Source: Patescibacteria group bacterium
GTDB lineage: Bacteria > Patescibacteriota > Patescibacteriia > 2-01-FULL-39-33
DNA: 64,000 bases
Assembly: GCA_038065695.1 (NCBI GenBank)
Contig: JBBTQN010000016.1
Coordinates: 11,738-75,737 of the forward strand
Reading direction: 5' to 3'
This document shows, in pieces, positions 1 through 64,000 of this stretch. How positions within the stretch are numbered: the stretch's first letter is position 1; every line of letters starts with the position of its first letter. A program made the position numbers and the translations under genes. The notes under the pieces were generated by a model. The model did not search any database, had not been told where the DNA came from, and worked only from the letters and a program-made list of their open reading frames with translations.

Positions 1-1796
1 AAATACTGGCCGGTAATTGATTTTTTATTTTTCTTAATCTGCTCAAAGGTGCCTGCGGCGACCACTTCACCGCCGCGGATGCCCGCGCCCGGCCCGATAT
101 CAAGGAGCTGGTCGGCCGCGGCCATCATCTGTTCGTCGTGCTCCACGACAATCACGGTGTTGCCTTTGTCGCGCAATTTTCTCAAGGTTTCAATCAATTT
201 GGCGTTATCCCGGGCGTGCAAGCCGATGGACGGCTCGTCCAAAATATAAGTGACGCCTTCCAAACCCGAACCGATTTGCGTCGCGAGCCGCACCCGTTGC
301 GCCTCACCGCCGGCAAGCGTGTTCGCGCTCCTTGACAGGGTGAGATAGTTTAAGCCGACATTTTGCAAGAAGCCGATTTTCCTCAAAATTTCTTTCAAAA
401 CCTGTTTGGAAATCTTGCCTTCGCGCGAAGCGCCTTGCCATTTCTTGCCCAGGTCGGCGAAAAATTTCTCCGCTTGGTCAATATCGATATTGGTGACTTC
501 CACGATATTGAGATTATCAATCGTGACCGCCAAACTCTCGGGCTTAAGCCGCGCGCCGCGGCAGGTGGGGCAAGTGGAGACGCGCATATATTCTTCCAAA
601 GTTTTTTGCAAATATTCTGATTTGCCTTGATCGTATTTTTTGTTCAAAAAACCGATGACGCCGTCAAATTGCCTTTTTTCATCGCCAGCGTCGTAAAATT
701 CGCCGTCGCCGTAAAAAATAGTTTGGAGCGCTTTTTCGGCAAGCTCGGCCACGGGCGAATTCAAATCAAACTTGTGTTTTTTCGCCACCTGCTCCAGCAG
801 TTTAAAATTGGAATTTTGGGAAGCAAAATTCCGCGCCCAGGGCTTTACCGCGCCCTCGGCCAAAGTAAGCCGGCGATTCGGGATGACCAAATCCGGGTCA
901 AAAACCATTTTAACGCCGAGGCCCTTGCAAGCCGGACAGGCGCCATAAGGCGAGTTGAAGGAGAAACTTCTCGGCTCCACTTCAGGCAAAGAAACCCCGC
1001 ATTCGCGGCAAACATAATAAAGGTTAAAGGGCAATTCTTTATCCTTTTCCGGAAGATAGATATTGATAAATCCGTCGCCCAAATCCAAAGCCAGATTGAC
1101 CGCTTTGGCCAGTCGCTGCCATTCAATGTCGTCTTGGTCTTGCTTTTTGAGCTCTTCGGACAAAACAATATTATCAATTAAAATTTCAATCGTGTGCGCC
1201 AAATTCTTGTCCAATTTCAGCTCCCGCGCCTCGTCAATGTTATAAAAATGGCCGTCTATTCGAAGCAATTCGTAATTGGCTTTATTAATCGCTTCTATTT
1301 GGGCGGTGTGAACGCCCTTTTTGTGATAGACGACCGGCGCTAAAATTTGGATTCTTTCGCCTCCAGGCAAGCTGATGATCTGTTCCAAAATCTGCGCCGG
1401 CGTCTGGCGAGAAACCTCTTGGCCGCATTTAGGGCAATGGATGACGCCGACTTTGGCATATAAGAGTCGCAAATAATCGTAAATCTCGGTAATCGTGCCG
1501 ACCGTGGAACGCGGATTGACCGAAGACGATTTCTGGTCAATGGCGATGGTGGGAGTGAGCCCCTCAATACTGTCCACATCCGGCTTGTCCATTAAATCCA
1601 AAAACTGTTTGGCGTAGGAAGACAAACTCTCGGCGTAACGCCTTTGGCCTTCGGCGTAAATCGTGTCAAAAGCCAGCGAGGATTTGCCCGAGCCCGAGAG
1701 TCCGGTGATGACCACCAGTTTGTTTTTGGGAATATCAACGCTGATGTTTTTCAGGTTGTTGACGCGCGACCCTTTGATGGAAATTTTATCCGGCAT
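1..1796 (-). CDS. uvrA: excinuclease ABC subunit A (UvrA), N-terminal ~598 aa; C-terminal half lies beyond window start
   Basis: Minus-strand translation from ATG at 1796 reads [54 protein letters not shown]..., with CxxC zinc-finger pairs and the [22 protein letters not shown] signature. The frame is still open at position 1 (...[17 protein letters not shown]). Confidence 0.9.
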
Positions 1797-1800
1797 ATCG

Positions 1801-1845
1801 TCGTCCCCCTCCCCTTACGAAGGGGAGGGTTGGGGAGGGGTTTAG
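1801..1845. repeat. GGGGAGG-family palindromic element (half unit): ccctccccttacgaaggggagggttggggagggg, directly upstream of uvrA start
   Basis: Hairpin CCTCCCCTT-N-AAGGGGAGG followed by TTGGGGAGGGG. The same architecture recurs at 24113-24226, 44515-44612 and 54511-54565. Confidence 0.8.
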
Positions 1846-1904
1846 AAAATAAAAAGTCAACATTTATTATATACGAAACCGTCAAGGGTGTCAAAGGGAA
1901 TTTA

Positions 1905-1950
1905 TAACCAGTAACCAGTAACTGGTAATTGGTAATTGGTAATTGAATTT
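1905..1950. repeat. short tandem/inverted word repeat (accagtaaccagtaactggtaattggtaattggtaatt)
   Basis: Direct reading. A related ggtaattggtaaatggtaactggtaatt word occurs at 41101-41130. Confidence 0.7.
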
Positions 1951-1959
1951 TTTTAACAA

Positions 1960-2340
1960 AACCTCCTCCTCCGTCATTCCCGTCCCCGCCTTCGCGAGGA
2001 TAAACTCCAGCGGGAATCCAGACTAATTCCAATTAAATCCGTGACTTTATCCTGGATCCCGGCTTTCGCCGGGATGACGGAAAAAAAAGGAGAAAAAATG
2101 TGGGACAAAAAATCCCCGCGTAATAAGACATCTTATCACGCGGGGGAACAAAAGGGGTCAAAGGGGTCAGGACTGCCCGCCTGCTTCGCTATGCGAAGCA
2201 TTGCGGGCAGGCTTGCGGACGGCCGCGAAACGCCAAAAGTCGTAGAAATCATCCCCAAGCCAGCCGAGGTCCAAGACGCGCCTAGCACTGCCCCCGTCGA
2301 GGCAGGCGAAGCGACGACCGCCGACGGCACTACGCCAAGT
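1960..2340. repeat. GC-rich hairpin repeat region (tcattcccg...cgggaatccag; tcctggatcccggctttcgccgggatgacg; gcccgcctgc...gcgggcaggc)
   Basis: Local GC is far above that of flanking DNA and several perfect stems are present. The plus-frame translation gives the repeat-derived peptide SWIPAFAGMT. Confidence 0.6.
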
Positions 2341-2877
2341 TGAGCCCAGCGCTCCGATTGGAAACTGCCTTTGAAGTTCGGGCTGGGCAGCGCCCAGAGC
2401 CAGAAGCTCTTCAATCTTGGCGGGACGATAGCCGAGTTTGTCTATCTCGGCCAGTACCTCATCGCCGTTGTTGAAATGGCGGTTGAAATGAAGAAGCTCC
2501 ACCGTCACTTCTTGTTTGCCTGTTCCAGTGATTGGGAAGTGTTCGGCGGTGATGTCCGGGTTCTCCCGGTCATACTTGCCGGCGGTAATTATGTCGGCGA
2601 GGGATTGGGTGTAATCGATGACGAGATTGTATTTCCCTGCCACATAGCGGCTGGCTTCTTCGGCCGCTTGGCGCGCCGTTTGAGCAGTAAAGATTTCCGC
2701 GACTTTGCGAGTTGTGATAATCATTTCCGCGACTCTTTGTTTTAAATTTTTATCCGTCTCTAAAAGACGCAAATCATCGTCGCTTCCGCCTGCCGCGAGC
2801 ACCTCATCGGCAAGCGCCTTAAAAACCTGAAACGCCTTGCCAAACGCCTGCAAAAATTCACTCTTTGGCTTACCCAT
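2167..2877 (-). CDS. hypothetical protein; C-terminal ~60 aa read through the GC-rich repeat region
   Basis: The ORF 2167..2916 is minus-strand. The likely start is MGKPKSEF at 2877, and there is no recognisable family. The 3' end overlaps repeat DNA (2167-2340). Confidence 0.45.
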   Translation of the reverse strand: MGKPKSEFLQAFGKAFQVFKALADEVLAAGGSDDDLRLLETDKNLKQRVAEMIITTRKVAEIFTAQTARQAAEEASRYVAGKYNLVIDYTQSLADIITAGKYDRENPDITAEHFPITGTGKQEVTVELLHFNRHFNNGDEVLAEIDKLGYRPAKIEELLALGAAQPELQRQFPIGALGSTWRSAVGGRRFACLDGGSARRVLDLGWLGDDFYDFWRFAAVRKPARNASHSEAGGQS

Positions 2878-3025
2878 CTTCTCACTCCTTATTTTTATGG
2901 CCTGCCACCTGTCCAAAGCCCATCTCCGGACTTATGGCTTACCATTATCCGCGTTAAAAGGACAACGAGTCATTATAGCAACCTTCGATAATTCTGTCAA
3001 ACTGCTATTTAGCGCATAACAAAAC

Positions 3026-3165
3026 GCGTAGAGACGTTGTGCTGCAACGTCTCCGGAGCCGTAGCATCGCTACGGCTCTACCTAACAAAACCGCCCTTCA
3101 GCGGTTTCATTGTAGAGACGCGGCGGTGCCGCGTCTCAAAAGACGCCCCAGCGGGGCGTCTGCTA
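3026..3165. repeat. cluster of five consecutive GC-rich hairpins (agagacgttgtgctgcaacgtctc; gagccgtagcatcgctacggctc; aaaccgcccttcagcggttt; gagacgcggcggtgccgcgtctc; agacgccccagcggggcgtct)
   Basis: Perfect inverted repeats read directly. They belong to the gtagagacgc...gcgtctctac family, also seen at 27728-27755, 45568-45630, 54927-54995 and 60215-60244. Confidence 0.8.
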
Positions 3166-3175
3166 CATTTTTATA

Positions 3176-4072
3176 TTACAGCCCAAATTTTTTAATATTT
3201 TCATTCGCGATTTTCTGGATTTTGGCGATTTCCGCTTTGCCGGCCGGCGAAGCAAATAAATGTTTGAATCTTTTTTGAACTTTTAAAAATTCTTCAACGG
3301 GGATTTTTTTATTTATCTTTATCCTCCCGACCAGCTCGCCGTTGACATATTCAATTATCGGATAAGATCCCGACTGAACCGCGAGTTGCGCCACCGAAAC
3401 CGTGTCTTTGGCTTCAATCCCCCAGCCCGGCACGCACGGCGTATAAATTTGTAAATATTTCGGACCCTTGATGCTCAAGGCCTTTTTCACCTTGGCCGTC
3501 AAATCCGGCAGATCGCCGACCGTGACGGTCGCCACATAAGGCAAATGATGCGCCAAAGCGATTCCGATCATATCCTTTTTAGACAAATCATTGCCGAAAG
3601 AACGCTCCCCGGCTGGAGTGGTGGTGGTATTAGCGTCCAGAGGCGTGGCGCCGCTGGACTGGTAGCCGGTATTTTGGTACGCCTCGTTGTCGTAGCAGAT
3701 GTATAAAATATTTTCGCCCCGTTCCCACATGCCGGAAATATTTCCCAAGCCGATGTCAAAAGTCGCGCCGTCCCCGCCGATGGCAATAATATTTATGTCT
3801 TTGTCTTTTTTTTGGTATTTCAAGGCCGCCAAAATGCCGGAAGCGACCGAGGAGGCATTTTCAAACAAGCTATGGATGTAAGGCGTCTTAAAAATAGTGT
3901 TGGGATACTTCGTCGTCGTCACTTCCATGCAGCCGGTGGCGTTGGTGATGATCGTGTCGGGCCCGGCCGCGTCAATTATAAGCCGCAGCGCCACGATCAT
4001 CCCGCAGCCGGCGCAAGCGCTGTGCTTCGGGGAAAAATTTCTGGATAGGGGAGATTTATATTTTTTATTCAT
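3176..4072 (-). CDS. porB: pyruvate/2-oxoacid:ferredoxin oxidoreductase beta subunit (TPP-binding)
   Basis: Carries HSACAGCGMIVALRL and GCME Cys motifs, the IAIGGDGATFDIG TPP-binding motif and YDNEAYQNTG. Confidence 0.9.
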   Translation of the reverse strand: MNKKYKSPLSRNFSPKHSACAGCGMIVALRLIIDAAGPDTIITNATGCMEVTTTKYPNTIFKTPYIHSLFENASSVASGILAALKYQKKDKDINIIAIGGDGATFDIGLGNISGMWERGENILYICYDNEAYQNTGYQSSGATPLDANTTTTPAGERSFGNDLSKKDMIGIALAHHLPYVATVTVGDLPDLTAKVKKALSIKGPKYLQIYTPCVPGWGIEAKDTVSVAQLAVQSGSYPIIEYVNGELVGRIKINKKIPVEEFLKVQKRFKHLFASPAGKAEIAKIQKIANENIKKFGL

Positions 4073-4120
4073 AAAATTATAGTGGAATAAAACTACTTAA
4101 ATCACTAACAATAGAATTGT

Positions 4121-4969
4121 TTACTTCTTCTGCTTTTGTTCGAGATAATTTTTAACTTTATTAATTGTAGAATAATCATATCCCTTCGCCTTAAGTAATT
4201 CCACGCAGACAGAAGGATCTTCTCCTTTATAATATTTTATATCATCAAAACACCTCGCAATATTAAAAGGATAATCAATGCTGTATCCTGACATTTTTTC
4301 TACACCAATACATATATTACAATCATCATTAATATTATTTTTTTCATTAAACATTTTATTCCTTTGATTTATATAATACCAAAACTGGTAAGCCGTCATG
4401 CAAGCGTTCGGATAATAGTCTTTTTCATCGGTGATTTGCCAGTCATCATAAGGCCAAGCAAAATAATCAAGATCTAATTTATATTTATCATATAATTCAT
4501 CACATAATTTCAAATCGTTAGTGGCCATTAGTTTATCATGATAAGTATTAAATAAGCACAGATTTTTATCAGCAGAAAGAGAGCACAATTCCGGCGCTGG
4601 TATGGCGGGTACGCCCAAATAACTGCCAAAAAACAACCGCCAAGCTACAAATCCGCCAAATAATAGAAAACAACAAAATCCGATGATTGAAAAAATACGC
4701 AAGAATAAATTTTTCTTTATTTCTTTTAATAATAATATAAAAAATAATATAATCCATAATACCAAACCAACGACCGCGCCAAACATAAACGAAATAGCTT
4801 GTCCGATATTAAAACCAAAAAAGTCGCCCCTCAATAAAAAAGCGCCCCCCGTATAAATAATCAAAAACACGATGAAAGCTACCAAAAATGAAGAGGAAAA
4901 AATTTCAAATTTATTTAATTTATTACGCTCCTCGGCAGAGCGCATAAGCTGATCACTTAGTTGGTTCAT
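4121..4969 (-). CDS. hypothetical integral membrane protein with Cys-rich (8 Cys) C-terminal domain; very AT-rich, inserted between porA and porB
   Basis: Three to four predicted TM helices (FLVAFIVFLIIYTGGAFLL, FMFGAVVGLVLWIILFFILLL, IIGFCCFLLFGGFVAW) are followed by a Cys-rich domain (CSLSADKNLC...CDEL...CMTAY...CNICIG...CFDD...CVEL). Codon usage is dominated by AAT, TAT and AAA. Confidence 0.6.
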   Translation of the reverse strand: MNQLSDQLMRSAEERNKLNKFEIFSSSFLVAFIVFLIIYTGGAFLLRGDFFGFNIGQAISFMFGAVVGLVLWIILFFILLLKEIKKNLFLRIFSIIGFCCFLLFGGFVAWRLFFGSYLGVPAIPAPELCSLSADKNLCLFNTYHDKLMATNDLKLCDELYDKYKLDLDYFAWPYDDWQITDEKDYYPNACMTAYQFWYYINQRNKMFNEKNNINDDCNICIGVEKMSGYSIDYPFNIARCFDDIKYYKGEDPSVCVELLKAKGYDYSTINKVKNYLEQKQKK

Positions 4970-4989
4970 ATATTTATTAAATTATTAAA

Positions 4990-6165
4990 TTATTTTCCGA
5001 CGAAAATTATTTTCTCTTTGGTTCTCTTGGATATCTCAATGGTCTTTTTTATCATCTCCTTGGTAATATCGCGACCGCCCAAACCCATGATAACACCGGT
5101 GATTTTCGCTTGGCTTTGGCCATACAAAGCGCGCTTTATCTCGGTCGCTAAAATCCCTTCAGTGCCGAGTGAAATCGATTTGTCCAGCACGGCGATATTT
5201 TCGGCCTTAACCAACAATTTAATAATTTCATCGTCCGGAAACGGCCGGAAAGCGGTGATTTTTAAGATACCGATTGTGTTTTTGTGTTTTTGTGTTTTTG
5301 TGTTTTTGTGATATTCATCCACCGCCTCTTTCATTGTCCCTAAAACTGAACCCATCGCCACGATGACGGTCTTGGCGTTTTTATCGCCATAATATTCCGC
5401 CAAGTTAAGCGGCCGGCCGAATATTTTTTTAAAATTATCCATTTCCTTTTTAATCTCCGCTTTTGAGGCGGCCAAATCATCGTGCAAACTTTTCCTGATT
5501 TCAAAATAATGTTCCGGCGTGACCAGCGGCCCGAAAGTCAAAGGATTTTTTACATCCAATTTTTCCGAGGACTGATAAGCCGGCAAATATTTTTTGATTT
5601 TTTCCGCGGCTTCAATTTCCACCGGCTCCACCACATGAGTGAGAATAAAGCCGTCCAAATTCACCATCACCGGAAGCTCCAATTTCTCCCCCACTTTATA
5701 AGCCAAGATATGTAAGTCACAAACTTCCTGCACGGTCTCGCCAAAAAGCATTATCCAGCCGGCGTCGCGCATAATCATCACGTCCTGCTGATCATTCCAG
5801 ATATTTATCGGCGCCGAAACTGAACGATTGGCGTCGGTCATAACCACCGGGAGCCGCATGCCCGCCAGATTATAAAGCACTTCAGCCATAAGCAGTAACC
5901 CCTGCGAAGAAGTGGCGGTATAAGTCCTCACCCCGGCCGCCGACGCGCCCAAAACGATGGAAGCCGCGGCGAATTCGCTTTCCGCCCGCACATATTCAAA
6001 ATCCGCCTTGCCGGCCTCGCTGTTGGGCTGGCCATCGGCTTTCAGCTTGGCCAGTTCTTCCACAATATGCGTCTGCGGCGTGATGGGATACGCAGAAACC
6101 ACACCTACGCCGATATTATTAATTGTCTCGGCAATCGCCCGACTGCCTTCTAATATTTTTTTCAT
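4990..6165 (-). CDS. porA: pyruvate/2-oxoacid:ferredoxin oxidoreductase alpha subunit
   Basis: Reads MKKILEGSRAIAETINNIGVGVVSAYPITPQTHIVEELAKL..., which is the POR alpha domain architecture. Confidence 0.9.
   Translation of the reverse strand: MKKILEGSRAIAETINNIGVGVVSAYPITPQTHIVEELAKLKADGQPNSEAGKADFEYVRAESEFAAASIVLGASAAGVRTYTATSSQGLLLMAEVLYNLAGMRLPVVMTDANRSVSAPINIWNDQQDVMIMRDAGWIMLFGETVQEVCDLHILAYKVGEKLELPVMVNLDGFILTHVVEPVEIEAAEKIKKYLPAYQSSEKLDVKNPLTFGPLVTPEHYFEIRKSLHDDLAASKAEIKKEMDNFKKIFGRPLNLAEYYGDKNAKTVIVAMGSVLGTMKEAVDEYHKNTKTQKHKNTIGILKITAFRPFPDDEIIKLLVKAENIAVLDKSISLGTEGILATEIKRALYGQSQAKITGVIMGLGGRDITKEMIKKTIEISKRTKEKIIFVGK
5275..5310. repeat. 8-bp microsatellite (gtgttttt)x~4.5 inside porA coding sequence (encodes KNTKTQKHKNT in frame)
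   Basis: Direct reading of tgtgtttttgtgtttttgtgtttttgtgtttttgtg. Confidence 0.85.
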
Positions 6166-6177
6166 AAACCAAAAAGA

Positions 6178-7209
6178 TTAATACTTTATATACGCCTTTA
6201 CTAAGTCTTCATCTCCTCCGGCATTAATAAATTCTTGTAAACGCGGATCGTCCGAAAGATTATATTTTTTTCTGAAATCAATAATCGCCTTCGCTTGATT
6301 GATATCTTTTTTATTTTCAAAGTCGGCTAAATCGCGGAAACAGTCTCGTCCCAATGAATTGATTAATTTCGCCGTTGGTTTCAACCTGGCGGAAAAATAA
6401 GGCCTGACCAAATCGTAATAAACCTGATTTTGATCATCGAATTTATCATGATTCAATTCATATATTTTCTCCACCATATCGGAAAACAGCCGTGATAAAA
6501 ATTCATACTCCGAGTTTCCTTCACTGATCACGATCATCCCCTCTTCAATCTCTTCGGCTGAAAGCAACCTTTTGTCGCGTTCAATCGCCAACTCGCGATA
6601 TTTAGGATGCTGGCGAATATTATTCCTAAAAAAATCAACATTCAATCTGTCGGTGATCATCTCGTCCCAGCCCTTAAAATGAAATTCCTCTTTTTCTTCC
6701 ACTGGTTTCCCATGTCTTATACTCCAACCTTGTCGTAATTGATCTCTTATTTCTATCGTGTCATCGGTGGCGACAATATAATGTTTCGTGACCGCGTAAA
6801 GATGAAGAAATTCATGAGTTAAAATGTCCAATATCGCGAGTAAGTTATTTTTTTGTTCCTTTAAAAACTCTTCACAGATAAAAATACCTTGATTATTGCA
6901 AAACGCCGGATTGACTTCGTAATCCCTATTATAATTTTTCTCACATAAATCTCGGGGTAAAATATGAATCATGGATGGAGTTATTTCAATCGGCTCAATT
7001 TCAATTTGTCTTTTAATAGTTTCTCTTAATTCAAGTGCCAGCCATTCTATGTGATTTACTAGTTCCGGTGATTTCTCCACTTCGCCCTCAACGGTCATTT
7101 CTAAAAAATCTTTGAAGTCAGCTGAAACTACCTCATTATCTTCTCCCTCAAGCGGCCTCTTGCTTGAATCGACAAAATATAAATTTTTTTCAAGTTTGCC
7201 TTCGGGCAT
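6178..7209 (-). CDS. HExxH-motif protein, paralog A of tandem triplet (putative zincin-like metallohydrolase, unknown family)
   Basis: Carries HEFLH and a C-terminal IIDFRKKYNLSDD, and shares GEVEKSPEL...IHILP motifs with the neighbouring paralogs. Confidence 0.7.
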   Translation of the reverse strand: MPEGKLEKNLYFVDSSKRPLEGEDNEVVSADFKDFLEMTVEGEVEKSPELVNHIEWLALELRETIKRQIEIEPIEITPSMIHILPRDLCEKNYNRDYEVNPAFCNNQGIFICEEFLKEQKNNLLAILDILTHEFLHLYAVTKHYIVATDDTIEIRDQLRQGWSIRHGKPVEEKEEFHFKGWDEMITDRLNVDFFRNNIRQHPKYRELAIERDKRLLSAEEIEEGMIVISEGNSEYEFLSRLFSDMVEKIYELNHDKFDDQNQVYYDLVRPYFSARLKPTAKLINSLGRDCFRDLADFENKKDINQAKAIIDFRKKYNLSDDPRLQEFINAGGDEDLVKAYIKY

Positions 7210-7231
7210 ATAAATTATCCGCCGAAATTAT

Positions 7232-8245
7232 TTATTTCTTAATCATTTTTAACGCTTGCTCAATATTTTTATCCTCCGGCAAGCCGTATTTTTTTCTAAA
7301 ATTGATGATTTGATGAAGAGTATCATCCCCTTCAACTAAGTCGATATTAGCCAAATCAGTGAAGGCGCCATCACCTAATTTCCTTATCAATTTTCCCGCC
7401 CCAGGTAAATCGCCATTAAAATAATGATAAAAAAATTTGTTTCTCACTTCTAAATCATCTTCAAAATCATCTTGATGGCGTTTATAAATCGATTCATATA
7501 AATCTTTGAATAACGACTCTAAAAAATAATAAACACCAGAGAATCGGTTAGGAAGAACTGTTTTTCCTTCTTCTTTTTGTTTAGTGGTTAATTTTTTTTC
7601 CAATTGCTCTACCTGTTCAGCAAAACGCGGATCTTTAGATATCTTTCGAATATATATCAATCTGGTTAAATATTGCGTGATCGCTTCATTTAGCCCAAAG
7701 AATAAACGACGCGACTTTTTCACATCTTGGTAGGTGGCTCCATATCCGACAGCATAACCTTTTTGATATGGTCTAACATGGACTCGGCCTTCTTGATCAA
7801 TAAATTGAGAAAACTTATGAACCGAGGATTGATGTAAAAATTCATGTACTAATAAAAGTATTTTTTCTAATTCACTAACTTTATTATCCTTCAACTTATC
7901 AGCATCTAACCAAATACCAAAATCGGTTGCTGTAAAGGTTGGAATTCTTTCGGGATTATGAGAGCTAAAGATAGATAGAAGAGTGTCGTGAGGTAATAGG
8001 TGTACTAAATTTCTGTCGTTAAAAACATTAACTTCAACACCGAATTCTCTCGCCTCATTATGGACAATCTTTCTGGCTGAATCAATGAGCTCGGAAAGTT
8101 CTTTAGACTTTTCCAACTCTTTTTCCTTAACAAATTCAGAAACAATAGTATAATTACTATCTTCTTTCATTGGATTATTAAAGTCAGCCCCTTCATCTGA
8201 CTTTTCATTTTTAATAAAAATGTTTTTTCTTAATCCTTCAGACAT
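7232..8245 (-). CDS. HExxH-motif protein, paralog B of tandem triplet
   Basis: Carries LVHEFLHQSSV, GLNEAITQYLT and INFRKKYGLPED. The ORF track starts at 8305, but the Met at 8245 avoids overlap with paralog C. Confidence 0.65.
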   Translation of the reverse strand: MSEGLRKNIFIKNEKSDEGADFNNPMKEDSNYTIVSEFVKEKELEKSKELSELIDSARKIVHNEAREFGVEVNVFNDRNLVHLLPHDTLLSIFSSHNPERIPTFTATDFGIWLDADKLKDNKVSELEKILLLVHEFLHQSSVHKFSQFIDQEGRVHVRPYQKGYAVGYGATYQDVKKSRRLFFGLNEAITQYLTRLIYIRKISKDPRFAEQVEQLEKKLTTKQKEEGKTVLPNRFSGVYYFLESLFKDLYESIYKRHQDDFEDDLEVRNKFFYHYFNGDLPGAGKLIRKLGDGAFTDLANIDLVEGDDTLHQIINFRKKYGLPEDKNIEQALKMIKK

Positions 8246-8264
8246 ATTATTTTTTAAACAATTT

Positions 8265-9209
8265 TTAAATCTTTTCCTTAAGCAATCCTTTTTCAGAATA
8301 TTCAATTCTACCAGTTAATATTTCATCTTCCGGCAAGCCGTACTTTTCTCGGAAAGCCGCGATTTGTTTTAATGTCTCAAGAGAGTCATCTGGTTTTAAT
8401 CGGGAAATATCAAGATAACTGTGGGGATTTAGGATCGCAAAAAGAGGCAACAGCGAACCGCCTGAAAAATAAGATTTTACCATTTCCTTAATCACTTCAT
8501 CTTTGTCTTGATATTTATCTTGATTAACTTCTCTTAATTTTTCGGCTAAATCATCAAGTAATCTTTCCAAATAGTCATAACCGCGCGGTCCCGGTATCTC
8601 TTTTTCTTTCGCTGCTCCTTCTTCCTGGTTTTGGATATGATCCCGATAAAATTTTTTTGTCAAATATTGAGTAATTGTTTCATTTAAACCGCCAAAACAC
8701 ATTTCGGTTTTTGATAAATCGGCATAACCGCCTCTTTTTACCGACAAACCAGCATAAAAATCAAATTTTTTCTCCTCATCTTCCAAATAGGCAAGTTTTG
8801 TTATTGATGCTTGATGGAATAATTCATGAATCACGGCAATGAGTGAATCAATATCGACCGTCTTAAAAAATTTTTCATTCAATAAAATGCCGCGATTTGT
8901 GTGAGTGCCATAAATATTTTCATGAAGAGGCCGTTTTACATACGCCCGAAGTTTTTCTTCCGGCAAAAAATGGACGATATCAGCCGTAAGATTAAACGGC
9001 TCCACCCCGTATTCGGCGGCTATCTCGCGAATCTTTTCTGTCAACCAATCAATCTTTTCCGACCATTCCGGAGATTTCTCTATCTCTCCTTCAAATGGAC
9101 GGCTCTGACACTCACTTAATTCTTTTTTTAAATCGTCTTCTTTTTCTTTGGAAACCTGCTTTTGTTCCTTGCCGCGGAAAAAAATATTTTCTTTTAAGAT
9201 TTGTCTCAT
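8265..9209 (-). CDS. HExxH-motif protein, paralog C of tandem triplet; start overlaps porG stop (ATGA)
   Basis: Carries VIHELFHQASITK, GLNETITQYLT and AAFREKYGLPEDE. Its ATG at 9209-9207 overlaps the porG TGA at 9208-9206. Confidence 0.7.
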   Translation of the reverse strand: MRQILKENIFFRGKEQKQVSKEKEDDLKKELSECQSRPFEGEIEKSPEWSEKIDWLTEKIREIAAEYGVEPFNLTADIVHFLPEEKLRAYVKRPLHENIYGTHTNRGILLNEKFFKTVDIDSLIAVIHELFHQASITKLAYLEDEEKKFDFYAGLSVKRGGYADLSKTEMCFGGLNETITQYLTKKFYRDHIQNQEEGAAKEKEIPGPRGYDYLERLLDDLAEKLREVNQDKYQDKDEVIKEMVKSYFSGGSLLPLFAILNPHSYLDISRLKPDDSLETLKQIAAFREKYGLPEDEILTGRIEYSEKGLLKEKI

Positions 9210-9757
9210 AAAACTAAATTATTACTCACTACTTCGTACCCTCTCTTCGCCGCTTCTATATTCTTTTTTCCCACTTCGCCCTCAAATTTTTTACTAATCG
9301 CCTTTTCTACCGCTTTGAAACTGACTAAACCCGACAAGCCGGCAAAAGCGCCGACTAAAACCGTGTTAAAAATCGGCTTGCCGATGGTTTCTGTCGCAAT
9401 GTCAGTGGCAGCAATCGTTTTAATGGCCACGCCGGGCGGCGCTTTGAATTCCACCGCCGATCTTTTGGTGTTTATTAAAACGATCGTCCCTTTTTTCGCG
9501 CCCTTGAAAATTTCTACGATGTTAATTAAAGATTCATCTTGAATAATAATATAATCCGGCTCATAAATTTGCGAGCGCAACCGGATAAATTTGTCGTCAA
9601 TCCTCACATACGCCTCCACCGGCGCGCCGCGCCGCTCCACGCCGAAATTAGGAAAGGCCTGCGAAAATTTGCCGTCATAAAAAATCGCTTCCGCCAGAAG
9701 CTCGGCCATCGTAACTGACCCTTGGCCGCCACGGCCATGAATACGGATTTCTATCAT
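9206..9757 (-). CDS. porG: pyruvate/2-oxoacid:ferredoxin oxidoreductase gamma subunit
   Basis: Reads MIEIRIHGRGGQGSVTMAELLAEAIFYDGKF...FPNFGVERRGAPV. Confidence 0.9.
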   Translation of the reverse strand: MIEIRIHGRGGQGSVTMAELLAEAIFYDGKFSQAFPNFGVERRGAPVEAYVRIDDKFIRLRSQIYEPDYIIIQDESLINIVEIFKGAKKGTIVLINTKRSAVEFKAPPGVAIKTIAATDIATETIGKPIFNTVLVGAFAGLSGLVSFKAVEKAISKKFEGEVGKKNIEAAKRGYEVVSNNLVL

Positions 9758-9761
9758 AAAA

Positions 9762-10517
9762 TTATTTCAATATTTCCAACGCCTTATTTATAATCTGCTC
9801 CCACTGCTCCTTGGTCACCACGCCTTCCAGCTTGTGGCCGTTGACGAAAAAAGTCGGCGTGCCTAAAACGCCCAAAATCGTCGCGTCGTTAAAATCCTCT
9901 TGGACCGCCGGCAGATATGTCCCCTTTTTAGCACAATCGTCGTATTTTGCCAAATCCAGTCCTGAACGCTTGGCGATGTCGCGCAAAATTTCATCGGTAA
10001 AACCTTGGCTCTGCCCCAAATACATCCGGTCGTGAACCGGCCAGAATTTACCTTGCTCATTAGCGCACAAAGCCGCCGCCGCGATGGTCGGCGAATTATT
10101 ATCAATGGCCGGATAATTCCGATAAATGAAAAAAATCTGTTTTTGGTAGCGGCTGATAATTTCCCTGATAATCGGAAATTCCTCGCCAGTATGCGGACAT
10201 TGGAAATCGCCGAATTGCACAATCACCAACTTGGCTTGAGGGTTGCCAAAAGCCGGTCGGCCGGTTTTTTCCACTAATTGGCGAACGGCGCTCTTAGTTC
10301 CGCTGACGGCAAAACTGTCCAAATCAGTTGAACGAACGGCGCTCTTTCCTCCGCTGACGGTAAAATTGTCCAAATTGGTTGAATTGGCGTTGGCATTCGC
10401 CTCACCGGAAATATTTTTATTTTTTGAAGAGTTAAAAACCGCGGCGGACATAAAGCCAGCCACAAATAGAATTAAAATCACGAATAAAATTAAAAAAAAT
10501 ATTAATAATTTTTTCAT
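9762..10517 (-). CDS. DsbA/thioredoxin-fold protein with N-terminal membrane anchor; active-site variant CPHT; contains 42-bp in-frame tandem duplication
   Basis: Has an N-terminal TM segment and FGDFQCPHTGEE. A duplicated DLDSFAVSG(G/T)KSAVR unit is encoded at ~10290-10375. Confidence 0.7.
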   Translation of the reverse strand: MKKLLIFFLILFVILILFVAGFMSAAVFNSSKNKNISGEANANANSTNLDNFTVSGGKSAVRSTDLDSFAVSGTKSAVRQLVEKTGRPAFGNPQAKLVIVQFGDFQCPHTGEEFPIIREIISRYQKQIFFIYRNYPAIDNNSPTIAAAALCANEQGKFWPVHDRMYLGQSQGFTDEILRDIAKRSGLDLAKYDDCAKKGTYLPAVQEDFNDATILGVLGTPTFFVNGHKLEGVVTKEQWEQIINKALEILK

Positions 10518-10624
10518 TCCAAAAAAATATTAAAATATTGAATATTCAATATTTAAACTTGAAGTAATAAATCAATAAGATTTATCTTTATTATACCATA
10601 GGTTTATTTTTATTCCAAACATAT

Positions 10625-10652
10625 TGACTTCTTAAACCAAGTGTGATATACT
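10625..10652 (+). promoter_or_regulatory. sigma70-like promoter upstream of secG (TTGACT-16-TATACT with upstream TG)
   Basis: ttgact at 10625-10630 and tgatatact at 10644-10652. Confidence 0.5.
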
Positions 10653-10699
10653 AAAAACAAGCTGAAAATCGTATTTTTTTTCTCATCTTCAAAAAATAA

Positions 10700-10909
10700 A
10701 TGACCTTCAATATCATCCAATTAATCTTAGCCACCGCCTTAATTGTTGTCATTATTTTACAAAATCGGGGTTCGGGACTGGGCGCGGCTTTCGGCGGGGA
10801 CAGCAATGTCTATCGCACCAAACGGGGAATGGAAAAATTCCTGTTTCGGGCAACCGTCGTCATCGCGATAATTTTTTTCGTCACCGCGTTTATCAATGTC
10901 TTATATTAA
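10700..10909 (+). CDS. secG: preprotein translocase subunit SecG
   Basis: Reads LQNRGSGLGAAFGG...RTKRGMEKFL with two TM helices. Confidence 0.85.
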   Translation: MTFNIIQLILATALIVVIILQNRGSGLGAAFGGDSNVYRTKRGMEKFLFRATVVIAIIFFVTAFINVLY

Positions 10910-10939
10910 TCGTCTTTATATTAATCCGGTAAAAAAACC

Positions 10940-12772
10940 GTGAGTTTATTTTCATCTTGGGGAAAAAAGCTTTTTAGCGGCCTTTCCCAAACAAACAGAA
11001 AACTTAAACAGTTTGAAAGGCAACACCAGTTGGACAAACACCTGGTGCGTTCTTTAAATAAATCCAAATTCCTCTCTTTGAAGCAAATCAAATATTTTAC
11101 TCGCGTTCTTGACCGCCGAGAAAGCCGAAAAGTAAAATTGATTTCCGCCGTTGCCGCGATTGCCATCATCTCTCTTTTGGTAAAAATTTATTTTCTGACG
11201 ACCGTCGCCTTGCCGGCCTACGGCGGCGAGTATTCCGAAGGACTGATCGGCTCACCCCAATTCATCAACCCGATTTTAGCCCAAAGCAACGATGTGGATC
11301 TGGACATCTCCAGCTTGGTTTTCAGCGGGCTGATGCGGCAAGATAAAAACCGCCAGTTGACGCCGGACTTAGCCGACAGTTATGAAGTTTCCGACGACCA
11401 ATTGACTTATACCTTTCATCTGAAAAAAAACGTTAAATGGCACGACGGCGAACCGTTTAAAGCCGATGATGTAATTTTCACCGTCGCTTCCATCCAGGAC
11501 CCCGAATTTAAAAGTCCTTTGTCGCGAAGTTTCCGCGGCGTGGTCGCGGAAAAAATCGACGACTTCACGGTTAAATTCACTCTAAAAGAACCGTTCGCGC
11601 CTTTTTTAGGGCTTTTGACCTTTGGTATTTTGCCCGAACATTTATGGTATAATATCCCGGCCGCCAACGCCGATCTGACCGAGCTCAATAAACGGCCGAT
11701 TGGCACCGGCTCTTGGCAGTTTGAAAATCTAAAAAAAGACAAAGACGGCAATATCCGTTCCTATGCTTTAGTAAAAAATAAAGATTTTTACGGCGAGAAG
11801 CCGTATCTTAATGGAATTACTTTTAAATTTTTTGGCGATTTTCCGTCACTAGTGGAAGCAATAAAGAACAAGGATGTTTACGGCCTTTCTTATCTGCCGC
11901 GCGAATATCGCGAACAACTCAAAAAATACAAAAACATCAATTTTAATAATCTGAACCAACCCCAATACACGGCCATCTTTTTCAACCAGACCAAAAACGA
12001 CCTGCTTAAAGCCGACTATATCAGGCAGGCGCTCGCTCTCTCGGTTGACAAGCAAAAAATTCTTGACGACGTTTTCAAGTCGACCGGCAGAATTATCGAT
12101 TCTCCGACATTGCCGGGCATTGAAGATAATCCGGATATTAAAAAATATTCCTATGACCCGCAAGCGGCCAGCGCGCTCTTGGAAAAAAATGGCTGGGCAA
12201 TAATGAGCACCACGACCGAAGAAAGAGTCACTAAAAATATCAGACAAAAGAAAAATTTTCTTCTTACGATTACCTTGACGACCGTGGACCAACCGGAATA
12301 TGTCAAAACCGCCGAGCTGATCAAAAGCTTTTGGGAACAAATCGGCGTGGAGACAAAATTGAACATCGTTGACAAAGAAAAAATTCTGCCAGAAACAATC
12401 AAGCCGAGAGAATACGAGATTTTGATTTTTGGCGAAAATCTGGGCTCCGATCCGGACCCGTTCGCTTTCTGGCATTCGTCCCAAAACGAATATCCCGGTT
12501 TGAATCTGGCGATTTTTTCCGACAAAAAAGTGGATAAACTCTTGGAAGACGCGAGAAAAACCAACAATTGGGAAACTCGGAAAAAAAATTATCTGGAATT
12601 CCAAAAAATCGTCGCTGCCGAACTGCCGGCGATTTTCCTTTATAACCCGACTTACACTTACCCTCAAAACAAAGCCATCGGTGGCTTTGATTTGATCAGC
12701 ATCTCAGCGCCCGCTGACCGATTCGCCAATATAAACGAATGGTACATTAAAACAAAACGGGCGTGGAAATAA
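10940..12772 (+). CDS. ABC transporter substrate-binding protein, family 5 (Opp/Dpp-like), membrane-anchored
   Basis: An N-terminal anchor is followed by an SBP_bac_5-like region (YEVSDDQLTYTFHLKKNVKWHDGEPFKADDVIFT). Confidence 0.7.
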   Translation: MSLFSSWGKKLFSGLSQTNRKLKQFERQHQLDKHLVRSLNKSKFLSLKQIKYFTRVLDRRESRKVKLISAVAAIAIISLLVKIYFLTTVALPAYGGEYSEGLIGSPQFINPILAQSNDVDLDISSLVFSGLMRQDKNRQLTPDLADSYEVSDDQLTYTFHLKKNVKWHDGEPFKADDVIFTVASIQDPEFKSPLSRSFRGVVAEKIDDFTVKFTLKEPFAPFLGLLTFGILPEHLWYNIPAANADLTELNKRPIGTGSWQFENLKKDKDGNIRSYALVKNKDFYGEKPYLNGITFKFFGDFPSLVEAIKNKDVYGLSYLPREYREQLKKYKNINFNNLNQPQYTAIFFNQTKNDLLKADYIRQALALSVDKQKILDDVFKSTGRIIDSPTLPGIEDNPDIKKYSYDPQAASALLEKNGWAIMSTTTEERVTKNIRQKKNFLLTITLTTVDQPEYVKTAELIKSFWEQIGVETKLNIVDKEKILPETIKPREYEILIFGENLGSDPDPFAFWHSSQNEYPGLNLAIFSDKKVDKLLEDARKTNNWETRKKNYLEFQKIVAAELPAIFLYNPTYTYPQNKAIGGFDLISISAPADRFANINEWYIKTKRAWK

Positions 12773-12859
12773 CGAAGTCAAAAGTCTATAAAGTCTATAA
12801 AGTCAAAAGTTTAAAAATGACTTTGGACTTTAAGGACTTTCGACTTTAAGACTTCGTTC
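12773..12859. repeat. AT-word palindromic spacer of the 'tataaagtc/gactttata' family
   Basis: The sequence is gtcaaaagtctataaagtctataaagtcaaaagtttaaaaatgactttggactttaaggactttcgactttaagac. The same word set appears at 50461-50520, 57730-57842 and 61445-61566. Confidence 0.75.
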
Positions 12860-12944
12860 GCCGATGTGGCGGAATTTGGTAGACGCGCACGGTTCAGAGC
12901 CGTGTTCCCGCAAGGGAGTGAGAGTTCAAATCTCTCCATCGGCA
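12860..12944 (+). tRNA. tRNA-Leu (anticodon CAG), long variable arm, no encoded CCA
   Basis: Full cloverleaf read by eye: acceptor gccgatg/catcggc, anticodon loop ttCAGag, variable hairpin tcccgcaaggga and T-loop ttcaaat. Confidence 0.85.
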
Positions 12945-12960
12945 CAAAACCATCTCTCTT

Positions 12961-14919
12961 ATGGGCGCTTATCCCATAACCCTTAATCAATTAATAAAAT
13001 CTAACCAAAATAAAATGACACCAGAAAAGAACTTTCGTCCGGCAAGTTATGCCGGCCGAAGAAATTTTCGCTCAAGCGGAAAAAGCCGTTTTGACGCCTC
13101 TAAAAAAACGACTACTAACCGAAGCGACCATGGGCAAACCCCAAGCCGCCAATTTTTTCGCGGACAAAAACCAGCCGGACCGACTCAAGAAAAAAATAAA
13201 CAAAAATGGGTCGCAACGCCCCAAGTCGCCAAAAGAAGCAACGATAAAGGCGAGAGCCAAGTTTTAAAAATCATTCCGATCGGCGGCTGTGAAGAAGTCG
13301 GCCGCAATATGACTGTTTTTGAATACGGAAATGACATCGTCATCTTGGATATGGGCATCCAATTTCCGGAAGAAGACATGCCCGGCATTGATTATATTAT
13401 TCCCAACATCAACTACCTGAAAGGCAAGGAGAGAAATATCCGAGGCGTAATTTTCTCGCACGGACATCTGGACCATATCGGCGCCGCGCCAATTCTCTTG
13501 CCGAAATTGGGCAATCCGCCGGTCATCGGCCGCGACCTCACCCTCGCGATGATTAAAGAACGACTGGAAGATTATGAAAAAGGCAGCGCCAAAAAACTGA
13601 AGACCATTAATATTAGAAATATTAAAGAACGGATAAAATTGGGCGTTTTCCAAATCGGATTTTTCCAAATTGAGCATTCTATTATGGACGCAGTCGGCAT
13701 TATCCTTTTCACGCCGCGAGGCACCGTTATCCACCCAGGCGACTGGACCATGGAAAAAGACCAACGAGGCCGGCCGTTCTTGGACTACACTCACTTGAAT
13801 AAACTGCCGCGGCCGAAAATTTTGATGCTGGAAAGTTTGGGCGCGATTGATGTGAGAACCAGCGCCACTTCGGAGGAAATGAAAAAAAATATCGCAGGTC
13901 TTATCAGCGGCGCGCCGGGGCGAGTAATTATCGGGACTTTCTCTTCTCAAATTGAAAGAATCAGTTGGATTATTGACACCGCCGAAAAACTCGGCAAAAA
14001 AATCGCTTTGGACGGCTACAGCATGAAGATGAACGTGGAAATCGCCAAAAAACTGGGCTACATCAAATATCGAAAAGACGCGGTGATTAAAATCGACCAA
14101 ACCGATGATTATCCCGATAATAAAATCGTCATTTTGTGCACGGGCGCCCAAGGCGAAGGCAACGCGGTCCTCTCGCGCATTATTGAAGGCGACCATCGGA
14201 ATATAAAACTAAAAAAATCAGACACCGTCATTTTGTCTTCTTCCATCATTCCGGGAAATGAGCGCACCATCCAGCGGCTTAAAGACAATCTTTACCGCCA
14301 ATGCGACAATGTCATCCACGGCAGCGTCATGGATATCCACGTTTCCGGCCACGGCAACAAGCAGGACATCATCCACATGCTCAAATCGGTGCGTCCTGAT
14401 TATTTCATCCCCGTCTATGCCAACCACTATATGCTCAAAGAAGCGGAAAAACTCGCCCGAAATATCGGCTTTGACCCGCGGCGGATTTTCGTCCCCGACA
14501 ACGGCCAAGTAATTGAATTTGACCGGCGCGGCGGCCAGCTTACGACCAAAAAAGTGCCCGCCAGTTATGTCTTTGTCGACGGACTGGGAATTACCGACAG
14601 CAACAATGTGGTCCTTCGCGACCGGCAAATGATGGCGCAGGACGGCATGATCGTCATTATCGCGACGATTGATTCGCGAACCGGCCAGCTCATCCATAAT
14701 CCGGATTTAATTTCACGCGGCTTCGTCTACCTCAAAGAAAACAAGAAGTTGATTGAAATGACGAGGCAAAAAGTGAAAAAAATCCTTAAAGACACCGATT
14801 TAAGAACGGCGCCCGAGGATCAATATCTCAAAGATTCAATCAGAAACGAAATCGGCAAATTCTTGTACCAAAAAACCGAAAAGCGGCCGATGATCTTGCC
14901 GGTCATCATCGAAGTATAA
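12961..14919 (+). CDS. rnj: ribonuclease J (metallo-beta-lactamase/beta-CASP) with ~95-aa basic N-terminal extension
   Basis: Reads KIIPIGGCEEVGRNMTVFEYGNDIVILDMG...FSHGHLDHIGA. The RNase J domain starts ~aa 100. The true start may be a downstream Met, for example 13015. Confidence 0.85.
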   Translation: MGAYPITLNQLIKSNQNKMTPEKNFRPASYAGRRNFRSSGKSRFDASKKTTTNRSDHGQTPSRQFFRGQKPAGPTQEKNKQKWVATPQVAKRSNDKGESQVLKIIPIGGCEEVGRNMTVFEYGNDIVILDMGIQFPEEDMPGIDYIIPNINYLKGKERNIRGVIFSHGHLDHIGAAPILLPKLGNPPVIGRDLTLAMIKERLEDYEKGSAKKLKTINIRNIKERIKLGVFQIGFFQIEHSIMDAVGIILFTPRGTVIHPGDWTMEKDQRGRPFLDYTHLNKLPRPKILMLESLGAIDVRTSATSEEMKKNIAGLISGAPGRVIIGTFSSQIERISWIIDTAEKLGKKIALDGYSMKMNVEIAKKLGYIKYRKDAVIKIDQTDDYPDNKIVILCTGAQGEGNAVLSRIIEGDHRNIKLKKSDTVILSSSIIPGNERTIQRLKDNLYRQCDNVIHGSVMDIHVSGHGNKQDIIHMLKSVRPDYFIPVYANHYMLKEAEKLARNIGFDPRRIFVPDNGQVIEFDRRGGQLTTKKVPASYVFVDGLGITDSNNVVLRDRQMMAQDGMIVIIATIDSRTGQLIHNPDLISRGFVYLKENKKLIEMTRQKVKKILKDTDLRTAPEDQYLKDSIRNEIGKFLYQKTEKRPMILPVIIEV

Positions 14920-14945
14920 TAATCCGTCATAAAATTTAAACTAAT

Positions 14946-14986
14946 AAAAATCGTCCCCCACCTTTAAAGGTGGGGGACGATTTTTT
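14946..14986. terminator. bidirectional rho-independent terminator between convergent rnj and the downstream minus-strand gene
   Basis: The hairpin aaaaatcgtcccccacc-tttaaa-ggtgggggacgatttttt has A- and T-runs on both sides. Confidence 0.8.
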
Positions 14987-14996
14987 AAGGTTAAGA

Positions 14997-16034
14997 TTAC
15001 GGCTGTAAAATATCTTCCGTCCGGCCATTAATGGAAATAATCACCTTTTTGACGGTGGAAAATTGTTTCAGGGTCTGGATGATTTGGGCGCTGATCGCCG
15101 CCACGCGGCAAGAACCGCCGACTTGATACTCTAATTGCTCGTCAAAATCCGCTTTAGCCGTGCCACTCACAATCGTCACCTTTTGCAGTTTGACTCCCGG
15201 ATTAATATTCGTCTCATAACCGGCTTGCGCTTCGTCCTGGGTCAATTCGCCGGCTAAAAGAAGTTCTAAAGCGGCTTTGGCCGGCGTTTCGGTCTTAGCT
15301 ACAACCCGGTCAACCGGAAAAACTTTATTGCAAGTCATCGCCGGATCTAATTTGGTGTTATTAAAATAGATTTTTAATTTAGTCGTGTCGCCCAAGTTCA
15401 ATTTTAGCGGAACGGAAATTTTATCCGTATCCGAACCGTCCTTGGCCGAGGCCTGATAAACTTCCAAAACCACATCCGTGCTGGTCGGCGTCTTGGTTAG
15501 ATAATTTATTTCTTTGGTAAAAGCGCCGAACTGGCCCAGGTCCGGGCTTTGCGCCATCGCCGTGGAAGAAAATAAAACATCGCCGTTTCCGTCTTTCAAC
15601 CTGAAACTGACCACGCTCTCAAATACCCGGGCGATACCCTCCACTTTGAACGGCAAATTTACTTCACCGCCCGCGAAGGGATAAAAAACTGAAATGTTCT
15701 TGCCCGGCTGGCATTCATTCCTGAAATATGACCACTCTTCGCAAGCGCTGCCGTCGGAAAAAAAGCAAACGCCGTACTCGCCGCCATTGGGGTTGGTTTT
15801 AATCGTTGAATTTCCGCCTTGTTTCAAGCAAAAAGCCGAAGCAGGATTGGCGATGGCGGTGTTGCCGCAACCGGTGATAGGCATCGGCGAGACCGGGTTG
15901 CCGTGTTTGACCCATTCGCCGTTTTGGCAAAGCCAAGTGTCTTCCTCGCCGCGCAAAAAGACGAGACCGACGATGACCGCTAAAATGATAATGACCATTG
16001 ACAGCCCTAAAATAATAACGGTTTTCTTGTCCAT
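14997..16034 (-). CDS. membrane-anchored protein with DUF333-like Cys-rich domain and GerMN/Gmad2-like domains
   Basis: An N-terminal TM segment is followed by CQNGEW...CGNTAIANPASAFCLKQGG...GVCFFSDGSACEEWSYFRNEC and a C-terminal GerMN-like region. Confidence 0.5.
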   Translation of the reverse strand: MDKKTVIILGLSMVIIILAVIVGLVFLRGEEDTWLCQNGEWVKHGNPVSPMPITGCGNTAIANPASAFCLKQGGNSTIKTNPNGGEYGVCFFSDGSACEEWSYFRNECQPGKNISVFYPFAGGEVNLPFKVEGIARVFESVVSFRLKDGNGDVLFSSTAMAQSPDLGQFGAFTKEINYLTKTPTSTDVVLEVYQASAKDGSDTDKISVPLKLNLGDTTKLKIYFNNTKLDPAMTCNKVFPVDRVVAKTETPAKAALELLLAGELTQDEAQAGYETNINPGVKLQKVTIVSGTAKADFDEQLEYQVGGSCRVAAISAQIIQTLKQFSTVKKVIISINGRTEDILQP

Positions 16035-16133
16035 ATTTTTTAAGATTTTTTATTCTTTATTTCCTTAATAAAATTTAAACACATTTTATTTGTAAATTAA
16101 AATTTCATATTGGAAAAATATTTCAAAAATTTT

Positions 16134-16208
16134 TTGGCAGGGGCGGAAGGTGATGCTCCCTCGTCTGAGGTTTTGGAGACCTCCGTTCTACTGTTGAACT
16201 ACGCCCCC
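16134..16208 (-). tRNA. tRNA-Trp (anticodon CCA), encoded CCA; noncanonical D-loop (single G) and T-loop (AGCATCA)
   Basis: The minus strand reads GGGGGCG-TA-GTTC-AACAGTA-GAAC-G-GAGGT-CTCCAAA-ACCTC-AGAC-GAGGG-AGCATCA-CCTTC-CGCCCCT-G-CCA, and all four stems pair. Confidence 0.6.
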
Positions 16209-16238
16209 ATATATGGCCTAGGCCATATATTTCTTTAA

Positions 16239-16394
16239 TTATTTCGTTTCCTTGTGCGCCGTGTGCTTGCGGCAATGTTTGCAATATTTTTTCATTTCCA
16301 ATCGGTTCTTTAAAATCTTTTTATTTTTGCGGGAAAAATAATTGATTTTTTTGCAAACCGCGCACTCCATTTTGATTAAGTTTTCTTGGGACAT
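16239..16394 (-). CDS. rpmG: 50S ribosomal protein L33
   Basis: Reads MECAVCKKINYFSRKNKKILKNRLEMKKYCKHCRKHTAHKETK. The ORF track extends to 16445, but that would overlap tRNA-Thr, so the start is placed at the Met at 16394. Confidence 0.8.
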   Translation of the reverse strand: MSQENLIKMECAVCKKINYFSRKNKKILKNRLEMKKYCKHCRKHTAHKETK

Positions 16395-16418
16395 AAATAT
16401 TTTATTAATTATTCTGCA

Positions 16419-16490
16419 AGCCGACCGTCGGGATCGAACCGACAACCTACGGTTTACAAAACCGTTGCTCTACCATTGAGCTAGGTCGGC
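16419..16490 (-). tRNA. tRNA-Thr (anticodon TGT)
   Basis: Reads GCCGACC-TA-GCTC-AATGGTA-GAGC-A-ACGGT-TTTGTAA-ACCGT-AGGTT-GTCGG-TTCGATC-CCGAC-GGTCGGC-T. Confidence 0.85.
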
Positions 16491-16543
16491 AAATTTAATG
16501 GTGCCTTCCGGGTTGACCCAATGCGCCGTTTTTCTTTTTAATA

Positions 16544-16625
16544 TGGGCCGGGAGGGATTCGAACCCCCGAAGGCATAGCCAAGAGATTTACAGTCTCCCC
16601 CAGTTGACCACTTTGGTACCGACCC
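16544..16625 (-). tRNA. tRNA-Tyr (anticodon GTA), long variable arm
   Basis: Reads GGGTCGG...GACTGTAAATC...GGGGGTTCGAATCCCTCCCGGCCCA. Confidence 0.8.
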
Positions 16626-16626
16626 A

Positions 16627-16702
16627 TGGAGCCGTTGCGCGGATTTGAACCGCGGACCTACTCCTTACCATGGAGTTGCTCTACCAGCTGAGCTACAACG
16701 GC
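16627..16702 (-). tRNA. tRNA-Thr (anticodon GGT), encoded CCA
   Basis: Reads GCCGTTG-TA-GCTC-AGCTGGTA-GAGC-A-ACTCC-ATGGTAA-GGAGT-AGGTC-CGCGG-TTCAAAT-CCGCG-CAACGGC-T-CCA. Confidence 0.85.
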
Positions 16703-16862
16703 AAAATATTTTTATTTTTAAATCCAAGTTCCTGGAGTTGCTCTTCCAGGGTGGCGACAAAAGCTACGCTCGCTCGCTTTTGTCGGCGTCTCGCCTGCGC
16801 CCTTCGGGCTTGGCTCACTGCCACCCGTCGCCCTTCGGGCGACCCAGCTGAGCTACAACGGC
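16703..16862 (-). pseudogene. partial duplicate of tRNA-Thr(GGT) 5' half interrupted by a ~97-nt structured GC-rich insert
   Basis: The minus strand reads GCCGTTGTAGCTCAGCTGG, identical to tRNA nt 1-19. It continues with a hairpin-rich insert (gtcgcccgaagggcgac..., ggcgacaaaagc...gcttttgtcggc) and then TGGAAGAGCAACTCCAGG, which is 17/19 identical to tRNA nt 17-35. No anticodon arm, T-arm or acceptor strand follows. Confidence 0.7.
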
Positions 16863-16890
16863 AAAAATACACCTCCCTATTCTATCATAT

Positions 16891-17739
16891 TTACTTCATT
16901 TTTTCAATCGCTTCTTTGAACTCGGCCAATTTCCCATTCTTGGGATTGATTTGTTTCAGTCGGTTAAAACTGCGCCTGGCCAAACCCTTATCGCCCGCCC
17001 TCACGCCCAACTCCGTCAGTTTATCCAAATACTTTGGATTATTCGGCTCGACCGAAGATGCTTTAAGATAAGCGTCCAGCGCCTTGTCCGGCTTCCCCGT
17101 CACCTCATAAATTTGGCCTAAATCATCATAATAAGCCACCACTTTCGGATCCACTTCAAACGAACTTAAAAAATCGGTTTCCGCTTCTTCTAAACGCCCG
17201 TTCTTCAAATGCGCGGCATCATCGCTTTTTACCGTTCGCAGCTTAATCAAATATTTAAAAACTTCTTCCGCCTGGTCGTAATTTTTATTTTTAAAATATA
17301 ATTCACCTAAACTTTCGTACGCCTCAACATTTTTTTTGTCCTTGGCGATTACCTCAATAAGCTTTTTTTCCGCCGTACTGAAATCGTCTTCCTTAATTAA
17401 ATCATCCGCTTCTTTTAATATTTCCACCGGCTCTTTTTCTTCCGTTGCTTCACCTTGATATCTTTTTTCCAATTTGGAAACTTTTTCCTTAATTTCTTTA
17501 ATCTTGCCGGCAAAAAAATCCTTTTGCCGTTTGGAAGCATTTCTTATTTTTTCTCTCGCCTTGGCGCTGCTTCTCAAAAACTTGGCGTGAAGGATCTTCG
17601 TCCTGACTTCCCCCTGTTTTTCTCCGCTAATCGAGCTGATATCCAAACTTTTCAAATCAGGCAAGTGTTTGAAAAAAATATAGCCGAGATAGGCTAAACA
17701 AAAAACAATGACGATAATTATTAAAACCAACAAAATCAT
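16891..17739 (-). CDS. TPR-repeat protein with N-terminal membrane anchor
   Basis: An N-terminal TM segment is followed by a coiled-coil and TPR-like repeats (AYYDDLGQIYEVTGKPDKALDAYLKA). Confidence 0.6.
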   Translation of the reverse strand: MILLVLIIIVIVFCLAYLGYIFFKHLPDLKSLDISSISGEKQGEVRTKILHAKFLRSSAKAREKIRNASKRQKDFFAGKIKEIKEKVSKLEKRYQGEATEEKEPVEILKEADDLIKEDDFSTAEKKLIEVIAKDKKNVEAYESLGELYFKNKNYDQAEEVFKYLIKLRTVKSDDAAHLKNGRLEEAETDFLSSFEVDPKVVAYYDDLGQIYEVTGKPDKALDAYLKASSVEPNNPKYLDKLTELGVRAGDKGLARRSFNRLKQINPKNGKLAEFKEAIEKMK

Positions 17740-18578
17740 GAAATTAAATTTATTTTTTGAAATACCGCTCTTTCCACTTCTTTTATTGCTCCGTTCATTA
17801 TTTCCCGCGGATCTATTTCCAACTTTTGCTCCTTTAGTCCTTGTCGCAGTGAGGAGACAAAAGCCAATCGTAAATCCGTGTCTAAATTAACGATATTTAT
17901 TCCCGCTTTTACCGCTCGCTTTAGGTCTTCGCTTTTCACGCCGGAAGCGCCATGAAGCACTAAGGGGATATTGGTTTCTTTCCTTATTTCTTTCAATCTT
18001 TTAAAATCAATATTCTCTCGGCCGACAAAACGGCCATGCTTGGTGCCGAGGGAAATTGCCAAAGCGTCAACCCCGGTTTGTCTGACGAATTCTTTGACTT
18101 GCTTCGGGTCGGTCAGACGCTCGCCGCTTTTTTTCAGTCCCTTTTCCATCCCTTCTTGGCCCGCCAAAGCGCCTAATTCCCCTTGCGCCCAGACGCCGAA
18201 GCGATGGCCATACAAAGCCGCTTTTTTAGTTAAGGCGATGTTTTTAGCTAAGGGAAGTTCGGAACCGTCAAAATGGACCGAAGAAAAACCGGCTTTGACG
18301 CACTGAACTATGATATCAAAACTGCGGCCGTGGTCAAGGTGGAGGGCGACCGGTATTTGTCCAGTCTCGCTTTCCGCCACTGATTTGACGATGGCAATAA
18401 TGTTTTTCAACCCCGCGTATTTTATCGTCTTTTCCGACACCTGGATGATTACCGGCCGTCGGCTTTTCTTGACCGCCCGGGCAATCGCCAAAGTCGTCTC
18501 TAAATTGAAAGTGTTAAAAGCGCCGACGGCGGAATTTTTTTTCACTTGCCTGATAACACTTTTAATGTGGGTGAGCAT
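17736..18578 (-). CDS. fba: class II fructose/ketose-bisphosphate aldolase
   Basis: Carries VALHLDHG and LVLHGASG motifs, with a 4-nt overlap with the downstream gene. Confidence 0.8.
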   Translation of the reverse strand: MLTHIKSVIRQVKKNSAVGAFNTFNLETTLAIARAVKKSRRPVIIQVSEKTIKYAGLKNIIAIVKSVAESETGQIPVALHLDHGRSFDIIVQCVKAGFSSVHFDGSELPLAKNIALTKKAALYGHRFGVWAQGELGALAGQEGMEKGLKKSGERLTDPKQVKEFVRQTGVDALAISLGTKHGRFVGRENIDFKRLKEIRKETNIPLVLHGASGVKSEDLKRAVKAGINIVNLDTDLRLAFVSSLRQGLKEQKLEIDPREIMNGAIKEVERAVFQKINLIS

Positions 18579-18614
18579 AAGATTAAAAAATTAAGAAAAT
18601 AAGAAAATAAAAAA

Positions 18615-19367
18615 TTAAAAAGAATCAATTATCTTTCTAAATTCTTCCGCGTCCAGACTCGCTCCGCCAACCAAAAAACCGCTACCTAAATCCAATTTGG
18701 CAAAATCACCGGCATTTGCTCCGTCCACGCTGCCGCCGTAAATCAATCTGATATTGTTGTTCACCAGTGTTGCCGGATACAAATCAATCAGCGATTGGCG
18801 GATAGCGGCAAAAACCGCTTCCGCCTCTTCGGCTTCGACCGGCTGGCCGGTGCCAATCGCCCAAACCGGCTCATAAGCGATCACTAACTCCTCACTGCCG
18901 GTGAGATGGATATTTTTTAGCGCCCTTTCCAGCTGGCGCAAAACCACATAGTCGGTGTGTTTTTCCCGGCGTTCATCCATGGTCTCACCGACGCAAATTA
19001 TCGGGGTTAAATTATTTTCCAAAACCGCCCTCACTTTCAAATTGACTGTCTCATCGGTTTCACCCAAATGCGCCCGCCGTTCACTGTGGCCCAAAATCAC
19101 GAACTCGCAGCCAATTTCTTTCAAAGCTAACGGGGAAATTTCACCGGTATAAGCGCCCTTTTCCCGCCAAAAACCGTCTTGGGCGCCCAATTTTATTTTT
19201 TTATTCTTTAAAACTTCAGCGACTCTCGTCAAACTGACAAAAGCTGGACAGATGACAACTTCGACATTTGACTCGCCGCTTAATTTTTCGACAAATTGTG
19301 TCGCTAAATCTTCCTCTTCTTTCGGAGACAAATTCATTTTCCAATTGGCGATAATAATTTTTTTCAT
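18615..19367 (-). CDS. tpiA: triosephosphate isomerase
   Basis: Carries IIIANWKMN, ILGHSERR, AYEPVWAIGTG and IYGGSV. The start is set at the Met at 19367. Confidence 0.9.
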   Translation of the reverse strand: MKKIIIANWKMNLSPKEEEDLATQFVEKLSGESNVEVVICPAFVSLTRVAEVLKNKKIKLGAQDGFWREKGAYTGEISPLALKEIGCEFVILGHSERRAHLGETDETVNLKVRAVLENNLTPIICVGETMDERREKHTDYVVLRQLERALKNIHLTGSEELVIAYEPVWAIGTGQPVEAEEAEAVFAAIRQSLIDLYPATLVNNNIRLIYGGSVDGANAGDFAKLDLGSGFLVGGASLDAEEFRKIIDSF

Positions 19368-19371
19368 GTAT

Positions 19372-20310
19372 TTATTGCCACTTAAAATTATGATACACCC
19401 AATAAGCCAAACTCTTAGTGTCGACAAATCGATCATCGATGGTGTCGCTCCCCAAAACAACCGTAATTAATTTTTTGCCTGATTGGTCGGTAATCTGGCT
19501 GGCGAAGGAATAACCCGCTATTTCCAAATAACCGGTTTTCCCCGCCTCCACTCGATAAGACGAACCGCCAACGCCGAAGGTTTGATTTAAAATCCAATCC
19601 GTGCTGGCGATTTTTCGAGTAATATTTTTATTCAAAATCGTTATTTTATGATTACTAGTGCTCGCCGCGCGAAAAATTTCTTTTTGAGTAAAAGCCGTTT
19701 TGACTAAAATCGCGACATCAACCGCGGTTGATTTGTTGCCGTCTTCCAAGCCGGTCAAATCCACAAACTTTGTGTCTTTCATTCCCAATTCAAGCGCCTG
19801 ATCATTCATTTTTTTAATAAATTCCTCCTCGCTTAATCCGGTAGACCTCGCTAAAGCCACCGATGCTTCATTGGCGGAAGCCACTAGGGCGGTATAAAAA
19901 ACGTCCTTGACCGAAACCACCTCGCCAACCATCAAACGACTGGTCGCACCCTCGCGAAAATCGCTTTGGGCCATTGTTATCTCCTTATCCCAACCGGGGT
20001 TGTGCTCCAGAAAAACCAACGCCGTCATGAGCTTGGTGATACTGGCGATAGATCTGACTTCTTGAGGATTTTTCTCAAAAAGAATTTTTCCGCTTTCCGC
20101 GTCAACGACCAAAGCGCTTTTGGCCGTTACTTTCACTCCCGCGCTCTCCGGGTTCTCAACCGCTTGCGGCGCTTCCTCCTCTAAATAACGCATCTCGGCT
20201 TGAGGCAGGCGATAATCAACTTGGGTAAAATTATTCAAAGTCGCCTGCTCATTTACCTGCGCGTTAAAAAACAAACTAGCTAAAATTAAATTGATTAAAA
20301 TTTCAAACAT
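19372..20310 (-). CDS. D-alanyl-D-alanine carboxypeptidase (S11 serine peptidase)
   Basis: Has a signal peptide, SITKLMT (SxxK), SANEAS (SxN) and GKTGY (KTG). The track start at 20373 lies in repeat DNA, so the start is placed at the Met at 20310. Confidence 0.75.
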   Translation of the reverse strand: MFEILINLILASLFFNAQVNEQATLNNFTQVDYRLPQAEMRYLEEEAPQAVENPESAGVKVTAKSALVVDAESGKILFEKNPQEVRSIASITKLMTALVFLEHNPGWDKEITMAQSDFREGATSRLMVGEVVSVKDVFYTALVASANEASVALARSTGLSEEEFIKKMNDQALELGMKDTKFVDLTGLEDGNKSTAVDVAILVKTAFTQKEIFRAASTSNHKITILNKNITRKIASTDWILNQTFGVGGSSYRVEAGKTGYLEIAGYSFASQITDQSGKKLITVVLGSDTIDDRFVDTKSLAYWVYHNFKWQ

Positions 20311-20420
20311 GACATTTTCAAATGTCATCCCGAGGGAGAAGTGCCGAAGGCGCGACGACCGTGGGGATCCCATGGGATTGCCACGTCGCTCCGCTTACGC
20401 TTCGCTCCTCGCAATGACGG
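20311..20420. repeat. GC-rich hairpin repeat (tgtcatcccgagggag...gggatcccatgggattgcc...cctcgcaatgacgg)
   Basis: GC-rich with perfect stems. It shares its terminus (gggattgc...cctcgcaatgac) with the element at 29221-29285. Confidence 0.65.
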
Positions 20421-20422
20421 TT

Positions 20423-20974
20423 TTAATTATTAATATTTTCCACTCCTTGGAGCAGTTTTTCCAAATTATTATTGCGATTTAATTTTTCAAAATCCGGCAA
20501 TTCCTCTACTTTCGAAAGTCCCAGATATTTTAAAAAATCAAAGGTAATGCGATAAGCCGTAACTGCCTTTTTTTTGTCTTCCTCCGCCTCGATCAGCCCG
20601 CGCATCAGAAGATTTCGTAAAATCAGACTGCAATTAACGCCCCTGATAATCTCCAGCTCCGCTTTGGAAATTGGGCCCCGATAAGCGATGACGGTCAGAG
20701 CTTCAAGAGACGGCCGCGTCAGTTCGCCAGTCATCTCGCTTTTAATGAATTTTTTCACTATTTCACCGGAGTCGCCGGCCGTCGCCATTTGGTATTTATC
20801 ATCGATCTTAAGTAATTTTATTCCTCCCGCTCTGGTCTCATATTTTTTTTCCAATTCAGCCAAAGCGTTTTTTATTTCCTCAATCTCGACCGACATGAGC
20901 TTGGCTAATTCCTTGATACTTAGCGGCTTATGAGAGATAAACAACAAACTTTCTATTTGGTTTTCTATCGACAT
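20423..20974 (-). CDS. scpB: segregation and condensation protein B
   Basis: Reads IESLLFISHKPLSIKELAKL...EALTVIAYRGPISKAELEIIRGV. Confidence 0.85.
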   Translation of the reverse strand: MSIENQIESLLFISHKPLSIKELAKLMSVEIEEIKNALAELEKKYETRAGGIKLLKIDDKYQMATAGDSGEIVKKFIKSEMTGELTRPSLEALTVIAYRGPISKAELEIIRGVNCSLILRNLLMRGLIEAEEDKKKAVTAYRITFDFLKYLGLSKVEELPDFEKLNRNNNLEKLLQGVENINN

Positions 20975-20981
20975 ATGGGAT

Positions 20982-21683
20982 TTAAGATTTAATAGATTCA
21001 ACCATAATTTCGTCAAACACGCCTTTTTGCTTCACCACCACTTCTCCTTGCTTGATGAGTTCCAGAAGCGCCATAAAACAGACGACAACTTCAGTACGCG
21101 ATTTGGCATTTTTTAAAACCTGATAAAAATTAGTTTTACCGATCTCCCTCAAATGCTCCCTGATATTCGTCACCATTTCGCGCAAGCTGACGGTTCTTTC
21201 CATCACTTTTTGGGGCAAGCTAACGACATATTCAATTCGTTTTAAAATCTCACCAAAAACATCGGATAAAACTTTAGCGTTTAATTGCGGCGGCGGAGAA
21301 AAAGCCGGTTCAAATTGGAAAGCAATCCGTTCCCGGCTGAAAGAAAACCTCTTTTGGCCGATAATCTTTTCTATTATTTTTGAGGCCTCTTGGTAATCCT
21401 TGTAAATTTTAAGTTGGGCTTCAAGCTCTTCGGCGCTGTCTTCTTCTTCATCAATAGTCTGCGGCAGGAGAATTTTTGACTTAATAACCAGAAGTTTGGT
21501 CGCCACCACCAAAAAATCAGCCAACTCGGTGGCGCTGATGTCTTTTACCTCGTCCAAATAAGCCAGATATTGGTCGGTTACTTGCGCCAGAGAAACTTGG
21601 GAAATATCTAACTTCTGATTCTCAATTAATTGGAGTAAAAGGTCTAATGGACCACTAAACTGTTCTGTCTTTATTTGATACAT
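20982..21683 (-). CDS. scpA: segregation and condensation protein A
   Basis: Reads FSGPLDLLLQLIENQKLDISQVSLAQVTDQYLAYL. Confidence 0.85.
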   Translation of the reverse strand: MYQIKTEQFSGPLDLLLQLIENQKLDISQVSLAQVTDQYLAYLDEVKDISATELADFLVVATKLLVIKSKILLPQTIDEEEDSAEELEAQLKIYKDYQEASKIIEKIIGQKRFSFSRERIAFQFEPAFSPPPQLNAKVLSDVFGEILKRIEYVVSLPQKVMERTVSLREMVTNIREHLREIGKTNFYQVLKNAKSRTEVVVCFMALLELIKQGEVVVKQKGVFDEIMVESIKS

Positions 21684-21735
21684 TTAAAATAAATTACAAA
21701 TCACAAATAAATTATAAATTTTTTATTTTTCAACC

Positions 21736-22563
21736 TTAGTTATCAACCTCAAATTCCTGACCGTCATAAATATCGTTTTTAAAGAAATTATAAAAAGTTT
21801 TATAAGCATCCCTTGCTTTGGGTGGTAAATTTTCTATAAACTCACATAAAGCGTCATTTTCCAAACAATATTGTTTTGTAAATTCCGCGATAAATTGATC
21901 AAATGAGCTCTCCATCTCTGACTTAGGATAAACCCGTCCGACCGAACCTGAAAAAAAGATTCCTTCATTTTTTAGAATTTGATAGTTATTATCCAGCACT
22001 GTTTTGGCATCAGGATTTAGTTGTTCAATTAGTAACCCAACCGGATGGCCAGCGGTTTCATGAATAACTGTCGCAGAAAAATTATCGGGATTTTTCCCAT
22101 TAAAAGTAATATATTTCGGGATTTCCGCTATACCGTCATGAAAAAATCCCTCACATCCTGCGGAAAGATAACTTTCTTCACTTTGGAAATTTATTTCTTT
22201 GAGATAGCCCTTTAGCTTTTCAAGGGGGATGAATTTTTCCACTAATTCCTTTATAGTCCGCAGCCGGTCGATTCCTAAGCGACTGGCCATTTTTAAAGGA
22301 ATTAAATAATAGAGAGGATCTATTAAAACAGCTGATTCTTTGCCTAGATTAAATAAATCGGATATGAGCTCTTTTTCTTTCAGCCATTCTCGTTCTTGCT
22401 CATCCCAATCGATGCTAGGGTCAGGATAATCTCGCCTTGCTTGAGGTATTTGCTGAATCACTTCGTCAATCCATTCCAAATTCCTCTTCTTGCATAGTTC
22501 AATCAGCTGTTTTCTTTCCTCAAAGTCATTTTCTTTACTTCTGGTAGGTTCTTTTTCTGTCAT
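21736..22563 (-). CDS. hypothetical protein with HExxH motif (VIHETAGHPVG)
   Basis: No recognisable family. AT-rich. Confidence 0.4.
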   Translation of the reverse strand: MTEKEPTRSKENDFEERKQLIELCKKRNLEWIDEVIQQIPQARRDYPDPSIDWDEQEREWLKEKELISDLFNLGKESAVLIDPLYYLIPLKMASRLGIDRLRTIKELVEKFIPLEKLKGYLKEINFQSEESYLSAGCEGFFHDGIAEIPKYITFNGKNPDNFSATVIHETAGHPVGLLIEQLNPDAKTVLDNNYQILKNEGIFFSGSVGRVYPKSEMESSFDQFIAEFTKQYCLENDALCEFIENLPPKARDAYKTFYNFFKNDIYDGQEFEVDN

Positions 22564-22572
22564 GGGATATGG

Positions 22573-23142
22573 TTATTTCTTTTTCTTTTTCGCCACCCTC
22601 TTCTTTGCTGTTTTTTTTGCGACTTTATTTTTTACTTTCTTCATAATCTGCTTCGTCTTCTTAGGAATCTTGTATCCGCCCTTCATCGCCACATCAGCCA
22701 ATTTGGCTTCTTCCATCTGGACGAAATCTTTTACTCTCAAAAGGACGCTGTCGGTAAAACTGCCGGTAGAGAAAACCGCCTTTTTCGTCCCCACCATTGC
22801 CCTATCAATCAAAACTTCCAGCTGATGAAGTTTGCCAAAAGAAGAAATCGCTCCCGGTTTGATTTTTAAAATTTTAACCATCACCTTTTCATCGGGGATG
22901 GAAACTTTTTTCGCGCCCAAAACTTTTTTCAATTTGTTTAAATCAATTCTTTTATCAGCCGGCACAATCACTAAGGCGAAAGTCTTGTCCACTTGGATGA
23001 GCAGATTCTTGGCGATTTCTTTCAATTCTTTTTTAAGCGTTTGGGCGGCGTCATAGGCGGTATAGACCGTCTTGTGGGCAATCTCCTCATAATTAATGCC
23101 CTTTTTATCCAAATAATTTTTAACCTTGGCGGGTATTGGCAT
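22573..23142 (-). CDS. YbaK/ProX-type aminoacyl-tRNA deacylase domain protein with poly-Lys C-terminal tail
   Basis: Carries YbaK-like motifs (FALVIVPADKRIDLNKLKKVLGAKKVS...PGAISSFG) and the tail KKVKNKVAKKTAKKRVAKKKKK. Confidence 0.65.
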   Translation of the reverse strand: MPIPAKVKNYLDKKGINYEEIAHKTVYTAYDAAQTLKKELKEIAKNLLIQVDKTFALVIVPADKRIDLNKLKKVLGAKKVSIPDEKVMVKILKIKPGAISSFGKLHQLEVLIDRAMVGTKKAVFSTGSFTDSVLLRVKDFVQMEEAKLADVAMKGGYKIPKKTKQIMKKVKNKVAKKTAKKRVAKKKKK

Positions 23143-23166
23143 AAAATTAAATTTAAAAAATAATAT

Positions 23167-24087
23167 TTATCTAAGTGGCGGGATATTTTTGTTCAAAGTT
23201 TGAACCGTCCGATTGAAACACTGCCGGCCCGCGCCGTGAGAAAATATATCCGCGTCATTTATTGGCTTGAATGTGCCGTTTTCCGGACCGGTTCCGGCCG
23301 CGAGAGAAAAGATGGCGCAAATTTCGTATTTATCGGAAACGACGACTTTGTACTCATACGACTGGCCGGTCTCCGGATCTTTATAGCTGGCAAATTGCGG
23401 CAAAGAAAAATTTTCCGGCAACTTACTATTCTGTTGATAATAATCATTGATGATATAATTGAGGTTGATGAGGTCATTGACTCTTCCTTCATCAAATTTT
23501 AATGCCCGTGACTCCGTCGGTGAGCTGATAATGAAAAAACTGCCGATGACCGAACAGAGAACAACCACGACGACAACGACAAACATTGAAAGAGAGGTTT
23601 TACTTCTGATGGAAAAGTCCTTCCTTCTTAAATCGTAAAAATAGTAGCCGAAGATGCCGCCGGCAATCACCAGTATCACCACCGTTCTTAAAATTACCGC
23701 CAAGGCAAAATCACCGTCCAAAAAGCGGAAAAGCTGATAAACCAGCCGGCCGATGATGGTGAGGGCCGAAGCCAAGAGCATTAAATAAGTGAGCCAGCGG
23801 TGGATGCCGCTTTGATGGTTTAGGCCGCCGGTTCTGTAATTCTTATGAAGCCAATTGGCGACGGCCAGAAATATCGGCGTGATAATGATGGCGGAGGCGA
23901 TATTGAATTTCAAAGTCCCTTGCGAAAAACTGCCGCCGTATTCAATCATTTGAGGCACAAAAAATTTATTGATGATTTGAAAAAGAACGGCGCCGACTGA
24001 AATTGACATCCAGCCGAGCGTGATCAAACTTAAAAGGTTCAAAAACGCGTCAAACGCACCCTTACCTTTAGAAGAAGATTCTTCCAT
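23167..24087 (-). CDS. hypothetical integral membrane protein (4-5 TM)
   Basis: Hydrophobicity pattern only. Resembles the membrane proteins of unknown function common in CPR genomes. Confidence 0.5.
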   Translation of the reverse strand: MEESSSKGKGAFDAFLNLLSLITLGWMSISVGAVLFQIINKFFVPQMIEYGGSFSQGTLKFNIASAIIITPIFLAVANWLHKNYRTGGLNHQSGIHRWLTYLMLLASALTIIGRLVYQLFRFLDGDFALAVILRTVVILVIAGGIFGYYFYDLRRKDFSIRSKTSLSMFVVVVVVVLCSVIGSFFIISSPTESRALKFDEGRVNDLINLNYIINDYYQQNSKLPENFSLPQFASYKDPETGQSYEYKVVVSDKYEICAIFSLAAGTGPENGTFKPINDADIFSHGAGRQCFNRTVQTLNKNIPPLR

Positions 24088-24112
24088 AAATTTAGTGGTT
24101 ATGAATTAAATT

Positions 24113-24226
24113 CTTCCCCCTCCTTGTCTTAAGGAGGGGGTTGGGGGAGGTCTTAAAATAAATTTTATTTAAGACCCCTCCGTCCCGCTTGGCGGGACAC
24201 CTCCCCTTGAAACAAGGGGAGGATTT
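24113..24226. repeat. GGGGAGG-family composite palindromic element (three hairpins)
   Basis: The sequence is ccccctccttgtcttaaggaggggg-ttgggggagg-tcttaaaataaattttatttaagacc-cctccgtcccgcttggcgggac-cctccccttgaaacaaggggagg. Confidence 0.8.
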
Positions 24227-24540
24227 TATTTAGATCTTTTAATCATTAGTGGCAATTTCTCTTGCTTACCAAACAATTCTCTGGCCTTTTTCTTGCCCAA
24301 TGGCGTCAGGATGATTTCTTTAATGAACCACTTCTCCGCCGTTTTGATGCCGACACCGCGAATTAAACCTTTTTTTATCAGCCGTTCCACACTTTTGGTG
24401 ATAATACTGATTTGGCCGTCAATTTTCGGCCGCCTCTTTTGGCTGTCGTAAAACTTTATCAAGATTGATTTTGACGCCGAGTATTTTTTACCCTCCAATC
24501 CTCGGCGTAAAATATATTTCTGTAAGGCGGAGAGAGACAT
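24226..24540 (-). CDS. hypothetical small basic protein
   Basis: ORF only. Lys/Arg-rich. Confidence 0.4.
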   Translation of the reverse strand: MSLSALQKYILRRGLEGKKYSASKSILIKFYDSQKRRPKIDGQISIITKSVERLIKKGLIRGVGIKTAEKWFIKEIILTPLGKKKARELFGKQEKLPLMIKRSK

Positions 24541-24592
24541 ATGACGGAATTTCTAATTTCTAATTTCTAATTTCTAAATAATTTTCAATGAT

Positions 24593-25438
24593 TTAATTAT
24601 TGAATTTGAAAGTGGATAAAATTTGTTTTAAAATTTCTCCTTCATCACCAACAACCTTTAAACCAATAATATTTCCATCGTGCTTCAATAAATATATAGT
24701 TTCCAAATTCATGTCCGCGCTCCAAGCTTTAATAAAATCATTGTTGCCAATTGTAATCTTTTGATAGGATGAATTTTCAGAATTGATTGTCTTTTTTGCT
24801 TCTTCCAAAGTTTTTCCGGGCCACGCAAATTCGCGAATAACATACTGGTCTATAGTATCTGATGTTTTTACGGAAATAATATTAATGATGCCAACCCACT
24901 TACACGTATCACAACCTTTTTTATCCTTATTAGCATATGCTTCTGACGTGTAGAGAGAGTTATTAAAAACTATATATCCCTTCGGATATTTAAACTCAAA
25001 TCCATACTGACTATTGGAATAAGTAGACCAGCCGGCGGTTGGGTCGGTAGCACCCGTATCTTTAACAAAAGTGATTCTGACCACCTTCACAACGCCATCA
25101 GCCAGATTGCCTTCCACGAGCACGCGGTCGCCGTCTTTAAATTCGGCAACATTACAGGGAGTGAAACCTTGGGCGTTATTGTCGCATTGGCTATAATCGC
25201 CAAATGAAAGCGTGGCCGATACGGCCGGCTTGCCCGGTTCTTCATAGAGAAAAGTTTTATTCGCCCAATTGGAAATATTACCGGTCTTGGTAAAGTTGAC
25301 GGCCGGAGCTGATTCTTGATTGGTATTGGCGTTTTGGTTTTCGTTTGACGGCTGGTTTTGATTGCCGGTCGGAATAAGCGAACAGCCGGCCAAAACAAAA
25401 GCCGCGACAACTGCCAAAGCAAGGAGAGATTTTTTCAT
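24593..25438 (-). CDS. putative lipoprotein
   Basis: Has a signal peptide with a LAGC lipobox, an N/Q-rich linker, and several Cys. Confidence 0.5.
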   Translation of the reverse strand: MKKSLLALAVVAAFVLAGCSLIPTGNQNQPSNENQNANTNQESAPAVNFTKTGNISNWANKTFLYEEPGKPAVSATLSFGDYSQCDNNAQGFTPCNVAEFKDGDRVLVEGNLADGVVKVVRITFVKDTGATDPTAGWSTYSNSQYGFEFKYPKGYIVFNNSLYTSEAYANKDKKGCDTCKWVGIINIISVKTSDTIDQYVIREFAWPGKTLEEAKKTINSENSSYQKITIGNNDFIKAWSADMNLETIYLLKHDGNIIGLKVVGDEGEILKQILSTFKFNN

Positions 25439-25575
25439 AAAAATAGTTAATTATTTTACTGTTAATTTTTACTACCCCCCCCCACAAATCTACGAATCAT
25501 TTACAAATCTACAAATTACAAATAATTATTTGTAGTATTTATAAATTCGTAGTGGGATTTGTAGATTTGCGGGGG

Positions 25576-27006
25576 TTAGCTCGCCATTTCGGTGTCAAAA
25601 CCTTCCTCGGTTTGGATCCCCTTTTCCAATTGAATATGCGCTTCTTTCAAGGTTTTTTTGGAAACCACATTGGGCGCGTCCACCATCAAATCGCGGCTGT
25701 CGCCGGTCTTGGGGAAGACGATGACTTCGCGGATGTTGGACTCGTTTTGCAAAATAGACATTATCCGATCCATACCCGCGGCAATGCCACCGTGAGGCGG
25801 GGCGCCAAATTCAAACGCTTCCAATATGTGACCGAAGCGATTCTGGATTTCCTCTTCTTTGAGGCCTAAAAGCTTAAAAATTTTTTTCTGAATATCTTGC
25901 CTATGGATCCTAATGGAGCCGCCCCAAATCTCGTTGCCATTTAACGCCAAGTCATAAGCGTAAGCGCGCCATCTTTCCGGTTCATCTGGATATTTTTCCA
26001 TATCTTCTTTTTGAGGCATGGTAAAAGGGTGGTGGTTGGCGACCAACTTCTTGGCCGTCTGGGAATGGCTGAACATCGGCGTGTCAATAACCCAACAGAA
26101 AGCGAGCTCGTCCGGATTATTTTTATCGTCCCTTAAATCCGGTTTATCCGAACCGTATTTCTCCATTGCCTCGGCGTAGGACAAGCGCGGGAAAGGCGTT
26201 TCTTTTATTTTTTTGCCCGGATACAACTCTTTAATTATTTTTATCATCAGTTCCTCGGTCAAATTCAAAACATCTTCCTGCTCAACAAAACTCATTTCCA
26301 CATCAATCTGGGTAAATTCGGCTTGACGGTCGCCTCGAGTGTCCTCATCGCGGAAACATCTCGCGATTTGGAAATATTTTTCGGCGCCGGCGACCATCAA
26401 AAGCTGTTTGAATTGCTGGGGCGACTGGGGCAAAACATAGAATTTACCGGGCCATAGGCGGGCGGGCACGATGAATTCGCGCGCGCCTTCCGGCGTGCCC
26501 TTGGTCAGAATCGGCGTTTCAATTTCCAAAAATCCTTTTTCATCGTAAAAATCACGCGCTAATTTAATAACTTTATAGCGCATCACCATGTTAGCGGTCA
26601 TTCTCTCGGTGCGTAAATCCAAATAGCGGTATTTGAGGCGAAGCTCTTCATTCACACCGGCCGTGCTCTTATCCAACTCAAACGGCGGGGTTTTGGCTTC
26701 GTTCAAAATCTCCAGACTGGTGGCGAGCATTTCCACCGTGCCTGTGGGAATCTTATCATTGATCATATCAGCCGGCCGCTTATTAATCTGACCGGTGATT
26801 TTGACCACGAATTCACTCCTTAATTTTTCTGCCAATTTATAAGCTTCCTTATTTGAAGGAATAAAAACCACCTGCATCAGGCCGCTTCGGTCGCGAAGGT
26901 CAATAAAAATAATTTTGCCGTGATCCCTCCGGCCATGGACCCAGCCGGAAATCGCCACCTCCTTTCCCGCTTGGCTTACTGCCTCCAGCACTGATGTTTT
27001 TGACAT
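25576..27006 (-). CDS. aspS: aspartate--tRNA ligase (compact archaeal/eukaryal-type, no GAD insertion)
   Basis: Has an N-terminal OB fold, FYVLPQSPQQFKQLLM, FQIARCFRDED (motif 2) and GGIAAGMDRIMSIL (motif 3). Confidence 0.75.
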   Translation of the reverse strand: MSKTSVLEAVSQAGKEVAISGWVHGRRDHGKIIFIDLRDRSGLMQVVFIPSNKEAYKLAEKLRSEFVVKITGQINKRPADMINDKIPTGTVEMLATSLEILNEAKTPPFELDKSTAGVNEELRLKYRYLDLRTERMTANMVMRYKVIKLARDFYDEKGFLEIETPILTKGTPEGAREFIVPARLWPGKFYVLPQSPQQFKQLLMVAGAEKYFQIARCFRDEDTRGDRQAEFTQIDVEMSFVEQEDVLNLTEELMIKIIKELYPGKKIKETPFPRLSYAEAMEKYGSDKPDLRDDKNNPDELAFCWVIDTPMFSHSQTAKKLVANHHPFTMPQKEDMEKYPDEPERWRAYAYDLALNGNEIWGGSIRIHRQDIQKKIFKLLGLKEEEIQNRFGHILEAFEFGAPPHGGIAAGMDRIMSILQNESNIREVIVFPKTGDSRDLMVDAPNVVSKKTLKEAHIQLEKGIQTEEGFDTEMAS

Positions 27007-27148
27007 AAGAATAGAGTAAACCCCGTTAAATAAAAATCCTTATAGGATTTTTGGCAACGAAGTTGCCTATTTAATGGGGTAAAATTTAATGAATTTATTA
27101 TAACAAAAAAGCCGATTAAAAACAACCGGCTTACATTGGGGGAAAATC

Positions 27149-27709
27149 TTAAAAAATTTTCAAAAGCGAATTGAAAGTCCTGATCTCTTTTTCGCCAACA
27201 TTAACGGCTAAATTATTTAATTCAATAATAAGTTGCCTTTGGGTTTTAGCGCGAATGACGGGACAATACCCCAAATGGCTCAACAGCCCAAAAAGCGACT
27301 TGTTTAGAATCAGCAAACCGTGTTTCGCGTCAGGAGCCAAAGAGAGCTCCGCCAAAAAATTATCCGCCAAGAAAAAAACTTCTTGGTCAATAAAATCATA
27401 TTTAATTAAGGCGTCTATCGCCTCCAAGAAGTAGTCGGCAATGATGATTTTTTCCAAACTGCCGGATATTTTCCGATATCTTTTGGCAATGCCCGCTCCG
27501 GCCACCCTTTTATACCGAGAGTTACCCGCCAGCATTAAATCAATAACCAAAAACGGCTCCAAATGGCCGCTCAATTTAGAAATAATTTTTTTGGCGCCTT
27601 TGGCGATGGCCGTCACCTTGCCGAGATCTCTGGTATAGACGATATACTGCCGGTCAAAATCATTGTAATGGTCGCGGCGCAGAATGATGCCAGTAGTTAA
27701 TTGAGTCAT
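27149..27709 (-). CDS. recO: DNA repair protein RecO (short form)
   Basis: Has an N-terminal OB-fold region (GIILRRDHYNDFDRQYIVYTRDLGKVTAIAKGAKK). The track start at 27745 lies in a hairpin, so the start is placed at the Met at 27709. Confidence 0.6.
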   Translation of the reverse strand: MTQLTTGIILRRDHYNDFDRQYIVYTRDLGKVTAIAKGAKKIISKLSGHLEPFLVIDLMLAGNSRYKRVAGAGIAKRYRKISGSLEKIIIADYFLEAIDALIKYDFIDQEVFFLADNFLAELSLAPDAKHGLLILNKSLFGLLSHLGYCPVIRAKTQRQLIIELNNLAVNVGEKEIRTFNSLLKIF

Positions 27710-27727
27710 TGGAAATTGTTTTATTTT

Positions 27728-27755
27728 GTAGAGACGCATTGCCATGCGTCTCTAC
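27728..27755. repeat. hairpin gtagagacgcattgccatgcgtctctac overlapping ruvX stop codon
   Basis: A perfect 10-bp stem. Member of the gtagagacgc hairpin family. Confidence 0.85.
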
Positions 27756-28132
27756 TGGCTATCCAAATAGCTTTGTAAAATAATCATGGCGGCGACGGCA
27801 TCTTCGTCTCCCTTGGGAGAGAGCCGCTTGGCATAGCGAGTAGTTAATTGTTCATCTTGGATTTCAATATTTATATTTAATGATTCTTCTAATCGACAAA
27901 TAAAATCTTGAGTTATGTCAACTTGCTCCGGAGAATGAGCTTGAGAATTAATCGGCAGGCCGACAATAATTTTTTCTATCCCCTCTTCATCGCAAATTTT
28001 TTTGAGCTCTTTAAATAAAAAATCTTTGTTCTTATTTTTTAAAATCTTAAAGGGCGTAGCCACTCGGCTTTCCGTGTCGCCAAGCGCCAAACCTACTTTT
28101 GATTTGCCGTAATCCATGCCTAATAATTTCAT
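27752..28132 (-). CDS. ruvX: Holliday junction resolvase-like RNase H-fold protein YqgF/RuvX
   Basis: Reads LGMDYGKSKVGLALGD...EKIIVGLP. Confidence 0.8.
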   Translation of the reverse strand: MKLLGMDYGKSKVGLALGDTESRVATPFKILKNKNKDFLFKELKKICDEEGIEKIIVGLPINSQAHSPEQVDITQDFICRLEESLNINIEIQDEQLTTRYAKRLSPKGDEDAVAAMIILQSYLDSQ

Positions 28133-28229
28133 AAATTAAACTTTATAAATAGTGCCAATGCTATGACTGGAAGCAACCCTTAAATTAAATCTTTGGTTTT
28201 AGTGCGGTGATTCGGGAGTGGGTATGGTT

Positions 28230-28895
28230 TTATTTGAAAATTTGCTTATCTATTTTCTTCGCTTCGCCAACAAAAAATTTTTGCCACTCGTTTGGGTTGA
28301 TTTCTTTAATCATTCTGGGATAATCCTTGACTTCTCTTACTCTTAACAATTGGCTGCCCAATTGAATCGGGTCGATGTGCCAATCAAATTTTATCTTCGC
28401 TTTTTTAATTAATCCGTCAAGCCGCCATTTTTTATCTTTAAGAATAAAATACAAATCAATAAAATCGCGCGAACGGGGATTCTGGTAGATGGTAAAAATT
28501 TTGTTGACGGCAATATCAATCAAGCTGTCAATAAAAAGCCAACTGATTTTGTTTTTCCTTTCAATCCGCGGAAAGGGGTAATAAGTGAATTCGGTCTTGA
28601 TGATTTCGCCGTTTTTAAAATGGAGAAAAAAAAGATTCCGATTGAAACTTTGCTTGAAATCAACTTTTTTAAAGCCGCATTTCTTACTGATTGATTTAAA
28701 AAAGATAAAAATCGCTTGGGAATCGACTTCTTTTTCGGAAAAAAAATCCAAATCTTCCGAAAGCCGATGATGGAGATAAAATCCCGCCAAAGCGATGCCG
28801 CCGGTCAAATAAAAATCACGGCAGATTCCGGAATTAGTGGAAACTGCCTCTAAAACTTTTTTTTGATTTTGAGTCAAGATTTTTTCCGCGGCCAT
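28230..28895 (-). CDS. nucleotidyltransferase AbiEii/AbiGii-like toxin family protein
   Basis: Reads FYLTGGIALAGFYLHHRLSEDLDFFSEKE, matching the GGTAL..HR.S.DLDFF signature of AbiEii (DUF1814) proteins. Confidence 0.6.
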   Translation of the reverse strand: MAAEKILTQNQKKVLEAVSTNSGICRDFYLTGGIALAGFYLHHRLSEDLDFFSEKEVDSQAIFIFFKSISKKCGFKKVDFKQSFNRNLFFLHFKNGEIIKTEFTYYPFPRIERKNKISWLFIDSLIDIAVNKIFTIYQNPRSRDFIDLYFILKDKKWRLDGLIKKAKIKFDWHIDPIQLGSQLLRVREVKDYPRMIKEINPNEWQKFFVGEAKKIDKQIFK

Positions 28896-29080
28896 AACAA
28901 AAATTCAAGATATTTTTTCTTTTGCGAATCAAGACGGAGGCGGGACCAATATTTTTTTAATTCCCCTTTTCTAATTTTTTCTTTATTCAAACCAAAATTA
29001 ACCATTTGTTCAAGACGCCAAATGGCGTATTGTTTCTTGTCTTTTTTTAACTCGCTGGTTTTAACTGACCAATTATACAT
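28874..29080 (-). CDS. small basic ORF overlapping the AbiEii start by 22 nt (possible cognate partner, or remnant)
   Basis: ORF only. Reads MYNWSVKTSELKKDKKQYAIWRLEQMVNFGLNKEKIRKGELKKYW. Confidence 0.3.
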   Translation of the reverse strand: MYNWSVKTSELKKDKKQYAIWRLEQMVNFGLNKEKIRKGELKKYWSRLRLDSQKKKYLEFLLWPRKKS

Positions 29081-29220
29081 ATAATTTATACCTATTTATC
29101 CATTAATTATAGCAAATTTTAAGTTAAAAATCAATAATAAAAATTTTCCAACAACGGCCAATTCCGAGACTGATTTATTGCCATTGTTTTGATTTTTAAA
29201 AAAAATGATTTGAAAAATTA

Positions 29221-29285
29221 TTCTTTTTTTTAGATGGGATTGCTTCGGTCGTCCCGCCAAGGCGGGACTCCCTCGCAATGACATT
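29221..29285. repeat. GC-rich hairpin repeat (gggattgcttcggtcgtcccgccaaggcgggactccctcgcaatgac)
   Basis: Has the stem cccgcc-aa-ggcggg and shares its termini with 20380-20420. Confidence 0.65.
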
Positions 29286-30054
29286 ATAAAATAGTTAAAA
29301 TATCCCCGCCTTTTTCGCCGACGGCGATGGTGTGTTCAAAATGCGCCGAGAGCGAGCCGTCACGAGTGACGATCGTCCAGCCGTCGTCAAGCGTTTCCAC
29401 TTCCCAAGAACCGGCATTAACCATCGGCTCAATCGCCAAAGTCATGCCTTTTTCAAGTTTAATATTTTTAAAATCGTTGCTGATATAATTCGGCACTTGC
29501 GGCTCTTCGTGGGCTTGGTAACCGACGCCATGGCCAACCAATTGCCGGACGATTGAAAAACCGTTTTTTTCAACCTGGCTTTGGATTTCTTTGGCAACAT
29601 CAAGAAGTCGGCTACCGGCTTTAGCTTTTTTAATACCCCGCCCTAGCGCTTCCTCGGTGACGGCCATCAATTTTTTCGCTTCCTTGCTCACCCGTCCGAC
29701 TGCCACCGTCCTTGCGATATCGGTATAAAAATCTTTGTATTCCAAGCCGCAATCAAGGCCGACAATGTCGCCATTTTTCAAAATCCGATTCGGCTCGGCG
29801 AGGCCATGGACCACTTCGTCATTTACGGAAACGCACAAAGCCGACGGATAGACATGTTCGGCCCAAGCCGCTTTGTAGCCCTTAAAACTCGGCCGGCCGC
29901 CTTTTTCTTTGATGAGTTTTTCCACCAAATCATTGAGTTCCTTGGTGCCCACGCCCGGCTTAATTTTTTTTATCACCAAATTCAAAATTCCGGCCAAGAT
30001 ATGGCCGCCCTCGCGCATAATTTCAATTTCTGCCGAAGTTTTTGGTTTGACCAT
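29284..30054 (-). CDS. map: type I methionine aminopeptidase
   Basis: Reads IEIMREGGHILA...VHGLAEPNRILKNGDIVGLDCG...HFEHTIAV. Confidence 0.9.
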   Translation of the reverse strand: MVKPKTSAEIEIMREGGHILAGILNLVIKKIKPGVGTKELNDLVEKLIKEKGGRPSFKGYKAAWAEHVYPSALCVSVNDEVVHGLAEPNRILKNGDIVGLDCGLEYKDFYTDIARTVAVGRVSKEAKKLMAVTEEALGRGIKKAKAGSRLLDVAKEIQSQVEKNGFSIVRQLVGHGVGYQAHEEPQVPNYISNDFKNIKLEKGMTLAIEPMVNAGSWEVETLDDGWTIVTRDGSLSAHFEHTIAVGEKGGDILTIL

Positions 30055-30060
30055 AAAAAA

Positions 30061-30738
30061 TTATTTCACTAAATTCAGTTTATTCCTCAAATCAAATACC
30101 AGGTGTCTGACGAATTGCTGAAAAACGCCTTCAATGTGCTTTTCGCCGTCAAGGCGGATGAGAATCTTTTTGCTTTCAAAAAATTCAATAATCGGCGCCA
30201 TCTCGCCGTGATAAACCAATAAGCGCTGTCTCACCACTTCTTCCTTGTCATCATCGCGTTGGAAAAGCGGTTCGCCGCAAGTATCGCAAACGGCTTCTTT
30301 TTTAGTCGGCGAATACTTCAAATGCCAAGAATGACCGTTCTTGCAAACCCGCCGGCCGGACATCCTTTCCACAATCACCTCATCTGAAACATGGATTAAA
30401 AAAACATAATCAAGGTCAACCGCCCCGCTGATGACTTCGGCTTGGCTTAAAGTGCGCGGATAGCCGTCAATGACAAAACCGAAACGGCAATCATCTTTTT
30501 TTATCCGCTCCAAAATCAAGCGGTCCACGATTTCGCTCGGCACCAATTTGCCTTCGTTCATATATTTTGCCACTTCCAAGGATAAGGGATGAGCCGGGTC
30601 ATCTTTAATGGGGTGTAAAATCTGCCCCGAGGAAATGTGGGGAATATCAAAAGTAGCGGCCAAGAGCTCCGCCTGCGTCCCCTTGCCCGAAACGGGCGGA
30701 CCGAGGACGATAATTTCGAATGGCTTTTCGTTTGACAT
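30061..30738 (-). CDS. adk: adenylate kinase (zinc LID)
   Basis: Reads IIVLGPPVSGKGTQAELLA with LID Cys CKNGHSWH...CDTCG. Confidence 0.9.
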   Translation of the reverse strand: MSNEKPFEIIVLGPPVSGKGTQAELLAATFDIPHISSGQILHPIKDDPAHPLSLEVAKYMNEGKLVPSEIVDRLILERIKKDDCRFGFVIDGYPRTLSQAEVISGAVDLDYVFLIHVSDEVIVERMSGRRVCKNGHSWHLKYSPTKKEAVCDTCGEPLFQRDDDKEEVVRQRLLVYHGEMAPIIEFFESKKILIRLDGEKHIEGVFQQFVRHLVFDLRNKLNLVK

Positions 30739-30919
30739 AAATATAATTTTAGTTTTTAATTTTTAAATAAATTCTAATTTTTAATGTTTAAAAATTAAAA
30801 CATTAAAAATTATTTAAAAATTAAAAATTGGAAATTAAAAATTTACAAGACACTTTTATTTTACTTTATTCTTCTTAAAAAAGAAAGCCCCTATTTAGGG
30901 GCTTCAACTGATTACCGAG
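30739..30919. repeat. AT-word palindromic spacer ('ttaaaaatt' words)
   Basis: The palindrome is taatttttaatgtttaaaaattaaaacattaaaaatta. Confidence 0.6.
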
Positions 30920-32194
30920 TTAAATTTCCTCGTAATCTCTCATCGAGAGTTGGGCGTTGATTTGAGTCATAGATTCAATCACCACCGAGACCACGATGAG
31001 CAAGCTCGTGCCACCCACGACCAGAGTCTGGGTGCCGGTGATGCCCGCCGTCACGAGAGGCAGAACCGCGACCACACCCAAAAACAAAGCGCCGATGAAG
31101 ATAATTCTAGTGACGATTTTTTGCAAATATTCCGCCGTGCTCCGGCCCGGCCTGATGCCCGGGATGAAGCCGCCGTTCTTCTGCAAATTTTCCGAAATCT
31201 GGTCGGGATGAAAAATAACAAAGGTATAAAAATAAGTAAAAGCCACCACTAAGACAAAATACAAAATGCCGTAGAACAGCTGATTCTGAAAAAATTGAAT
31301 CACCCATTGAGCGGAGGCGACCAGCCAGGTCGTCTTGGCGCGCAAAAAGAGTTGCGCGATCATCGGCGGAATCAGAATGATGGAAATCGCGAAGATAATC
31401 GGAATGACGCCGGCTTGGTTGACCCGAAGAGGCAAATGGGTGTTGGTGCCGCCGTACATCTTATTGCCCCGGACTCGACGCGCGTAAGAAATGGGGATGT
31501 TGCGTTGGCCTTCGGTGATAAGAACCACGGCCGCCACCGTAATCAAGGCGATAATGCCGAAAATAATCATATTGATAATTTCCGCCTTATCAAAAGTGTA
31601 TAAGGTGCTGCCGATGGAGGCGGGCAATCCGGAAATAATGCCGGCAAAAATTAAAAGCGAGATGCCGTTACCAATGTGTTTTTCGCTGATGAGTTCCCCG
31701 ATCCACATTAAAAATATCGTGCCAGCGGTAATGGTGGACATCGCCAAAAACATCTGCCAAGAACTGAAGTTGGGCAGAAAACCAGCCGCGGATTGGCGAA
31801 GCAGAGTAATCATGCCGAAAGCCTGCAAAAAAGACAAAGGGATGGTCGCCCAACGGGTCCATTGGTTGATTTTCGCTCGGCCGTATTCGCCTTCTTTGGA
31901 AAGCTCCTCAAGCGAGGGAACGACCATCGCTAAAAGCTGAAAAATAATGGAAGCGGTAATATAAGGCGCCACGCCAAGCATGACAATGGAAAAATTCTCC
32001 ATACTGCCGCCGGAAAAGACATTCATCAGCCCCAAAAGTTGGTTGGAACTGAAAAGTTTTTTTAATCCTGACGGGTCAATGCCAGGCACGGGAATATGGG
32101 CCGCGATGCGAAAAATCACCAGCATGCCAAAAACAAAGAGGAGACTTTTTCGCAAATCTTTTATCTTCCAAATTTGGATAAGTTTATCAAACAT
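30920..32194 (-). CDS. secY: preprotein translocase subunit SecY
   Basis: A 424-aa protein with 10 TM helices, starting MFDKLIQIWKIKDLRKSLLFVFGMLVIFRIAAHIPVPGI. Confidence 0.9.
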   Translation of the reverse strand: MFDKLIQIWKIKDLRKSLLFVFGMLVIFRIAAHIPVPGIDPSGLKKLFSSNQLLGLMNVFSGGSMENFSIVMLGVAPYITASIIFQLLAMVVPSLEELSKEGEYGRAKINQWTRWATIPLSFLQAFGMITLLRQSAAGFLPNFSSWQMFLAMSTITAGTIFLMWIGELISEKHIGNGISLLIFAGIISGLPASIGSTLYTFDKAEIINMIIFGIIALITVAAVVLITEGQRNIPISYARRVRGNKMYGGTNTHLPLRVNQAGVIPIIFAISIILIPPMIAQLFLRAKTTWLVASAQWVIQFFQNQLFYGILYFVLVVAFTYFYTFVIFHPDQISENLQKNGGFIPGIRPGRSTAEYLQKIVTRIIFIGALFLGVVAVLPLVTAGITGTQTLVVGGTSLLIVVSVVIESMTQINAQLSMRDYEEI

Positions 32195-32235
32195 AATTAA
32201 AAGTCAAAAATAGATGAAAACACACCCGATGGGCT

Positions 32236-32691
32236 TTATGATTTAGAAGATTTTATAAACTGGATTTTCCCGCCTCCTTCTTCAATCGCCTTTTGGGCGG
32301 AGGCAGAAAAAGCATTGGCAACGACGGTTAATTTTTTGGTCAACTTGCCGGCGCCTAATATCTTGATACCATTTTTAGTGTCGCGAATCAAGCCGGCTCT
32401 GATCATCAATCGAGCATTGATAACATCGCCATCTTGGAATTTTTTCTCCAAATCAGCCAAATTAACCACGGCAAACTTTTTGTTCAAGCTTTGAAAACCG
32501 CGCTTTTTAGGAATGCGCCTCAATGTCTGCTTTAGTCCCAAGAGCTTTAAACCGCCCTTGCCGCCGGATCTCGCCCTTTGGCCTTTCATACCCCGGCCGG
32601 AATAAGTGCCGCGCTTGCCCCCGCGACCAACCCGACGCGATTTTCTTTTTGAACCTTTAGCTGGTTTCAAATTGGATAAATTAAGTGGCAT
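32236..32691 (-). CDS. rplO: 50S ribosomal protein L15
   Basis: Reads KPAKGSKRKSRRVGRGGKRGTYSGRG. Confidence 0.9.
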   Translation of the reverse strand: MPLNLSNLKPAKGSKRKSRRVGRGGKRGTYSGRGMKGQRARSGGKGGLKLLGLKQTLRRIPKKRGFQSLNKKFAVVNLADLEKKFQDGDVINARLMIRAGLIRDTKNGIKILGAGKLTKKLTVVANAFSASAQKAIEEGGGKIQFIKSSKS

Positions 32692-32694
32692 AAT

Positions 32695-33207
32695 CTATTT
32701 ATTATTTTCTTGATTTAAATCTTTCTTTTCACTTTTCACCGCCTTTAATTTTTTTAGCCCCTCAATCGTCGCTTTGACGTTGTTAATCTTATTTTTGCCG
32801 CCCATTATCTTGGAAACAATATTTTCCACTCCCAAAAGTTCCAAAACCAAACGCACCGAACCACCGGAAATAATACCGGTGCCGACCGGAGCGGGTTTGA
32901 GCATCACTTTGGCCGCGCCATACTTCTGTAAAACTCCGTGAGGGATCGTGCCTTTGGTCAGGTTGACTTTGATTAAATTTTTTTCCGCTTTTTTGCTGGC
33001 CTTGCCCACGGAATCGGAAACGTCCTTGCCCTTAGCCAAGCCAAAACCGATCCGGCCCTTCCGGTCGCCGACCAAGACCGCCGCTCGAAATCTCATTCTT
33101 TTGCCGCCGGCCATGACTCTGGTGACCCGAGCGATTTCAACGATGGTCTGGTCGAATTCGGATTGCTCCTTTTTTCCCTTAAAGCTTCTTCTCTTATTAT
33201 TGGACAT
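32695..33207 (-). CDS. rpsE: 30S ribosomal protein S5 (directly followed by L15; no L30 gene)
   Basis: Reads VTRVMAGGKRMRFRAAVLVGD...GTGIISGGSVR. Confidence 0.9.
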   Translation of the reverse strand: MSNNKRRSFKGKKEQSEFDQTIVEIARVTRVMAGGKRMRFRAAVLVGDRKGRIGFGLAKGKDVSDSVGKASKKAEKNLIKVNLTKGTIPHGVLQKYGAAKVMLKPAPVGTGIISGGSVRLVLELLGVENIVSKIMGGKNKINNVKATIEGLKKLKAVKSEKKDLNQENNK

Positions 33208-33217
33208 ATATTTTTAA

Positions 33218-33577
33218 TTAAATTTTTAAACCGGCGTTTCTCGCGCCGTCGGCGACCGCCTTGATTCGGCCGTGGTATTTGGCTTCGCCTTTGTCAAAAA
33301 CCGCCTGTTTAACTCCTTTAGCCAGAGCTTTTTCCGCGATGATTTTTCCCAATCCGGCCGCCTTTTCTGTTTTGGTTTTACCGGTCTTGACTTCCCCGTC
33401 ACTTGCGCTCACGATGGTTTTTCCCGCTTCATCATCAATCAGCTGGGCGTAAATATGCTTCAAACTTCTAAATACCGAAAGTCGCGGGCGACTCTTCGTC
33501 CCAGAAATTTTTGCTCTCACTCTTTTCTTTCTCCTTAATTGAATTTGATTTTTTAATTTAGCTTTTTTCATAACCAA
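33218..33577 (-). CDS. rplR: 50S ribosomal protein L18
   Basis: Reads [20 protein letters not shown]. Confidence 0.9.
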
Positions 33578-33580
33578 TAA

Positions 33581-34120
33581 TTATTTAGCCGCCGCCTTGC
33601 CGGCTTTGCGCCTTAAAACTTCATCCGCGTATTTAATTCCTTTACCTTTGTAGGGCTCGGGTTTTTTAATTCTTTTTATTTGAGCGGCCGTTTCGCCGAC
33701 CAATTGCTTGTCAATCCCGCTGATGGCGATAATATTGCCTTCCATTTTTATTTCAATCCCGTCAGGAATCGCGTATTCCACCGGATGAGAAAAACCGACA
33801 TTTAAAATTAACTTTTTACCTGACACGGCCGCCTTAAAACCAATGCCGTTTATTTCCAATTTTTCAGAAAAGCCTTCGGTCACGCCTAAAACCATATTTT
33901 TAATCAAACTGCCGAAAAGCCCCCATAAAGCGCGTTGCGACTTTTCGGTTTCGTCTTCAACTTTAATATTAAAGATGCCGTCATTTATCGCCACTTTGAC
34001 TTGGGGATGAATTTCCTGGCGCAATTCGCCTTTCGGACCCTTAACCACGACAAAATTAGCTTCTATTTTAGCTTCTACTCCCGCGGGGATCTTGATCAAT
34101 TGTTTACCGATTCTACTCAT
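33581..34120 (-). CDS. rplF: 50S ribosomal protein L6
   Basis: Reads MSRIGKQLIKIPAGVE...FSHPVEY. Confidence 0.9.
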   Translation of the reverse strand: MSRIGKQLIKIPAGVEAKIEANFVVVKGPKGELRQEIHPQVKVAINDGIFNIKVEDETEKSQRALWGLFGSLIKNMVLGVTEGFSEKLEINGIGFKAAVSGKKLILNVGFSHPVEYAIPDGIEIKMEGNIIAISGIDKQLVGETAAQIKRIKKPEPYKGKGIKYADEVLRRKAGKAAAK

Positions 34121-34163
34121 ATTTTAAAAATATAAAAATATAAAAACTTAAAAATAAATTTTA

Positions 34164-34562
34164 TTAATAGATTTCACAGATTACCTCGCCGCCCAATCCT
34201 GTTTTTTTCGCCTCTTTGCCGGTCATCAGTCCTTGCGAAGTCGAGACGATCGCTAAGCCGTAATTATTTAAGACTTTGGGCAAATTATCTTTGCTGGCGT
34301 AAACCCGCCGGCCCGGTTTGGAAATCTTCTTGATCGAAGAAATAGCCGGCTCATTGTCTTTATACTTAAGCTGGATATTAAAACCGCCGAATTTCTTGTC
34401 TGGACTATAATCCATCTCTTCAAAACCATTAATAAAGCCTTCCTTCTTTAAAATCTTAATAATTTCCAGTTTCATCTTGGAAAAAGGAACATAAACCTCT
34501 TCTTTTTTCACTCTTGAGGCATTTCTGATTCTGGTTAGCATGTCAGCGATTGGATCAGTCAT
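34164..34562 (-). CDS. rpsH: 30S ribosomal protein S8
   Basis: Reads [15 protein letters not shown]...TSQGLMT. Confidence 0.9.
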
Positions 34563-34676
34563 AATATTAAAAACTTAAAAATATAAAAACTTAAAAATAA
34601 ATTTTTATCTGGATTATTATTTACATTTAATATTCTCTTCATATTTTTATATTCTTGTATTTTTATATTTTTATTG
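34563..34676. repeat. AT-word palindromic spacer ('tataaaaat' words) between rpsH and S14
   Basis: The sequence is ataatattaaaaacttaaaaatataaaaacttaaaaataaattttt...tttttatattcttgtatttttatattttta. Confidence 0.6.
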
Positions 34677-34862
34677 TTACCATGAAGATTTGCCAATACC
34701 TGGGATTTGACCGCTGGTGGCCAGCTCCCGGAAACAAATGCGGCACAACTTAAACTTTCTCATATAACCATGCCGACGACCGCAACGCCAGCATCGGTTA
34801 ACCGATCGGGTAGAATATTTTTGTTTCTTTTTTGATCTCGCGATTTGCGCTTCGGTTGCCAT
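34677..34862 (-). CDS. rpsZ: 30S ribosomal protein S14 type Z
   Basis: Reads [24 protein letters not shown]. Confidence 0.9.
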
Positions 34863-34968
34863 AATTTTAAAAATATAAAAATATAAAACTATAAAAATAT
34901 AAATTTTGGAACTGATTATTTTTTAGATCTAACATATTTTATTCTTGTATTATTGTGTTCTTGTATTT

Positions 34969-35514
34969 TTATGATTTTTGAAAAGGAAAACCAAGTAATT
35001 TAAACAATTCAAGTCCTCTTTCACGACTTTGGGCATTGGTGGTGATGGAAATCTCCAAACCGTGGATCCGTTCCACCTCGTCAGAACGAATTTCCGGAAA
35101 AACATTATGTTCTTTAAGCCCGATATTCAGATTGCCTTGAGAGTCAACATTTTTTTCCGGCAGACCTCGAAAATCGCGGATTCTCGGCAAGGAGACATTA
35201 ATCAGTTTGTCTAAAAAGTCATACATCCGTTTTCCCCTTATGGTCACCTTGACGCCCACGACCATATTTTCGCGCACTTTAAAAGCTGATATTGCCTGAC
35301 GCGCCTTAGCGCGCACCGGCTTCTGACCGGTAATACGCATTAAATTGTTTTCCACGTTTTCCAAGAGAGCATTGTCGGTGCTTCTGGAATTAATGCCCAC
35401 ATTGACGCTTACTTTCTCGATTTTCGGCGCGGCCATTTTATTTTTCAAGCCAAAACTAGCCACCAATTTCGGCGCCACTTCTTCCTGATATTTCTTGTAT
35501 AATTTAGATTTCAT
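34969..35514 (-). CDS. rplE: 50S ribosomal protein L5
   Basis: Reads APKIEKVSVNVGIN...GLEISITT. Confidence 0.9.
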   Translation of the reverse strand: MKSKLYKKYQEEVAPKLVASFGLKNKMAAPKIEKVSVNVGINSRSTDNALLENVENNLMRITGQKPVRAKARQAISAFKVRENMVVGVKVTIRGKRMYDFLDKLINVSLPRIRDFRGLPEKNVDSQGNLNIGLKEHNVFPEIRSDEVERIHGLEISITTNAQSRERGLELFKLLGFPFQKS

Positions 35515-35560
35515 ATCTTAATTATTCGTATATTCGTAATTATTCGCGATTCGTAGAGTA

Positions 35561-35881
35561 TTAAATTTCTTCTTTGCATTTTTTACAAACGCGCACTTTT
35601 ACTTTTTCGCCTGATTCCAATTTATTAATTTTGTAGCCGACTCTCGCGTCTCGGCCGCATTTCGGACAAATCAAAGAAACTTGCGAAATTCTGACCGCCC
35701 GAGGGAACTGAATCCTCTGCCCTTTTTCTCCCTGTCTTTTCCCTTTTTGGTGCTTAATAATCAAATTCAAACCTTCAATCATTAATCGGCCCTCACCGGC
35801 AAAAACCTGCAAAACCTTGCCGGCCTTGCCTTTATCCTTGCCCGAGAGCATTTTCACTTTGTCTCCTTTCTTAATCTTCAT
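35561..35881 (-). CDS. rplX: 50S ribosomal protein L24 with C-terminal CxxC...CxxC zinc-ribbon extension
   Basis: Reads [22 protein letters not shown]...CPKCG...CKKC. Confidence 0.85.
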   Translation of the reverse strand: MKIKKGDKVKMLSGKDKGKAGKVLQVFAGEGRLMIEGLNLIIKHQKGKRQGEKGQRIQFPRAVRISQVSLICPKCGRDARVGYKINKLESGEKVKVRVCKKCKEEI

Positions 35882-35986
35882 ATCTTAATTTAATTTGACT
35901 ACTTGATAAATTATTTATTATTTTTTCTCATCGTCCCGCCTTTTTAATTTTGATATTTTAATTTATTAATTTCTTAATTTTTTAAT

Positions 35987-36358
35987 CTACAACACCTCTG
36001 AAGCCAGAGAAATAATTTTCTGATACCCCAAATTCCTCAACTCCCTCGGTACCGGGCCGAAAACACGAGTCCCCTTCATCTCTTTTTCCTTCAAGTCAAT
36101 AATAACGGCCGCATTTTCATCAAAGCGGATATAAGAGCCATCCGAGCGGCGAACTTCCTTTTTGGTGCGGACCAAAACGGCATGGACCACATCGCCCTTT
36201 TTAACCAGGCTGTGAGGCACGGCTTCTTTTACGGAGGCAGTGACAATGTCGCCGATTCTGGCATATCTCTTTTGATAGCCGCCCAAAACTTTAATCACCT
36301 GGAGCTTTCTGGCTCCGGTATTGTCCGCGGATTTTAGCATTGACCTTGGTTGAACCAT
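35987..36358 (-). CDS. rplN: 50S ribosomal protein L14
   Basis: Reads [24 protein letters not shown]. Confidence 0.9.
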
Positions 36359-36408
36359 ATTATTTTAAAAATATAAAAATATAAAAATATTCTTGTATTC
36401 TTGTATTT

Positions 36409-36663
36409 TTATATTCTTGTATTCTTGTAAACCACCCGCCACCTTTTATCCTTACTCATCGGCCGGCATTCGATAAACTCAATCACATCCCCGATCTTGT
36501 ATTGATTCTTGGGATCGTGGACTTTATACTTTTTGCTTACTTTATATCTCTTGTGGTATCTGGGGTGCATTTTAAAACGGTCAATTTTAACCACGACGGT
36601 CTTTTCCATTTTATCGGAAACCACTTCGCCTTTGAATTTTTTTAATATTTTATTTTCCTTCAT
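36409..36663 (-). CDS. rpsQ: 30S ribosomal protein S17
   Basis: Reads [27 protein letters not shown]. Confidence 0.9.
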
Positions 36664-36672
36664 ATCTTTAAT

Positions 36673-36861
36673 TTAAGCTTTTTTTTGTTTTATTACCGTA
36701 AGTATTCGCGCGATATCTTTCTTTATCACCCTGACTTCGCGCATATTTTTCAATTGCTTCTGTCTTACTTTAAAATTTAAATCATCCAATTTACTTTGCA
36801 TTTCCTTCAATGTTTGATTTAACTCTTCAATTGATTTTAATCTAATTTCCTTTAATTCCAT
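36673..36861 (-). CDS. rpmC: 50S ribosomal protein L29
   Basis: Reads ELNQTLKEMQSKLDDLNFKV. Confidence 0.8.
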   Translation of the reverse strand: MELKEIRLKSIEELNQTLKEMQSKLDDLNFKVRQKQLKNMREVRVIKKDIARILTVIKQKKA

Positions 36862-36872
36862 ATCTGAATTAA

Positions 36873-37280
36873 TTATTTTTTGATAATAAATTTCGCCCTG
36901 ATCGGCAATTTGTAAGCGGCGAGCTCCATCGCCTCTTTGGCTTCTTTCTCGGCGATGCCATCCATCTCAAAAATGATATTGCCCGCTTTCACCGCGGCCA
37001 CATAATATTCCGGCGCGCCCTTGCCGCCGCCCATCGTGGATTGGCTGCCTTTGTTGGTAATCGGCCGATGCGGAAAAACCCGGATCCAAATCTTGCCGCC
37101 GCGCCTGATAAACCTAGCCATCGCCCGACGAGCCGCTTCCAGTTGGGAGGATTTGATCCAGCCGCCGGTCGTGGCTTTGAGCCCAAACTCGCCAAAAGCA
37201 ATGCTGTCATTGCTGGTGGCTCGGCCTTTTATATCCGGACGATGATGTTTTCTGTTTTTTAATTTTTTTGGCGCTAACAT
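36873..37280 (-). CDS. rplP: 50S ribosomal protein L16
   Basis: Reads MLAPKKLKNRKHHRP...RRGGKIWIRVFP. Confidence 0.9.
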   Translation of the reverse strand: MLAPKKLKNRKHHRPDIKGRATSNDSIAFGEFGLKATTGGWIKSSQLEAARRAMARFIRRGGKIWIRVFPHRPITNKGSQSTMGGGKGAPEYYVAAVKAGNIIFEMDGIAEKEAKEAMELAAYKLPIRAKFIIKK

Positions 37281-37294
37281 ATCTTAATAATAAT

Positions 37295-37984
37295 TTATTT
37301 TTTCTCTTTCGTATTATCAATTTCTTTACGATTGAAGACTTCGCCGCGGTAAATCCAAACTTTCACTCCGATTTTGCCGTAAATCGTCTGAGCCGCGCCG
37401 CGGCAGTAATCAATATCCGCCCTTAAAGTATGAAGGGGAATCTTGCCGGAAAAAAGCGTTTCTTCCCGGGCGATTTCCGCGCCGTTCAGCCGGCCGGCAA
37501 CGGTGATTTTGACGCCCTTGGCTCCCGCTTTTTCCACCCGGGCAATCGCCTGCTTGACCGCGCGCCTAAACGGAATGCGTTTTTCCAAATCAGCAATTAC
37601 TCCGTACATCACAATCGGCGCGTCAAGTCCCGGCTTATCCACTTCAAAAACATTAACCGTGATATTCTTAATGCCTTTCTGGCGGCTAAAAGCGTCTTTA
37701 AAAAATTTGTTGTGGATCTCTTTTTTCAGTTCCTCGGCGCCCTGCCCGCCGTGGCCGATGATAACGCCCGGCTTGCCAGCGTAGATATTGATGCTGACCG
37801 AATTGGCCGAACGCTCAATTTCCACCTTGGAGATTCCAGCCAGTTTTAATTTTTCCCTAATAAATCGGCGCGCCGAAACATCCTGTCTTAACAATTCAGG
37901 AAACTCTTGGTCGGCAAACCATTTGGAACTCCAAGTTTTATTGATTTTTAGCCGAAAAACTTTCGGATGAACTTTCTGACCCAT
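37295..37984 (-). CDS. rpsC: 30S ribosomal protein S3
   Basis: Reads MGQKVHPKVFRL, a KH domain and GAEIAR. The start is set at the Met at 37984. Confidence 0.9.
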   Translation of the reverse strand: MGQKVHPKVFRLKINKTWSSKWFADQEFPELLRQDVSARRFIREKLKLAGISKVEIERSANSVSINIYAGKPGVIIGHGGQGAEELKKEIHNKFFKDAFSRQKGIKNITVNVFEVDKPGLDAPIVMYGVIADLEKRIPFRRAVKQAIARVEKAGAKGVKITVAGRLNGAEIAREETLFSGKIPLHTLRADIDYCRGAAQTIYGKIGVKVWIYRGEVFNRKEIDNTKEKK

Positions 37985-38066
37985 AATTATAAAAATATAA
38001 AAATACAAGAATATAAAAATATTTTATTTTGAATTGTTTTTTGTTTTGTTGATTTTTTAATAACTA

Positions 38067-38600
38067 TCATCCTGATTTTCGATTAAAAAATCTTTTTGTA
38101 AATCCCTTCTTTGCCTTTTTATCTTGTCGTTCGTTTGGTTTTTTCCCTTCTTTTTTCGCTTCCGCTTTTTCTTTTACCTCAAACTCTTTCAAATCATCAA
38201 CCTTTATAATATCGTCTTTCTGATCTTCTTTTGGTTTGGCTTTTTTAATTTTCCCCGGCTCGGTTGGGACCCGCTCGGCCAAAATCAGAGAGAGATGAGA
38301 GGTGCGCTTTCGAATCGGCGTGGCTCGACCCATCGCTCTAGGCATAAAACGGTGAATCGTCGGACCGCCGTCAACTCTGATTTCCTTGATATATAAATTA
38401 CCTCTTTTCAAATTAAAATTCTCTTCGGCGTTTGAAATCGCTGACCTGATCAGCTTCTCCACTGGCCCAGTCGCTCTCTTCTTTAAAAACTTCAATTGGG
38501 TTAAGGCCTCTTCCACGTCTAAACCTTTAGTCAGATCAATGACTAATCTTACCTTCCTCGGCGACATTCTTAAAAAATTTGTTTTGGCTTTTAATTCCAT
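38067..38600 (-). CDS. rplV: 50S ribosomal protein L22 with Lys/Glu-rich C-terminal extension
   Basis: Reads KAKTNFLRMSPRKVRLVIDLTKG. Confidence 0.85.
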   Translation of the reverse strand: MELKAKTNFLRMSPRKVRLVIDLTKGLDVEEALTQLKFLKKRATGPVEKLIRSAISNAEENFNLKRGNLYIKEIRVDGGPTIHRFMPRAMGRATPIRKRTSHLSLILAERVPTEPGKIKKAKPKEDQKDDIIKVDDLKEFEVKEKAEAKKEGKKPNERQDKKAKKGFTKRFFNRKSG

Positions 38601-38618
38601 ACTGTTTTATTCGGCTGG

Positions 38619-38921
38619 TTATTTTTTCTCCGCCTCGGTCTTGGAGACGTCAATCGCTTTTTGAATCTTGCCGCCGTGCTTGACGAACTTGCGCGTCGGA
38701 GAAAATTCTCCTAGTTTATGGCCGACCATATTTTCCACCACGAAAACTTGAATAAATTCCCGGCCGTTATGAACGCCAAAAGTATAGCCTACCATTTCCG
38801 GCGTAATCGTGCAACCTCGAGACCAAGTCTTGATAACCACTTTGTCTCCCTTTTTTATTTTGGCCATTTTCTTGAGAAGTTTCTCGTCGACATAAGGGCC
38901 TTTTTTCAAACTTCTTGACAT
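38619..38921 (-). CDS. rpsS: 30S ribosomal protein S19
   Basis: Reads [18 protein letters not shown]...[17 protein letters not shown]. Confidence 0.9.
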
Positions 38922-39020
38922 ATTATTTTAGCTTATTAGCTGGTTAGCTTATTAGCTTGTTAGGATTCTCTTTTTATTTTTCCTAAGAAGCTAATAAGCT
39001 ACAAGCTACAACCTAATTAA
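38922..39020. repeat. AT-word palindromic spacer (ttagcttattagctggttagcttattagc ... gctaataagctacaagctac)
   Basis: An inverted repeat of the word 'gcttattagc' lies between rpsS and rplB. Confidence 0.65.
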
Positions 39021-39866
39021 TTATTTTTTCTTCCTTGACGGCCGGCGAGAAAGAATGAAGCGCTGTGAATACTTTCCTTTATTTCTCGTCCTGACGCCCA
39101 AAGCCACTTTGCCCCAAGGCGTTTTGGGTGATTTAAGACCGATCGGGTTGACGCCTTCACCGCCGCCATGAGGGTGATCGACCGGGTTCATCGCTTTGCC
39201 TCTCACCGTCGGCCTGATGCCTCGATGCCGCATTCGGCCGGCCTTGCCCCAGCGGATATTTTTAAAATCAGGATTGCTCACCACGCCAATCGTCGCCAAG
39301 CAGTCTTCATTAACCAATCTCACTTCTCCCGAGGGCATTTTAAGCTGAGCCAAATGGTTGTCAAAACCCATTAAATAAATTGAATTGCCGGCGCTCCGCG
39401 CCAACTGTCCGCCTCGGCCGGGAATCAATTCCACATTATAGACAAACATGCCGGCGGGGATGAATTTTAAGGGCATCGCGTTGCCCACTTTAATATCCGT
39501 CAAATTCTTTGAGCTCTTGACCGACTCACCGACTTTCAATTCTTGAGGAGCGACCATATATCTCTTTTCGCCGTCTTGATAAAAAAGCAGAGCGATCCGC
39601 GCGTTTCGGTTTGGATCATATTCAATGGAAACGACCTTGGCCGGTATCTCAAATTTGTCTCTTTTAAAATCAATCACTCTGATTTTTTTCCGCGCTCCGC
39701 CTCCTTGATGGCGCACGGTAATCTTACCTTGGGCGTTTCGGCCCGCCATTCTCTTTTTAGACACGATCAAGCCTTTCTCGGGTTTGTGCCGAGTGATGTC
39801 TCCTCTTTCCAAAACCGAAGTTTGGCGTCTCGCCGGGCTGGTTGGTTTGTATATTTTAATTGGCAT
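39021..39866 (-). CDS. rplB: 50S ribosomal protein L2
   Basis: Reads [16 protein letters not shown]...HPHGGGEG. Confidence 0.9.
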
Positions 39867-39944
39867 AATTTTATTAGCTTATGGCCCATGGCATATGGCT
39901 TACGGTATTTTATAAAAGCCATAAGCCATATGCCATATGCCGCG
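39867..39944. repeat. long hairpin spacer (gcttatggcccatggcatatggcttacgg...ccataagccatatgccatatgcc) between rplB and rplW
   Basis: An inverted repeat with a ~20-bp stem. Confidence 0.7.
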
Positions 39945-40427
39945 TTACGTGCCTTCTTGTATCTGAATCGCCTGGCCTTCAGGCAGGGTGATGATCGCTT
40001 TCTTCCAGCCCTTTCTGGTGCCAAAGCTCCGGCCCATTCTCACTTTTTTTCCGGAAAAATTTAAAATGTTAACGCTCGCGGGCTTCACGCCATAACGATT
40101 CAAAATCGCTTGGGCGATTTGAATTTTATTGGCGCCGATGTCAACGGCAAAAACATATTTATTCAAAATCCCCAAGCCCGTGCTTTTTTCCGTGATGAGC
40201 GGACGAATTAAAACGCCATGAAACTCTTTCTTCGACAAAATCTTCTCTTTCAATTCTTTGTTTGTTTTTGTCGGCTTGATGGCCGCCTTCTCTTCTTTAA
40301 TCTTCTGTTCTTTAATTTCCGGCTCCATTTTCACCTCTTCTTTTTTCGCAACTTTAACCTTCGGCTCACGCTTGGCCGCCTTCTCTTCTTTCTTGGCTGG
40401 TTTTTTAAAACTGCTAAATATTCCCAT
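39945..40427 (-). CDS. rplW: 50S ribosomal protein L23 with Lys/Glu-rich N-terminal extension
   Basis: Reads LIRPLITEKST...FAVDIGANKIQIAQAI. Confidence 0.85.
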   Translation of the reverse strand: MGIFSSFKKPAKKEEKAAKREPKVKVAKKEEVKMEPEIKEQKIKEEKAAIKPTKTNKELKEKILSKKEFHGVLIRPLITEKSTGLGILNKYVFAVDIGANKIQIAQAILNRYGVKPASVNILNFSGKKVRMGRSFGTRKGWKKAIITLPEGQAIQIQEGT

Positions 40428-40441
40428 ATAATATAGTTGCG

Positions 40442-41098
40442 TTATTTTATCTTCCGATAATGCTTCTCAATTATTTTAATCGCTTTCTCCGAGGTTAAAA
40501 TCGTGTCGTATTTCAAAACATCCAGGCAGTTCAAGCTGTCCGCCAAAATCGTGTTGGCATTCTTGAGATTCAAAGCCGCTCGGATAAAATCCCGGTCATT
40601 TTTGTCCAGAACCAACAAAAATTTCTTGCTTTTTTCCAAATCTTCAATTTTTGTCTTCAATTCTTTGAGCCAACCGCCCAAGGCCTTAGTTTTGACTTCT
40701 TTCAATTTTAATTCATTGAAAACCACCAAGGAATTTTCTTTCACTTTATCCGAAAGGCACATCGCCAGAGCCAGCTGTTTCTGCTTCTTGTTCACTTTCT
40801 CTTTGAAATTCCGGTCTTTTCTTGGGCCGAAAGTGACGCCGCCGCCAATCCATAAAGGTGAACGGATTGAGCCGTGCCGCGCTCGGCCGGTGCCTTTTTG
40901 GCGCCACGGCTTTTTGCCGCCGCCTCTCACTTCGCCCTTGGTCTTAGTGTGGGCCAAAACTTGCCTGGAGTTGGCCATTTGCGCGACCACCACCTGATGG
41001 ACGACCTCATTCTTCGGTTTGACGCCAAAAATCCGGGAACTTAATTCCATCTCTTTCATTTTCTCGCCGCTTAAATTGTAGACGGGAATCTTTATCAT
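40442..41098 (-). CDS. rplD: 50S ribosomal protein L4
   Basis: Reads QVVVAQMANSRQVLAHTKTKGEVRGGGKKPWRQKGTGRAR. Confidence 0.9.
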   Translation of the reverse strand: MIKIPVYNLSGEKMKEMELSSRIFGVKPKNEVVHQVVVAQMANSRQVLAHTKTKGEVRGGGKKPWRQKGTGRARHGSIRSPLWIGGGVTFGPRKDRNFKEKVNKKQKQLALAMCLSDKVKENSLVVFNELKLKEVKTKALGGWLKELKTKIEDLEKSKKFLLVLDKNDRDFIRAALNLKNANTILADSLNCLDVLKYDTILTSEKAIKIIEKHYRKIK

Positions 41099-41146
41099 AT
41101 CGGTAATTGGTAAATGGTAACTGGTAATTATTATTCTATTTTATTT

Positions 41147-41878
41147 TTATTTTTTTTCCTTAACCTCTTCCGACGCTTTAGTTTGGTCTTCAATTTTAAC
41201 TTCTTTTTTAATTCCTTCCACTGACGCCTCTTCTTGTTTTACTTCTTCTTTCTTTAATTCCATCTTGCCCGGTCCGTAAATCATTAGAAGTCCGTTTCTC
41301 GCTCCCGGGACCGCGCCAGAAACATATAAAATATTTTTTTCTTTATCAATCTCCACGACTTTGAGGCCGCTCACCGTTACTTGCGCGTCACCCATGTGTC
41401 CAGGCATTCTTTTGCCCTTCATCACTCTTTGCGGATCGGTATTGCCGATGGAGCCGGGCATTCTTTCCTGGTCTTTGTGGCCATGGCTGCTTTTCTGGCC
41501 GTGAAAACCGTGGCGCTTGACCACGCCCTGGAAGCCCCGCCCTTTGGAATTGCCCGTCACTTTAATTTTATCGCCGGCTTCAAAAGCCCCCACCGTAATC
41601 ACATCGCCGCGATTTAAACCGCCCATCTCATCTTCGGCGATTTCAAACTCACGCAAAGTTTTCAACTTGGGTAAATCCTTCAAGTGGCCGGCTTGCGGCT
41701 TTTTCAATTTTTTAGCCGCGCCAAAGCCGACTTGGACTGCCGTCGTGTTTTCTTTGCCCTTAGTTTTCAACTGGGTGATTACATTGGGCTCGGCCAAGAC
41801 TGCCGTGACCGGAACCACGTCGCCGTTATCCTTGAAAACCTGGGTCATTTCTAATTTTTTGCCTAGAATAAATTTCAT
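41147..41878 (-). CDS. rplC: 50S ribosomal protein L3 with C-terminal extension
   Basis: Reads GKKLEMTQVFKDNGDVVPVT...GFHGQKSSHGH. Confidence 0.9.
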   Translation of the reverse strand: MKFILGKKLEMTQVFKDNGDVVPVTAVLAEPNVITQLKTKGKENTTAVQVGFGAAKKLKKPQAGHLKDLPKLKTLREFEIAEDEMGGLNRGDVITVGAFEAGDKIKVTGNSKGRGFQGVVKRHGFHGQKSSHGHKDQERMPGSIGNTDPQRVMKGKRMPGHMGDAQVTVSGLKVVEIDKEKNILYVSGAVPGARNGLLMIYGPGKMELKKEEVKQEEASVEGIKKEVKIEDQTKASEEVKEKK

Positions 41879-42260
41879 ATTTTATATGATACCAATATAC
41901 GAATGTTTACCAATGATACGAATGTTGCTTTGGGAATAACTTAGAATGATTAGTAGCATTGGTATGATTCGTATATTAGTATCATATTTTATTTGTATAA
42001 AAAAACCTGGCCACATACCTTAAGCCAGATTCAACTTGTCGCGCCAAAAAGCACTACTTGTTAAATTCTATATCTTAATTTAGTATGTCGGTTTTCCCTT
42101 TTTAATCGATGTCGATTATGGAGGTTTTCCCCTTTTTGCTTCTATAATTACGCGGGAACTTTCTCCATTTTCTTCATTGATTATAATTCTCTACGAATTA
42201 CGAATTTTTACGAATTTACGAATATTTGTATATTCGTACCGATTCGTAATTCGTAGAAGG
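41879..42260. other. 382-bp structured spacer between rpsJ and rplC (word palindromes; terminator-like hairpin ctggcttaaggtatgtggccag + T-run on minus strand at ~42002-42040)
   Basis: Direct reading. There are no convincing ORFs, and the region contains direct repeats of ggttttccc(c)ttttt. Confidence 0.5.
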
Positions 42261-42608
42261 TTACATTTTAATCTCAATGTTGACTCCGGCCGGCAAATTT
42301 AAATTCATGAGCGCGTCCACCGTCTTACTGTCAGGATCAATGATGTCAATCAAGCGCTTGTGAACTCTCATTTCAAACTGATCTCGGCTGTCCTTATGGA
42401 CAAAAGTCGATCGGTTGACGGTATATTTTTTCTTTTCCGTCGGCAGGGGAATCGGACCGGCGACTTTGGCGCCGAATCTCTGGCAGGTCTCAATAATCTT
42501 TTTCGCCGAACTGTCAATAATCTTGTTATCGTACGCCTTGATTTTTATCCTGATCCGTTGGTGCGCCTTTTCATTAGTCGCGCTTGCCGCCGAGGTTTTA
42601 CTGGCCAT
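42261..42608 (-). CDS. rpsJ: 30S ribosomal protein S10
   Basis: Reads [24 protein letters not shown]...GPIPLPT. Confidence 0.9.
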
Positions 42609-42678
42609 TATTTTTTAATTAACTATTTCTTCGCTCACATAAGGGACCCCAAAAAAGGGATCCCTTATGGAAAAACTT

Positions 42679-43869
42679 TTATTTAATGATTTTAGTGACG
42701 ACACCCGCGCCCACCGTGTGTCCACCCTCTCTAATCGCGAATTTCATTTTTTCTTCCATCGCCACCGGTTTGCCCAGTTTCACTTTCAAATTATTGATGG
42801 TATCGCCCGGCATCACCATTTCCACGCCTTCGGCGAGTTCAATCTCACCGGTCACATCGGTGGTGCGGACATAAAACTGCGGCTTGTAGCCCTTGAAAAA
42901 CGGTTTGTGCCGGCCGCCTTCCTCTTTGGACAGGACATAAACTTCCGCTTCAAAATCGGTATGCGGGGTGATTGAGCCCGGCTTGGCGAGTACTTGGCCG
43001 CGCTCCACTTCTTCTTTTCTGATGCCGCGGAGCAAAATGCCGGCATTATCGCCCGCTCGGCCTTCATCTAATGACTTGTTAAACATTTCAATGCCGGTGA
43101 CCACGGTCTTTTTGGTTTCGCCCAAACCGACGATTTCCACTTCTTCATTGAGCTTGACCAGGCCTCTTTCAATCCGGCCGGTCACGACCGTGCCGCGGCC
43201 TTCAATGGAAAAAACATCTTCAATCGGCATTAAAAACGGCTGGTCAGTCGCTCTCTGCGGCTCGGGAATATAAGTATCCAAAGCTTCCATCAGTTTCATC
43301 ACCGGCTCGGCGTCCGGACCGGTCGGATCCGCCAGCGCTTTCAAAGCGCTGCCTCGGATAATCGGCGTAGCATCGCCGGGGAATTCATATTTTTTGAGTA
43401 AGTCGCGGATTTCTTCTTCCACTAAATCAATCAAAGACGGATCGTCCACTTGGTCAACTTTATTGATGAAGACCACGATATAAGGCACGCCGACTTGTCT
43501 CGCGAGCAAGATGTGCTCTCTGGTCTGGGGCATCGGGCCGTCAGTCGCGGCCACGACCAAAATCGCGCCGTCCATCTGCGCCGCGCCGGTAATCATGTTT
43601 TTAATGTAGTCAGCATGACCCGGGCAGTCCACATGCGCGTAGTGCCTTTTTTCGGTTTCATACTCCACATGAGCGGTCGCGATCGTTATACCGCGCGCTT
43701 TTTCTTCCGGCGCCGCGTCAATCTGGTCAACTGACTTATCCTGCGCTCTAAACCCTTTAGCTCTTAAAATCTTTAGGATCGCCGCCGTCAAAGTCGTTTT
43801 GCCATGGTCCACATGGCCGATGGTGCCCACATTGATATGGGGCTTGCTTCGGTCAAATTGTTCTGCCAT
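42679..43869 (-). CDS. tuf: elongation factor Tu
   Basis: Reads [23 protein letters not shown]...DCPGHADY...NKVD. Confidence 0.95.
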
Positions 43870-44060
43870 TTTTTTAAACCTTTGGTTGAGGCCCCCGCCA
43901 AAGGCGGGTTTTATCCAGACCTCACTCTTTATTTATAAAAACACAAGAATATAAGAAAAAATATAAAAACACAGAAACCCAAATATTTTTATGTTTTTGT
44001 GTTTTATATCTTTATAATTATAGCATATTTTAAATATTTAGCAAGAGCAGTTATCCCTAA

Positions 44061-44459
44061 TTATTCCACCGTCTCAAAATAAAGCGGGTCTTCCTCGTTT
44101 TTTTCCTTATTTTGGCTAAAATCTTCGGAAGATATTGGGTTTTCCGGCTCGGCCGGCGAGCCAAAATCCGACCCGGCTCCCTCTGTCCAATCTGGCTTAT
44201 TACGACCATTTTCCGTTAAATCAGCCGGAAAATCAGCTTGGCCAAAGGGCAAATCTTGGTCTTTATCCTCCCACCAATTACGCCAATCATCGTCGTTACG
44301 GCCAATTTCAGCCAAAAAATCATCAGGGGAAAAGTCATCGTCAGAAACCATTTTTTCATAATCGGAAAAAGGCATAATCACAAAACTCGGCTCGCCATTT
44401 TCATCCAAAATAATGGCTTTATCGCCGGTTTTTTTAATGAGAGAGAAAAGTTTTTTCAT
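44061..44459 (-). CDS. hypothetical acidic protein; N-terminus resembles Phd/YefM antitoxin fold
   Basis: Reads KAIILDENGEPSFVIMPFSDYEKMV, followed by a D/E/W-rich tail. Confidence 0.35.
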   Translation of the reverse strand: MKKLFSLIKKTGDKAIILDENGEPSFVIMPFSDYEKMVSDDDFSPDDFLAEIGRNDDDWRNWWEDKDQDLPFGQADFPADLTENGRNKPDWTEGAGSDFGSPAEPENPISSEDFSQNKEKNEEDPLYFETVE

Positions 44460-44514
44460 AGGATTTTAGGTTACCCACGAATCTACAAATCTTGCTACGA
44501 ATTTACAAATCGAT

Positions 44515-44612
44515 TTCCCCTCCTTTCTAAGGAGGGGTTAGGGGAGGTTATGAAAGTCACGAAAATTGGCGTGAGTTTCAAAACCCCTCCTAACCTCCCC
44601 TTTGAAAGGGGA
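44515..44612. repeat. GGGGAGG-family composite palindromic element (hairpin-arm-hairpin-arm-hairpin)
   Basis: The sequence is cccctcctttctaaggagggg-ttaggggagg-ttatgaaagtcacgaaaattggcgtgagtttcaaaa-cccctcctaa-cctcccctttgaaaggggagg. Confidence 0.85.
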
Positions 44613-44720
44613 GGAATTTAACGAATATTCGTAAATTCGTAAAAATTCGTAATTCGTAGTTATTTTTATCTAAATTTAGCTAATTTTTATAAATAAAATA
44701 TTAATAATTTCTCTACGGGG

Positions 44721-44757
44721 TTGACTTTTTTATTAGATATGGTATAAATGGTATAAT
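44721..44757 (+). promoter_or_regulatory. sigma70-like promoter (TTGACT-16/17-TATAAA/ATAAAT; duplicated -10 ggtataaatggtataattgg)
   Basis: ttgact at 44721-44726. The downstream gene has a strong SD, aagaggag, 8 nt before its ATG at 44843. Confidence 0.55.
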
Positions 44758-44842
44758 TGGGTGTTAAGTCAGCGCTTGTTTTGATTGGCAAAATGAGCGA
44801 GCTGACTATGAAAATAGGACATTAACAAAGAGGAGAAAAAAG

Positions 44843-45232
44843 ATGATGTCACCTTCTGAACAAAAACGATTTGTTGCTGTTGCTATTCTGTGCTTACTTT
44901 TTACTGCCGTCGTTGGCGGGACAGTAGGATACCATCATGGTCTTGCGGATGGTAAAAACGCTCTACAAGAAACCGCGCCGGTGGAAACCGCTCAAAAAGA
45001 AATGACGGAAAAGATTCCTCAATTCTTCCCAATGAACCCACCAAATATGGAAGTGGTGAGTGAATGGAGCAATAAATTATCCCCCGTTCCTTTTTCTCAT
45101 GCTAATTATGGCGACAACGCCAAATCCAGATATGTGAAAATTGATGGGAGGATGGCAGTGCAGTCAGTAGAATACCAAGCGATGTCTATTGCCTTCATCC
45201 CGCCGGATTGCGGCGAAAGCGAAGGACAGTGA
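44843..45232 (+). CDS. hypothetical membrane-anchored protein (foreign composition, strong SD)
   Basis: An N-terminal TM segment (FVAVAILCLLFTAVVGG). GC is higher than in the host genes. Confidence 0.5.
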   Translation: MMSPSEQKRFVAVAILCLLFTAVVGGTVGYHHGLADGKNALQETAPVETAQKEMTEKIPQFFPMNPPNMEVVSEWSNKLSPVPFSHANYGDNAKSRYVKIDGRMAVQSVEYQAMSIAFIPPDCGESEGQ

Positions 45233-45268
45233 ACGGAAAACGGAAAAACAGGAAAGGAGAAAAAACAA

Positions 45269-45451
45269 ATGGACAAATCACTCACAGAGATGGAGTGCGT
45301 GGAAGAAATCGGTTTTGACGATCTCCAACAGAGATTGGAAAAACTGGTTAATCTTTTGAAAGAGCGTGAAACGGGATGTTTCACTTGGCACGAGATGCTC
45401 AACGAGCAGTTGAAAAAGCTCCACGGTCTTCTGTGTCCGCTCTTTTCTTAA
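45269..45451 (+). CDS. hypothetical small protein (strong SD ggaaaggag)
   Basis: ORF only. Confidence 0.4.
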   Translation: MDKSLTEMECVEEIGFDDLQQRLEKLVNLLKERETGCFTWHEMLNEQLKKLHGLLCPLFS

Positions 45452-45485
45452 GTAGCACCTTCCCTTGTAAAACACAATCAACATC

Positions 45486-45532
45486 CGACCCGCCTTGAGA
45501 CAAAGCTGTCTCTCGGCCGGGTCTTTTTTTTG
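45486..45532 (+). terminator. rho-independent terminator (gacccgcc...ggccgggtc + T8)
   Basis: A hairpin followed by tttttttt at 45524-45531. Confidence 0.7.
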
Positions 45533-45567
45533 TTTTGAAAAGAACATTCTTGTCTTCGATGTTCCGT

Positions 45568-45630
45568 TGTAGAGACGGATTGCATCCGTCTCCGACGCCC
45601 AATTGAGACGCATGGCAATGCGTCTCTACA
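45568..45630. repeat. nested hairpins of the gtagagacgc family (tgtagagacggattgcatccgtctcc...gagacgcatggcaatgcgtctctaca)
   Basis: Perfect stems. The inner loop 'catggcaatg' is the reverse complement of the loop at 27728-27755. Confidence 0.8.
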
Positions 45631-45739
45631 TTTTCATCTTATAATATTTATAAAATAGTGGCAAGATATTGAAAACAACCCCGCAAATGCAGGGTTGCCT
45701 TTGGTAGTAAAAATTATTTCAAATTCATGATTTATTCGC

Positions 45740-46018
45740 TTAAAATAAATCATCATGCGATCCGGTAGCCACTAATTCCAAAACCAAAATGTCATGCCGG
45801 TAGCGATAGATTAAAAGCCAATCAGGCGCAATATGACATTCCCAGCAATCCTTAAAATTGCCGACTAATTTATGATTGCAATTTTTATCCGGAACATCTT
45901 TTCTTTCAATCAATAAGCTAATAATTGCTTTCAAATTATTAAATAAATCAGGATCTGATTTTTTTAATTTACGATATTGCCGCTTGAATTTGTTTGTATA
46001 CCAGATTGAATAAGCCAT
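45740..46018 (-). CDS. yafQ: type II toxin YafQ/RelE family mRNA interferase
   Basis: Reads KFKRQYRKL...HKLVGNFKDCWECHIAPDWLLIYRYRHDILVLELVATGSHDDLF. Confidence 0.8.
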   Translation of the reverse strand: MAYSIWYTNKFKRQYRKLKKSDPDLFNNLKAIISLLIERKDVPDKNCNHKLVGNFKDCWECHIAPDWLLIYRYRHDILVLELVATGSHDDLF

Positions 46019-46021
46019 AAA

Positions 46022-46306
46022 CTAGGATAAGAGCTGTTTTTCTAATTCCTTTAAACTCCTTGCCGGCTTACGACGACCGGATTTGTAAGCTGCCTCCATT
46101 GCAGCAATTTCGGCTAAAATCTTTTTTTCTTGTTCTGGCGTAAAACCATTTTCGGTCGTTAGTAAAAAGGGCACGCCCTGATCGCGAACCACTTTGGCCA
46201 AATAAATCTTGATCCCTGTGCTTAAATCAAGGCCCAAAGAATTAAAAATTTTCGCGGCTTGGCGCTTGATTTTTTTATCCACTCTGGCTTGGACTAATTC
46301 AGTCAT
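46022..46306 (-). CDS. dinJ: type II antitoxin DinJ/RelB family
   Basis: Reads ARVDKKIKRQAAKIFNSLGLDLSTGIKIYLAKVVRDQGVPFLL, 3 nt upstream of yafQ. Confidence 0.8.
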   Translation of the reverse strand: MTELVQARVDKKIKRQAAKIFNSLGLDLSTGIKIYLAKVVRDQGVPFLLTTENGFTPEQEKKILAEIAAMEAAYKSGRRKPARSLKELEKQLLS

Positions 46307-46423
46307 AAAATTTAATATTATTAATATATTCATATTGTATTACATTGTATAGACATTGTCAATAGAGTTATCCACAACCAAAAAATCCCCCGCCAGAACG
46401 GAAGATTTTTTTATTATAATAAC

Positions 46424-48556
46424 CTATTTCCTTTCCGTGGCTTTGCCGGCTCGTCCTTCCACAATCTTCATTTCCACATTCTTCGGCACTTCGCTGTATT
46501 TCAAAAATTCCATCGTGGAAGAAGCGCGGCCTTGGGTGAGCGAGCGCAGCACCGTGGCGTAGCCGAACATTTCCGCGAGCGGCACTTCGGCGGAAATCAC
46601 TTTGACTTTGGCCGAGCCGATTCCCCTTTCATCCATATTGCCGATGATGGCGCGGCGCGAATTCAAATCGCCGATGACATCGCCCATGAATTGTTCGGGC
46701 GTGACGGCTTCAATTTTCATAATCGGTTCCAAAATCACCGGACCGGCTTGCTTGACCGCGGCTTGAAACGCCAGGGAGCCGGCAATTTTAAACGCCGCTT
46801 CGGAAGAGTCCACTTCGTGATACGAGCCGTCATAAACCGTCACCCGAATATCAATCAAAGGATAGCCGGCGATGACACCTCTATCCATCGCCTCACGCGC
46901 GCCTTTTTCAATCGGCTTAATGTATTCTTTGGGAATCACGCCGCCTTTGATTTCGTCAACAAATTCAAAAATCTTGTTCGGCTCGGACGGCTCAACTTTA
47001 AGCCAACAATGGCCGTATTGTCCCCGGCCGCCGGACTGACGGATATATTTGCCTTCGGCTGCCGCCATTTTTTTGATCGTCTCTTTGTAAGCGACTTGCG
47101 GCGCGCCGACATTGGCCTCCACTTTGAACTCGCGCTTCATGCGCTCAACGATGATATCCAAATGAAGCTCGCCCATGCCGGAAATGATCGTCTGCATTGT
47201 TTCTTCATCGGTCCGGACGCGGAAGGTCGGGTCTTCTTCGGAAAGCTTGGACAAAGCGATACCCATTTTTTCTTGGTCGGCTTTGGTCTTGGGCTCAATC
47301 GCGATATCAATGACCGGTTCGGGGAAAGTGATCCTTTCCAAAAATATCGGGTGGCTCGGGTCGGACAAAGTGTCGCCGGTAGTCGTGCCTTTGAGCCCCA
47401 CGATGGCGGCGATTTCTCCGGCATACACTTCCTCAATGTCTTCGCGAGAGTTGGCGTGCATGCGCAGGATCCGGCCGACTCTTTCTTTATTGCCGTTGGT
47501 ATTGTTTAAAATATAAGAGCTGGATTTAAGGACGCCGCTGTAAACGCGGTAAAAAATAAGCTTGCCGACGAACGGGTCGGTCGCCACTTTGAAAGCCAAG
47601 CCGACCAAAGGCGCGTCGTCTTTCACTGCCACTTTTATTTCTTTACTCTCGTCGTCAACATCGTGGCCGATAGGCGCGGCGATATCCAAAGGAGACGGCA
47701 AAAATTCGTCCACCGCGTCCAGTAAGAATTGGACGCCTTTATTTTTTAAAGCCGAGCCGCAAAGAATCGGTACAATTTTATTTTTTATGGTCGCCTGACG
47801 CAAAACCCGCTTCAAATCGGCGATGGGAATTTCTTCGCCCGCCAAATATTTTTCGGTCAATTCATTATCATGTCCGGAAATCGCTTCCACTAATTTCGCC
47901 CGATATTCTTTCGCTCTTTCTACCTCATTGGCGGGAATTTCGGTGTCTTCCCATTTCGTCCCCAACTCATCTTGGTAAATGCGCGCTTTCATCTCAAAAA
48001 GGTCAATGATGCCCTTAAAAGTTTCGGCCGCGCCGATCGGAATCTGAATCGGGTGGGCGTTTGGGGTAAGCCGGTCGTGAATGGTCGCGAGGTCATGATA
48101 AAAATCCGCGCCCATCCGGTCCATCTTATTGATGAAGCCGATTTTCGGCACGTGATACTTTTCCGATTGCCGCCAGACAGTCTCGGACTGCGGCTCCACG
48201 CCGGCCACGCCGTCAAAAACAATCACCCCGCCGTCCAAGACGCGGAGCGACCGCTCCACTTCGGCGGTGAAGTCAACATGGCCCGGCGTGTCAATGATAT
48301 TGATTTGAATGTCGCCCCCGCCCAGCCACTCGGCGTTCGGCCAAAAGCAAGTCGTCGCGGCCGAGGTTATGGTGATGCCGCGCTCTTGCTCTTGTTCCAT
48401 CCAATCCATCGTCGCTTCGCCTTCATGGACCTCACCCATTTTGTGTTTTTTGCCGGTGTAAAACAAAACCCGCTCGGTGACGGTCGTCTTTCCAGCGTCG
48501 ATGTGAGCGATGATGCCAATATTTCTGATTTTTTCCAGGGGTTCTAAACGAGGCAT
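46424..48556 (-). CDS. fusA: elongation factor G
   Basis: Reads [26 protein letters not shown]...DTPGHVDF. Confidence 0.95.
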
Positions 48557-48639
48557 AAGAATCTAATTTTTAATTTTGTAATTTTTAATTTTTAAATAAT
48601 ACTCTAATTTTTAATTTTTAATTTCAAAAAAATAAAAAA

Positions 48640-49107
48640 TTAACTTGAAAAATGCGCGAAGGCCCGGTTGGCCTCCGCCATCCGATAGACATCCTGTTTC
48701 TTCTTGATGGCCGCGCCTTCATTGTTGAAAGCGTTGATGATTTCTTCCGCCAATTTTTCCGCCATCTTTTTGCCTTTCTTCGCTTTAGCCGCGTCAATCA
48801 GCCAGCGGCAACCGAGATTGAAGCTTCTTTTGGAACGCACGGAAACCGGCACTTGATAATTGGCGCCGCCGACGCGTTTGCTTCTGATTTCTACTGTTGG
48901 TGAAACATTTTTTATCGCTTGCTCAAAGACCGAAATGGCGTCCTGCTTGGTTTTGTTGGAAATAATATCCATCGCGTCGTAAACGATTTCCTGGGCGACC
49001 GATTTCTTGCCGCGTTCCATGATGTAATTAATAAACTTCGCGATATCCTCGCGATTGAATTTTAGATCTGGTTCAATGGCTCTGACTGGCGCTTTTTTTC
49101 CTCGCAT
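48640..49107 (-). CDS. rpsG: 30S ribosomal protein S7
   Basis: Reads MRGKKAPVRAIEPDLKFN...NAIKKKQDVYRMAEANRAFAH. Confidence 0.9.
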   Translation of the reverse strand: MRGKKAPVRAIEPDLKFNREDIAKFINYIMERGKKSVAQEIVYDAMDIISNKTKQDAISVFEQAIKNVSPTVEIRSKRVGGANYQVPVSVRSKRSFNLGCRWLIDAAKAKKGKKMAEKLAEEIINAFNNEGAAIKKKQDVYRMAEANRAFAHFSS

Positions 49108-49142
49108 AATTTTAAAAATATAAAAATAATAAAAATATAAAA

Positions 49143-49571
49143 TTAAGCCTTTGCCTTCTTGTCTTTCTTCACTCCGTAAATGCTTCGGCCGCGCTTCCTG
49201 CCTTCCACGCCCGCCGAATCATAGACGCCCCGGACAATATGGTATCTCACGCCCGGTAAATCTTTGACTCGGCCGCCGCGAATCAAAACAATGGAGTGTT
49301 CCTGTAAGTTGTGGCCGATGCCCGGGATATAAGCGGTCACTTCCTGGCCATTGGATAAGCGGACACGAGCAATCTTCCGAAGAGCGGAGTTCGGCTTCTT
49401 CGGCGTTGTGGTCCTCACCTGGATACACACGCCGCGTTTGAACACGTTGCCTTTTCTAATGGTCTTCCTTTGGCGATGCAAGGTGTCTAAGGTGATTTGC
49501 AAATCCGGCGTTTTGGATTTCTTTTTATTCGGTTTTCTTTTCTTCCGAAGCAGTTGGTTGATGGTAGGCAT
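49143..49571 (-). CDS. rpsL: 30S ribosomal protein S12 with ~15-aa N-terminal insertion
   Basis: Reads [13 protein letters not shown]...[30 protein letters not shown]. Confidence 0.9.
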
Positions 49572-49829
49572 AATTATAAAAAATTAAGAAATTAAAAAAA
49601 TAAAAAAATAAATTTATTTATCCAAATATTATTTGTAGATCCGTAAAGGATTTGTAGATTCGTGGGAGTTCGTGGGAGAATAAAAAGTTCCCCCGCGGGG
49701 AACCCCAAAAATTAGAATTAGGTTGTTTTTATCCTAAGTATTTTGGGGTGTAATTATTAATAATTAACTCTAAATATTCTAACTGATTCGCCGAGATAAG
49801 TCAACTAGGCAATTTTCCAATGGCTAAAA

Positions 49830-50459
49830 TTACAAAAATCTGGCCAAGAAATTTAAAATTAAATTAAAGAAAGACCCCAAAATGCTCCTAGGCAAAAAAC
49901 TGTCCAAAATCACCAAAACTAAAAGAATCCAAGGGCCATTGATGGAAAATTTATATTTAAACTCATCAAATCGGCTGGGTAATAAGCTGAACAGCACCTT
50001 TGAGCCGTCCAAAGGCGGAATCGGAATCAGGTTGAAAACCATTAAAATGGTGTTGACTAAAACCAACAAAAACAAAAAATTAGTCAAAAGATTATACGGG
50101 CCGAGAGCGGGAGCGACGAATTTTAGGATAATGCCGAATATAAAAATCCCCAAGAAATTTGAAAATGGCCCGGCCAGAGAGATTACACCCTCGGCTAAAC
50201 GAGGATTTTTGGTATTACCCAAGTTCACCGGCACCGGCTTGGCCCAGCCAAAGCCGACAAAAACCAGCATTAAAAATCCCAACGGGTCTAAGTGCGCCAA
50301 AGGGTTTAAGGTCATTCGCCCCGCCTGCTCGGCCGTGCTGTCGCCGAAAAAACGCGCGGCGGCAGCGTGGGAAAATTCATGAATGGTCAAAGTGACCAAG
50401 ATGGCGAGGATCCAAGTGACGAAAAAAATCGGGTCGGAAAATATCCAATTGATGGGCAT
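49830..50459 (-). CDS. site-2 protease family (M50) membrane metalloprotease
   Basis: Carries the TIHEFSHAAAA HExxH motif in a TM helix, plus LIPIPPLDG. Confidence 0.75.
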   Translation of the reverse strand: MPINWIFSDPIFFVTWILAILVTLTIHEFSHAAAARFFGDSTAEQAGRMTLNPLAHLDPLGFLMLVFVGFGWAKPVPVNLGNTKNPRLAEGVISLAGPFSNFLGIFIFGIILKFVAPALGPYNLLTNFLFLLVLVNTILMVFNLIPIPPLDGSKVLFSLLPSRFDEFKYKFSINGPWILLVLVILDSFLPRSILGSFFNLILNFLARFL

Positions 50460-50460
50460 G

Positions 50461-50700
50461 CGATGAAGTTGAAAGTTTATAAAGTCTGTAAAGTCAAAAG
50501 TCTGACGACGACTTTATTTTATATTAACATTATTGACTTATTTTGACAAATATGATAAGATTATATCCATAAACAAATATCTTGAGAATTTTTAATTTCC
50601 AATTTTTAATTTTTAAATAATTTTTAATGATTTAATTTTTAAAAATTAGAAATTAGATCATTATTTAAAAATTACAAAATTAAAAATTAAAAATTTCATT
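50461..50700. repeat. AT-word palindromic spacer ('tataaagtc' then 'ttaaaaatt' words)
   Basis: Direct reading. Confidence 0.6.
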
Positions 50701-50880
50701 ATGTCTCAAACTTGTTCCATCTGCGGCCGAGGGACGGCGACCGGATTCAATGTCAGCCATTCCAAAGTAAAAACCAAAAGAAAACAAAAAATTAATTTGA
50801 AAAGCAAGAAAATCGGCGGTCGGAAAATAAAAATCTGCACCAATTGCCTCAAGACGATGAGCAAGAAGGCCGCCAAGTAA
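50701..50880 (+). CDS. rpmB: 50S ribosomal protein L28 (59 aa; below ORF-track length cutoff)
   Basis: Translates to MSQTCSICGRGTATGFNVSHSKVKTKRKQKINLKSKKIGGRKIKICTNCLKTMSKKAAK. Confidence 0.75.
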   Translation: MSQTCSICGRGTATGFNVSHSKVKTKRKQKINLKSKKIGGRKIKICTNCLKTMSKKAAK

Positions 50881-50999
50881 TACGCCTCTCTGCGCCCCGC
50901 TTATCAAAAATAGCCCATCAACTATTGGGCTATTTTATTTTTATATTTTTATATTCTTGCTTGCCCCGTATCCAACTTTGTTGTGATACTGGGGTATTT

Positions 51000-51503
51000 T
51001 TAAAACGTATGCGCTTCATAAACCGTCTGGTATTCAAAAAGCTCGTCCTCATTGAACCATAAATAAATTTCCCTTTCCGCGTCATTTTTATCCGATGAAG
51101 CATGAACCAGATTTTCCACGACTTTGCCCTGCGCGTCGGCATGGCGATAACTCACATGGGCGTAGTCGCCCCTGATGGTGCCTGGCAATGCCGCTTTCGG
51201 CTCGGTTGGGCCGACCATCATCCGCACATTTTCAATCGCGTCCACGCCTTCTATCACCATCGCCACCACCGGACCGGAAGTGATAAAATCCATCAAATTG
51301 TTTCTCACTTTCTCCCCCCGCCGTTTAATAATATCCTCACCGTAATGCTCACCAGCTTTATCCGCCTTTACCCAACAGAGTCTCATCCCGACGATTTTCA
51401 TGCCCGCCCTTTCAAAGCGAGTGGTAATTTCTCCCACTAATCCACGCTTAATCGCGTCGGGTTTGAGTAGAACCAATGTTCGTTCTATCGCTTCCGGTTT
51501 CAT
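51000..51503 (-). CDS. ndk: nucleoside diphosphate kinase
   Basis: Reads ERTLVLLKPDAIKRGLVGEI...NLVHASSD. Confidence 0.8.
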   Translation of the reverse strand: MKPEAIERTLVLLKPDAIKRGLVGEITTRFERAGMKIVGMRLCWVKADKAGEHYGEDIIKRRGEKVRNNLMDFITSGPVVAMVIEGVDAIENVRMMVGPTEPKAALPGTIRGDYAHVSYRHADAQGKVVENLVHASSDKNDAEREIYLWFNEDELFEYQTVYEAHTF

Positions 51504-51508
51504 AAAAA

Positions 51509-51889
51509 TTATTTAGTAATTAATTCTTTAACTTTTTGAATTACTTCGGCGGGCGTGTGCTGGGATTTGACGAAATAATCGGCGGCGCCCAAATTCGTTC
51601 CTTTTTCCTTGTCCGATTCCTGGCCCAAATTGGTCAGGAGCAAAACCGGAATGTCTTTTGTCTCCATTTCCGCTTTCATATTCTGTAAAATAGTGAATCC
51701 GTCTATCTCGGGCAAAATCACATCCAATAAAACAACCGCCGGCTTTTCTTTTTTGGCGATTTCAATCGCCTCGCTGCCGCGGTCAGTCGCCGTCACTTCG
51801 TATCCTTCGGCTTCCAGCCGCATCTTGTACATTTCCACGATCATCGGGTCGTCTTCAATGAGGAGAATCTTAGTTTTAGCGTCGGACAT
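51509..51889 (-). CDS. stand-alone response regulator receiver domain (CheY-like)
   Basis: Reads KILLIEDDPMIVEMY...VLLDVILPEIDGF...LLLTN. Confidence 0.8.
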   Translation of the reverse strand: MSDAKTKILLIEDDPMIVEMYKMRLEAEGYEVTATDRGSEAIEIAKKEKPAVVLLDVILPEIDGFTILQNMKAEMETKDIPVLLLTNLGQESDKEKGTNLGAADYFVKSQHTPAEVIQKVKELITK

Positions 51890-52019
51890 ATTGAATAAAT
51901 AATAATTAACGAGATTATCTTAGCAAAGAAAATAAAAAATCGCAAGAAGGCCACTTCCCTCTGCCACTCCATTAATCCCAAATAAAAAAGGCATCCGTCA
52001 TCAATGACTAGATGCCTCG

Positions 52020-52619
52020 TTAAATCTTTCTCCTTGCTTTGTATGCCAGGTATTTCTCCAAATATCTTTCTTCATTGTACTTATATGAAGGATTAAAATC
52101 AGCAATAATTATCGAACCATGACTCCTTATGGTTTTTTGCGTATACTTACTCCCATAATCAAGCATTTTTAATTTTCCGTCATCAATAGAAAAATTCCTT
52201 GGGTTCATCCAGTGGTGATTATCGCTACCAAAAAACGGATTGTCGTCATTTGAATCAAATAATATCTCTGTCGCCTGACTCAAAATTGCTCCCCATTCTT
52301 TTACTTGTTCTTTTCCCGCTAATTGGATATTGAAAAATCCAAACAAAGAAAAAAATGTCGGCTGCAAAATAGGATGTCTGGTTTTTAAATAAAAAATAAA
52401 TTCCCGCCAATTTTTTAAGATACCGCCAAATAAATATGACTTGACATCACCCATATCTTCTTTTTGAAGGGGCGGATTACCTCCAAAATAACGCTGGAGG
52501 TTTCTTTTTGTCAAAGCAATAGAAGTTAAAAAACGAATCATCGGCAGTTTAAAAACTAATCCCAATTTAGGAAACACGAATACAACCCGTGTCTTTCCTT
52601 TGCAAATATACATAGCCAA
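52020..52619 (-). CDS. hypothetical protein
   Basis: ORF only. A weak kinase-like HHWMNPRNFSIDDGKLKMLDYGS segment. Confidence 0.35.
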   Translation of the reverse strand: MAMYICKGKTRVVFVFPKLGLVFKLPMIRFLTSIALTKRNLQRYFGGNPPLQKEDMGDVKSYLFGGILKNWREFIFYLKTRHPILQPTFFSLFGFFNIQLAGKEQVKEWGAILSQATEILFDSNDDNPFFGSDNHHWMNPRNFSIDDGKLKMLDYGSKYTQKTIRSHGSIIIADFNPSYKYNEERYLEKYLAYKARRKI

Positions 52620-52701
52620 TACCCTCCCTTCTGCTTATTGTCAAGTTACAATTTCTCTAGGAGAGATATTACTATATTATGATAAAAAAATCAATAGTTT
52701 A

Positions 52702-53589
52702 TTATTTAATCAACTGCCACTTTACTCCATTACTCTCAAATACTATATCTCCATTCCTATCCGTCCTAAAAATCTTCACCCCCATCTCCTCCAAATAATA
52801 AATGGCGCGGAAAGAGGGCAGGCCGTATGAATTGTCAGCGCCGACTTCAATGACGGCGTATTGGGGCTGGACAACGGCCAGAAATTCTTGGCTGTTGCCG
52901 TTGGAAGAGCCGTGATGACCGACTTTCAAAAGGTCGGCTTTGACGAGCTCGGGAGAGCTGGAAGCCAGCTTTTCTTCCTGCTCAAAATCGCCCATAAAAA
53001 GCGCGGTTGAGGAAACATAAGACAAGCGGAAAACAATTGACGAATTATTAAGATTATCAAAACGCCGACCCTCAATATTCTCTAAAGGCCAGAGTATTTC
53101 TATCGTCGTGGAGGCGTCCAGCGCGATTTGTTTTTGGCCGTCCACAATTTCCACGGGGATATTTTTTTCTTTAATTAAGTTTAAAAATTCAATATAATCG
53201 CCGGCAGTGTGGCTCGCGCCGGTCATCATAACTTTTTCCACCCGATATCTTTTTAGCACTTCCACCAGGCCGGTGACATGATCGGCATGCGGATGGGTCA
53301 AGATGACGAGCTCCAAATCATTGTCGGTGAGAGGCAGATATTTGCCCAATTTTTCCAAAACCGAATTATCCGGCCCGCCGTCAACTAAAATGTCGTCGCC
53401 TTTGGCCGTCCGGATGAGCTCGCTGTCGCCTTGGCCCACGTCAAAGAAGTAAATTTTTAATTCTGGTTGCGGGTTGGAAGCGGTATCAGATAATACCTGC
53501 GGCTGGCGAGAATTATAAAAAATTAAAAAAACAAGAAAACAAGAAAATAAAATGACAATAAATATAATTTTTGTTTTTTTGTTAAACAT
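52702..53589 (-). CDS. membrane-anchored MBL-fold hydrolase (ComEC C-terminal lactamase_B-like domain as separate ORF)
   Basis: An N-terminal TM segment is followed by LILTHPHADHVTGL and KVGHHGS. Confidence 0.65.
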   Translation of the reverse strand: MFNKKTKIIFIVILFSCFLVFLIFYNSRQPQVLSDTASNPQPELKIYFFDVGQGDSELIRTAKGDDILVDGGPDNSVLEKLGKYLPLTDNDLELVILTHPHADHVTGLVEVLKRYRVEKVMMTGASHTAGDYIEFLNLIKEKNIPVEIVDGQKQIALDASTTIEILWPLENIEGRRFDNLNNSSIVFRLSYVSSTALFMGDFEQEEKLASSSPELVKADLLKVGHHGSSNGNSQEFLAVVQPQYAVIEVGADNSYGLPSFRAIYYLEEMGVKIFRTDRNGDIVFESNGVKWQLIK

Positions 53590-53607
53590 CGTTAATTTCT
53601 TAATTTC

Positions 53608-55152
53608 TTAATTTTTTAATTTCTTATTCGTATTATACACCCAAACCGCAATCACCCCGTAGAGCGCGACCACCAAAAAAATATTTAGCCACTCTATTTG
53701 GAGGCTTGAGAGTGGCACTTTTGACAAGCGATCAACCACCCAAAGAAAATAACCAGCGGCAAAATAGCTGACATAACCCAAGAGTTTTCCGAGCGGCAAA
53801 AAAACCGCGCCAACGACCGCGTTGATAAAGCCCCAAACCATTAAAAACGGAATGGTGGGCAAAATTAAAATATTGGCCAGAAAAGAAGAAAGAGAAAGCC
53901 GATGAAAATAAAAAATTATCAAAGGTAAGGTCATTATTTGGGCGGCCAAGGTCATAATAAATATTTCTTTGACTTGCCAAAATTCGGGCAGGCGGCGGAA
54001 ATATTTTTCCAAAATAGGAACGAGATAAATCAAGCCGATGACCGCCATAAAAGAAAGCTGAAAACCGACGTCAAAAATCAAAACTTTCGGGTTGAAGGCG
54101 AGCATCACGGCGGCGGCAAAAACAATCAGATTAAGCGAGTTATTCAGCCGGCCGACTTTCTGGGCATACAAGACGAGGATGCCCATAATCGCCGAGCGGA
54201 CGGCCGAAGCCGGCGCGCCGATCATGACAATATAAAAAACAATGATGGCGGCGATGGCCCAAAACGCCTTTGGCCGAGATATCCCGAGGCCAATCGCGAC
54301 GCTCATTAAAACCATGGAAATAATGGCAATATGCTGGCCGGAAATGGCGATGATATGGGTGACGCCGGTTTGGGAAAATTTATCCATCCACGCCGGCGAC
54401 AAACCGCCGCGGTTGTTAAAAAGCATCGCCTGAAGAAGGGCGTTTTGCGGCTCTCGAATGGAGAGGGAGAGGCCATTAGACAAAAATTTTTTCGCTTTTA
54501 ATACATTAATTATTAGACCCCTCCCCAACCCTCCCCTTGAGACAAGGGGAGGGGGATTTGTTTTAGAAATCTTCGCGAACGAACACACCGAATAAATATC
54601 ATATCGGGCTAAATATTTTTCATAATCAAAATCATCGAACTTTTCCGGTTTTTTTAGTTGGCAAGAAACACCGACTTCATCACCGTATTGATATTTAGGA
54701 TAAAGCGGTAAGGTCAATAAAACTTTGCCGCTAACCGGTATTTTACCCGCCAATTTTGAATTAATAGTTATTTTCTGCTTATCAATCCGTTCGTCAATAT
54801 CGGCGACAACACCGGAAAAGTTGGTTTCTCGGCCGTTATAATAGTAAATTTTCGTTTCGTCGGAAAAATCAGGCAGAGAAATTTGATAACGCCAAACGCC
54901 GAGGAAGAAACAAAAAATAAAAAATATTAAGACGCCCCACCGGGGCGTCTCTACAACGGGCAAGCCCGCCTTCGCTAAAGCTACGGCGGGCAAGGAAAAA
55001 ATCAGCCCGAGAGCTGATATTAAAATTAAACAAAAGATAATAAACGAGTTAAAAGAAAAAAAACTGGAAACACCGACGCCGACAATAAAAAATAAAAGAC
55101 AAAATAAAAATATTTTTGATTTGGAATGGGTAATTCTCTGCCAATAATTCAT
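53608..55152 (-). CDS. comEC: DNA internalization competence protein ComEC/Rec2 (DUF4131 + competence domain) carrying two in-frame palindromic-repeat insertions
   Basis: Reads GVWRYQISLPDFSDE...YDIYSVCSF (DUF4131) and HIIAISGQHIAIISMVLM (competence domain). Repeat DNA at 54511-54565 and 54927-54995 is translated in frame. Confidence 0.75.
   Translation of the reverse strand: MNYWQRITHSKSKIFLFCLLFFIVGVGVSSFFSFNSFIIFCLILISALGLIFSLPAVALAKAGLPVVETPRWGVLIFFIFCFFLGVWRYQISLPDFSDETKIYYYNGRETNFSGVVADIDERIDKQKITINSKLAGKIPVSGKVLLTLPLYPKYQYGDEVGVSCQLKKPEKFDDFDYEKYLARYDIYSVCSFAKISKTNPPPLVSRGGLGRGLIINVLKAKKFLSNGLSLSIREPQNALLQAMLFNNRGGLSPAWMDKFSQTGVTHIIAISGQHIAIISMVLMSVAIGLGISRPKAFWAIAAIIVFYIVMIGAPASAVRSAIMGILVLYAQKVGRLNNSLNLIVFAAAVMLAFNPKVLIFDVGFQLSFMAVIGLIYLVPILEKYFRRLPEFWQVKEIFIMTLAAQIMTLPLIIFYFHRLSLSSFLANILILPTIPFLMVWGFINAVVGAVFLPLGKLLGYVSYFAAGYFLWVVDRLSKVPLSSLQIEWLNIFLVVALYGVIAVWVYNTNKKLKN
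54511..54565. repeat. GGGGAGG-family palindromic element inside comEC ORF (encodes [15 protein letters not shown])
   Basis: The sequence is cccctccccaaccctccccttgagacaaggggagggggatttg. Confidence 0.85.
54927..54995. repeat. gtagagacgc-family hairpins inside comEC ORF (encode LPAVALAKAGLPVVETPRWGV)
   Basis: The sequence is ttaagacgccccaccggggcgtctctac followed by cccgccttcgctaaagctacggcggg. Confidence 0.8.
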
Positions 55153-55195
55153 TATTTTTTGAATTACGAAATGACATGATTTATTTATATCTAAA

Positions 55196-55300
55196 TTCAG
55201 AAATTGCCTTATTTTCGCCGCGAGGACTGTTTGAGCCCCGCCTTGGCGGGGCGAGTTCCGCAGCCAGAAAATAAGGCAATTCCTGAATTTAGTAATTCGC
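55196..55300. mobile_element. MITE-like element: 25-bp perfect terminal inverted repeats flanking a GC-rich hairpin core
   Basis: Reads ctaaattcagaaattgccttattttc...gccccgccttggcggggc...gaaaataaggcaattcctgaatttag. Confidence 0.7.
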
Positions 55301-55309
55301 AGATATTTA

Positions 55310-56396
55310 TTATTCCTTAATTTTTCCTCTTAAATAGCTCTCCACAAAATCATCAATCTCCCCGTTCAAGACGCGGTCCACATCGGCAGTTTCGTGTTCG
55401 GTCCGGTGATCTTTGACTAATTTATACGGATTGAGGACATAAGAACGCGCTTGATTGCCCCATTCGGCTTTCTGATAGTCCCCTTTCATCACCTTTACTC
55501 TTTCGCCTTCCTCGGTTTCATAATATTTTAAAAGTTTTGCCTTCAAAATCCTGATGGCGCTCTTCTTGTTTTGGAGCTGGGAGCGTTCGTTTTGGCATTT
55601 GGCGGCGAGGCCGGTGGGAAGGTGAGTGATTCGTACCGCCGAGTCAGTCGTGTTGACGCTCTGTCCGCCGTGACCCGAAGCGCGCATCACTTCAATTTTT
55701 AAATCCTCGTCTTTGAGCTCAATCTCCTTAATCCCCTCCGATTCCGGCAAAACCTCCACCAAAGCGAATGAGGTGTGGCGCATTTTTTCCGCGTCAAACG
55801 GCGAAATGCGCACCAAACGATGGACGCCATTCTCGGATTTTAGCCAGCCGTAAGCCCAGCGGCCGCTGATTTCTATCGTCGCGCTCTTTAGTCCCGCTTC
55901 CGCGCCCGGCGTTTCATCCACCACCTTCGCCTCAAAATTGTGCCGCTCGCAAAACCTCAAATACAGCCGCCGGAGCATTTGCGCCCAGTCCTGCGCGTCC
56001 ACCCCGCCGGTGCCGGCGTGGATGGAGACGACCACGCTTCCCTCGTCATAACGCCCGGAAAATAAAACCAAGAATTCCAATTCTTTGAATTCTTGGATTA
56101 GTTTTGACAGTTTTTTTCCAATTTCTTCCGACAGGCCGCTGTCATCCATCTGGGCCAGCTCGCCGAGTTCATCAACTTCATTTTTTAAATTTTCCCAACT
56201 CGCCAAATCTGATTTTAAATTTTCATACCTTTGGCTGATGACCCTGGCTTTTTCCGGCTCCGCCCAAAAATCGGAGTGAGAAATTTCCTTCTCCAATTCG
56301 GCGATTTCCTTTTTTACTTTATCCAAGTCAAAGCAACCTCCAAATTCCAGAGATTTGACGCTTCAAATCTTTAATTTGACTCGATGTCTCATTCAT
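55310..56396 (-). CDS. prfB: peptide chain release factor 2 with programmed +1 ribosomal frameshift (CTT TGA C at 56333-56327, SD-like GGAGG 3 nt upstream)
   Basis: ORF0 MNETSSQIKDLKRQISGIWRLL stops at TGA 56330-56328. The +1 frame continues DLDKVKKEIAEL...RISPFDAE (SPF motif)...GGQSVNTTDSAVR...GQH-like. Confidence 0.85.
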
Positions 56397-56397
56397 A

Positions 56398-56736
56398 CTA
56401 CTTCAGTTGCTTTAATTGGTTTATAAAATCAAAAATACCATTGGCCTGCCCGAAGAGATCCTGATAATTACCGAACAAATCCTTGACTAACGGCGGCAGC
56501 CAGATGAAGGCGGCGATAATCGGCGCCACAATAACCACCAGCCAAATGATTGAAATCACTATCCGCCAAAACATGAAACTCCTGATTTTTTGAGTGTCGG
56601 CGTAAATCGCGCGGTTGTATTTTAAATTTTCTTCCAATAATTTCCTTAATTCCTCCTTTTCTTCTTTGACCAAGTGCTCGGTTGCTTTGGCGTAATTGAT
56701 GTCCTCCTCTATTCGGCTTAAAAAATTTTGATCCAT
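56398..56736 (-). CDS. hypothetical small membrane protein
   Basis: ORF only, with one or two TM segments. Its stop is 1 nt from the prfB ATG. Confidence 0.4.
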   Translation of the reverse strand: MDQNFLSRIEEDINYAKATEHLVKEEKEELRKLLEENLKYNRAIYADTQKIRSFMFWRIVISIIWLVVIVAPIIAAFIWLPPLVKDLFGNYQDLFGQANGIFDFINQLKQLK

Positions 56737-56858
56737 AAAATCTAAATTATAAATTCAAAATTACAAATCCCAAATAGTTGCTAAAAAACGTTAATTTTTA
56801 AAGAATTTTGGAATTTGATATTTTAGATTTGGGATTTATTCTATTATACCACATTACT

Positions 56859-57554
56859 CTATCTGACAACACAGTTTTCCACAAACCGACTCGCGAGGTC
56901 GCGAAACTCCGCCATTTCGCCCACCGAAAAACTCGCACCGGTATAATTTTTCTCAATCAATTCGCCTTGGGGCGAAAAATTCTGTAAATAATACGTCTGG
57001 GCGCCGGCAATCAGCTCAACCATTTTGGTCAAATCCTCTTTCTGATGGAATCCTTTAATTAAAGTGCTTCTAAATTCATGGGGCAGACCGCTGTCTCTGA
57101 TAATTTTTACGCTTTCTTTAATCGCTTCTTCAGCCACGGCCTGGCCGCAAATTTCTAAGTAACGGCCCAAAGGCGCTTTGATGTCCATCGCCAGATAATC
57201 AATCAGCCCCGCCTCAATTAATTTTTTCAAAACATCGGGCAAAAGCCCGTTGGTGTCCAATTTGACCGAATAATCGATTTTTTTTATTTCTGCTAAAAAT
57301 GCCGCGAGATCGGCTTGGATGGTCGGCTCGCCGCCGGAAATCACCGCGCCGTCCAGATATTTTCTTCTTCTGTTTAAATATTCAAAAACATAATCTTCCG
57401 GCATTGGGTTTCCGGCTGAAATGAGCTCGGGCAAAACCAAATTCGGATTATAACAAAAAGGACAGCGCATATTACAACCGCTGGTAAATATGATCGCTGC
57501 CACCTTTTGCGGATAATCCAGTAAAGTCACTGGTTGTAATCCGCCGATTTTCAT
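56859..57554 (-). CDS. nrdG: anaerobic ribonucleoside-triphosphate reductase activating protein (radical SAM)
   Basis: Reads TSGCNMRCPFCYNP. Confidence 0.85.
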   Translation of the reverse strand: MKIGGLQPVTLLDYPQKVAAIIFTSGCNMRCPFCYNPNLVLPELISAGNPMPEDYVFEYLNRRRKYLDGAVISGGEPTIQADLAAFLAEIKKIDYSVKLDTNGLLPDVLKKLIEAGLIDYLAMDIKAPLGRYLEICGQAVAEEAIKESVKIIRDSGLPHEFRSTLIKGFHQKEDLTKMVELIAGAQTYYLQNFSPQGELIEKNYTGASFSVGEMAEFRDLASRFVENCVVR

Positions 57555-57573
57555 AAGTCTTTTTGTCTTACAA

Positions 57574-57729
57574 TCAATCGTTTAAGACGCCGCTCTTTTC
57601 AAAAGTCTTCCGGTCGGAAAATTCCGATTGTTTGCCCGGATTCCACTGGTCCACCGGCCGAATGTAGCCGACGACGCGGGAATAAACCTCGCAGAGCTGG
57701 CGTTTCGCTGTTGTTTTGTCACCTTCCAT
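57574..57729 (-). CDS. nrdD: NrdD glycyl-radical C-terminal module encoded as separate 51-aa ORF
   Basis: Translates to MEGDKTTAKRQLCEVYSRVVGYIRPVDQWNPGKQSEFSDRKTFEKSGVLND, which matches the class III RNR C-terminal RVxGY...WNxGKxxE glycyl radical motif. Confidence 0.7.
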   Translation of the reverse strand: MEGDKTTAKRQLCEVYSRVVGYIRPVDQWNPGKQSEFSDRKTFEKSGVLND

Positions 57730-57842
57730 ATAAAAATTTATTTATTAATAAATTTTAATTTATAAAGTCCATAAAGTCGAAAGTCTATAAAGTCGTCTGA
57801 TTAATGACTTTAAGAACTTTATGAACTTTTAACTTTATAGAC
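57730..57842. repeat. AT-word palindromic spacer ('tataaagtc' family) separating nrdD body from its glycyl-radical tail
   Basis: The sequence is ttttaatttataaagtccataaagtcgaaagtctataaagtcgtctgattaatgactttaagaactttatgaacttttaactttatagactt. Confidence 0.75.
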
Positions 57843-59888
57843 TTAAAGCGGCAATTTATCCTCTTGCTGTCTGACAAAACCGATCTCCTCGTCACAAACT
57901 GGACAATAGCGATGTTCGCCATTAAGGTAGCCGTGCTTAGGACAGACCGAAAAAGTCGGCGTCAAGGTGTAGTAGGGCAAACGAAAATTCTCCGCGATTT
58001 TTCTGACCAATTTTTTGGTGCTTTCAATATCAGACAACCGCTCTCCTAAAAAGCCGTGGATGACCGTGCCGCCGGTGTACTTAATTTGCAAATCATCCTG
58101 CTGTTCCAACACTTCAAAGATATCATGGGAAAAATTGACCGGCAAATGAGTGGAATTGGTGTAATAAGGCGCCGCGCCCTTTTCCCGGTAGGCCTCTTCG
58201 TTGGCCACGATAATGTCAGGATAAAGCTCTTTGTCCTTTTTGGCAAATCGGTAGGTCGTGCCTTCCGCCGGCGTCGCTTCCAGATTGTAAAGCTGGTTAT
58301 CTTCTTCTTGATAGCGCGCCAGCCGTTCCAGCATAAAATCAATCACTTTAAGCGCGAATTCCTTGCCTTCGGGCGTGGAAAGCGGCCGATTCATAAAATT
58401 CAAAACCGCTTCATTCATCCCGTTGATGCCAATCGTGTTGAAATGATTGCGCCAGTATTCGCCAAATCGCTCTTTGATGTCGCCAAGATAAAAACGGCTA
58501 TAAGGATAAAGCCCGCTTTCGGTAAAATTTTCCAAAATTTTTCGCTTTAATTCCAAGCTTTGGCGGGATAAATCCATCACTTGACCGAGGCGACTGAAAA
58601 AACCGTCTTGGGTTTTGGCGAGATAGCCGATGCGAGGCAAATTGATGGTGACGACGCCGATGGAGCCGGTCAGCGGATTAGCGGCAAAAATCCCGCCGCC
58701 GCGCTTCCGAAGCTCCCGATTATCCAGCCTCAATCTGCAACACATTGACCTCGCGTCCTCCACTTTCATATCACTGTTGATAAAATTGGCGAAATAAGGA
58801 ATCCCGTATTTAGCGGTCATCTCCCAAATCGGGCTAAGCACTTCATTATCCCAATTGAAATCGCGCGAAATATTATAAGTCGGAATGGGAAAAGTGAATA
58901 CCCGCCCCTTGGCGTCGCCTTCAAACATCACTTCGGCAAACGCCTTATTGATCAAATCCATCTCCGGCTGGAATTCTTTGTAAGTTTCGGTTTGCGGCGC
59001 GCCGCCGATAATAACCGCTTCGTCGGCTAAGGTGGAAGGACACAATAAATCAAAAGTTAAATTACTAAAAGGCGTTTGAAATCCGACTCTGGTCGGCACA
59101 TTCATATTAAACACGAATTCCTGAAGCGCTTGTTTGACCTGTTTGTACTCTAAACCGTCATGGCGGACAAAAGGCGCGAGTAAGGTGTCAAAATTGGCCA
59201 AAGCGACCGCGCCGGCCGCCTCGCCTTGTAAAGTATAAAGAAAATTCACCGCGTGGCCTAAAGCGACGCGGAAATGCTTGGCGGGCTTGCTCTGGACCTT
59301 GCCGTTCACCCCGCCAAAACCGACTCTTAAAATCGCCTGCAAATCCCAACCGCAGCAATAAACCGCGAGAAGTTGGAGGTCATGGAGATGAATGGCGGCG
59401 CTTACATGCGCTTCTCTGATTTCTGGCGGATAGATCTTATTGAGCCAATAATGCGAGCTGACCGAGGAAGCGACGTGATTATTGAGCCCTTGGAGCGAAT
59501 AAGCCATATTGGCGTTTTCCTTGACCCGCCAATCCAATTGCTTCAAATAGCCGTCAATAACATCATTGGAATTAATCAGTTCTTTCAGTTCCCGAAGCCG
59601 AGCGTGCTGTTCGCGGTAAATAATGTAAGATTTGGCCGCTTTAACCAAATCGGCGTCAATTAAAATCTCCTCCACGATATCCTGAATTTCTTCAATCGCC
59701 GGAATTGAGCGAGGATGGAATTTGCTATTGAGTAGCCGCATCACTCGTTCGGCCAATTCTTCGGCCAAAGGCAAATCTTCCCGGCCGACCGCTTTTAGGG
59801 CCTTAAAAACCGCCTGAATGATTTTGTTTTGGTCAAAATCAACAATCCGGCCGTCCCGTTTCTTTACCTGCTTGATTTGGTTTTCCAT
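57843..59888 (-). CDS. nrdD: anaerobic ribonucleoside-triphosphate reductase (class III), ATP-cone + catalytic body + zinc ribbon; lacks glycyl-radical tail
   Basis: Has an N-terminal ATP-cone (VKKRDGRIVDFDQNKI), a catalytic domain and C-terminal CPKHG...CPVC. It ends DEEIGFVRQQEDKLPL without the RVxGY motif. Confidence 0.85.
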   Translation of the reverse strand: MENQIKQVKKRDGRIVDFDQNKIIQAVFKALKAVGREDLPLAEELAERVMRLLNSKFHPRSIPAIEEIQDIVEEILIDADLVKAAKSYIIYREQHARLRELKELINSNDVIDGYLKQLDWRVKENANMAYSLQGLNNHVASSVSSHYWLNKIYPPEIREAHVSAAIHLHDLQLLAVYCCGWDLQAILRVGFGGVNGKVQSKPAKHFRVALGHAVNFLYTLQGEAAGAVALANFDTLLAPFVRHDGLEYKQVKQALQEFVFNMNVPTRVGFQTPFSNLTFDLLCPSTLADEAVIIGGAPQTETYKEFQPEMDLINKAFAEVMFEGDAKGRVFTFPIPTYNISRDFNWDNEVLSPIWEMTAKYGIPYFANFINSDMKVEDARSMCCRLRLDNRELRKRGGGIFAANPLTGSIGVVTINLPRIGYLAKTQDGFFSRLGQVMDLSRQSLELKRKILENFTESGLYPYSRFYLGDIKERFGEYWRNHFNTIGINGMNEAVLNFMNRPLSTPEGKEFALKVIDFMLERLARYQEEDNQLYNLEATPAEGTTYRFAKKDKELYPDIIVANEEAYREKGAAPYYTNSTHLPVNFSHDIFEVLEQQDDLQIKYTGGTVIHGFLGERLSDIESTKKLVRKIAENFRLPYYTLTPTFSVCPKHGYLNGEHRYCPVCDEEIGFVRQQEDKLPL

Positions 59889-60214
59889 AAATTTGCCACA
59901 CCTTCGGAAAAATGAGAAAAAAGATGATAAAAGAGGAATTTAAGCCAAAATTTTAACGAATAAACAGATTTCGGCGGGTGGGGCCAGCCGATTTCAAAAA
60001 TTAAAATTAGAGTAAAAATCACAAAATAAAAAAATAGACCCGCGAGCGAAAATCAATAATTTTAAAATTCAAAAAATCTTCGCCAGATCTATCTTATCAT
60101 TGCTTCCCAACATCTTTAATTATAACACCTTCAAGCCCCTTGTCAAAAATCGCTTTTTGGCTGGTTTTTTAAAATTTTAAAGACGGTTTGGGGATAACAT
60201 TTTGGATAAAAAAA

Positions 60215-60244
60215 GCGTCGAGACGCCCGACGGGGCGTCTCGAC
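60215..60244. repeat. hairpin gcgtcgagacgcccgacggggcgtctcgac downstream of ftsZ
   Basis: A perfect stem, in the gtagagacgc family. Confidence 0.8.
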
Positions 60245-60268
60245 AAATTAATTTCTTGATTTTTTAAT

Positions 60269-61444
60269 TTATCTCATCTTTTTCCTGATGAAAGCCGGGA
60301 TTTCCAAATCCTCTTCTTCCACCCGCGGCCGAATCCTAGATGGCGGCGCCGGCCTTTCTTTTTCTTCCATTTTAGCCGTTTCTGTTTTTGGCGCTTTGGT
60401 TTCGGTCGGTTTTTCATCAATCACCCGGCGGGAAAACAAGCGATTCATTGAATATCTCGGCTCTTCTAAGGATGAACGGCTGGCCTTTTCTTTATCGCCG
60501 AATCCGGTGGCGACCACCGTGATTCTCACTCTGTCTTTCATCGCCTCGTCAATCGCGACGCCGAAAATGATTTTCGCGTTGGAGTCGGCGCTTTCCGTAA
60601 TCGCCTCGGCCGCTTCATGGACCTCGTCCATCGTCAAGTTTGGCCCGCCCATCACAATAAACAAGATTCCGCGCGCCCCGTCAATTGAAACATCCAAAAG
60701 CGGAGAGGAAACCGCCATTTTGGCGGCGGCCACCGCTCGGTTTTCGCCATTCGCCTCGCCAATACCCATCAAGGCCGAGCCAGAATCAAGCATAATCGCT
60801 TTGACATCGGCAAAATCAAGATTGATTAAAGAAGGCATGGTGATGAGCTCGGAAATCCCCTGCACGCCTTGACGCAAAACATCATCAACGACTTTAAATG
60901 AATCGAGAATGGAGGTCTTCTTGTCAATAATTTGAAAAATTTTATCGTTGGGAATGGTAATAATTGTGTCCACCCGATCTCGAAGTTCATGATAGCCGCG
61001 TTCAGCGATCGCCGCGCGCTGCGTGCCCTCAAAGGAAAACGGCTTGGTCACCACCGCGACCACCAAAGCGCCAAGTTCTTTGGCGACTTGCGCCACCATC
61101 GGCGACGCGCCGGTGCCGGTGCCGCCGCCCAAACCGCAAGTAACGAAAACCATATCCGCCCCTTTTAAGGCGTCACGGATGTCATTAATGCTTTCTTGCG
61201 CCGCTTGAAAACCAAGTTCCGGATCCATCCCCGCTCCCAGTCCGCGAGTGGTCATCTGGCCGATATGAAGCTTGTGCTTTGCTTCGTTGTGATGAAGCGC
61301 TTGGACATCGGTATTAATCGCCATAAATTCCACGCCTTTGATTTTTGAGGCGATCATTCGATTGATGGCGGATCCGCCGGAGCCCCCCACGCCGATCACT
61401 TTAATTTTGGCAAAAGTTTCAAGTTCCGGTTTTATTTCGGGCAT
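60269..61444 (-). CDS. ftsZ: cell division protein FtsZ
   Basis: Reads IKVIGVGGSGGSAINRM...GGGTGTGASP. Confidence 0.95.
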   Translation of the reverse strand: MPEIKPELETFAKIKVIGVGGSGGSAINRMIASKIKGVEFMAINTDVQALHHNEAKHKLHIGQMTTRGLGAGMDPELGFQAAQESINDIRDALKGADMVFVTCGLGGGTGTGASPMVAQVAKELGALVVAVVTKPFSFEGTQRAAIAERGYHELRDRVDTIITIPNDKIFQIIDKKTSILDSFKVVDDVLRQGVQGISELITMPSLINLDFADVKAIMLDSGSALMGIGEANGENRAVAAAKMAVSSPLLDVSIDGARGILFIVMGGPNLTMDEVHEAAEAITESADSNAKIIFGVAIDEAMKDRVRITVVATGFGDKEKASRSSLEEPRYSMNRLFSRRVIDEKPTETKAPKTETAKMEEKERPAPPSRIRPRVEEEDLEIPAFIRKKMR

Positions 61445-61566
61445 ATAATTTAGTTTATAAAGTTTATAAAGTTAAAAGTTTATAAAATCATCTTTTTAAT
61501 AATTATTTTTATCTAATATACTTTTGACTTTATAGACTTTATAGACTTTATAGACTTTTGACTTCG
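61445..61566. repeat. AT-word palindromic spacer ('tataaagtt ... gactttatagac' inverted)
   Basis: The pairing gtttataaagtttataaagttaaaagt ... acttttgactttatagactttatagactttatagac forms a near-perfect long palindrome. Confidence 0.75.
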
Positions 61567-62811
61567 TTAGGGTAAAAATGACTTAAACCATCTTCTCATT
61601 TGACTCGCGGCTTTGTCAACGCTCCGAAAGCGGCTTAAGATTTTCAGGCCGAAACCGCCTCGCTGCAGTTCGCTCCCCCAAATCACCAAGCCGATCGCCG
61701 TGGTAAAAGACAAATCGCTTACTTTATCCAGATTGGAAATCAATTCTTGCGGATAGCCGAGTGAAGCGGGAAGACGCAAAGTTTTTTTCGCCACTTCCGT
61801 CATCCCGTCAAGTTTCGCGCCCGAGCCGGTCAAAACCGCGCCCGCCGGCAACATTCCCGAACGGCCGATCTTCTTAAGTTCCTTGTCCACCCGTTCCATT
61901 ATTTCTTCCACTCTGGCTTCAATGATTTCCGCGACTTCTTTCTTGGAAAAATAACCGTCTTCTATTCCGCCCAAATCGGCAAATTTCATTTCATCCGTCT
62001 TCTTGAAACTTTCCGAAAGCGCGCTGCCTTCACGGAGTTTTATCTTTTCCGCCGTATCCAGTGAAATCCGCAGTCCGATGGCGATATCGTTGGTGATGTA
62101 TTCGGAGCCGATCGGCAAAACCGCCGTGTGCAGCACGTTATTTTCCTCAAAAACCGCGATGCCGGTCGTCGCGCCGCCGATATTTACCAACACCACTCCC
62201 AATTCTTTCTGGCGATTGGTCAAAACACTCTCCGCCGAAGCTAAAATGGACAAAACCTCATCATCAATATCCAAGCCGGTGCGATAAACGCATTTGGTCA
62301 AATTTTTTATCTGCGCCGCGAGGCCTTGGATGATTTGCGCTTCCACTTCCAGCCGAATGCCGGTCATGCCAATCGGATCCTTAATGCCAGTTTGCGAGTC
62401 AACGGTAAAACTTTTTGGGATGACATGAAGGATTTCATAATTCGGTGGAATCGCGACGGCTTGCGCCGCGGCGATTACCCGTTCCACATCCTCTGATCTG
62501 ATTTCGCCGTCCGCTTTGGAAACGGCGACGACTCCCTTGCTCTCACTCGCGATAATATGACTGCCATTAATTCCAACCCAAGCGTGGTCAATCGGCTGGC
62601 CGATCATCCGCTCCACTTTTTCCAAAGCGGAAGAAATCGAGGAAACCGCGTCTTCAACGCTGGTGACGATGCCTTTGCTGATTCCTTGAGCCGGCACTTC
62701 CGTCGCGCCGATGATTTTCAGCCGCTCGTCTCCTTTTTCCTTTTGGCCGACCACGACTCGGATCGCGGTTGAGCCGACATCAAGTCCGGTTATTAAATCG
62801 CTTTTAAGCAT
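61567..62811 (-). CDS. ftsA: cell division protein FtsA
   Basis: Reads LITGLDVGSTAIRVVVGQ...actin-like ATPase fold. The start is set at the Met at 62811. Confidence 0.9.
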   Translation of the reverse strand: MLKSDLITGLDVGSTAIRVVVGQKEKGDERLKIIGATEVPAQGISKGIVTSVEDAVSSISSALEKVERMIGQPIDHAWVGINGSHIIASESKGVVAVSKADGEIRSEDVERVIAAAQAVAIPPNYEILHVIPKSFTVDSQTGIKDPIGMTGIRLEVEAQIIQGLAAQIKNLTKCVYRTGLDIDDEVLSILASAESVLTNRQKELGVVLVNIGGATTGIAVFEENNVLHTAVLPIGSEYITNDIAIGLRISLDTAEKIKLREGSALSESFKKTDEMKFADLGGIEDGYFSKKEVAEIIEARVEEIMERVDKELKKIGRSGMLPAGAVLTGSGAKLDGMTEVAKKTLRLPASLGYPQELISNLDKVSDLSFTTAIGLVIWGSELQRGGFGLKILSRFRSVDKAASQMRRWFKSFLP

Positions 62812-62893
62812 GGGATAAAACTTAGTTATTATTATAAAACAGAAAGAAAATCTATTCAATAGCCAAAAAACAAAAAATGAACAAATTTTGTGT

Positions 62894-63346
62894 TCAAGGC
62901 ATTTTTAGGATTTTTCCTATTCTTTTTTCAAAATTTTCCATCTTTCTCGCTTTGGCCAATGAAACCCTCTCGTGCTCGTAGCCGACTAAATGCGCCAAGC
63001 CATGAATAAGGAGCCGGGCCACTTCCACTTCAAAAGAAACATTGAATTCTTTTGCTTGCCTTTTAGCGATAGGCGCGCAAATCACCACTTCGCCCAAATA
63101 ATTTTTTTCTTCCGGCGGATTGATGAATTCGCCCTTCTCTTCGGCAAAGCTCAAAACATCAGTCGCTTTTTTTTGTCCTCGCCATTTATGATTCAATTTT
63201 TTTATCTCCGCTTCGCCGACAAAAGCGAGAGAAAAATACCACTGGCCTTTTAATTTTGACTCTTTAAAAAAATATTGGACAATTTGTTTTAAATATTTTG
63301 AGGGGTAAGTCGTTTTCGTCCGATAATTAACTTCAAATTTTAACAT
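62894..63346 (-). CDS. ybeY: rRNA maturation endoribonuclease YbeY
   Basis: Reads HGLAHLVGYEHE (H3xH5xH). Confidence 0.85.
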   Translation of the reverse strand: MLKFEVNYRTKTTYPSKYLKQIVQYFFKESKLKGQWYFSLAFVGEAEIKKLNHKWRGQKKATDVLSFAEEKGEFINPPEEKNYLGEVVICAPIAKRQAKEFNVSFEVEVARLLIHGLAHLVGYEHERVSLAKARKMENFEKRIGKILKMP

Positions 63347-63370
63347 ACTTTTTAAACGGCGAATAACTGA

Positions 63371-64000
63371 TTATTTACAAACCTTTGCCTGTGCGATAGC
63401 ATCACCCGCGAGGCAATCAACCTGCTGGCAGGTTTTCCCGACAGAACAGTCGGCATTGGCCTGGCAACTTTTTTCATAGCAAACGCCGGTGGCGGTCTCA
63501 CAACTGTTGCCACCGTCGGGAAGCGGCCCGCAGGGCTTGTCTTGGCAAAAAACACCCAAGCAATTCGCGGCCAGCAAGGTGTTGACTGCTTTGAAGGTCT
63601 TGATCATCATATTGAAAATGGCGGGATAACGGAATTCATTCACGTCGCTTAGAAGATATTCAAAAGTATAAATTTTGGTCTTTTCCGGATTGACCAGATA
63701 CGCCTCCAAGCCGGAGGGCGAAAAAATCCCCTCCAAAACATCAGCTTTGACCGTCTTTAAATCGCTCAAAGAAGTTTGGGGGTGTAAATTTAAATACCAA
63801 TTGGCGGCGGAGAGCTTGTCCGGATTGTCTTTGACGGAAATCCGGATGATCTCCCCGGTGTCCGTGGTAATGACCACCTGGCGGCTGGCGGAAATCGGGC
63901 TCACCGGCCAGTTTTTGATGTTTAAAAATTCAAAATTATCGCCGGCAAAACTGGTGGTGACAACTTGAACGGCGCTCGCATCTTTTATTTTGGCTGAATT
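63371..64000 (-). CDS. hypothetical Cys-rich (likely secreted) protein, N-terminus beyond window end
   Basis: The frame is open to the window edge. The C-terminus carries CQDKPCGPLPDGGNSCETATGVCYEKSCQANADCSVGKTCQQVDC. Confidence 0.4.
   Translation of the reverse strand, partial: NSAKIKDASAVQVVTTSFAGDNFEFLNIKNWPVSPISASRQVVITTDTGEIIRISVKDNPDKLSAANWYLNLHPQTSLSDLKTVKADVLEGIFSPSGLEAYLVNPEKTKIYTFEYLLSDVNEFRYPAIFNMMIKTFKAVNTLLAANCLGVFCQDKPCGPLPDGGNSCETATGVCYEKSCQANADCSVGKTCQQVDCLAGDAIAQAKVCK

Follow-up and report, generated by a model that had tools for sequence, protein, structure and literature searches.

Dispersed Palindromic Repeats Read in Frame within the comEC Gene of a Patescibacteria Bacterium

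Results and Discussion

Structure and Integrity of the comEC Gene

We analyzed a 64-kb stretch of DNA (the window) from a member of the Patescibacteria, a small groundwater bacterium. The window carries an intact comEC gene (table 1), and the predicted protein shows the domain make-up of ComEC/Rec2, with a DUF4131 domain (OB fold, aa 43-195) and a Competence domain (channel, aa 243-506; Pfam, E = 2.7e-17 and 1.5e-59, respectively). The metallo-beta-lactamase (MBL) part is encoded by a separate downstream ORF (52702-53589), which is the normal arrangement and was found at every orthologous locus examined. In the alignment, the protein has every column that is invariant among 25 orthologs. An identical protein is annotated at NCBI as ComEC/Rec2 of a Patescibacteria MAG, and the identical protein was present on seven contigs that were read; in addition, an independent ENA assembly matched over 5,545 nt without difference. 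Upstream of the gene, a 102-nt inverted repeat (55191-55292) was the sole MITE-like feature.

Table 1. Coordinates of comEC, of the Elements It Contains, and of Related Elements in the Window
Feature	Position	Strand	Remarks
comEC ORF	53608-55152	minus	514 aa, intact frame; host of the insertions
Family A element (GGGGAGG type)	54518-54556	minus	39 nt = 13 codons; site 2
Family B element, GTAG-tagged REP	54930-54954	minus	part of site 1
Family D hairpin, CCCGCC...GGCGGG	54958-54995	minus	part of site 1
Family A copy	1805-1843	plus	intergenic, directly upstream of uvrA start (ATG 1797, minus)
Family A copy	24175-24222	minus	intergenic
Family A copy	44584-44614	minus	intergenic
Family B REP cluster	3028-3166		3028-3052, 3112-3136, 3141-3166; intergenic, downstream of porB-like gene
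Family B REP, GTAG/CTAC at both ends	27728-27755		between ruvX and recO
Family B head-to-head REP doublet, REPIN-like	45569-45629		intergenic
Family B variant, GTCG tag, 12-bp stem	60217-60244		intergenic, downstream of ftsZ
Family C hairpin, GTCCCGC-CAAG-GCGGGAC	29251-29268		intergenic
Family D-like hairpin	2172-2209	minus	last ~14 codons and stop region of ORF 2167-2877

Three Hairpins Are Read Through by the comEC Frame

Three GC-rich hairpins of 25-39 nt each, representing three dispersed repeat families, are read through by the comEC ORF. The first-pass annotation had placed a GGGGAGG-family element in the linker between DUF4131 and the competence domain, and this element was confirmed at site 2. 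It belongs to family A (CCTCCCCTT/AAGGGGAGG type) and reads TCCCCCTCCCCTT-GTCTC-AAGGGGAGGG-TT-GGGGAGGGG on the sense strand: a hairpin to which a repeat of its G-rich arm is added. The C-rich arm is able to pair with either G-rich block. The element contains two GGAGG motifs, has a GC content of 0.69 versus 0.425 for comEC, and encodes aa 199-212 (NPPPLVSRGGLGRG). The same annotation had described a pair of gtagagacgc-family hairpins farther toward the N terminus; two hairpins are indeed read through at site 1, in the TM2-TM3 loop, but they come from two different families. One is a GTAG-tagged REP of family B (GTAGAGACGC type) with the structure GTAG-AGACGCCCC-GGT-GGGGCGTCT, in which the tag is unpaired, and encodes aa 67-75 (VETPRWGVL); the other is the family D hairpin CCTTGCCCGCC-GTAGCTTTAGCGAA-GGCGGGCTTGCCC, which encodes aa 53-65 (SLPAVALAKAGLP). 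The pair as a whole (54930-54995, aa 53-75) folds with dG -38.2 kcal/mol (z -4.2), and the predicted ComEC peptides at the sites include PPPLVSRGGLGR and VVETPRWGVL.

As had been claimed, none of the hairpins introduces a stop or a frameshift. This read-through is unremarkable in itself, because the site-2 element is open in five of six frames and the site-1 pair in four of six. No target-site duplications were evident at the comEC elements or at the filled and empty sites of relatives, and an Rfam search at the gathering threshold returned five tRNAs only, with no match at the comEC elements.

Whether the inserted peptides fall in loops was among the checks proposed earlier, and the AlphaFold model (AF2; mean pLDDT 86.5) bore this out: both segments were coil and fell in the two lowest-pLDDT blocks of the protein (coil at residues 62-70 and 198-207, with values below 50 at residues 204-207), low pLDDT in part reflecting alignment gaps at these columns. 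A Foldseek comparison of the model with the PDB gave weak OB-fold matches only (E > 0.01), which were of no help in locating the loops in a solved ComEC; the ComEC entries 30bt and 9vc6 were found by sequence search, and a distant solved ComEC aligned across the site-2 linker with a gap of just one residue.

The Same Families Recur in Intergenic Regions of the Window

Full-length searches with the three comEC elements, allowing up to three mismatches, matched the comEC copies alone, and family membership emerged only with core motifs and structure-aware patterns. With these patterns, four loci of family A, eight of family B, and three of family C were found in the 64 kb, against a Markov expectation of 0-0.3 matches (100 simulations, both strands counted). 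Hairpins occur at a density of ~1 per 3 kb; only 4 of the 21 family hairpins lie in coding sequence, though genes take up 87% of the window (P = 3e-12), and three of these four are the comEC hairpins.

The family A copy next to uvrA has arms identical to those of the comEC element, which amounts to 34 identical nt between loci 52 kb apart; the loop alone differs (ACG vs. GTCTC). Within the copy at 24175-24222, a nested family C hairpin (GTCCCGC-CAA-GCGGGAC, 24182-24198) separates the hairpin from the additional G-rich arm. Copies of family A start after AWT and end with ...GGGGAGGGG-TYT, and related SD/anti-SD-like hairpins (CCCCTCCTT...AAGGAGGGG) are located at 44517-44537 and 24116-24140. 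A related family C copy (55235-55252) sits within the 102-nt inverted repeat upstream of comEC.

Family B units are short GC-rich stem-loops of 23-26 nt with stems of 8-12 bp, and a GTAG or GTCG tag adjoins AGACG...CGTCT at all eight loci. They occur as singlets and inverted doublets (3112-3166 and 45569-45629), mainly in intergenic regions downstream of ORFs, and the comEC copy is the only one of the eight that lies deep in a gene. The GTAG tags of the cluster behind the porB-like gene face outwards, with a CCGTAGC hairpin at 3056-3078; the GTAG of the REP between ruvX and recO supplies the TAG stop codon of ruvX, and on the minus strand the GTCG-tagged variant runs into a stretch of T. Families A and D carry no terminal GTAG or CGTC tag, GTAG being found in family D only inside the loop; they are thus REP-like but outside the tagged REP superfamilies.

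The second copy of the comEC CCCGCC...GGCGGG hairpin type in the window ends the hypothetical ORF 2167-2877, whose C-terminal ~60 residues had been ascribed to GC-rich repeat DNA. This was mostly wrong, because the hairpin accounts only for a terminal extension of ~14 residues (PARNASHSEAGGQS); the remainder is conserved protein, shared with homologs up to ...RFAAVRK and with invariant columns through R221.

Empty and Filled Sites in ComEC Orthologs

We addressed the lineage specificity of both segments in 104 full-length orthologs, most of which have gaps at both positions, as the first-pass annotation had anticipated. The site-1 region comprises 41 aa here versus an ortholog median of 28, and the site-2 region 47 aa versus 40. 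The elements themselves (23 and 13 codons) are longer than these net gains of +13 and +7 aa, so that they must have taken the place of part of the original loop. Insertions of at least 6 aa were restricted to three sites, the TM2-TM3 loop, an OB-fold hairpin, and the OB-channel linker, and never affected the channel domain. Palindromic insertions of their own, with frames and orientations unlike those here, are present in the TM2-TM3 loop of six or more further lineages. The DNA of orthologs P0008, P0010, P0013, P0061, P0068, and P0119 shows their insertions to be, without exception, GC-rich hairpins of the same type, and the ortholog insertions are read in differing frames and both orientations into peptides such as PPLVSRGGLGRG, SPLPLRKGGLGRV, LPLAKGEVRRE, and NPPLQTRGGRN; P0010 has hairpins similar to family D in the same loop. 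The alignments and ortholog DNA thus showed independent hits on the same loops in other lineages.

Related genomes displayed empty, filled, and nested-filled states, which we followed at the DNA level in one closely related clade (65-89% identity). The site is empty in P0109 (TGGCC, directly followed by TCATCAAAAA) and filled in P0068 (+39 nt); P0099 has a 42-nt copy with a stem mismatch, and P0061 has the same element with a 33-nt palindrome nested inside. P0089 gained 21 nt from another hairpin, part of one arm of which was possibly pre-existing sequence. The element common to P0061, P0068, and P0099 has diverged by 11-22%, similar to the whole gene (13-21%) and less than third codon positions (25-41%), a hint of some constraint or gene conversion as opposed to pure neutrality. 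The nearest other ComEC to the protein studied here is only ~54% identical, and we therefore infer insertion in this lineage from the protein level and from the other clades.

Distribution in Other Genomes and Linkage to RAYT Genes

Exact patterns with 29 (family A) and 22 (family B) specified bases, for which the chance expectation is about zero, were used to search for both families elsewhere. The exact A element was found at no fewer than 117 genome loci in cyanobacteria, Alphaproteobacteria, Chthonomonadaceae, and Patescibacteria, the Alphaproteobacteria and Chthonomonadaceae being represented by one MAG each, and a scan of viral contigs gave no match. In many Nostocales genomes it is nested in MITE-like carriers, and it was observed in frame within Fpg, RF2, a DnaB intein, an NRPS, PBP1C, MnmA, and hydantoinase B. 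The exact B variant was present on at least 120 metagenome contigs, including in-frame copies within UvrB, RecG, PanC, and others. Seven of these contigs encode RAYT-like proteins (NF047646, E 1e-12 to 1e-19, six scanned), with family B REPs on both sides of at least five of the genes. The comEC REP matches in 29 of 29 nt, loop and TTAAT tail included, a REP inside the RAYT gene of contig L145, which is itself flanked by the same REPs. Searches of the window by Pfam (54 ORFs) and tblastn detected neither a RAYT nor any other Y1 transposase, and the REP-associated RAYT has no named relative from Patescibacteria; mobilization in this genome is thus regarded as putative.

A large RAYT clade of roughly 110 homologs retains an in-frame family B REP ~10-20 residues after the HUH motif, and its residue pairs covary exactly as complementary stem codons predict (P-G, F-N, S-D, and T-V), the hairpin being kept through compensatory changes. 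One of its internal REPs is identical to the comEC REP, and the REP-linked clade includes Chloroflexota.

Origin of the comEC Segments

Taken together, we consider it probable (roughly 0.8) that the comEC segments are REP-type dispersed palindromes that landed in the gene and were tolerated in permissive loops. The segments belong to repeat families with other copies in intergenic regions, and this match to intergenic DNA of the window supports the earlier proposal of lineage-specific, in-frame insertion of dispersed palindromes resembling the behavior of Rickettsia palindromic elements (RPE). Short GC-rich copies (25-39 nt) would have inserted within comEC and survived because their length preserved the frame, no stop fell in frame, and structurally permissive places were hit, namely the short TM2-TM3 loop and the linker between OB fold and channel domain. 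A RAYT transposase (HUH/Y1) may have mobilized family B in the form of single-stranded hairpins, which would fit the absence of clear target duplications. Selection would afterwards purge nearly all coding insertions, and the encoded peptides would be passengers, not selected sequences. Some observations weigh against this reading, namely the net length gains that fall short of the elements, the distant solved ComEC that runs through the site-2 linker with a single-residue gap, the hint of constraint on the element of P0061, P0068, and P0099, and the negative search for a transposase in the window.

It is unlikely that the intragenic hairpins are instead selected cis-acting structures, such as an early attenuator or terminator of comEC, determinants of mRNA stability or ribosome pausing (element A bearing two GGAGG motifs), or G-quadruplex DNA, a motif that the G-rich strand GGGGAGGGTTGGGGAGGGG fits. 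The compensatory changes by which a large RAYT clade maintains its REP suggest that functional intragenic REP hairpins exist, the shared element of P0061, P0068, and P0099 is more conserved than third codon positions, and the alternative pairing of the C-rich arm of element A would suit a regulatory role; however, most orthologs have nothing at these sites, and the lineages that bear insertions differ in family, orientation, and frame, with a stem mismatch in P0099. The sense-strand REP hairpin followed by AATATTTTTT scores terminator-like, but four such sites in the region against 3.6 expected from shuffling are not above chance, and a role of the in-gene REP as a terminator was therefore set aside for want of statistical support. 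The G-quadruplex and triplex ideas for family A were likewise rejected as pattern matches that are not conserved among copies, the G4 motif being missing in the copy at 44584-44614, in P0008, and in P0013. That the peptides themselves were selected, for example as flexible Pro/Gly-rich linkers with incidental DNA palindromy, appears very improbable: the same two or three loops are longer in many lineages and the composition is rich in Pro, Gly, and Arg, but one DNA element yields unrelated peptides in differing frames and orientations, identical DNA is also intergenic, and most orthologs function without an insertion.

Local events, either template switching or slippage during replication or convergence on simple sequence, could produce palindromes that are not copies of a mobile family, in line with the lack of evident target-site duplications, the arm of P0089 that perhaps partly pre-existed, and the frequency of nested or compound hairpins. 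We give such an origin very little credence, given the arms identical over 34 nt with a locus 52 kb away, the recurrence of exact 22-29-base patterns at no fewer than 117 genome loci and on no fewer than 120 metagenome contigs, and the physical linkage of family B to RAYT genes. An assembly or sequencing artefact, or a decaying comEC pseudogene, is the least credible of all: chimeric reads can yield palindromes and the MBL part is on a separate ORF, but the independent assembly and the seven contigs agree, the 514-codon frame retains all family-invariant residues, and the split MBL is normal at all orthologous loci examined. A wider proposal, rather doubtful as a whole, would combine three points: hairpins of REPs in coding sequences may be functional cis-elements or preferred landing pads of the transposase; Patescibacteria, possibly without a RAYT of their own, may gain or propagate cross-phylum elements in other ways (horizontal acquisition, trans-mobilization); and the untagged family A, with its SD/anti-SD-like hairpin and extra G-rich arm, may be a so far undescribed superfamily spanning phyla, whose copies are routinely added to essential proteins.

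Comparison with Known Palindromic Elements

The comEC insertions, read as tolerated REP-type copies, are further intragenic REP/RPE-like insertions, a behavior already known for selfish palindromic DNA. Among the closest known systems are GTAG-tagged REPs and their RAYTs (Nunvar 2010; Bertels and Rainey 2011; Di Nocera, De Gregorio, and Rocco 2013, PMC3733652). Intragenic REPs, of the GTAG and CGTC types with RAYTs as their putative transposases, have been documented in several phyla and encode short peptides, many in genes for DNA replication and repair (Di Nocera et al. 2013, PMC3733652). The earlier statement that such insertions are not expected in a small streamlined genome was therefore too strong, all the more so with the hairpin density of the window itself. 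Family B resembles these REPs in being a GC-rich stem-loop of 25 nt that has GTAG as its terminal tag, in occurring singly or as head-to-head doublets, for the most part behind ORFs and now and then within genes, and in flanking RAYT-like genes in environmental contigs. It differs in that Patescibacteria are not among the described host phyla, that the window and the named relatives yielded no RAYT, that three families are stacked in one gene, and that the same loop is repeatedly hit across orthologs. In the literature, we found no earlier report of palindromic elements or RAYTs in Patescibacteria and no match for the family A sequence.

RPEs are, in the accounts of PMC3733652 and PMC3184786 that cite Ogata et al. 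(2000), palindromes in frame within functional genes. By that description the comEC palindromes are alike, lying in frame in a functional gene of a reduced genome, with their peptides in surface or loop regions off the functional core; RPE-1, compared by description, is a longer insertion than the 25-39-nt comEC elements. RPE-4 and RPE-6 are CGTC-type REPs (PMC3733652), whereas family B is of the GTAG type and family A has neither tag. MITEs are nonautonomous repeats that fold into hairpins and are at times fused in frame to ORFs (PMC3184786), features that Correia/NEMIS, ERIC, and Nezha share with the comEC elements; however, MITEs span 70-300 bp and have 15-30-bp terminal inverted repeats along with target-site duplications, and the comEC elements are below 40 nt without duplications. 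The latter thus fall outside MITEs in both length and duplications.

Small dispersed repeats (SDR) are said to have been reported, by Elhai et al. in 2008 (Genome Res 18:1484), only in Nostocaceae. They are reported to be ~21-27 nt long and nested in larger MITE-like Nostoc carriers (the study is cited in PMC5861425 and PMC3116915), and family A, compared with that description, also occurs in such carriers. Unlike SDR, taken as Nostocaceae elements in that description, family A also occurs in Alphaproteobacteria, Chthonomonadaceae, and Patescibacteria.

Implications for Patescibacteria

The ComEC DNA-uptake channel is believed to play a central part in how Patescibacteria live by scavenging. 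The insertion-tolerant sites of ComEC, that is, the TM2-TM3 loop, the OB-fold hairpin, and the OB-channel linker, could be suitable for tags. Cyanobacteria, Patescibacteria, and one MAG each of the Alphaproteobacteria and Chthonomonadaceae share elements of 25-40 nt that are nearly identical, and presence/absence series like that in the ComEC clade make the spread of such cross-phylum elements testable. Our results suggest that the streamlined genomes of Patescibacteria are colonized by REP-type elements able to lengthen essential proteins; thus, lineage-specific Pro/Gly/Arg-rich loops in CPR proteomes may often be repeat-derived, with effects on alignment, annotation, and structure prediction.

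Three GC-Rich Islands in comEC

The ComEC/Rec2 ORF encodes a DUF4131 domain at aa 43-195 (Pfam, E 2.7e-17) and, at aa 243-506, the Competence channel domain (E 1.5e-59), and the metallo-beta-lactamase part forms its own ORF directly downstream of the channel gene, a split observed in every orthologous locus fetched (including contigs L001, L002, L121, and L122). In the clade of orthologs P0010 and P0012, a CARDB-domain gene lies between these two genes. A 100% identical protein is recorded as ComEC of a Patescibacteria MAG, and the next best relatives show only 50-54% identity. Compared with a GC content of 42.5% for comEC, its three islands reach 68-72%: a family B REP and a family D hairpin in the TM2-TM3 loop (site 1), and a family A element in the OB-channel linker (site 2). 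The first-pass annotation had located and translated these elements correctly; however, it treated the site-1 hairpins as one gtagagacgc-family pair, and they belong to two different families. Because the site-2 element is stop-free in five of six frames and the site-1 pair in four of six, read-through is by itself unsurprising.

The identical ComEC protein was present on seven contigs read, a separate Hainich groundwater assembly from ENA was identical across 5,545 nt around comEC, and the frame retains all invariant residues of the family. AlphaFold2 modelling with 25 orthologs gave a mean pLDDT of 86.5, and the model was weakest at residues 51-70, predicted as coil between helices 36-61 and 71-92, and at residues 201-210 (pLDDT <50 at 204-207), predicted as coil between strand 194-197 and helix 208-231. 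Both inserted segments fall in these stretches, in keeping with the loop and linker positions first assigned to them, and the model is consistent with loop insertions, the low pLDDT arising in part from alignment gaps.

Coordinates of repeat elements and associated genes (positions in the window unless a fetched contig, L-number, is named)
Feature	Position	Detail
comEC ORF	53608-55152	Minus strand; 514 aa
Metallo-beta-lactamase ORF	52702-53589
Family A element in comEC	54518-54556	39 nt; sense strand TCCCCCTCCCCTT-GTCTC-AAGGGGAGGG-TT-GGGGAGGGG; aa 199-212 NPPPLVSRGGLGRG
Family B REP in comEC	54930-54954	25 nt; GTAG-AGACGCCCC-GGT-GGGGCGTCT; aa 67-75 VETPRWGVL
Family D hairpin in comEC	54958-54995	38 nt; CCCGCC...GGCGGG; aa 53-65 SLPAVALAKAGLP
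Family D, second copy	2172-2209
Family A copy upstream of uvrA	1805-1843	Adjoins uvrA
Family A copy with nested family C hairpin	24175-24222
Family B head-to-head doublets	3112-3166; 45569-45629
Hairpins related to family A	24116-24140; 44517-44537	CCTCCTT/AAGGAGG
REP between ruvX and recO	27728-27755
102-nt inverted repeat between prfB and comEC	55191-55292
prfB (RF2) frameshift site	56320-56395	Minus strand
tuf; fusA	42679-43869; 46424-48556
Phd-like; YafQ-type toxin; RelB	44061-44459; 45740-46018; 46022-46333
AbiEii-type gene	28230-28895
Pyruvate:ferredoxin oxidoreductase subunits	3176-4072; 4990-6165; 9206-9757
Pfam-less ORFs	4121-4969; 6178-7209; 7232-8305; 8265-9209
Orthologs P0013; P0061	L002:1483-3099; L122:1001-2557
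In-frame family A loci	L021:5695-6648; L024:6031-7002; L029:421-3621; L074:2-2434; L090:3-1580; L106:4393-5622; L113:45-2321; L119:2281-5079	Hosts include Patescibacteria and cyanobacteria
RAYT-like genes with in-frame family B REP	L145:4212-4772; L232:1554-2111; L214:370-990; L169:135-956; L187:1-516

Recurrent Insertion at ComEC Loops

Among 104 full-length ComEC orthologs, the median length was 28 aa around site 1 and 40 aa around site 2, compared with 41 and 47 aa here; the segments are insertions relative to the orthologs, as had been proposed. Insertions of at least 6 aa were confined to three places, the TM2-TM3 loop (about 16 sequences), the OB-fold hairpin (8), and the OB-channel linker (5), with none in the channel domain, and the site-1 carriers represented at least six separate lineages by pairwise identity. 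In the DNA of nine orthologs fetched, every site-1 or site-2 insertion examined was a GC-rich palindrome, mostly a family A-type element oriented either way and read in several frames. P0010 carries CCCCCTCCCTTT-ACG-AAAGGGAGGG-TT-GGGGAGGG, read as SPLPLRKGGLGRV, P0008 carries a copy at site 2 read as LPLTKGEVGRGL, and P0013 holds two family A copies of opposite orientation in the same loop. Since the same element DNA yielded unrelated peptides across orthologs, the DNA element, not the peptide, is the unit of inheritance.

The presence/absence series called for in the first-pass annotation was found in an ortholog clade at 65-89% identity, with empty, filled, and nested sites. P0109 has an empty site (the junction of ...TGGCC and TCATCAAAAA...), P0068 has 39 additional nt (GTCGAACCACCCCCAACCCCTCCTT-GGA-AAGGAGGGGAA), P0099 has a 42-nt copy whose stem contains a mismatch, P0061 has that element plus a 33-nt palindrome nested inside, and P0089 has a different hairpin of 21 nt a few bases away. 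All insert lengths were multiples of three, which is what selection requires, and no target duplication was evident at the filled and empty sites of this clade. Between the P0061, P0068, and P0099 genes, the shared element diverged by 11-22%, similar to the 13-21% for whole genes and below the 25-41% at third codon positions, which hints weakly at constraint or gene conversion. Palindromes are often nested or stacked (the 33-nt insert of P0061, family C within family A, and the two copies of P0013), a pattern suggesting that new insertions are drawn to copies already in place.

Repeat Families within and beyond the Window

A GC-rich hairpin scan and structure-aware patterns defined the families in the window: family A (CCTCCCCTT-loop-AAGGGGAGG, then a second GGAGGGG block; four loci), family B (GT[A/C]G-AGACG...CGTCT; eight loci), family C (GTCCCGC...GCGGGAC; three loci), and family D; first-order Markov simulations gave a chance expectation of 0-0.3 matches. 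Rfam gave no match to any of these hairpins. The family A arms are identical in the comEC and uvrA-upstream copies, and the loop alone differs. Only 4 of 21 family hairpins lie in coding sequence, in a window that is 87% coding (P = 3e-12, with the true significance lower yet still strong because of hairpin clustering), and comEC holds three of these four. Repeat DNA had also been claimed for the C-terminal ~60 residues of the hypothetical protein at 2167-2877; this held for the last ~14 residues, which alone are an extension read from the second family D hairpin, but the remainder is conserved to ...RFAAVRK in >100 homologs, and the GC-richness of the tail is a trait of the protein family and does not come from repeat DNA.

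The exact family A pattern (CCTCCCCTT-N3-5-AAGGGGAGGGTTGGGGAGGG) occurred at at least 117 loci in species-representative genomes. Among the matches listed, most were in Nostocales and other cyanobacteria, as a module within larger repeats, and others were in Alphaproteobacteria, Chthonomonadaceae, Cellvibrionaceae, and several Patescibacteria. Eighteen of the 120 copies listed were deep within long open frames, and the eight checked were in frame in real genes, most with flanking Pfam domain matches: Fpg and RF2 (Nomurabacteria), a DnaB intein, an NRPS adenylation domain, PBP1C, MnmA, hydantoinase B, and a PMT-type glycosyltransferase. The family B variant seen in comEC (GTAGAGACGCCCC-N3-4-GGGGCGTCT) was found on at least 120 metagenome contigs whose GC content spans 33-73%; genes that carry it in frame include those for UvrB, RecG, an RsmI-like methylase, a radical-SAM enzyme, PanC, and a GH65 hydrolase.

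Family B and RAYT Transposases

Outside the window, a link between family B and a transposase can be shown. Searches (tblastn) with E. coli RayT, a REP-associated tyrosine transposase (RAYT), gave matches in 7 of the 120 listed REP-bearing contigs and none within the 64-kb window. Six RAYT-like ORFs scanned matched the NCBIfam model NF047646 (REP-associated tyrosine transposase) at E 1e-12 to 1e-19, short of its curated cut-off. Family B REPs bracketed at least five RAYT-like genes, and a REP internal to the RAYT gene of contig L145 was identical to the comEC REP at 29 of 29 nt, loop and tail included. Named relatives of the REP-linked RAYT came from Chloroflexota, Nitrospirota, Acidobacteria, Binatia, and one cyanobacterium, with none from Patescibacteria. 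RAYTs belong to the HUH/Y1 enzymes and are relatives of the IS200/IS605 transposases; they work on single-stranded DNA hairpins without duplicating the target, in agreement with the junctions observed here. We propose that family B copies are, or formerly were, spread by a RAYT-type enzyme, and that insertions in coding sequence were filtered by selection.

In 109 of the best 120 RAYT homologs (P0236-P0355), a REP-encoded peptide (VETPRRGVST and variants) was present ~10-20 residues past the HUH motif, sometimes tandemly repeated. The residues following ET and preceding VS covary as P-G (80), F-N (24), S-D (12), and T-V (4), exactly as complementary stem codons predict; an in-frame REP hairpin is thus kept by compensatory change within the RAYT gene itself. 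The REPIN/RAYT literature searched made no mention of such a maintained internal REP.

Other Features of the Window

Within 1798-1850 (minus strand), the family A copy upstream of uvrA has its AAGGGGAGGGGG arm ~8-11 nt before the uvrA ATG (1797), so a Shine-Dalgarno-like GGAGG would be within the hairpin; two hairpins related to family A are literally CCTCCTT/AAGGAGG, which is anti-SD/SD-like. The GTAG tag of the REP between ruvX and recO gives ruvX its TAG stop, and the REP also includes the ATG that opens the longest recO ORF; because the RecO_N domain begins only at residue 13, the real recO start may be further downstream. The prfB gene has a canonical programmed +1 frameshift site, its frame-0 short ORF MNETSSQIKDLKRQISGIWRLL ending GGAGG-TTG-CTT-TGA-C; the 338-aa ORF thus does not truly begin at the TTG listed for it. 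The 102-nt inverted repeat (26-nt arms, 96% complementary; family C hairpin mid-element; RNA dG -62 kcal/mol, z -10.8) is MITE-like in size but single-copy within the window.

Toxin-antitoxin genes and unannotated ORFs (44061-46333) lie between tuf and fusA, bracketed by two REP clusters (44517-44614 and 45569-45629), and an AbiEii-type gene occurs elsewhere. Four ORFs of 282-357 aa, which separate the pyruvate:ferredoxin oxidoreductase subunit genes (3176-9757), had no Pfam match. Further repeat DNA occupies the intergenic region at 1900-2080, between uvrA and the ORF at 2167-2877, with a short tandem array of ccagtaa/ctggtaa/ttggtaa units near 1905-1945 and a GC-rich hairpin at 2056-2075 (ATCCCGGC-TTTC-GCCGGGAT).

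Intragenic REP-Type Elements in Patescibacteria

REPs of GTAG- and CGTC-tagged superfamilies have been described in eight phyla, with intragenic copies in several species, many in replication/repair genes, and flexible linkers or loops argued to be where such inserts lie (Di Nocera et al. 2013; PMC3733652). The in-frame family A and B copies in real genes match these intragenic REPs. Neither family A nor family D carries a GTAG or CGTC tag. The in-frame palindromes of comEC are real, and their interpretation as resembling Rickettsia palindromic elements is supported. As intragenic REP-type elements, the comEC insertions are of a kind already described, and our literature search found no paper describing these in Patescibacteria. 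The recurrently used ComEC loops, the series of empty, filled, and nested sites, and the cross-phylum reach of families A and B add detail that is useful to specialists, not revolutionary.

Follow-up and report, generated by a model that had tools for sequence, protein, structure and literature searches.

In the window, which is the whole 64-kb stretch of DNA that was analysed, the genes for release factor 2 (prfB; 55310..56396, minus strand) and the DNA-uptake channel ComEC (comEC; 53608..55152, minus strand) are separated by a spacer of 157 nt, and a 102-bp palindrome at 55191-55292 occupies two thirds of this spacer. The prfB product carries PCRF and RF-1 domains, and the comEC product carries DUF4131 and Competence domains. 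Along the minus strand, the order is nrdD (57843-59888, 681 aa), a radical-SAM activase gene (56859-57554), a 112-aa ORF, prfB, the palindromic element, comEC, and a separate metallo-beta-lactamase ORF (52702-53589), all of them on that strand. Since all neighbors are encoded on the minus strand, prfB is the upstream and comEC the downstream gene of the junction, and the element is separated from the upstream prfB stop codon (55310-55312) by 17 nt (spacer, 55293..55309) and from the downstream comEC start (ATG, 55150-55152) by 38 nt (AT-rich spacer, 55153..55190). The original prediction placed the element correctly between comEC and prfB, but the position "upstream of prfB" has to be reversed to downstream, and the suggested role as an attenuator for prfB is excluded because the element follows the prfB stop codon.

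The N-terminus of ComEC aligns from the first Met with those of four relatives. It is therefore apparent that the start at 55152 is right and that the 157-nt spacer is extra DNA. In prfB, the classical programmed +1 frameshift site, CTT TGA C, was read directly at 56333-56327. It occurs in the context GGAGG TTG CTT TGA C, 22 codons past the ATG at approximately 56396 (56327-56396 of the window), and owing to this frameshift, gene callers give a truncated protein of 328-338 aa. ComEC itself is split into a channel part with the DUF4131 and Competence domains (53608-55152) and a metallo-beta-lactamase part (52702-53589), and the same division was seen in the related contigs L007 and L016. In addition, a 51-aa ORF with an NRDD-family match (57574-57729; 7424-7579 in contig L001) follows the 681-aa nrdD. 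Conserved in L004, L006, L015, and L016, this ORF may supply the C-terminal part of the anaerobic ribonucleotide reductase as a separate product.

A repeat finder and a pattern search delimited the palindrome to 55191-55292, which replaces the extent of 55196-55300 given originally. As transcribed from the minus strand, it consists of a 26-nt 5′ arm (55267..55292; CTAAATTCAGGAATTGCCTTATTTTC; 27% GC), a nested 50-nt core hairpin (55217..55266), and a 26-nt 3′ arm (55191..55216; GAAAATAAGGCAATTTCTGAATTTAG), and the two arms pair with each other in the minimum free energy (MFE) structure. The arms, 50 nt apart, are complementary at 25 of 26 positions (96% in the repeat finder); the two terminal repeats of the original prediction are thus both present in the sequence, but they are not perfect. 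The sole mismatch, A/C at 55201/55282, becomes a G.U pair on the minus-strand RNA. The core has a GC content of 72%, compared with 27% in the arms, and within it the apical stem GCCCCGC/GCGGGGC closes a 4-nt loop, CAAG (GCCCCGCCTTGGCGGGGC at 55237-55254), so that the original description of an approximately 50-bp GC-rich core with its own hairpin was accurate. The total stem amounts to approximately 43 pairs. No ORF of at least 40 aa was found across the element.

An arm match at up to three mismatches was obtained in none of 100 dinucleotide shuffles of the window. The predicted RNA MFE was −56.7 kcal/mol for the plus strand (z, −7.6) and −62.4 kcal/mol for the minus strand (z, −10.9), and the DNA fold gave a z of −7.3; no shuffle folded equally well in any of these comparisons. 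After GC regression, the hairpin was the most structured 110-nt minus-strand window of the whole 64 kb in a sliding scan, and its region was the most structured intergenic region (z, −13.5). The ENA contig and L008, a Logan assembly made independently, both contain the same 180 bases, indicating that the hairpin is not an assembly artefact. The inverted repeat is genuine and far beyond chance. On the other hand, the wobble pairs (two G.U on the minus strand versus one on the plus strand) were uninformative as to strand and were discarded as an indicator of which RNA strand is selected; the asymmetry is negligible, and there is no sign of RNA-level selection on the hairpin.

The window belongs to an 86-kb metagenome contig from Hainich groundwater. 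The contigs encoding the closest RF2 proteins were taken as relatives, and nine loci were examined (L004-L007 and L013-L017). The nearest RF2 outside the same strain has an identity of at most 72%, and the named ones belong to Patescibacteria (Buchananbacteria and Falkowbacteria). The synteny nrdD-nrdG-small ORF-prfB-comEC is kept in four relatives with RF2 identities of 67-71%, in which the prfB-comEC spacer is 0 nt (L006), 10 nt (L007), 9 nt (L016), and 8 nt (L017). L015 has a 136-nt spacer, two other genes are inserted after prfB in L013 and L014, and a cluster of GC-rich repeats with a GIY-YIG gene follows prfB in L004 and L005; a comparable hairpin was found in none of these five loci. 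Neither the element nor anything alignable to it was detected at any of the nine related loci. Its absence from the relatives indicates a lineage-specific gain and not a conserved regulator, and a conserved cis-regulatory hairpin of prfB or comEC, for which conservation of the structure at this locus had been named as the sign, was rejected on the basis of these nine loci. Judged by the sequences compared, the hairpin was gained between normally abutting genes in one groundwater Patescibacteria lineage. When the 157-nt spacer is set against the corresponding junctions of L006, L007, L016, and L017 (0-10 nt), which are distant loci with RF2 identities of only 67-71%, 55 nt of the spacer are in excess over the palindrome.

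The element has the architecture of a MITE, or miniature inverted-repeat transposable element: it has 26-nt arms with 25/26 complementarity, is 102 bp long (MITEs stay below approximately 300 bp), and is non-coding. A search for other copies of the arms had been proposed as a check. Neither a second copy nor a solo arm was found in the 64-kb window at up to three mismatches, and blastn-short searches of L001 and L018 gave no second copy; in total, approximately 72 kb of the source contig was covered, corresponding to about 7% of an assumed 1-Mb genome. The GTDB representative genomes, JGI metagenomes, and IMG/VR were scanned by exact matching of a 21-mer common to both arms, a procedure that misses diverged copies. 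These scans gave no copy with two arms. All six matches were single-arm matches in unrelated sequence, as expected by chance. The multi-copy property of MITEs was therefore not shown within the approximately 72 kb of contig or the database scans, and a low copy number is possible. The Logan assembly traverses the element unbroken, yet it stops 200 nt beyond, within a GC-rich hairpin; the unbroken assembly is weak evidence that the k-mers of the element are unique in the Logan sample. No transposase gene was noticed among the scanned ORFs near the element, and no sequence in the rest of the window matches the arms, as the ends of a cognate IS or transposase gene would.

Directly outside the element, the sequences TATAT and TAATT have no shared direct repeat. 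TA is present at 55192-55193 and 55290-55291, and these dinucleotides could be a TA/TA duplication if the outermost C-T-A/T-A-G is split, so that 55194-55289 would be the element proper. However, because TA is its own complement and blends into the inverted repeat, such a duplication is indistinguishable from the palindrome. There is no evidence that the element is currently mobile. The MITE assignment of the original prediction accordingly holds for the architecture and for the insertion relative to relatives with abutting prfB and comEC, and it falls short in the multiple copies, which neither the approximately 72 kb of contig nor the databases showed. Because no other copies were found in the sequences searched and the structure is not conserved in the relatives, neither of the two readings offered originally, a mobile element or a cis-regulatory hairpin, is cleanly right.

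The core of the hairpin resembles a repetitive extragenic palindrome (REP) of the same window. The 14-mer CCCGCCTTGGCGGG of the core recurs at 29253-29266, and the best match of the core in a local alignment against the rest of the window was a TGTC-tagged REP, matched at 29242-29276, with a Smith-Waterman score of 37 compared with 26.6 ± 2.2 (maximum, 32) in 60 Markov-random windows. The blocks GCGAGG, GAG.CCCGCCTTGGCGGG.CGA, and CCG.AGC are common to both. The matched REP (29234-29283, minus strand) is a 50-nt GC-rich palindrome that starts with TGTCAT, ends with ATCCCA, and directly follows the stop codon of map (methionine aminopeptidase). A tail-to-tail pair of TGTC-tagged REPs (20323-20373, plus strand; 20372-20419, minus strand) follows the scpB stop codon, and weaker copies are present at 1972-2022 (plus strand) and 2051-2079 (minus strand). 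The family thus comprises GC-rich palindromes of approximately 50 nt that have (C/T)GTCAT as their head and ATCCCA as their tail and directly follow the scpB and map stop codons, and its outer stem co-varies between copies (ATTGC/GCAAT versus ATCCC/GGGAT). With their (C/T)GTC head, a stem opening with A-T pairs, and a CCA-like tail, these repeats fit the CGTC/TGTC-tagged REP superfamily of Di Nocera et al. (PMC3733652), the members of which have an unpaired (C/T)GTC head, an A-T-starting stem, and a short CCA-like tail. REPs mostly follow coding regions and plausibly act at the RNA level at gene 3′ ends (PMC3733652).

The core of the prfB-comEC hairpin was, however, rejected as a member of this family. 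It is without the invariant GTCAT...ATCC ends of the eight aligned copies and has TTTCGCC...GCAGCCAG instead, and a covariance model (R1) of the eight copies gave it 3.0 bits (E, 0.58 in 301 nt), compared with 41-52 bits for the true copies. The core is thus REP-like and possibly REP-derived, as far as its sequence goes, and stands outside the TGTC-tagged REP family.

No known RNA family was recognised at the junction. Only five tRNAs reached the Rfam gathering score in the window, and a permissive Rfam scan of 54800-55500 gave sub-threshold chance matches only. SRP-like and Y-RNA-like readings of the hairpin were rejected by eye, given the CAAG apical loop and the lack of conserved domain IV motifs. 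No U-tract, which an intrinsic terminator has within 0-2 nt of its stem-loop, follows the whole stem, where the minus-strand sequence is AUAUAAAUAAAUCAUG, or the apical stem, where it is UCAAACAG, and a terminator scan of the window did not report the prfB-comEC hairpin. Canonical hairpin-plus-U-tract terminators are found elsewhere in the window, e.g., at approximately 2100 and at 14933-14998; the proposal that the hairpin is a terminator for prfB is weakened by its lack of the U-tract that these have. A consensus scan detected no σ70-like promoter on the minus strand in the spacer, and a comEC promoter inside or after the hairpin was rejected on this basis. No obvious Shine-Dalgarno sequence was seen in the 38-nt comEC spacer.

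Several other candidates were also rejected. An integron attC site was discarded because no GTTRRRY/RYYYAAC core sites were read at the ends, and a DNA uptake sequence pair before comEC was discarded because the arms are found nowhere else in the window. The intergenic enrichment of TACGAAT heptamers prompted the idea of a streptococcal cin-box, but the comEC spacer holds TTCGTAAT, which is of the wrong form and orientation. A replication origin or terminus was excluded because the cumulative GC skew is monotonic across the window. A literature search with the repeat sequence strings yielded only primer coincidences.

The element is best read under the simplest label, an ordinary one-off intergenic palindrome that is built like a miniature transposon. 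In a fuller form, to which we assign about an even chance, it is a single-copy, lineage-specific 102-bp palindromic insertion in the prfB-comEC junction that is co-transcribed with its neighbors and, if active at all, acts as an intercistronic RNA stem-loop. Since nrdD, nrdG, prfB, comEC, and the metallo-beta-lactamase ORF are on the same strand and no promoter or canonical terminator signal was found between prfB and comEC, the palindrome would be transcribed as part of a polycistronic RNA. This RNA is predicted to fold at the palindrome into a stem-loop of approximately −62 kcal/mol. The stem-loop would disrupt the tight or translational coupling that ancestrally linked comEC to prfB, and it may form a 3′ exonuclease barrier for the prfB portion, as REP/BIME and Correia elements would suggest (PMC2649163 and PMC3733652). 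The uninterrupted 26-bp duplex would be a candidate site at which RNase III binds or cleaves. Overall, prfB expression would be favored and comEC expression lowered relative to prfB, in the manner of REP/BIME and Correia elements. Co-transcription, RNase III cleavage, and an effect on comEC are inferred. As for its origin, the insertion could be an orphan or low-copy MITE-like element, or it could have arisen by a local inverted duplication through template switching that extended a REP-like GC hairpin. Its near-perfect arms may mean that the element is young and neutral.

Four other explanations were weighed against this reading of a single-copy, co-transcribed insertion. The element could be a copy of a genuine low- to moderate-copy, non-autonomous MITE family with its transposase elsewhere in the genome, e.g., an IS630/Tc1-like one that duplicates TA. 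Such a family would account for the 26-bp terminal inverted repeats, the length of 102 bp, the lack of coding capacity, the insertion relative to the syntenic relatives, and the TA at both ends, which is compatible with a TA duplication, and the size and repeat length are like those of short Correia elements (PMC2649163). We nevertheless regard a true MITE as unlikely: neither another copy nor a solo arm is present in the approximately 72 kb of source contig; exact 21-mer matching found none in GTDB representatives, JGI metagenomes, or IMG/VR; no transposase gene was noticed among the scanned nearby ORFs, and the arms match nothing else in the window; the TA duplication is inseparable from the palindrome; the Logan assembly has no break at the element; and the 55 further spacer bases, which are also missing in the relatives, are unexplained by a 102-bp insertion. 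A local origin without any function or mobile family was given a similarly low weight. Template switching is a mechanism of quasipalindrome mutagenesis, and a short GC-rich, REP-like hairpin after prfB may have stalled replication so that a 26-nt flank was copied in inverted form, leaving a young, neutral quasi-palindrome. The single copy in approximately 72 kb of contig, the almost identical arms, which differ by one transition, and the resemblance of the core to a REP elsewhere in the genome are in line with this origin, and the abundance of unrelated, unique, long intergenic palindromes in the genome points to a general process and not to one mobile family. It is made doubtful by the failure of the core in the REP family model and by the lack of any spacer at the junction of the relatives, in which an ancestral arm would have been recognisable.

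An intrinsic terminator of prfB or of an nrdDG-prfB operon, with comEC expressed from its own promoter, is distinctly improbable. A very stable GC-rich stem-loop does start 17 nt past the prfB stop codon, and hairpins without a U-tract are able to terminate transcription in some bacteria. This genome, however, has canonical hairpin-plus-U-tract terminators, and at the junction, as read on the minus strand, neither the apical GC stem nor the complete stem leads into a U-tract, the terminator scan was silent, and the 38-nt spacer contains no promoter-like site for comEC; with spacers of 0-10 nt, the relatives co-transcribe or couple both genes. The least probable reading, which we consider highly speculative, is that the element is the first-sighted copy of a lineage-restricted mobile palindrome of Patescibacteria that is aimed just past stop codons and has kinship with this genome's TGTC/CGTC-tagged REPs. 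Small GIY-YIG nucleases might then mobilise CGTC-type REPs, and the hairpin would be a REP with acquired outer arms. CGTC-type REPs have no known transposase, and this idea is based on the L004 and L005 REPs clustered at the prfB 3′ junction and on the near-identical copies around the GIY-YIG gene. No GIY-YIG gene was found in the window by tblastn.

Among the known systems, the Correia elements (CREE/NEMIS) of Neisseria are the closest in build, with a length of approximately 100-155 bp, a core enclosed by 26-bp terminal inverted repeats, and TA ends, and they are often located between co-transcribed genes. The transcribed CREE hairpin is bound or cleaved by RNase III and alters the expression of neighboring genes (PMC2649163). 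Unlike the present element, which occurs in one copy and has no promoter-like ends, Correia elements number at least 100 copies per genome, their presence or absence among strains has been demonstrated, and they carry IHF sites and promoter-forming ends. In sequence, the element shows no apparent similarity to the Correia repeat. The CGTC/TGTC-tagged REPs share a GC-rich palindromic core just downstream of a stop codon, but they have a GTCAT head, an A-T stem start, and an ATCC(C/A) tail and are without 26-bp AT-rich outer arms. Bacterial MITEs such as RUP, ERIC, and Nezha are likewise small, non-coding, intergenic, and RNA-foldable and have terminal inverted repeats (PMC3184786 and PMC10969869). 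What defines a MITE family, however, is that its copies are multiple and dispersed, that they have target-site duplications, and that a cognate IS exists, and none of this is demonstrable for the element. Rho-independent terminators are also GC-rich stem-loops soon after a stop codon, whereas the stem of the element is far longer (approximately 43 pairs) and has no 3′ U-tract.

The element alone matters little, being one more intergenic palindrome of the REP/MITE type without demonstrable mobility or function. It separates the gene of an essential translation factor from that of the DNA-uptake channel ComEC, and it shows that even a streamlined Patescibacteria genome puts up with, or makes use of, long hairpins between genes that were once coupled. 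ComEC is considered important to Patescibacteria in their scavenging way of life. The surrounding pattern is possibly worthier of attention than the element, namely the structured, mutually unrelated hairpins that approximately half of the intergenic regions carry, TGTC-tagged REPs right after stop codons, and the association with a GIY-YIG gene in a relative. On the minus strand, 17 of the 35 intergenic regions of 50-300 nt fold at z ≤ −5, and the sequences of these regions all differ. Long, unique intergenic hairpins of approximately 100 nt and of unrelated sequence are found at 44511-44620, 24111-24220, 3031-3160, 25471-25580, 41884-41987, 42190-42257, and 38945-39001. The prfB-comEC hairpin is the extreme of this general tendency of the genome, and it is neither an isolated oddity nor a member of one repeated family.

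Further palindromic sequences were observed in the window and in the relatives. The region 3020-3165 contains five tandem GC-rich stem-loops. Within the comEC reading frame, there are three GC-rich hairpins (54529-54553, 54929-54951, and 54958-54995), which encode ...PPLVSRGGLGRG... and ...ALAKAGLPVVETPRWGV... and are located in loop regions of variable length among the relatives. The hairpin at 54929-54951 nearly repeats a hairpin at approximately 3140, and the Logan contig L008 ends inside the third one (54958-54995). These hairpins may be palindromes inserted in frame, as is the case in Rickettsia. The window contains 23 occurrences of the heptamer TACGAAT/ATTCGTA, 21 of them intergenic, and its short direct and inverted arrays often build hairpins, as at 42192-42255, 44627-44658, 35524-35555, 41898-41973, and 25491/25545. 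Palindromic low-complexity tracts of approximately 100 bp and approximately 7% GC with TTTTTAA/AATTAAAAA motifs were found at 30742-30845 and 50583-50698. In L004, a cluster of REPs belonging to the same family as the copies after map and scpB is located directly after the prfB stop codon (4988-5147, 5242-5291, 5627-5656 on the minus strand, and 5805-5854), and two near-identical REPs bracket a GIY-YIG nuclease gene of 97 aa (5323-5616); the same arrangement was seen in L005.

What the first reader, a model, noticed from the sequence alone, without database searches (positions are those of the whole stretch)
57574..59888. Class III ribonucleotide reductase NrdD split: glycyl-radical tail is a separate 51-aa ORF behind a 113-bp palindromic AT-word spacer
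The 681-aa nrdD ORF contains the ATP-cone, the catalytic body and the C-terminal zinc ribbon (CPKHG...CPVC). It stops 16 codons after the ribbon without the obligatory RVxGY glycyl-radical motif. 113 bp downstream, and 19 nt upstream of nrdG, an unannotated 51-aa ORF (57574-57729, below the ORF-track cutoff) encodes MEGDKTTAKRQLCEVYSRVVGYIRPVDQWNPGKQSEFSDRK, a textbook NrdD glycyl-radical segment. The intervening DNA (57730-57842) is one of this genome's 'tataaagtc/gactttata' word palindromes, which are otherwise found in intergenic spacers at 12773-12859, 50461-50520 and 61445-61566. Two readings are possible. One is that a palindromic element inserted into nrdD and left a two-polypeptide enzyme whose radical domain is supplied in trans, analogous to GrcA/YfiD rescue of pyruvate formate-lyase. 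The other is that the element is removed or bypassed at the RNA or translation level. Either would be notable for a glycyl radical enzyme.
Basis: partly seen in the sequence, partly recalled or inferred. Interest (0 to 1): 0.75.

Follow-up and report, generated by a model that had tools for sequence, protein, structure and literature searches.

The report
Naturally split anaerobic ribonucleotide reductase
In this groundwater bacterium, and in many relatives and phages, the enzyme that makes DNA building blocks without oxygen carries its essential radical-bearing tail on a separate, conserved ~50-residue protein, an arrangement I could not find described for this enzyme class.

Summary
nrdD (57843-59888, minus strand) ends 16 codons after its zinc ribbon and has no RVxGY motif. 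A 51-aa ORF (57574-57729) encodes the glycyl-radical loop, and nrdG follows 19 nt later. The 113-bp palindromic spacer is a lineage-specific passenger, one copy of an intergenic hairpin repeat, and it did not split the gene. The split is old and widespread. All 120 closest homologs of the large protein lack the glycine motif and end in a conserved CxxC-D-x-E-x-G-Y/F tail. Forty-nine related loci have a separate ATG-initiated small ORF behind non-homologous spacers of -1 to 346 bp, in all three relative frames. The small ORF is under strong purifying selection (dN/dS about 0.02-0.05). Some genomes carry a second, unlinked copy inside an IscR-IscU-Nfu-IscS operon. Phage contigs carry solitary copies, and one has the small gene upstream of the large one. 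The best reading is an obligate two-polypeptide class III RNR whose radical subunit is supplied in trans and activated by NrdG. Recoding, splicing, recent disruption and assembly error are all disfavoured. I found no literature describing this.

The parts
57843..59888 (-). nrdD-L: large subunit of class III ribonucleotide reductase (681 aa). It has the ATP-cone, catalytic barrel, zinc ribbon and a conserved acidic tail, but no glycyl-radical motif.
   Evidence: Pfam and NCBIfam hits. The AF2 model (pLDDT 81.8) has class III RNR structures 8P2C, 9D3X, 4U3E and 1H7B as best PDB matches. 120 of 120 closest homologs also lack the Gly motif.
59601..59870 (-). ATP-cone (residues 7-96).
   Evidence: PF03477, E=3e-21.
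58737..58742 (-). Finger-loop cysteines C383 and C384 (SMCCRLRLD), the presumed thiyl-radical site.
   Evidence: Both are invariant in the 64-sequence alignment A3. The loop at 384-405 has low confidence in the AF2 model of L alone. The assignment as catalytic Cys rests on established NrdD knowledge.
57894..57944 (-). Zinc ribbon, C649-P-K-H652 ... C662-P-V-C665.
   Evidence: C649, H652, C662 and C665 are invariant. The region aligns to the Zn-ribbon end of P. copri NrdD (to residue 703) and T. maritima NrdD (to residue 610).
57846..57893 (-). Conserved C-terminal tail of L (D666-E-E668-I-G670-F-VRQQEDKLPL). It is a signature of split-type large subunits.
   Evidence: D666 and G670 are invariant and E668 is >=90% conserved. 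The tail motif CxxCD-x-E-[IVM]-G-[YF] is in nearly all of the 120 homologs. Tail dN/dS is about 0.15. The tail is unstructured in the AF2 model of L alone.
57730..57842 (-). 113-bp AT-rich intergenic spacer. It holds an imperfect hairpin built from TATAAAGTC/GACTTTATA words (arms 57765-57793 and 57816-57844; the upstream arm overlaps the TAA stop by 2 nt).
   Evidence: It is shared only with the close relative L090. There is no real Rfam match and no intrinsic-terminator signature.
57574..57729 (-). nrdD-S: 51-aa glycyl-radical subunit. The radical glycine is G21 (codon 57667-57669) in RVVGY.
   Evidence: HMM matches to the NrdD C-terminus. It aligns to 8P23 residues 712-737 and 4COI residues 616-645. 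More than 200 stand-alone homologs exist. G21 and 14 other columns are invariant. dN/dS is 0.017 against L090.
56859..57554 (-). nrdG: radical-SAM activase (231 aa, CNMRCPFC cluster motif).
   Evidence: TIGR02495 NrdG2 at 211.5 bits (cutoff 131) and PF04055.
60119..60146 (-). Consensus sigma-70-type promoter (TTGACA-16-TG-TATAAAT-like, 12 of 12 matches) about 230 nt upstream of nrdD-L. It is the likely operon promoter. It is preceded by a strong terminator-like hairpin after ftsZ (60216-60245).
   Evidence: This is a pattern match only; function is inferred.
12773..12859 (+). Another copy of the palindromic word-repeat, between a 610-aa ORF and tRNA-Leu (MFE of the region -72 kcal/mol, including the tRNA).
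61445..61566 (-). Another copy of the palindromic word-repeat. It fills the whole ftsA-ftsZ spacer.
50478..50520 (-). A shorter copy of the same word-repeat hairpin in an intergenic spacer.

Best explanation
[quoted passage not shown] L (681 aa) provides the ATP-cone, the barrel with the finger-loop cysteines, and the zinc ribbon. S (51 aa) is translated independently from its own ATG and carries the RVVGY glycine. Inferred steps: NrdG uses S-adenosylmethionine to place the radical on G21 of S, and S docks into the barrel of L so that the glycyl radical can generate the thiyl radical on C383/C384. The conserved extra peptides at the fission point may form the docking interface; these are the L tail D-x-E-I-G-Y/F... 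and the S head MEG...RQxC. Oxygen cleaves glycyl-radical proteins at the glycine, so only the cheap 51-aa subunit would be lost and could be replaced. That would amount to a built-in 'spare-part' logic. The 113-bp palindrome is an unrelated intergenic hairpin repeat of this lineage that landed in the pre-existing L-S spacer. At most it modulates the relative expression of the cistrons.
For: Shown:
1. L and S together cover the NrdD profile contiguously, and the break falls in the ~5-residue linker between the Zn ribbon and the Gly loop of solved NrdDs.
2. 120 of 120 closest L homologs (down to 67% identity) lack the Gly motif and share the CxxC-D-x-E-x-G-[YF] tail.
3. The best 120 hits to S in the 5.8-billion-protein set are all 39-90 aa proteins. 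In an exhaustive HMM search, 149 of the best 150 hits are 45-166 aa.
4. Of the 80 loci kept from the species-genome scan, 49 split L-S pairs were characterised (46 from that scan, 3 from the reverse look-ups). The small ORF always starts with ATG. Spacers run from -1 to 346 bp (median 21) and are non-homologous. Relative frames 0/1/2 occur in 22/8/19 loci. L stop codons are TAA 37, TAG 8, TGA 4.
5. A reverse test picked three L proteins without reference to S, and all three have an adjacent 48-54-aa S ORF plus nrdG.
6. Clear Shine-Dalgarno sequences precede S in several lineages (L045, L060, L062, L053, L025). In this genome only 6 of 60 genes have any SD-like 4-mer, and the AT-rich leader of S is the genomic norm.
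7. Purifying selection acts on S. For window against L090, dN=0.013 and dS=0.75. The median dN/dS is 0.045 over pairs with unsaturated dS. The L tail has dN/dS about 0.15.
8. Unlinked S paralogs sit in IscR-IscU-[S]-Nfu-IscS operons (L009, L022, L026). L022 and the nrdD-linked L024 are from the same MAG.
9. Of 65 viral contigs, 54 carry short stand-alone S-type ORFs with no L or NrdG within 3 kb. Twelve of 80 viral L genes are split, and in one (L207) S lies upstream of L.
10. The palindrome is absent from all but the closest relative.
Against: There is no biochemical, transcript or peptide evidence; everything is comparative. The AF2 model of L alone leaves the tail and finger loop at low confidence, which is uninformative about docking. 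The NJ tree of L does not make split forms cleanly monophyletic. Intact NrdDs of Paceibacterota, Moranbacteria, Peregrinibacteria and L081 interleave, so the history (one ancient fission with re-fusions, or several fissions) is unresolved. In many Dojkabacteria, S is in frame 0, only 18 nt after a single TAA, so occasional read-through fusion there cannot be excluded. The role of the invariant G670 in the L tail is unexplained.
Confidence: 0.8

Rival explanations
1. Recent disruption. A palindromic mobile element inserted into an intact nrdD in this lineage, leaving either a fresh two-piece enzyme or a pseudogene.
For: The spacer is one copy of a genome-wide intergenic hairpin repeat, and its upstream arm abuts the stop codon.
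Against: The same split point and the same conserved L tail and S head occur in dozens of species with unrelated spacers as short as -1 to 20 bp. Both pieces are under purifying selection. Only L090 shares the element.
Confidence: 0.02
2. One polypeptide after all. The spacer is skipped or removed by translational bypass, frameshift or read-through, by RNA splicing, or by protein trans-splicing.
For: A strong hairpin starts at the stop codon, superficially like the T4 gene 60 take-off site. In Dojkabacteria the two ORFs are in frame, separated by one TAA plus 18 nt.
Against: In the window the ORFs are out of frame (113-nt spacer). Across loci all three frames occur, spacer length and sequence are not conserved, and many frame-0 spacers contain further stops. 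Spacers of -1 to 20 nt are too short for an intron, and Rfam finds nothing. The 16-aa tail and ~10-aa head have no intein blocks and are too short for a split intein (sequence inspection plus general knowledge). The unlinked S genes and the S-before-L order (L207) cannot be joined co-translationally.
Confidence: 0.04
3. L does not need S for catalysis. Either the invariant glycine G670 in the L tail (D-E-E-I-G-F/Y) is itself the radical site, or L uses another radical source. S would then be only a facultative spare part or regulator.
For: G670 followed by an aromatic residue is invariant, and 'IGYIR' in many relatives resembles 'VGYIR' of the true motif.
Against: The tail lacks the conserved Arg-Val of the RVxG[YF] fingerprint and has Glu-Glu instead. 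It sits only 4 residues after the last zinc ligand, against >=11 in solved NrdDs. Minimal tails end 2-3 residues after the GY (CPKCDEEIGYKS*), leaving none of the downstream segment conserved in all NrdDs. S retains every conserved residue of the canonical Gly loop.
Confidence: 0.05
4. Assembly or sequencing artefact: a frameshift or chimeric join.
For: None beyond the general possibility in metagenome assemblies.
Against: The identical locus appears in independent ENA and Logan assemblies (9 contigs), and the architecture recurs in more than 50 species and in phages.
Confidence: 0.01

Closest known systems
Canonical class III ribonucleotide reductase NrdD/NrdG (E. coli, phage T4, T. maritima, P. 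copri)
   Same: Same fold, ATP-cone, finger-loop cysteines, zinc ribbon, RVxGY glycine loop and adjacent radical-SAM activase.
   Different: In all characterised enzymes the glycyl-radical loop is the C-terminus of the same polypeptide. Here it is a separate 51-aa gene product. L has acquired a conserved D-x-E-x-G-Y/F tail, and S a conserved N-terminal head.
GrcA/YfiD of E. coli and Y06I of phage T4 (autonomous glycyl-radical cofactors, 'spare parts' for pyruvate formate-lyase)
   Same: Each is a small stand-alone protein that carries a glycyl-radical loop, is activated by the cognate activase, and is thought to insert into a large catalytic partner. Phage-encoded copies exist (T4 Y06I; here).
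   Different: GrcA is homologous to the PFL C-terminus (Pfam Gly_radical), whereas S is homologous to the NrdD C-terminus (PF13597). PFL keeps its own radical domain, so GrcA is a facultative replacement after oxygen damage. Here L has no radical domain at all, so S would be obligatory. A June 2026 review states that formate lyases are the only GRE class with known spare-part proteins (PMC13450708).
Split class II ribonucleotide reductase NrdJa/NrdJb (Pseudomonas aeruginosa; Crona et al. 2015, cited in PMC9669993)
   Same: It is an RNR catalytic chain encoded as two consecutive genes, with extra residues at the fission point proposed to mediate association.
   Different: It belongs to a different RNR class (B12-dependent). 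Its split is at a different place, with the C-terminal IscU-like and Zn-finger domains on NrdJb. The radical cofactor is not on the small piece.
REP/BIME-like or MITE-like intergenic palindromic repeats
   Same: There are multiple imperfect-palindrome copies confined to intergenic spacers between co-directional genes.
   Different: These are built from tandem 9-nt words (TATAAAGTC)n followed by their complement. Related tandem-word arrays occur in at least 119 metagenome stretches, mostly without the inverted half. No transposase, TIRs or target duplications were identified.

Membership tests
Class III RNR (NrdD) | Sequence membership in curated NrdD models above cutoff | tested here: met
   L scores 1032.9 bits against NF006126 (cutoff 548) and 515.5 bits against TIGR02487 (cutoff 326).
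Class III RNR (NrdD) | RNR/GRE ten-stranded barrel fold | tested here: met
   The AF2 model (pLDDT 81.8) matches 8P2C, 9D3X, 4U3E and 1H7B by Foldseek at E 1e-33 to 1e-24, TM about 0.6-0.76.
Class III RNR (NrdD) | Finger-loop cysteine(s) for the thiyl radical | tested here: met
   C383 and C384 in SMCCRLR are invariant in 64 homologs.
Class III RNR (NrdD) | C-terminal zinc ribbon | tested here: met
   C649, H652, C662 and C665 are invariant, with His at the second ligand position.
Class III RNR (NrdD) | Glycyl-radical motif RVxGY on the same polypeptide | tested here: not met
   The motif is absent from L and from 120 of 120 closest homologs. It is present on the separate 51-aa ORF.
Class III RNR (NrdD) | Cognate radical-SAM activase NrdG | tested here: met
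   TIGR02495 scores 211.5 bits (cutoff 131), and the gene starts 19 nt after S.
Class III RNR (NrdD) | NTP reduction activity and a glycyl-radical EPR signal | not testable with these tools
   This requires anaerobic biochemistry.
GrcA/YfiD autonomous glycyl-radical cofactor | Small stand-alone protein with a glycyl-radical loop | tested here: met
   S is 51 aa with its own ATG and an in-frame stop 4 codons upstream. More than 200 stand-alone homologs exist.
GrcA/YfiD autonomous glycyl-radical cofactor | Homology to the PFL C-terminal domain (Pfam Gly_radical PF01228) | tested here: not met
   The only Pfam hit is PF13597 NRDD. S is therefore an analogue, not a family member.
GrcA/YfiD autonomous glycyl-radical cofactor | The partner enzyme retains its own radical domain (facultative rescue) | tested here: not met
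   L and all its close homologs lack the domain.
Programmed translational bypass or frameshift (T4 gene 60 type) | Conserved geometry: fixed gap and frame, matched take-off and landing codons | tested here: not met
   Spacers run from -1 to 346 nt, frames 0/1/2 occur in 22/8/19 loci, and spacer sequence is not conserved.
Intron or intein-mediated joining | A structured intron RNA or intein blocks at the junction | tested here: not met
   There is no Rfam family in the spacer. Spacers as short as -1 to 20 nt occur. The junction peptides are 16 and ~10 aa with no intein motifs (sequence inspection).
REP/MITE-like intergenic palindromic repeat (spacer element) | Multiple imperfect-palindrome copies restricted to intergenic DNA | tested here: met
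   There are 9 word occurrences against 0.8 expected, in 5 intergenic clusters, and three fold as long hairpins.
REP/MITE-like intergenic palindromic repeat (spacer element) | Evidence of mobility (target-site duplications, empty sites) | tested here: inconclusive
   More distant relatives have 'empty' but non-homologous spacers. L090 has the same element. No target-site duplication was identified.

The most novel reading that the evidence does not exclude
S-type proteins may be a previously unrecognised class of exchangeable 'radical cartridges' for class III RNR. In this reading NrdG activates a free ~50-aa peptide, which then plugs into a radical-less catalytic subunit and is swapped out after oxygen damage. 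Second copies would be co-regulated with Fe-S cluster repair (the IscR-IscU-S-Nfu-IscS operons). Phages would encode solitary S or Zn-ribbon+S proteins to re-arm or hijack the host's reductase during infection. That would make the NrdD glycyl-radical loop a mobile, trans-acting cofactor protein across Patescibacteria, DPANN archaea and their viruses.
Probability: 0.4. Interest if true: 0.9.

Novelty: new variant of a known kind. Interest (0 to 1): 0.8.

Why it matters
Glycyl-radical enzymes are defined by a radical glycine at the C-terminus of the catalytic chain. The only known exception in logic is the facultative PFL spare part GrcA, and a 2026 review says no other class has one.

An obligately two-piece class III RNR would have several consequences:
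- It would give a natural system for studying how an activase recognises and radicalises a free glycine-loop peptide, and how that loop then enters the barrel. This conformational step is a long-standing problem for all glycyl-radical enzymes.
- It suggests a cheap way to survive transient oxygen exposure, which is relevant to the ecology of ultra-small groundwater bacteria that depend on this single enzyme for dNTPs.
- It explains why many Patescibacteria NrdDs look 'truncated', and why ~50-aa ORFs, which fall below many gene-calling or display cutoffs, must be kept in annotation.
- It points to phage auxiliary genes of a new kind.
- It offers a minimal radical domain for engineering.

Tried and rejected
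1. phmmer of the 51-aa ORF alone against PDB sequences found nothing. The profile A1 was needed to map it onto 8P23 and 4COI.
The AF2 model of L alone was uninformative about the tail.
3. An Rfam scan of the spacer gave only a spurious miRNA-precursor-like hairpin hit below threshold.
4. The promoter and terminator scan found no terminator and only a weak promoter-like site (9 of 12) inside the spacer, no better than shuffles.
5. I considered a split intein and rejected it on size and the absence of motifs.
6. I considered UGA recoding and rejected it: TAA is the dominant L stop, and the window uses TAA.
7. I tried to decide between a single and multiple origins of the split with an NJ tree of 260 aa. 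It was inconclusive.
8. The context of a 115-aa Zn-ribbon+Gly-loop protein (P0285) was on a 1-kb contig with unidentifiable neighbours.
9. I tested whether solitary-S phage contigs also encode L elsewhere. This could only be checked within 3 kb and against the best 80 of 192 L-bearing viral loci, so it is not settled.
10. Literature searches for split nrdD, split class III RNR, or NrdD in CPR found nothing relevant. Subscription-only papers were not searchable.
Full report
OBSERVATION

On the minus strand the window carries three genes in a row. nrdD (57843-59888, 681 aa) is followed by a 113-bp spacer. Next comes a 51-aa ORF (57574-57729), then 19 nt, then nrdG (56859-57554, 231 aa).

The large protein (L) has an ATP-cone and the NRDD body. 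It matches NCBIfam NF006126 at 1032.9 bits, but only over profile positions 2-654 of 684. The small ORF (S) matches positions 649-683 of the same model and the last 32 positions of Pfam NRDD. L ends CPKHG...CPVCDEEIGFVRQQEDKLPL*. S reads MEGDKTTAKRQLCEVYSRVVGYIRPVDQWNPGKQSEFSDRKTFEKSGVLND.

Against solved structures, L aligns to P. copri NrdD (8P23) up to residue 703 and to T. maritima NrdD (4COI) up to residue 610. The S profile aligns to 8P23 residues 712-737 and 4COI residues 616-645. The break therefore falls in the short linker between the zinc ribbon and the glycine loop. An AF2 model of L (pLDDT 81.8) has class III RNRs as its best PDB matches.

The same L protein lies on 9 contigs from independent assemblies. 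The three shown have the identical spacer and S ORF, so this is not an assembly error.

THE SPACER

The spacer contains an imperfect hairpin with arms at 57765-57793 and 57816-57844 (-31.6 kcal/mol, z=-6.3 against shuffles). It is built from TATAAAGTC words and their complement. The word occurs 9 times in the window against about 0.8 expected. All occurrences are in five intergenic clusters: 12781-12850 just before tRNA-Leu, 36520-36545, 50478-50520, the nrdD spacer, and 61457-61560, which fills the ftsA-ftsZ spacer.

It has no U-tract and is not called as a terminator, and there is no real Rfam match. The element is thus a genome-wide intergenic hairpin repeat with no specific link to nrdD.

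THE SPLIT IS OLD AND WIDESPREAD

A homolog search with S returned 206 clusters, and the best 120 are all stand-alone proteins of 39-90 aa. Many come from Patescibacteria, Parcubacteria and Dojkabacteria MAGs. Their alignment has 15 invariant columns, including G21, and a conserved start, MEG... in the window's clade.

An exhaustive HMM search of 1.84 billion cluster representatives gave 4970 hits. Of the best 150, 149 are 45-166 aa. Of the 147 not already retrieved, 139 are <=100 aa and 132 of those begin with Met.

A scan of one genome per species gave 584 relatives. The 80 loci kept were a mix of split and intact genes. Split loci come from Buchananbacteria, Veblenbacteria, Dojkabacteria/WS6, CPR2 and unclassified Patescibacteria. 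One contig labelled Woesearchaeota also has the split, and its neighbour gene matches the archaeal-type TIGR01578 model. Intact genes come from non-CPR organisms and from Paceibacterota, Moranbacteria and Peregrinibacteria.

Conversely, all 120 best homologs of L (down to 67% identity) lack a glycine motif. Nearly all end with CxxC-D-x-E-[IVM]-G-[YF] followed by 2-30 variable residues. D666 and G670 are invariant in a 64-sequence alignment, and E668 is >=90% conserved. I chose three L proteins without reference to S, and all three have an adjacent 48-54-aa S ORF and nrdG.

TWO POLYPEPTIDES, NOT ONE

I characterised 49 L-S pairs:
- The spacer ranges from -1 to 346 bp (median 21). It is AT-rich and non-homologous between lineages, and it folds significantly in only a few.
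- The relative frame is 0, 1 or 2 in 22, 8 and 19 loci.
- L stops are TAA 37, TAG 8 and TGA 4.
- S always starts with ATG.

Canonical Shine-Dalgarno sequences precede S in L045, L060, L062, L053 and L025. In the window genome only 6 of 60 genes have any SD-like 4-mer, so the AT-rich leader of S is typical of real genes here.

S is under strong purifying selection. For window against L090, dN=0.013 and dS=0.75. The median dN/dS is 0.045 over pairs whose dS is not saturated. The L tail is also constrained, at about 0.15. Synonymous variation in the Gly3 codon (GGT, GGC, GGG) shows that the MEG head is conserved at the protein level.

Three genomes carry S away from nrdD, between IscU/NifU-N and Nfu in an IscR-IscU-S-Nfu-IscS operon (L009, L022, L026). 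L022 and the nrdD-linked copy L024 come from the same MAG.

In IMG/VR, 54 of 65 loci found with the S profile are short stand-alone ORFs with no L or NrdG within 3 kb. Their neighbours are phage-like: endolysin, HNH, SbcC-like protein and peptide deformylase. Some of these proteins carry their own zinc ribbon before the glycine loop. Among the 80 best viral L genes, 12 are split. Eight have S 29-115 bp downstream, and one (L207) has S upstream of L.

Unlinked and permuted genes cannot be joined by read-through, hopping or cis-splicing. The junction peptides are also far too short for a split intein.

THE PALINDROME DID NOT CAUSE THE SPLIT

Only the closest relative (L090, with a 94% identical S) shares the palindrome. 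Relatives with 27-, 32-, 59- and 96-bp spacers do not have it. It is therefore a passenger that landed in an existing intergenic spacer, as other copies did between ftsA and ftsZ.

MECHANISM (INFERRED)

The three genes appear to form one operon behind a consensus promoter at 60119-60146. I propose the following steps:
- NrdG radicalises G21 of S.
- S docks in the barrel of L next to C383/C384.
- The extra conserved residues that exist only in split forms, the L tail and the S head, make the interface. Together they put about 29 residues where intact enzymes have about 5.
- Because oxygen cleaves glycyl-radical proteins at the glycine, only S would be consumed.

The isc-linked paralogs fit this picture, since they could be co-induced with Fe-S repair. 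So do the phage-borne copies. This last part is speculative.

Two points are unexplained. The first is why G670-[YF] is invariant in the L tail. It resembles the VGY of the true motif, but it lacks the Arg-Val and sits 4 residues after the zinc ligand. It could be a remnant of a duplication at the fission point or a structural element. The second is whether the split arose once. The NJ tree is not decisive. The intact L081 has the linker CPKCDEDD-MSPQKLERQKCEVYS, whose Met sits where split forms start. That is compatible with either the pre-fission state or a re-fusion.

COMPARISON WITH WHAT IS KNOWN

The system is a class III RNR by every sequence and fold criterion except one: the radical motif is not on the catalytic chain.

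It works like GrcA/YfiD with PFL, but S is not a member of that family, because it is NrdD-derived. S is also obligatory rather than facultative, because L has no radical domain.

A split RNR is known for class II (NrdJa/NrdJb), but the split there is at a different place and the chemistry differs.

Full-text searches for split nrdD, split class III RNR, or NrdD in CPR found nothing. [quoted passage not shown] Databases already hold these small ORFs under the generic name 'anaerobic ribonucleoside-triphosphate reductase'. NCBIfam, Pfam and PHROGs have no dedicated family for them.

VERDICT

It has a wider family of autonomous NrdD-type glycyl-radical proteins in Patescibacteria, probably in DPANN archaea, and in phages. 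Confidence in the two-polypeptide architecture is about 0.8. All functional steps await biochemistry.

Noticed in passing
L009 3501-3674; L022 3001-3159; L026 626-796: A second, unlinked copy of the small glycyl-radical gene sits inside an Fe-S assembly operon (Rrf2/IscR - IscU/NifU-N - S - Nfu - IscS/NifS). L022 and the nrdD-linked copy L024 come from the same Buchananbacteria MAG.
   Followed up: partly
L097-L161 (IMG/VR), e.g. L102 2992-3123 and L151 2893-3153: 54 of 65 viral loci carry solitary NrdD-type glycyl-radical ORFs with no NrdD body or NrdG within 3 kb. Their neighbours are phage-like (endolysin, HNH, SbcC-like protein, peptide deformylase). Two architectures occur: the Gly loop only (about 45-60 aa), and a Zn ribbon plus the Gly loop (about 75-150 aa).
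   Followed up: partly
L207 352-456 (S) and 501-3545 (L): This viral contig has the small radical gene upstream of the large subunit gene, so the gene order is permuted.
   Followed up: no
L025 963-3165: A split nrdD (4-bp spacer, good Shine-Dalgarno) lies on a contig labelled Woesearchaeota. Its neighbour gene matches the archaeal/eukaryal-type TIGR01578 methylthiotransferase above cutoff, which suggests the split also exists in DPANN archaea.
   Followed up: partly
L004 1-3482 and P0153, P0165, P0166, P0173, P0174, P0176, P0177: Several split-type large subunits are about 1000-1330 aa. The Dojkabacteria gene on L004 carries faint precomputed intein/LAGLIDADG Pfam hits, so an intein insertion is likely there. 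The ~1003-aa P-series proteins are long by length alone and were not examined for inteins.
   Followed up: no
L081 (intact NrdD), junction CPKCDEDDMSPQKLERQKCEVYS: This intact relative has a linker that contains a Met exactly where split-form small ORFs start, and the linker resembles the N-termini of some stand-alone S proteins (P0386, P0304). It is either the ancestral state or a re-fusion.
   Followed up: no
window 57876-57881 (G670-F671) and the homologous tails in P0121-P0240: An invariant Gly followed by Tyr or Phe lies 5 residues after the last zinc-ligand Cys of every split-type large subunit (CD-x-E-I-G-Y). In many relatives the motif 'IGYIR' echoes 'VGYIR' of the true radical loop. 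Its role is unexplained.
   Followed up: partly
L242-L321 (metagenome contigs): The 24-mer AAAGTCTATAAAGTCTATAAAGTC occurs in at least 119 metagenome stretches from many environments, often as long tandem arrays of the 9-nt word. Only 17 of 80 have the inverted half nearby. The word repeat is therefore far more widespread than this genome.
   Followed up: partly
window 59889-60146 (-): A perfect TTGACA-16-TATAAT promoter lies about 230 nt upstream of nrdD, leaving a long AT-rich 5' leader with a small GC hairpin (cggctggccccacccgccg). A possible NrdR box or regulatory RNA was not examined. A relative (L095) has nrdR immediately upstream of nrdD.
   Followed up: no
window-wide gene starts: Only 6 of 60 genes have any Shine-Dalgarno-like 4-mer within 22 nt of the start. 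Nearly all have AT-rich leaders such as ATTTTTAAAATT-ATG, so this genome largely initiates without SD pairing.
   Followed up: partly
window 16135-16702 and 12860-12945: A tRNA cluster (Trp, Thr, Tyr, Thr) lies on the minus strand. A tRNA-Leu(CAG) sits immediately after one copy of the palindromic repeat.
   Followed up: no
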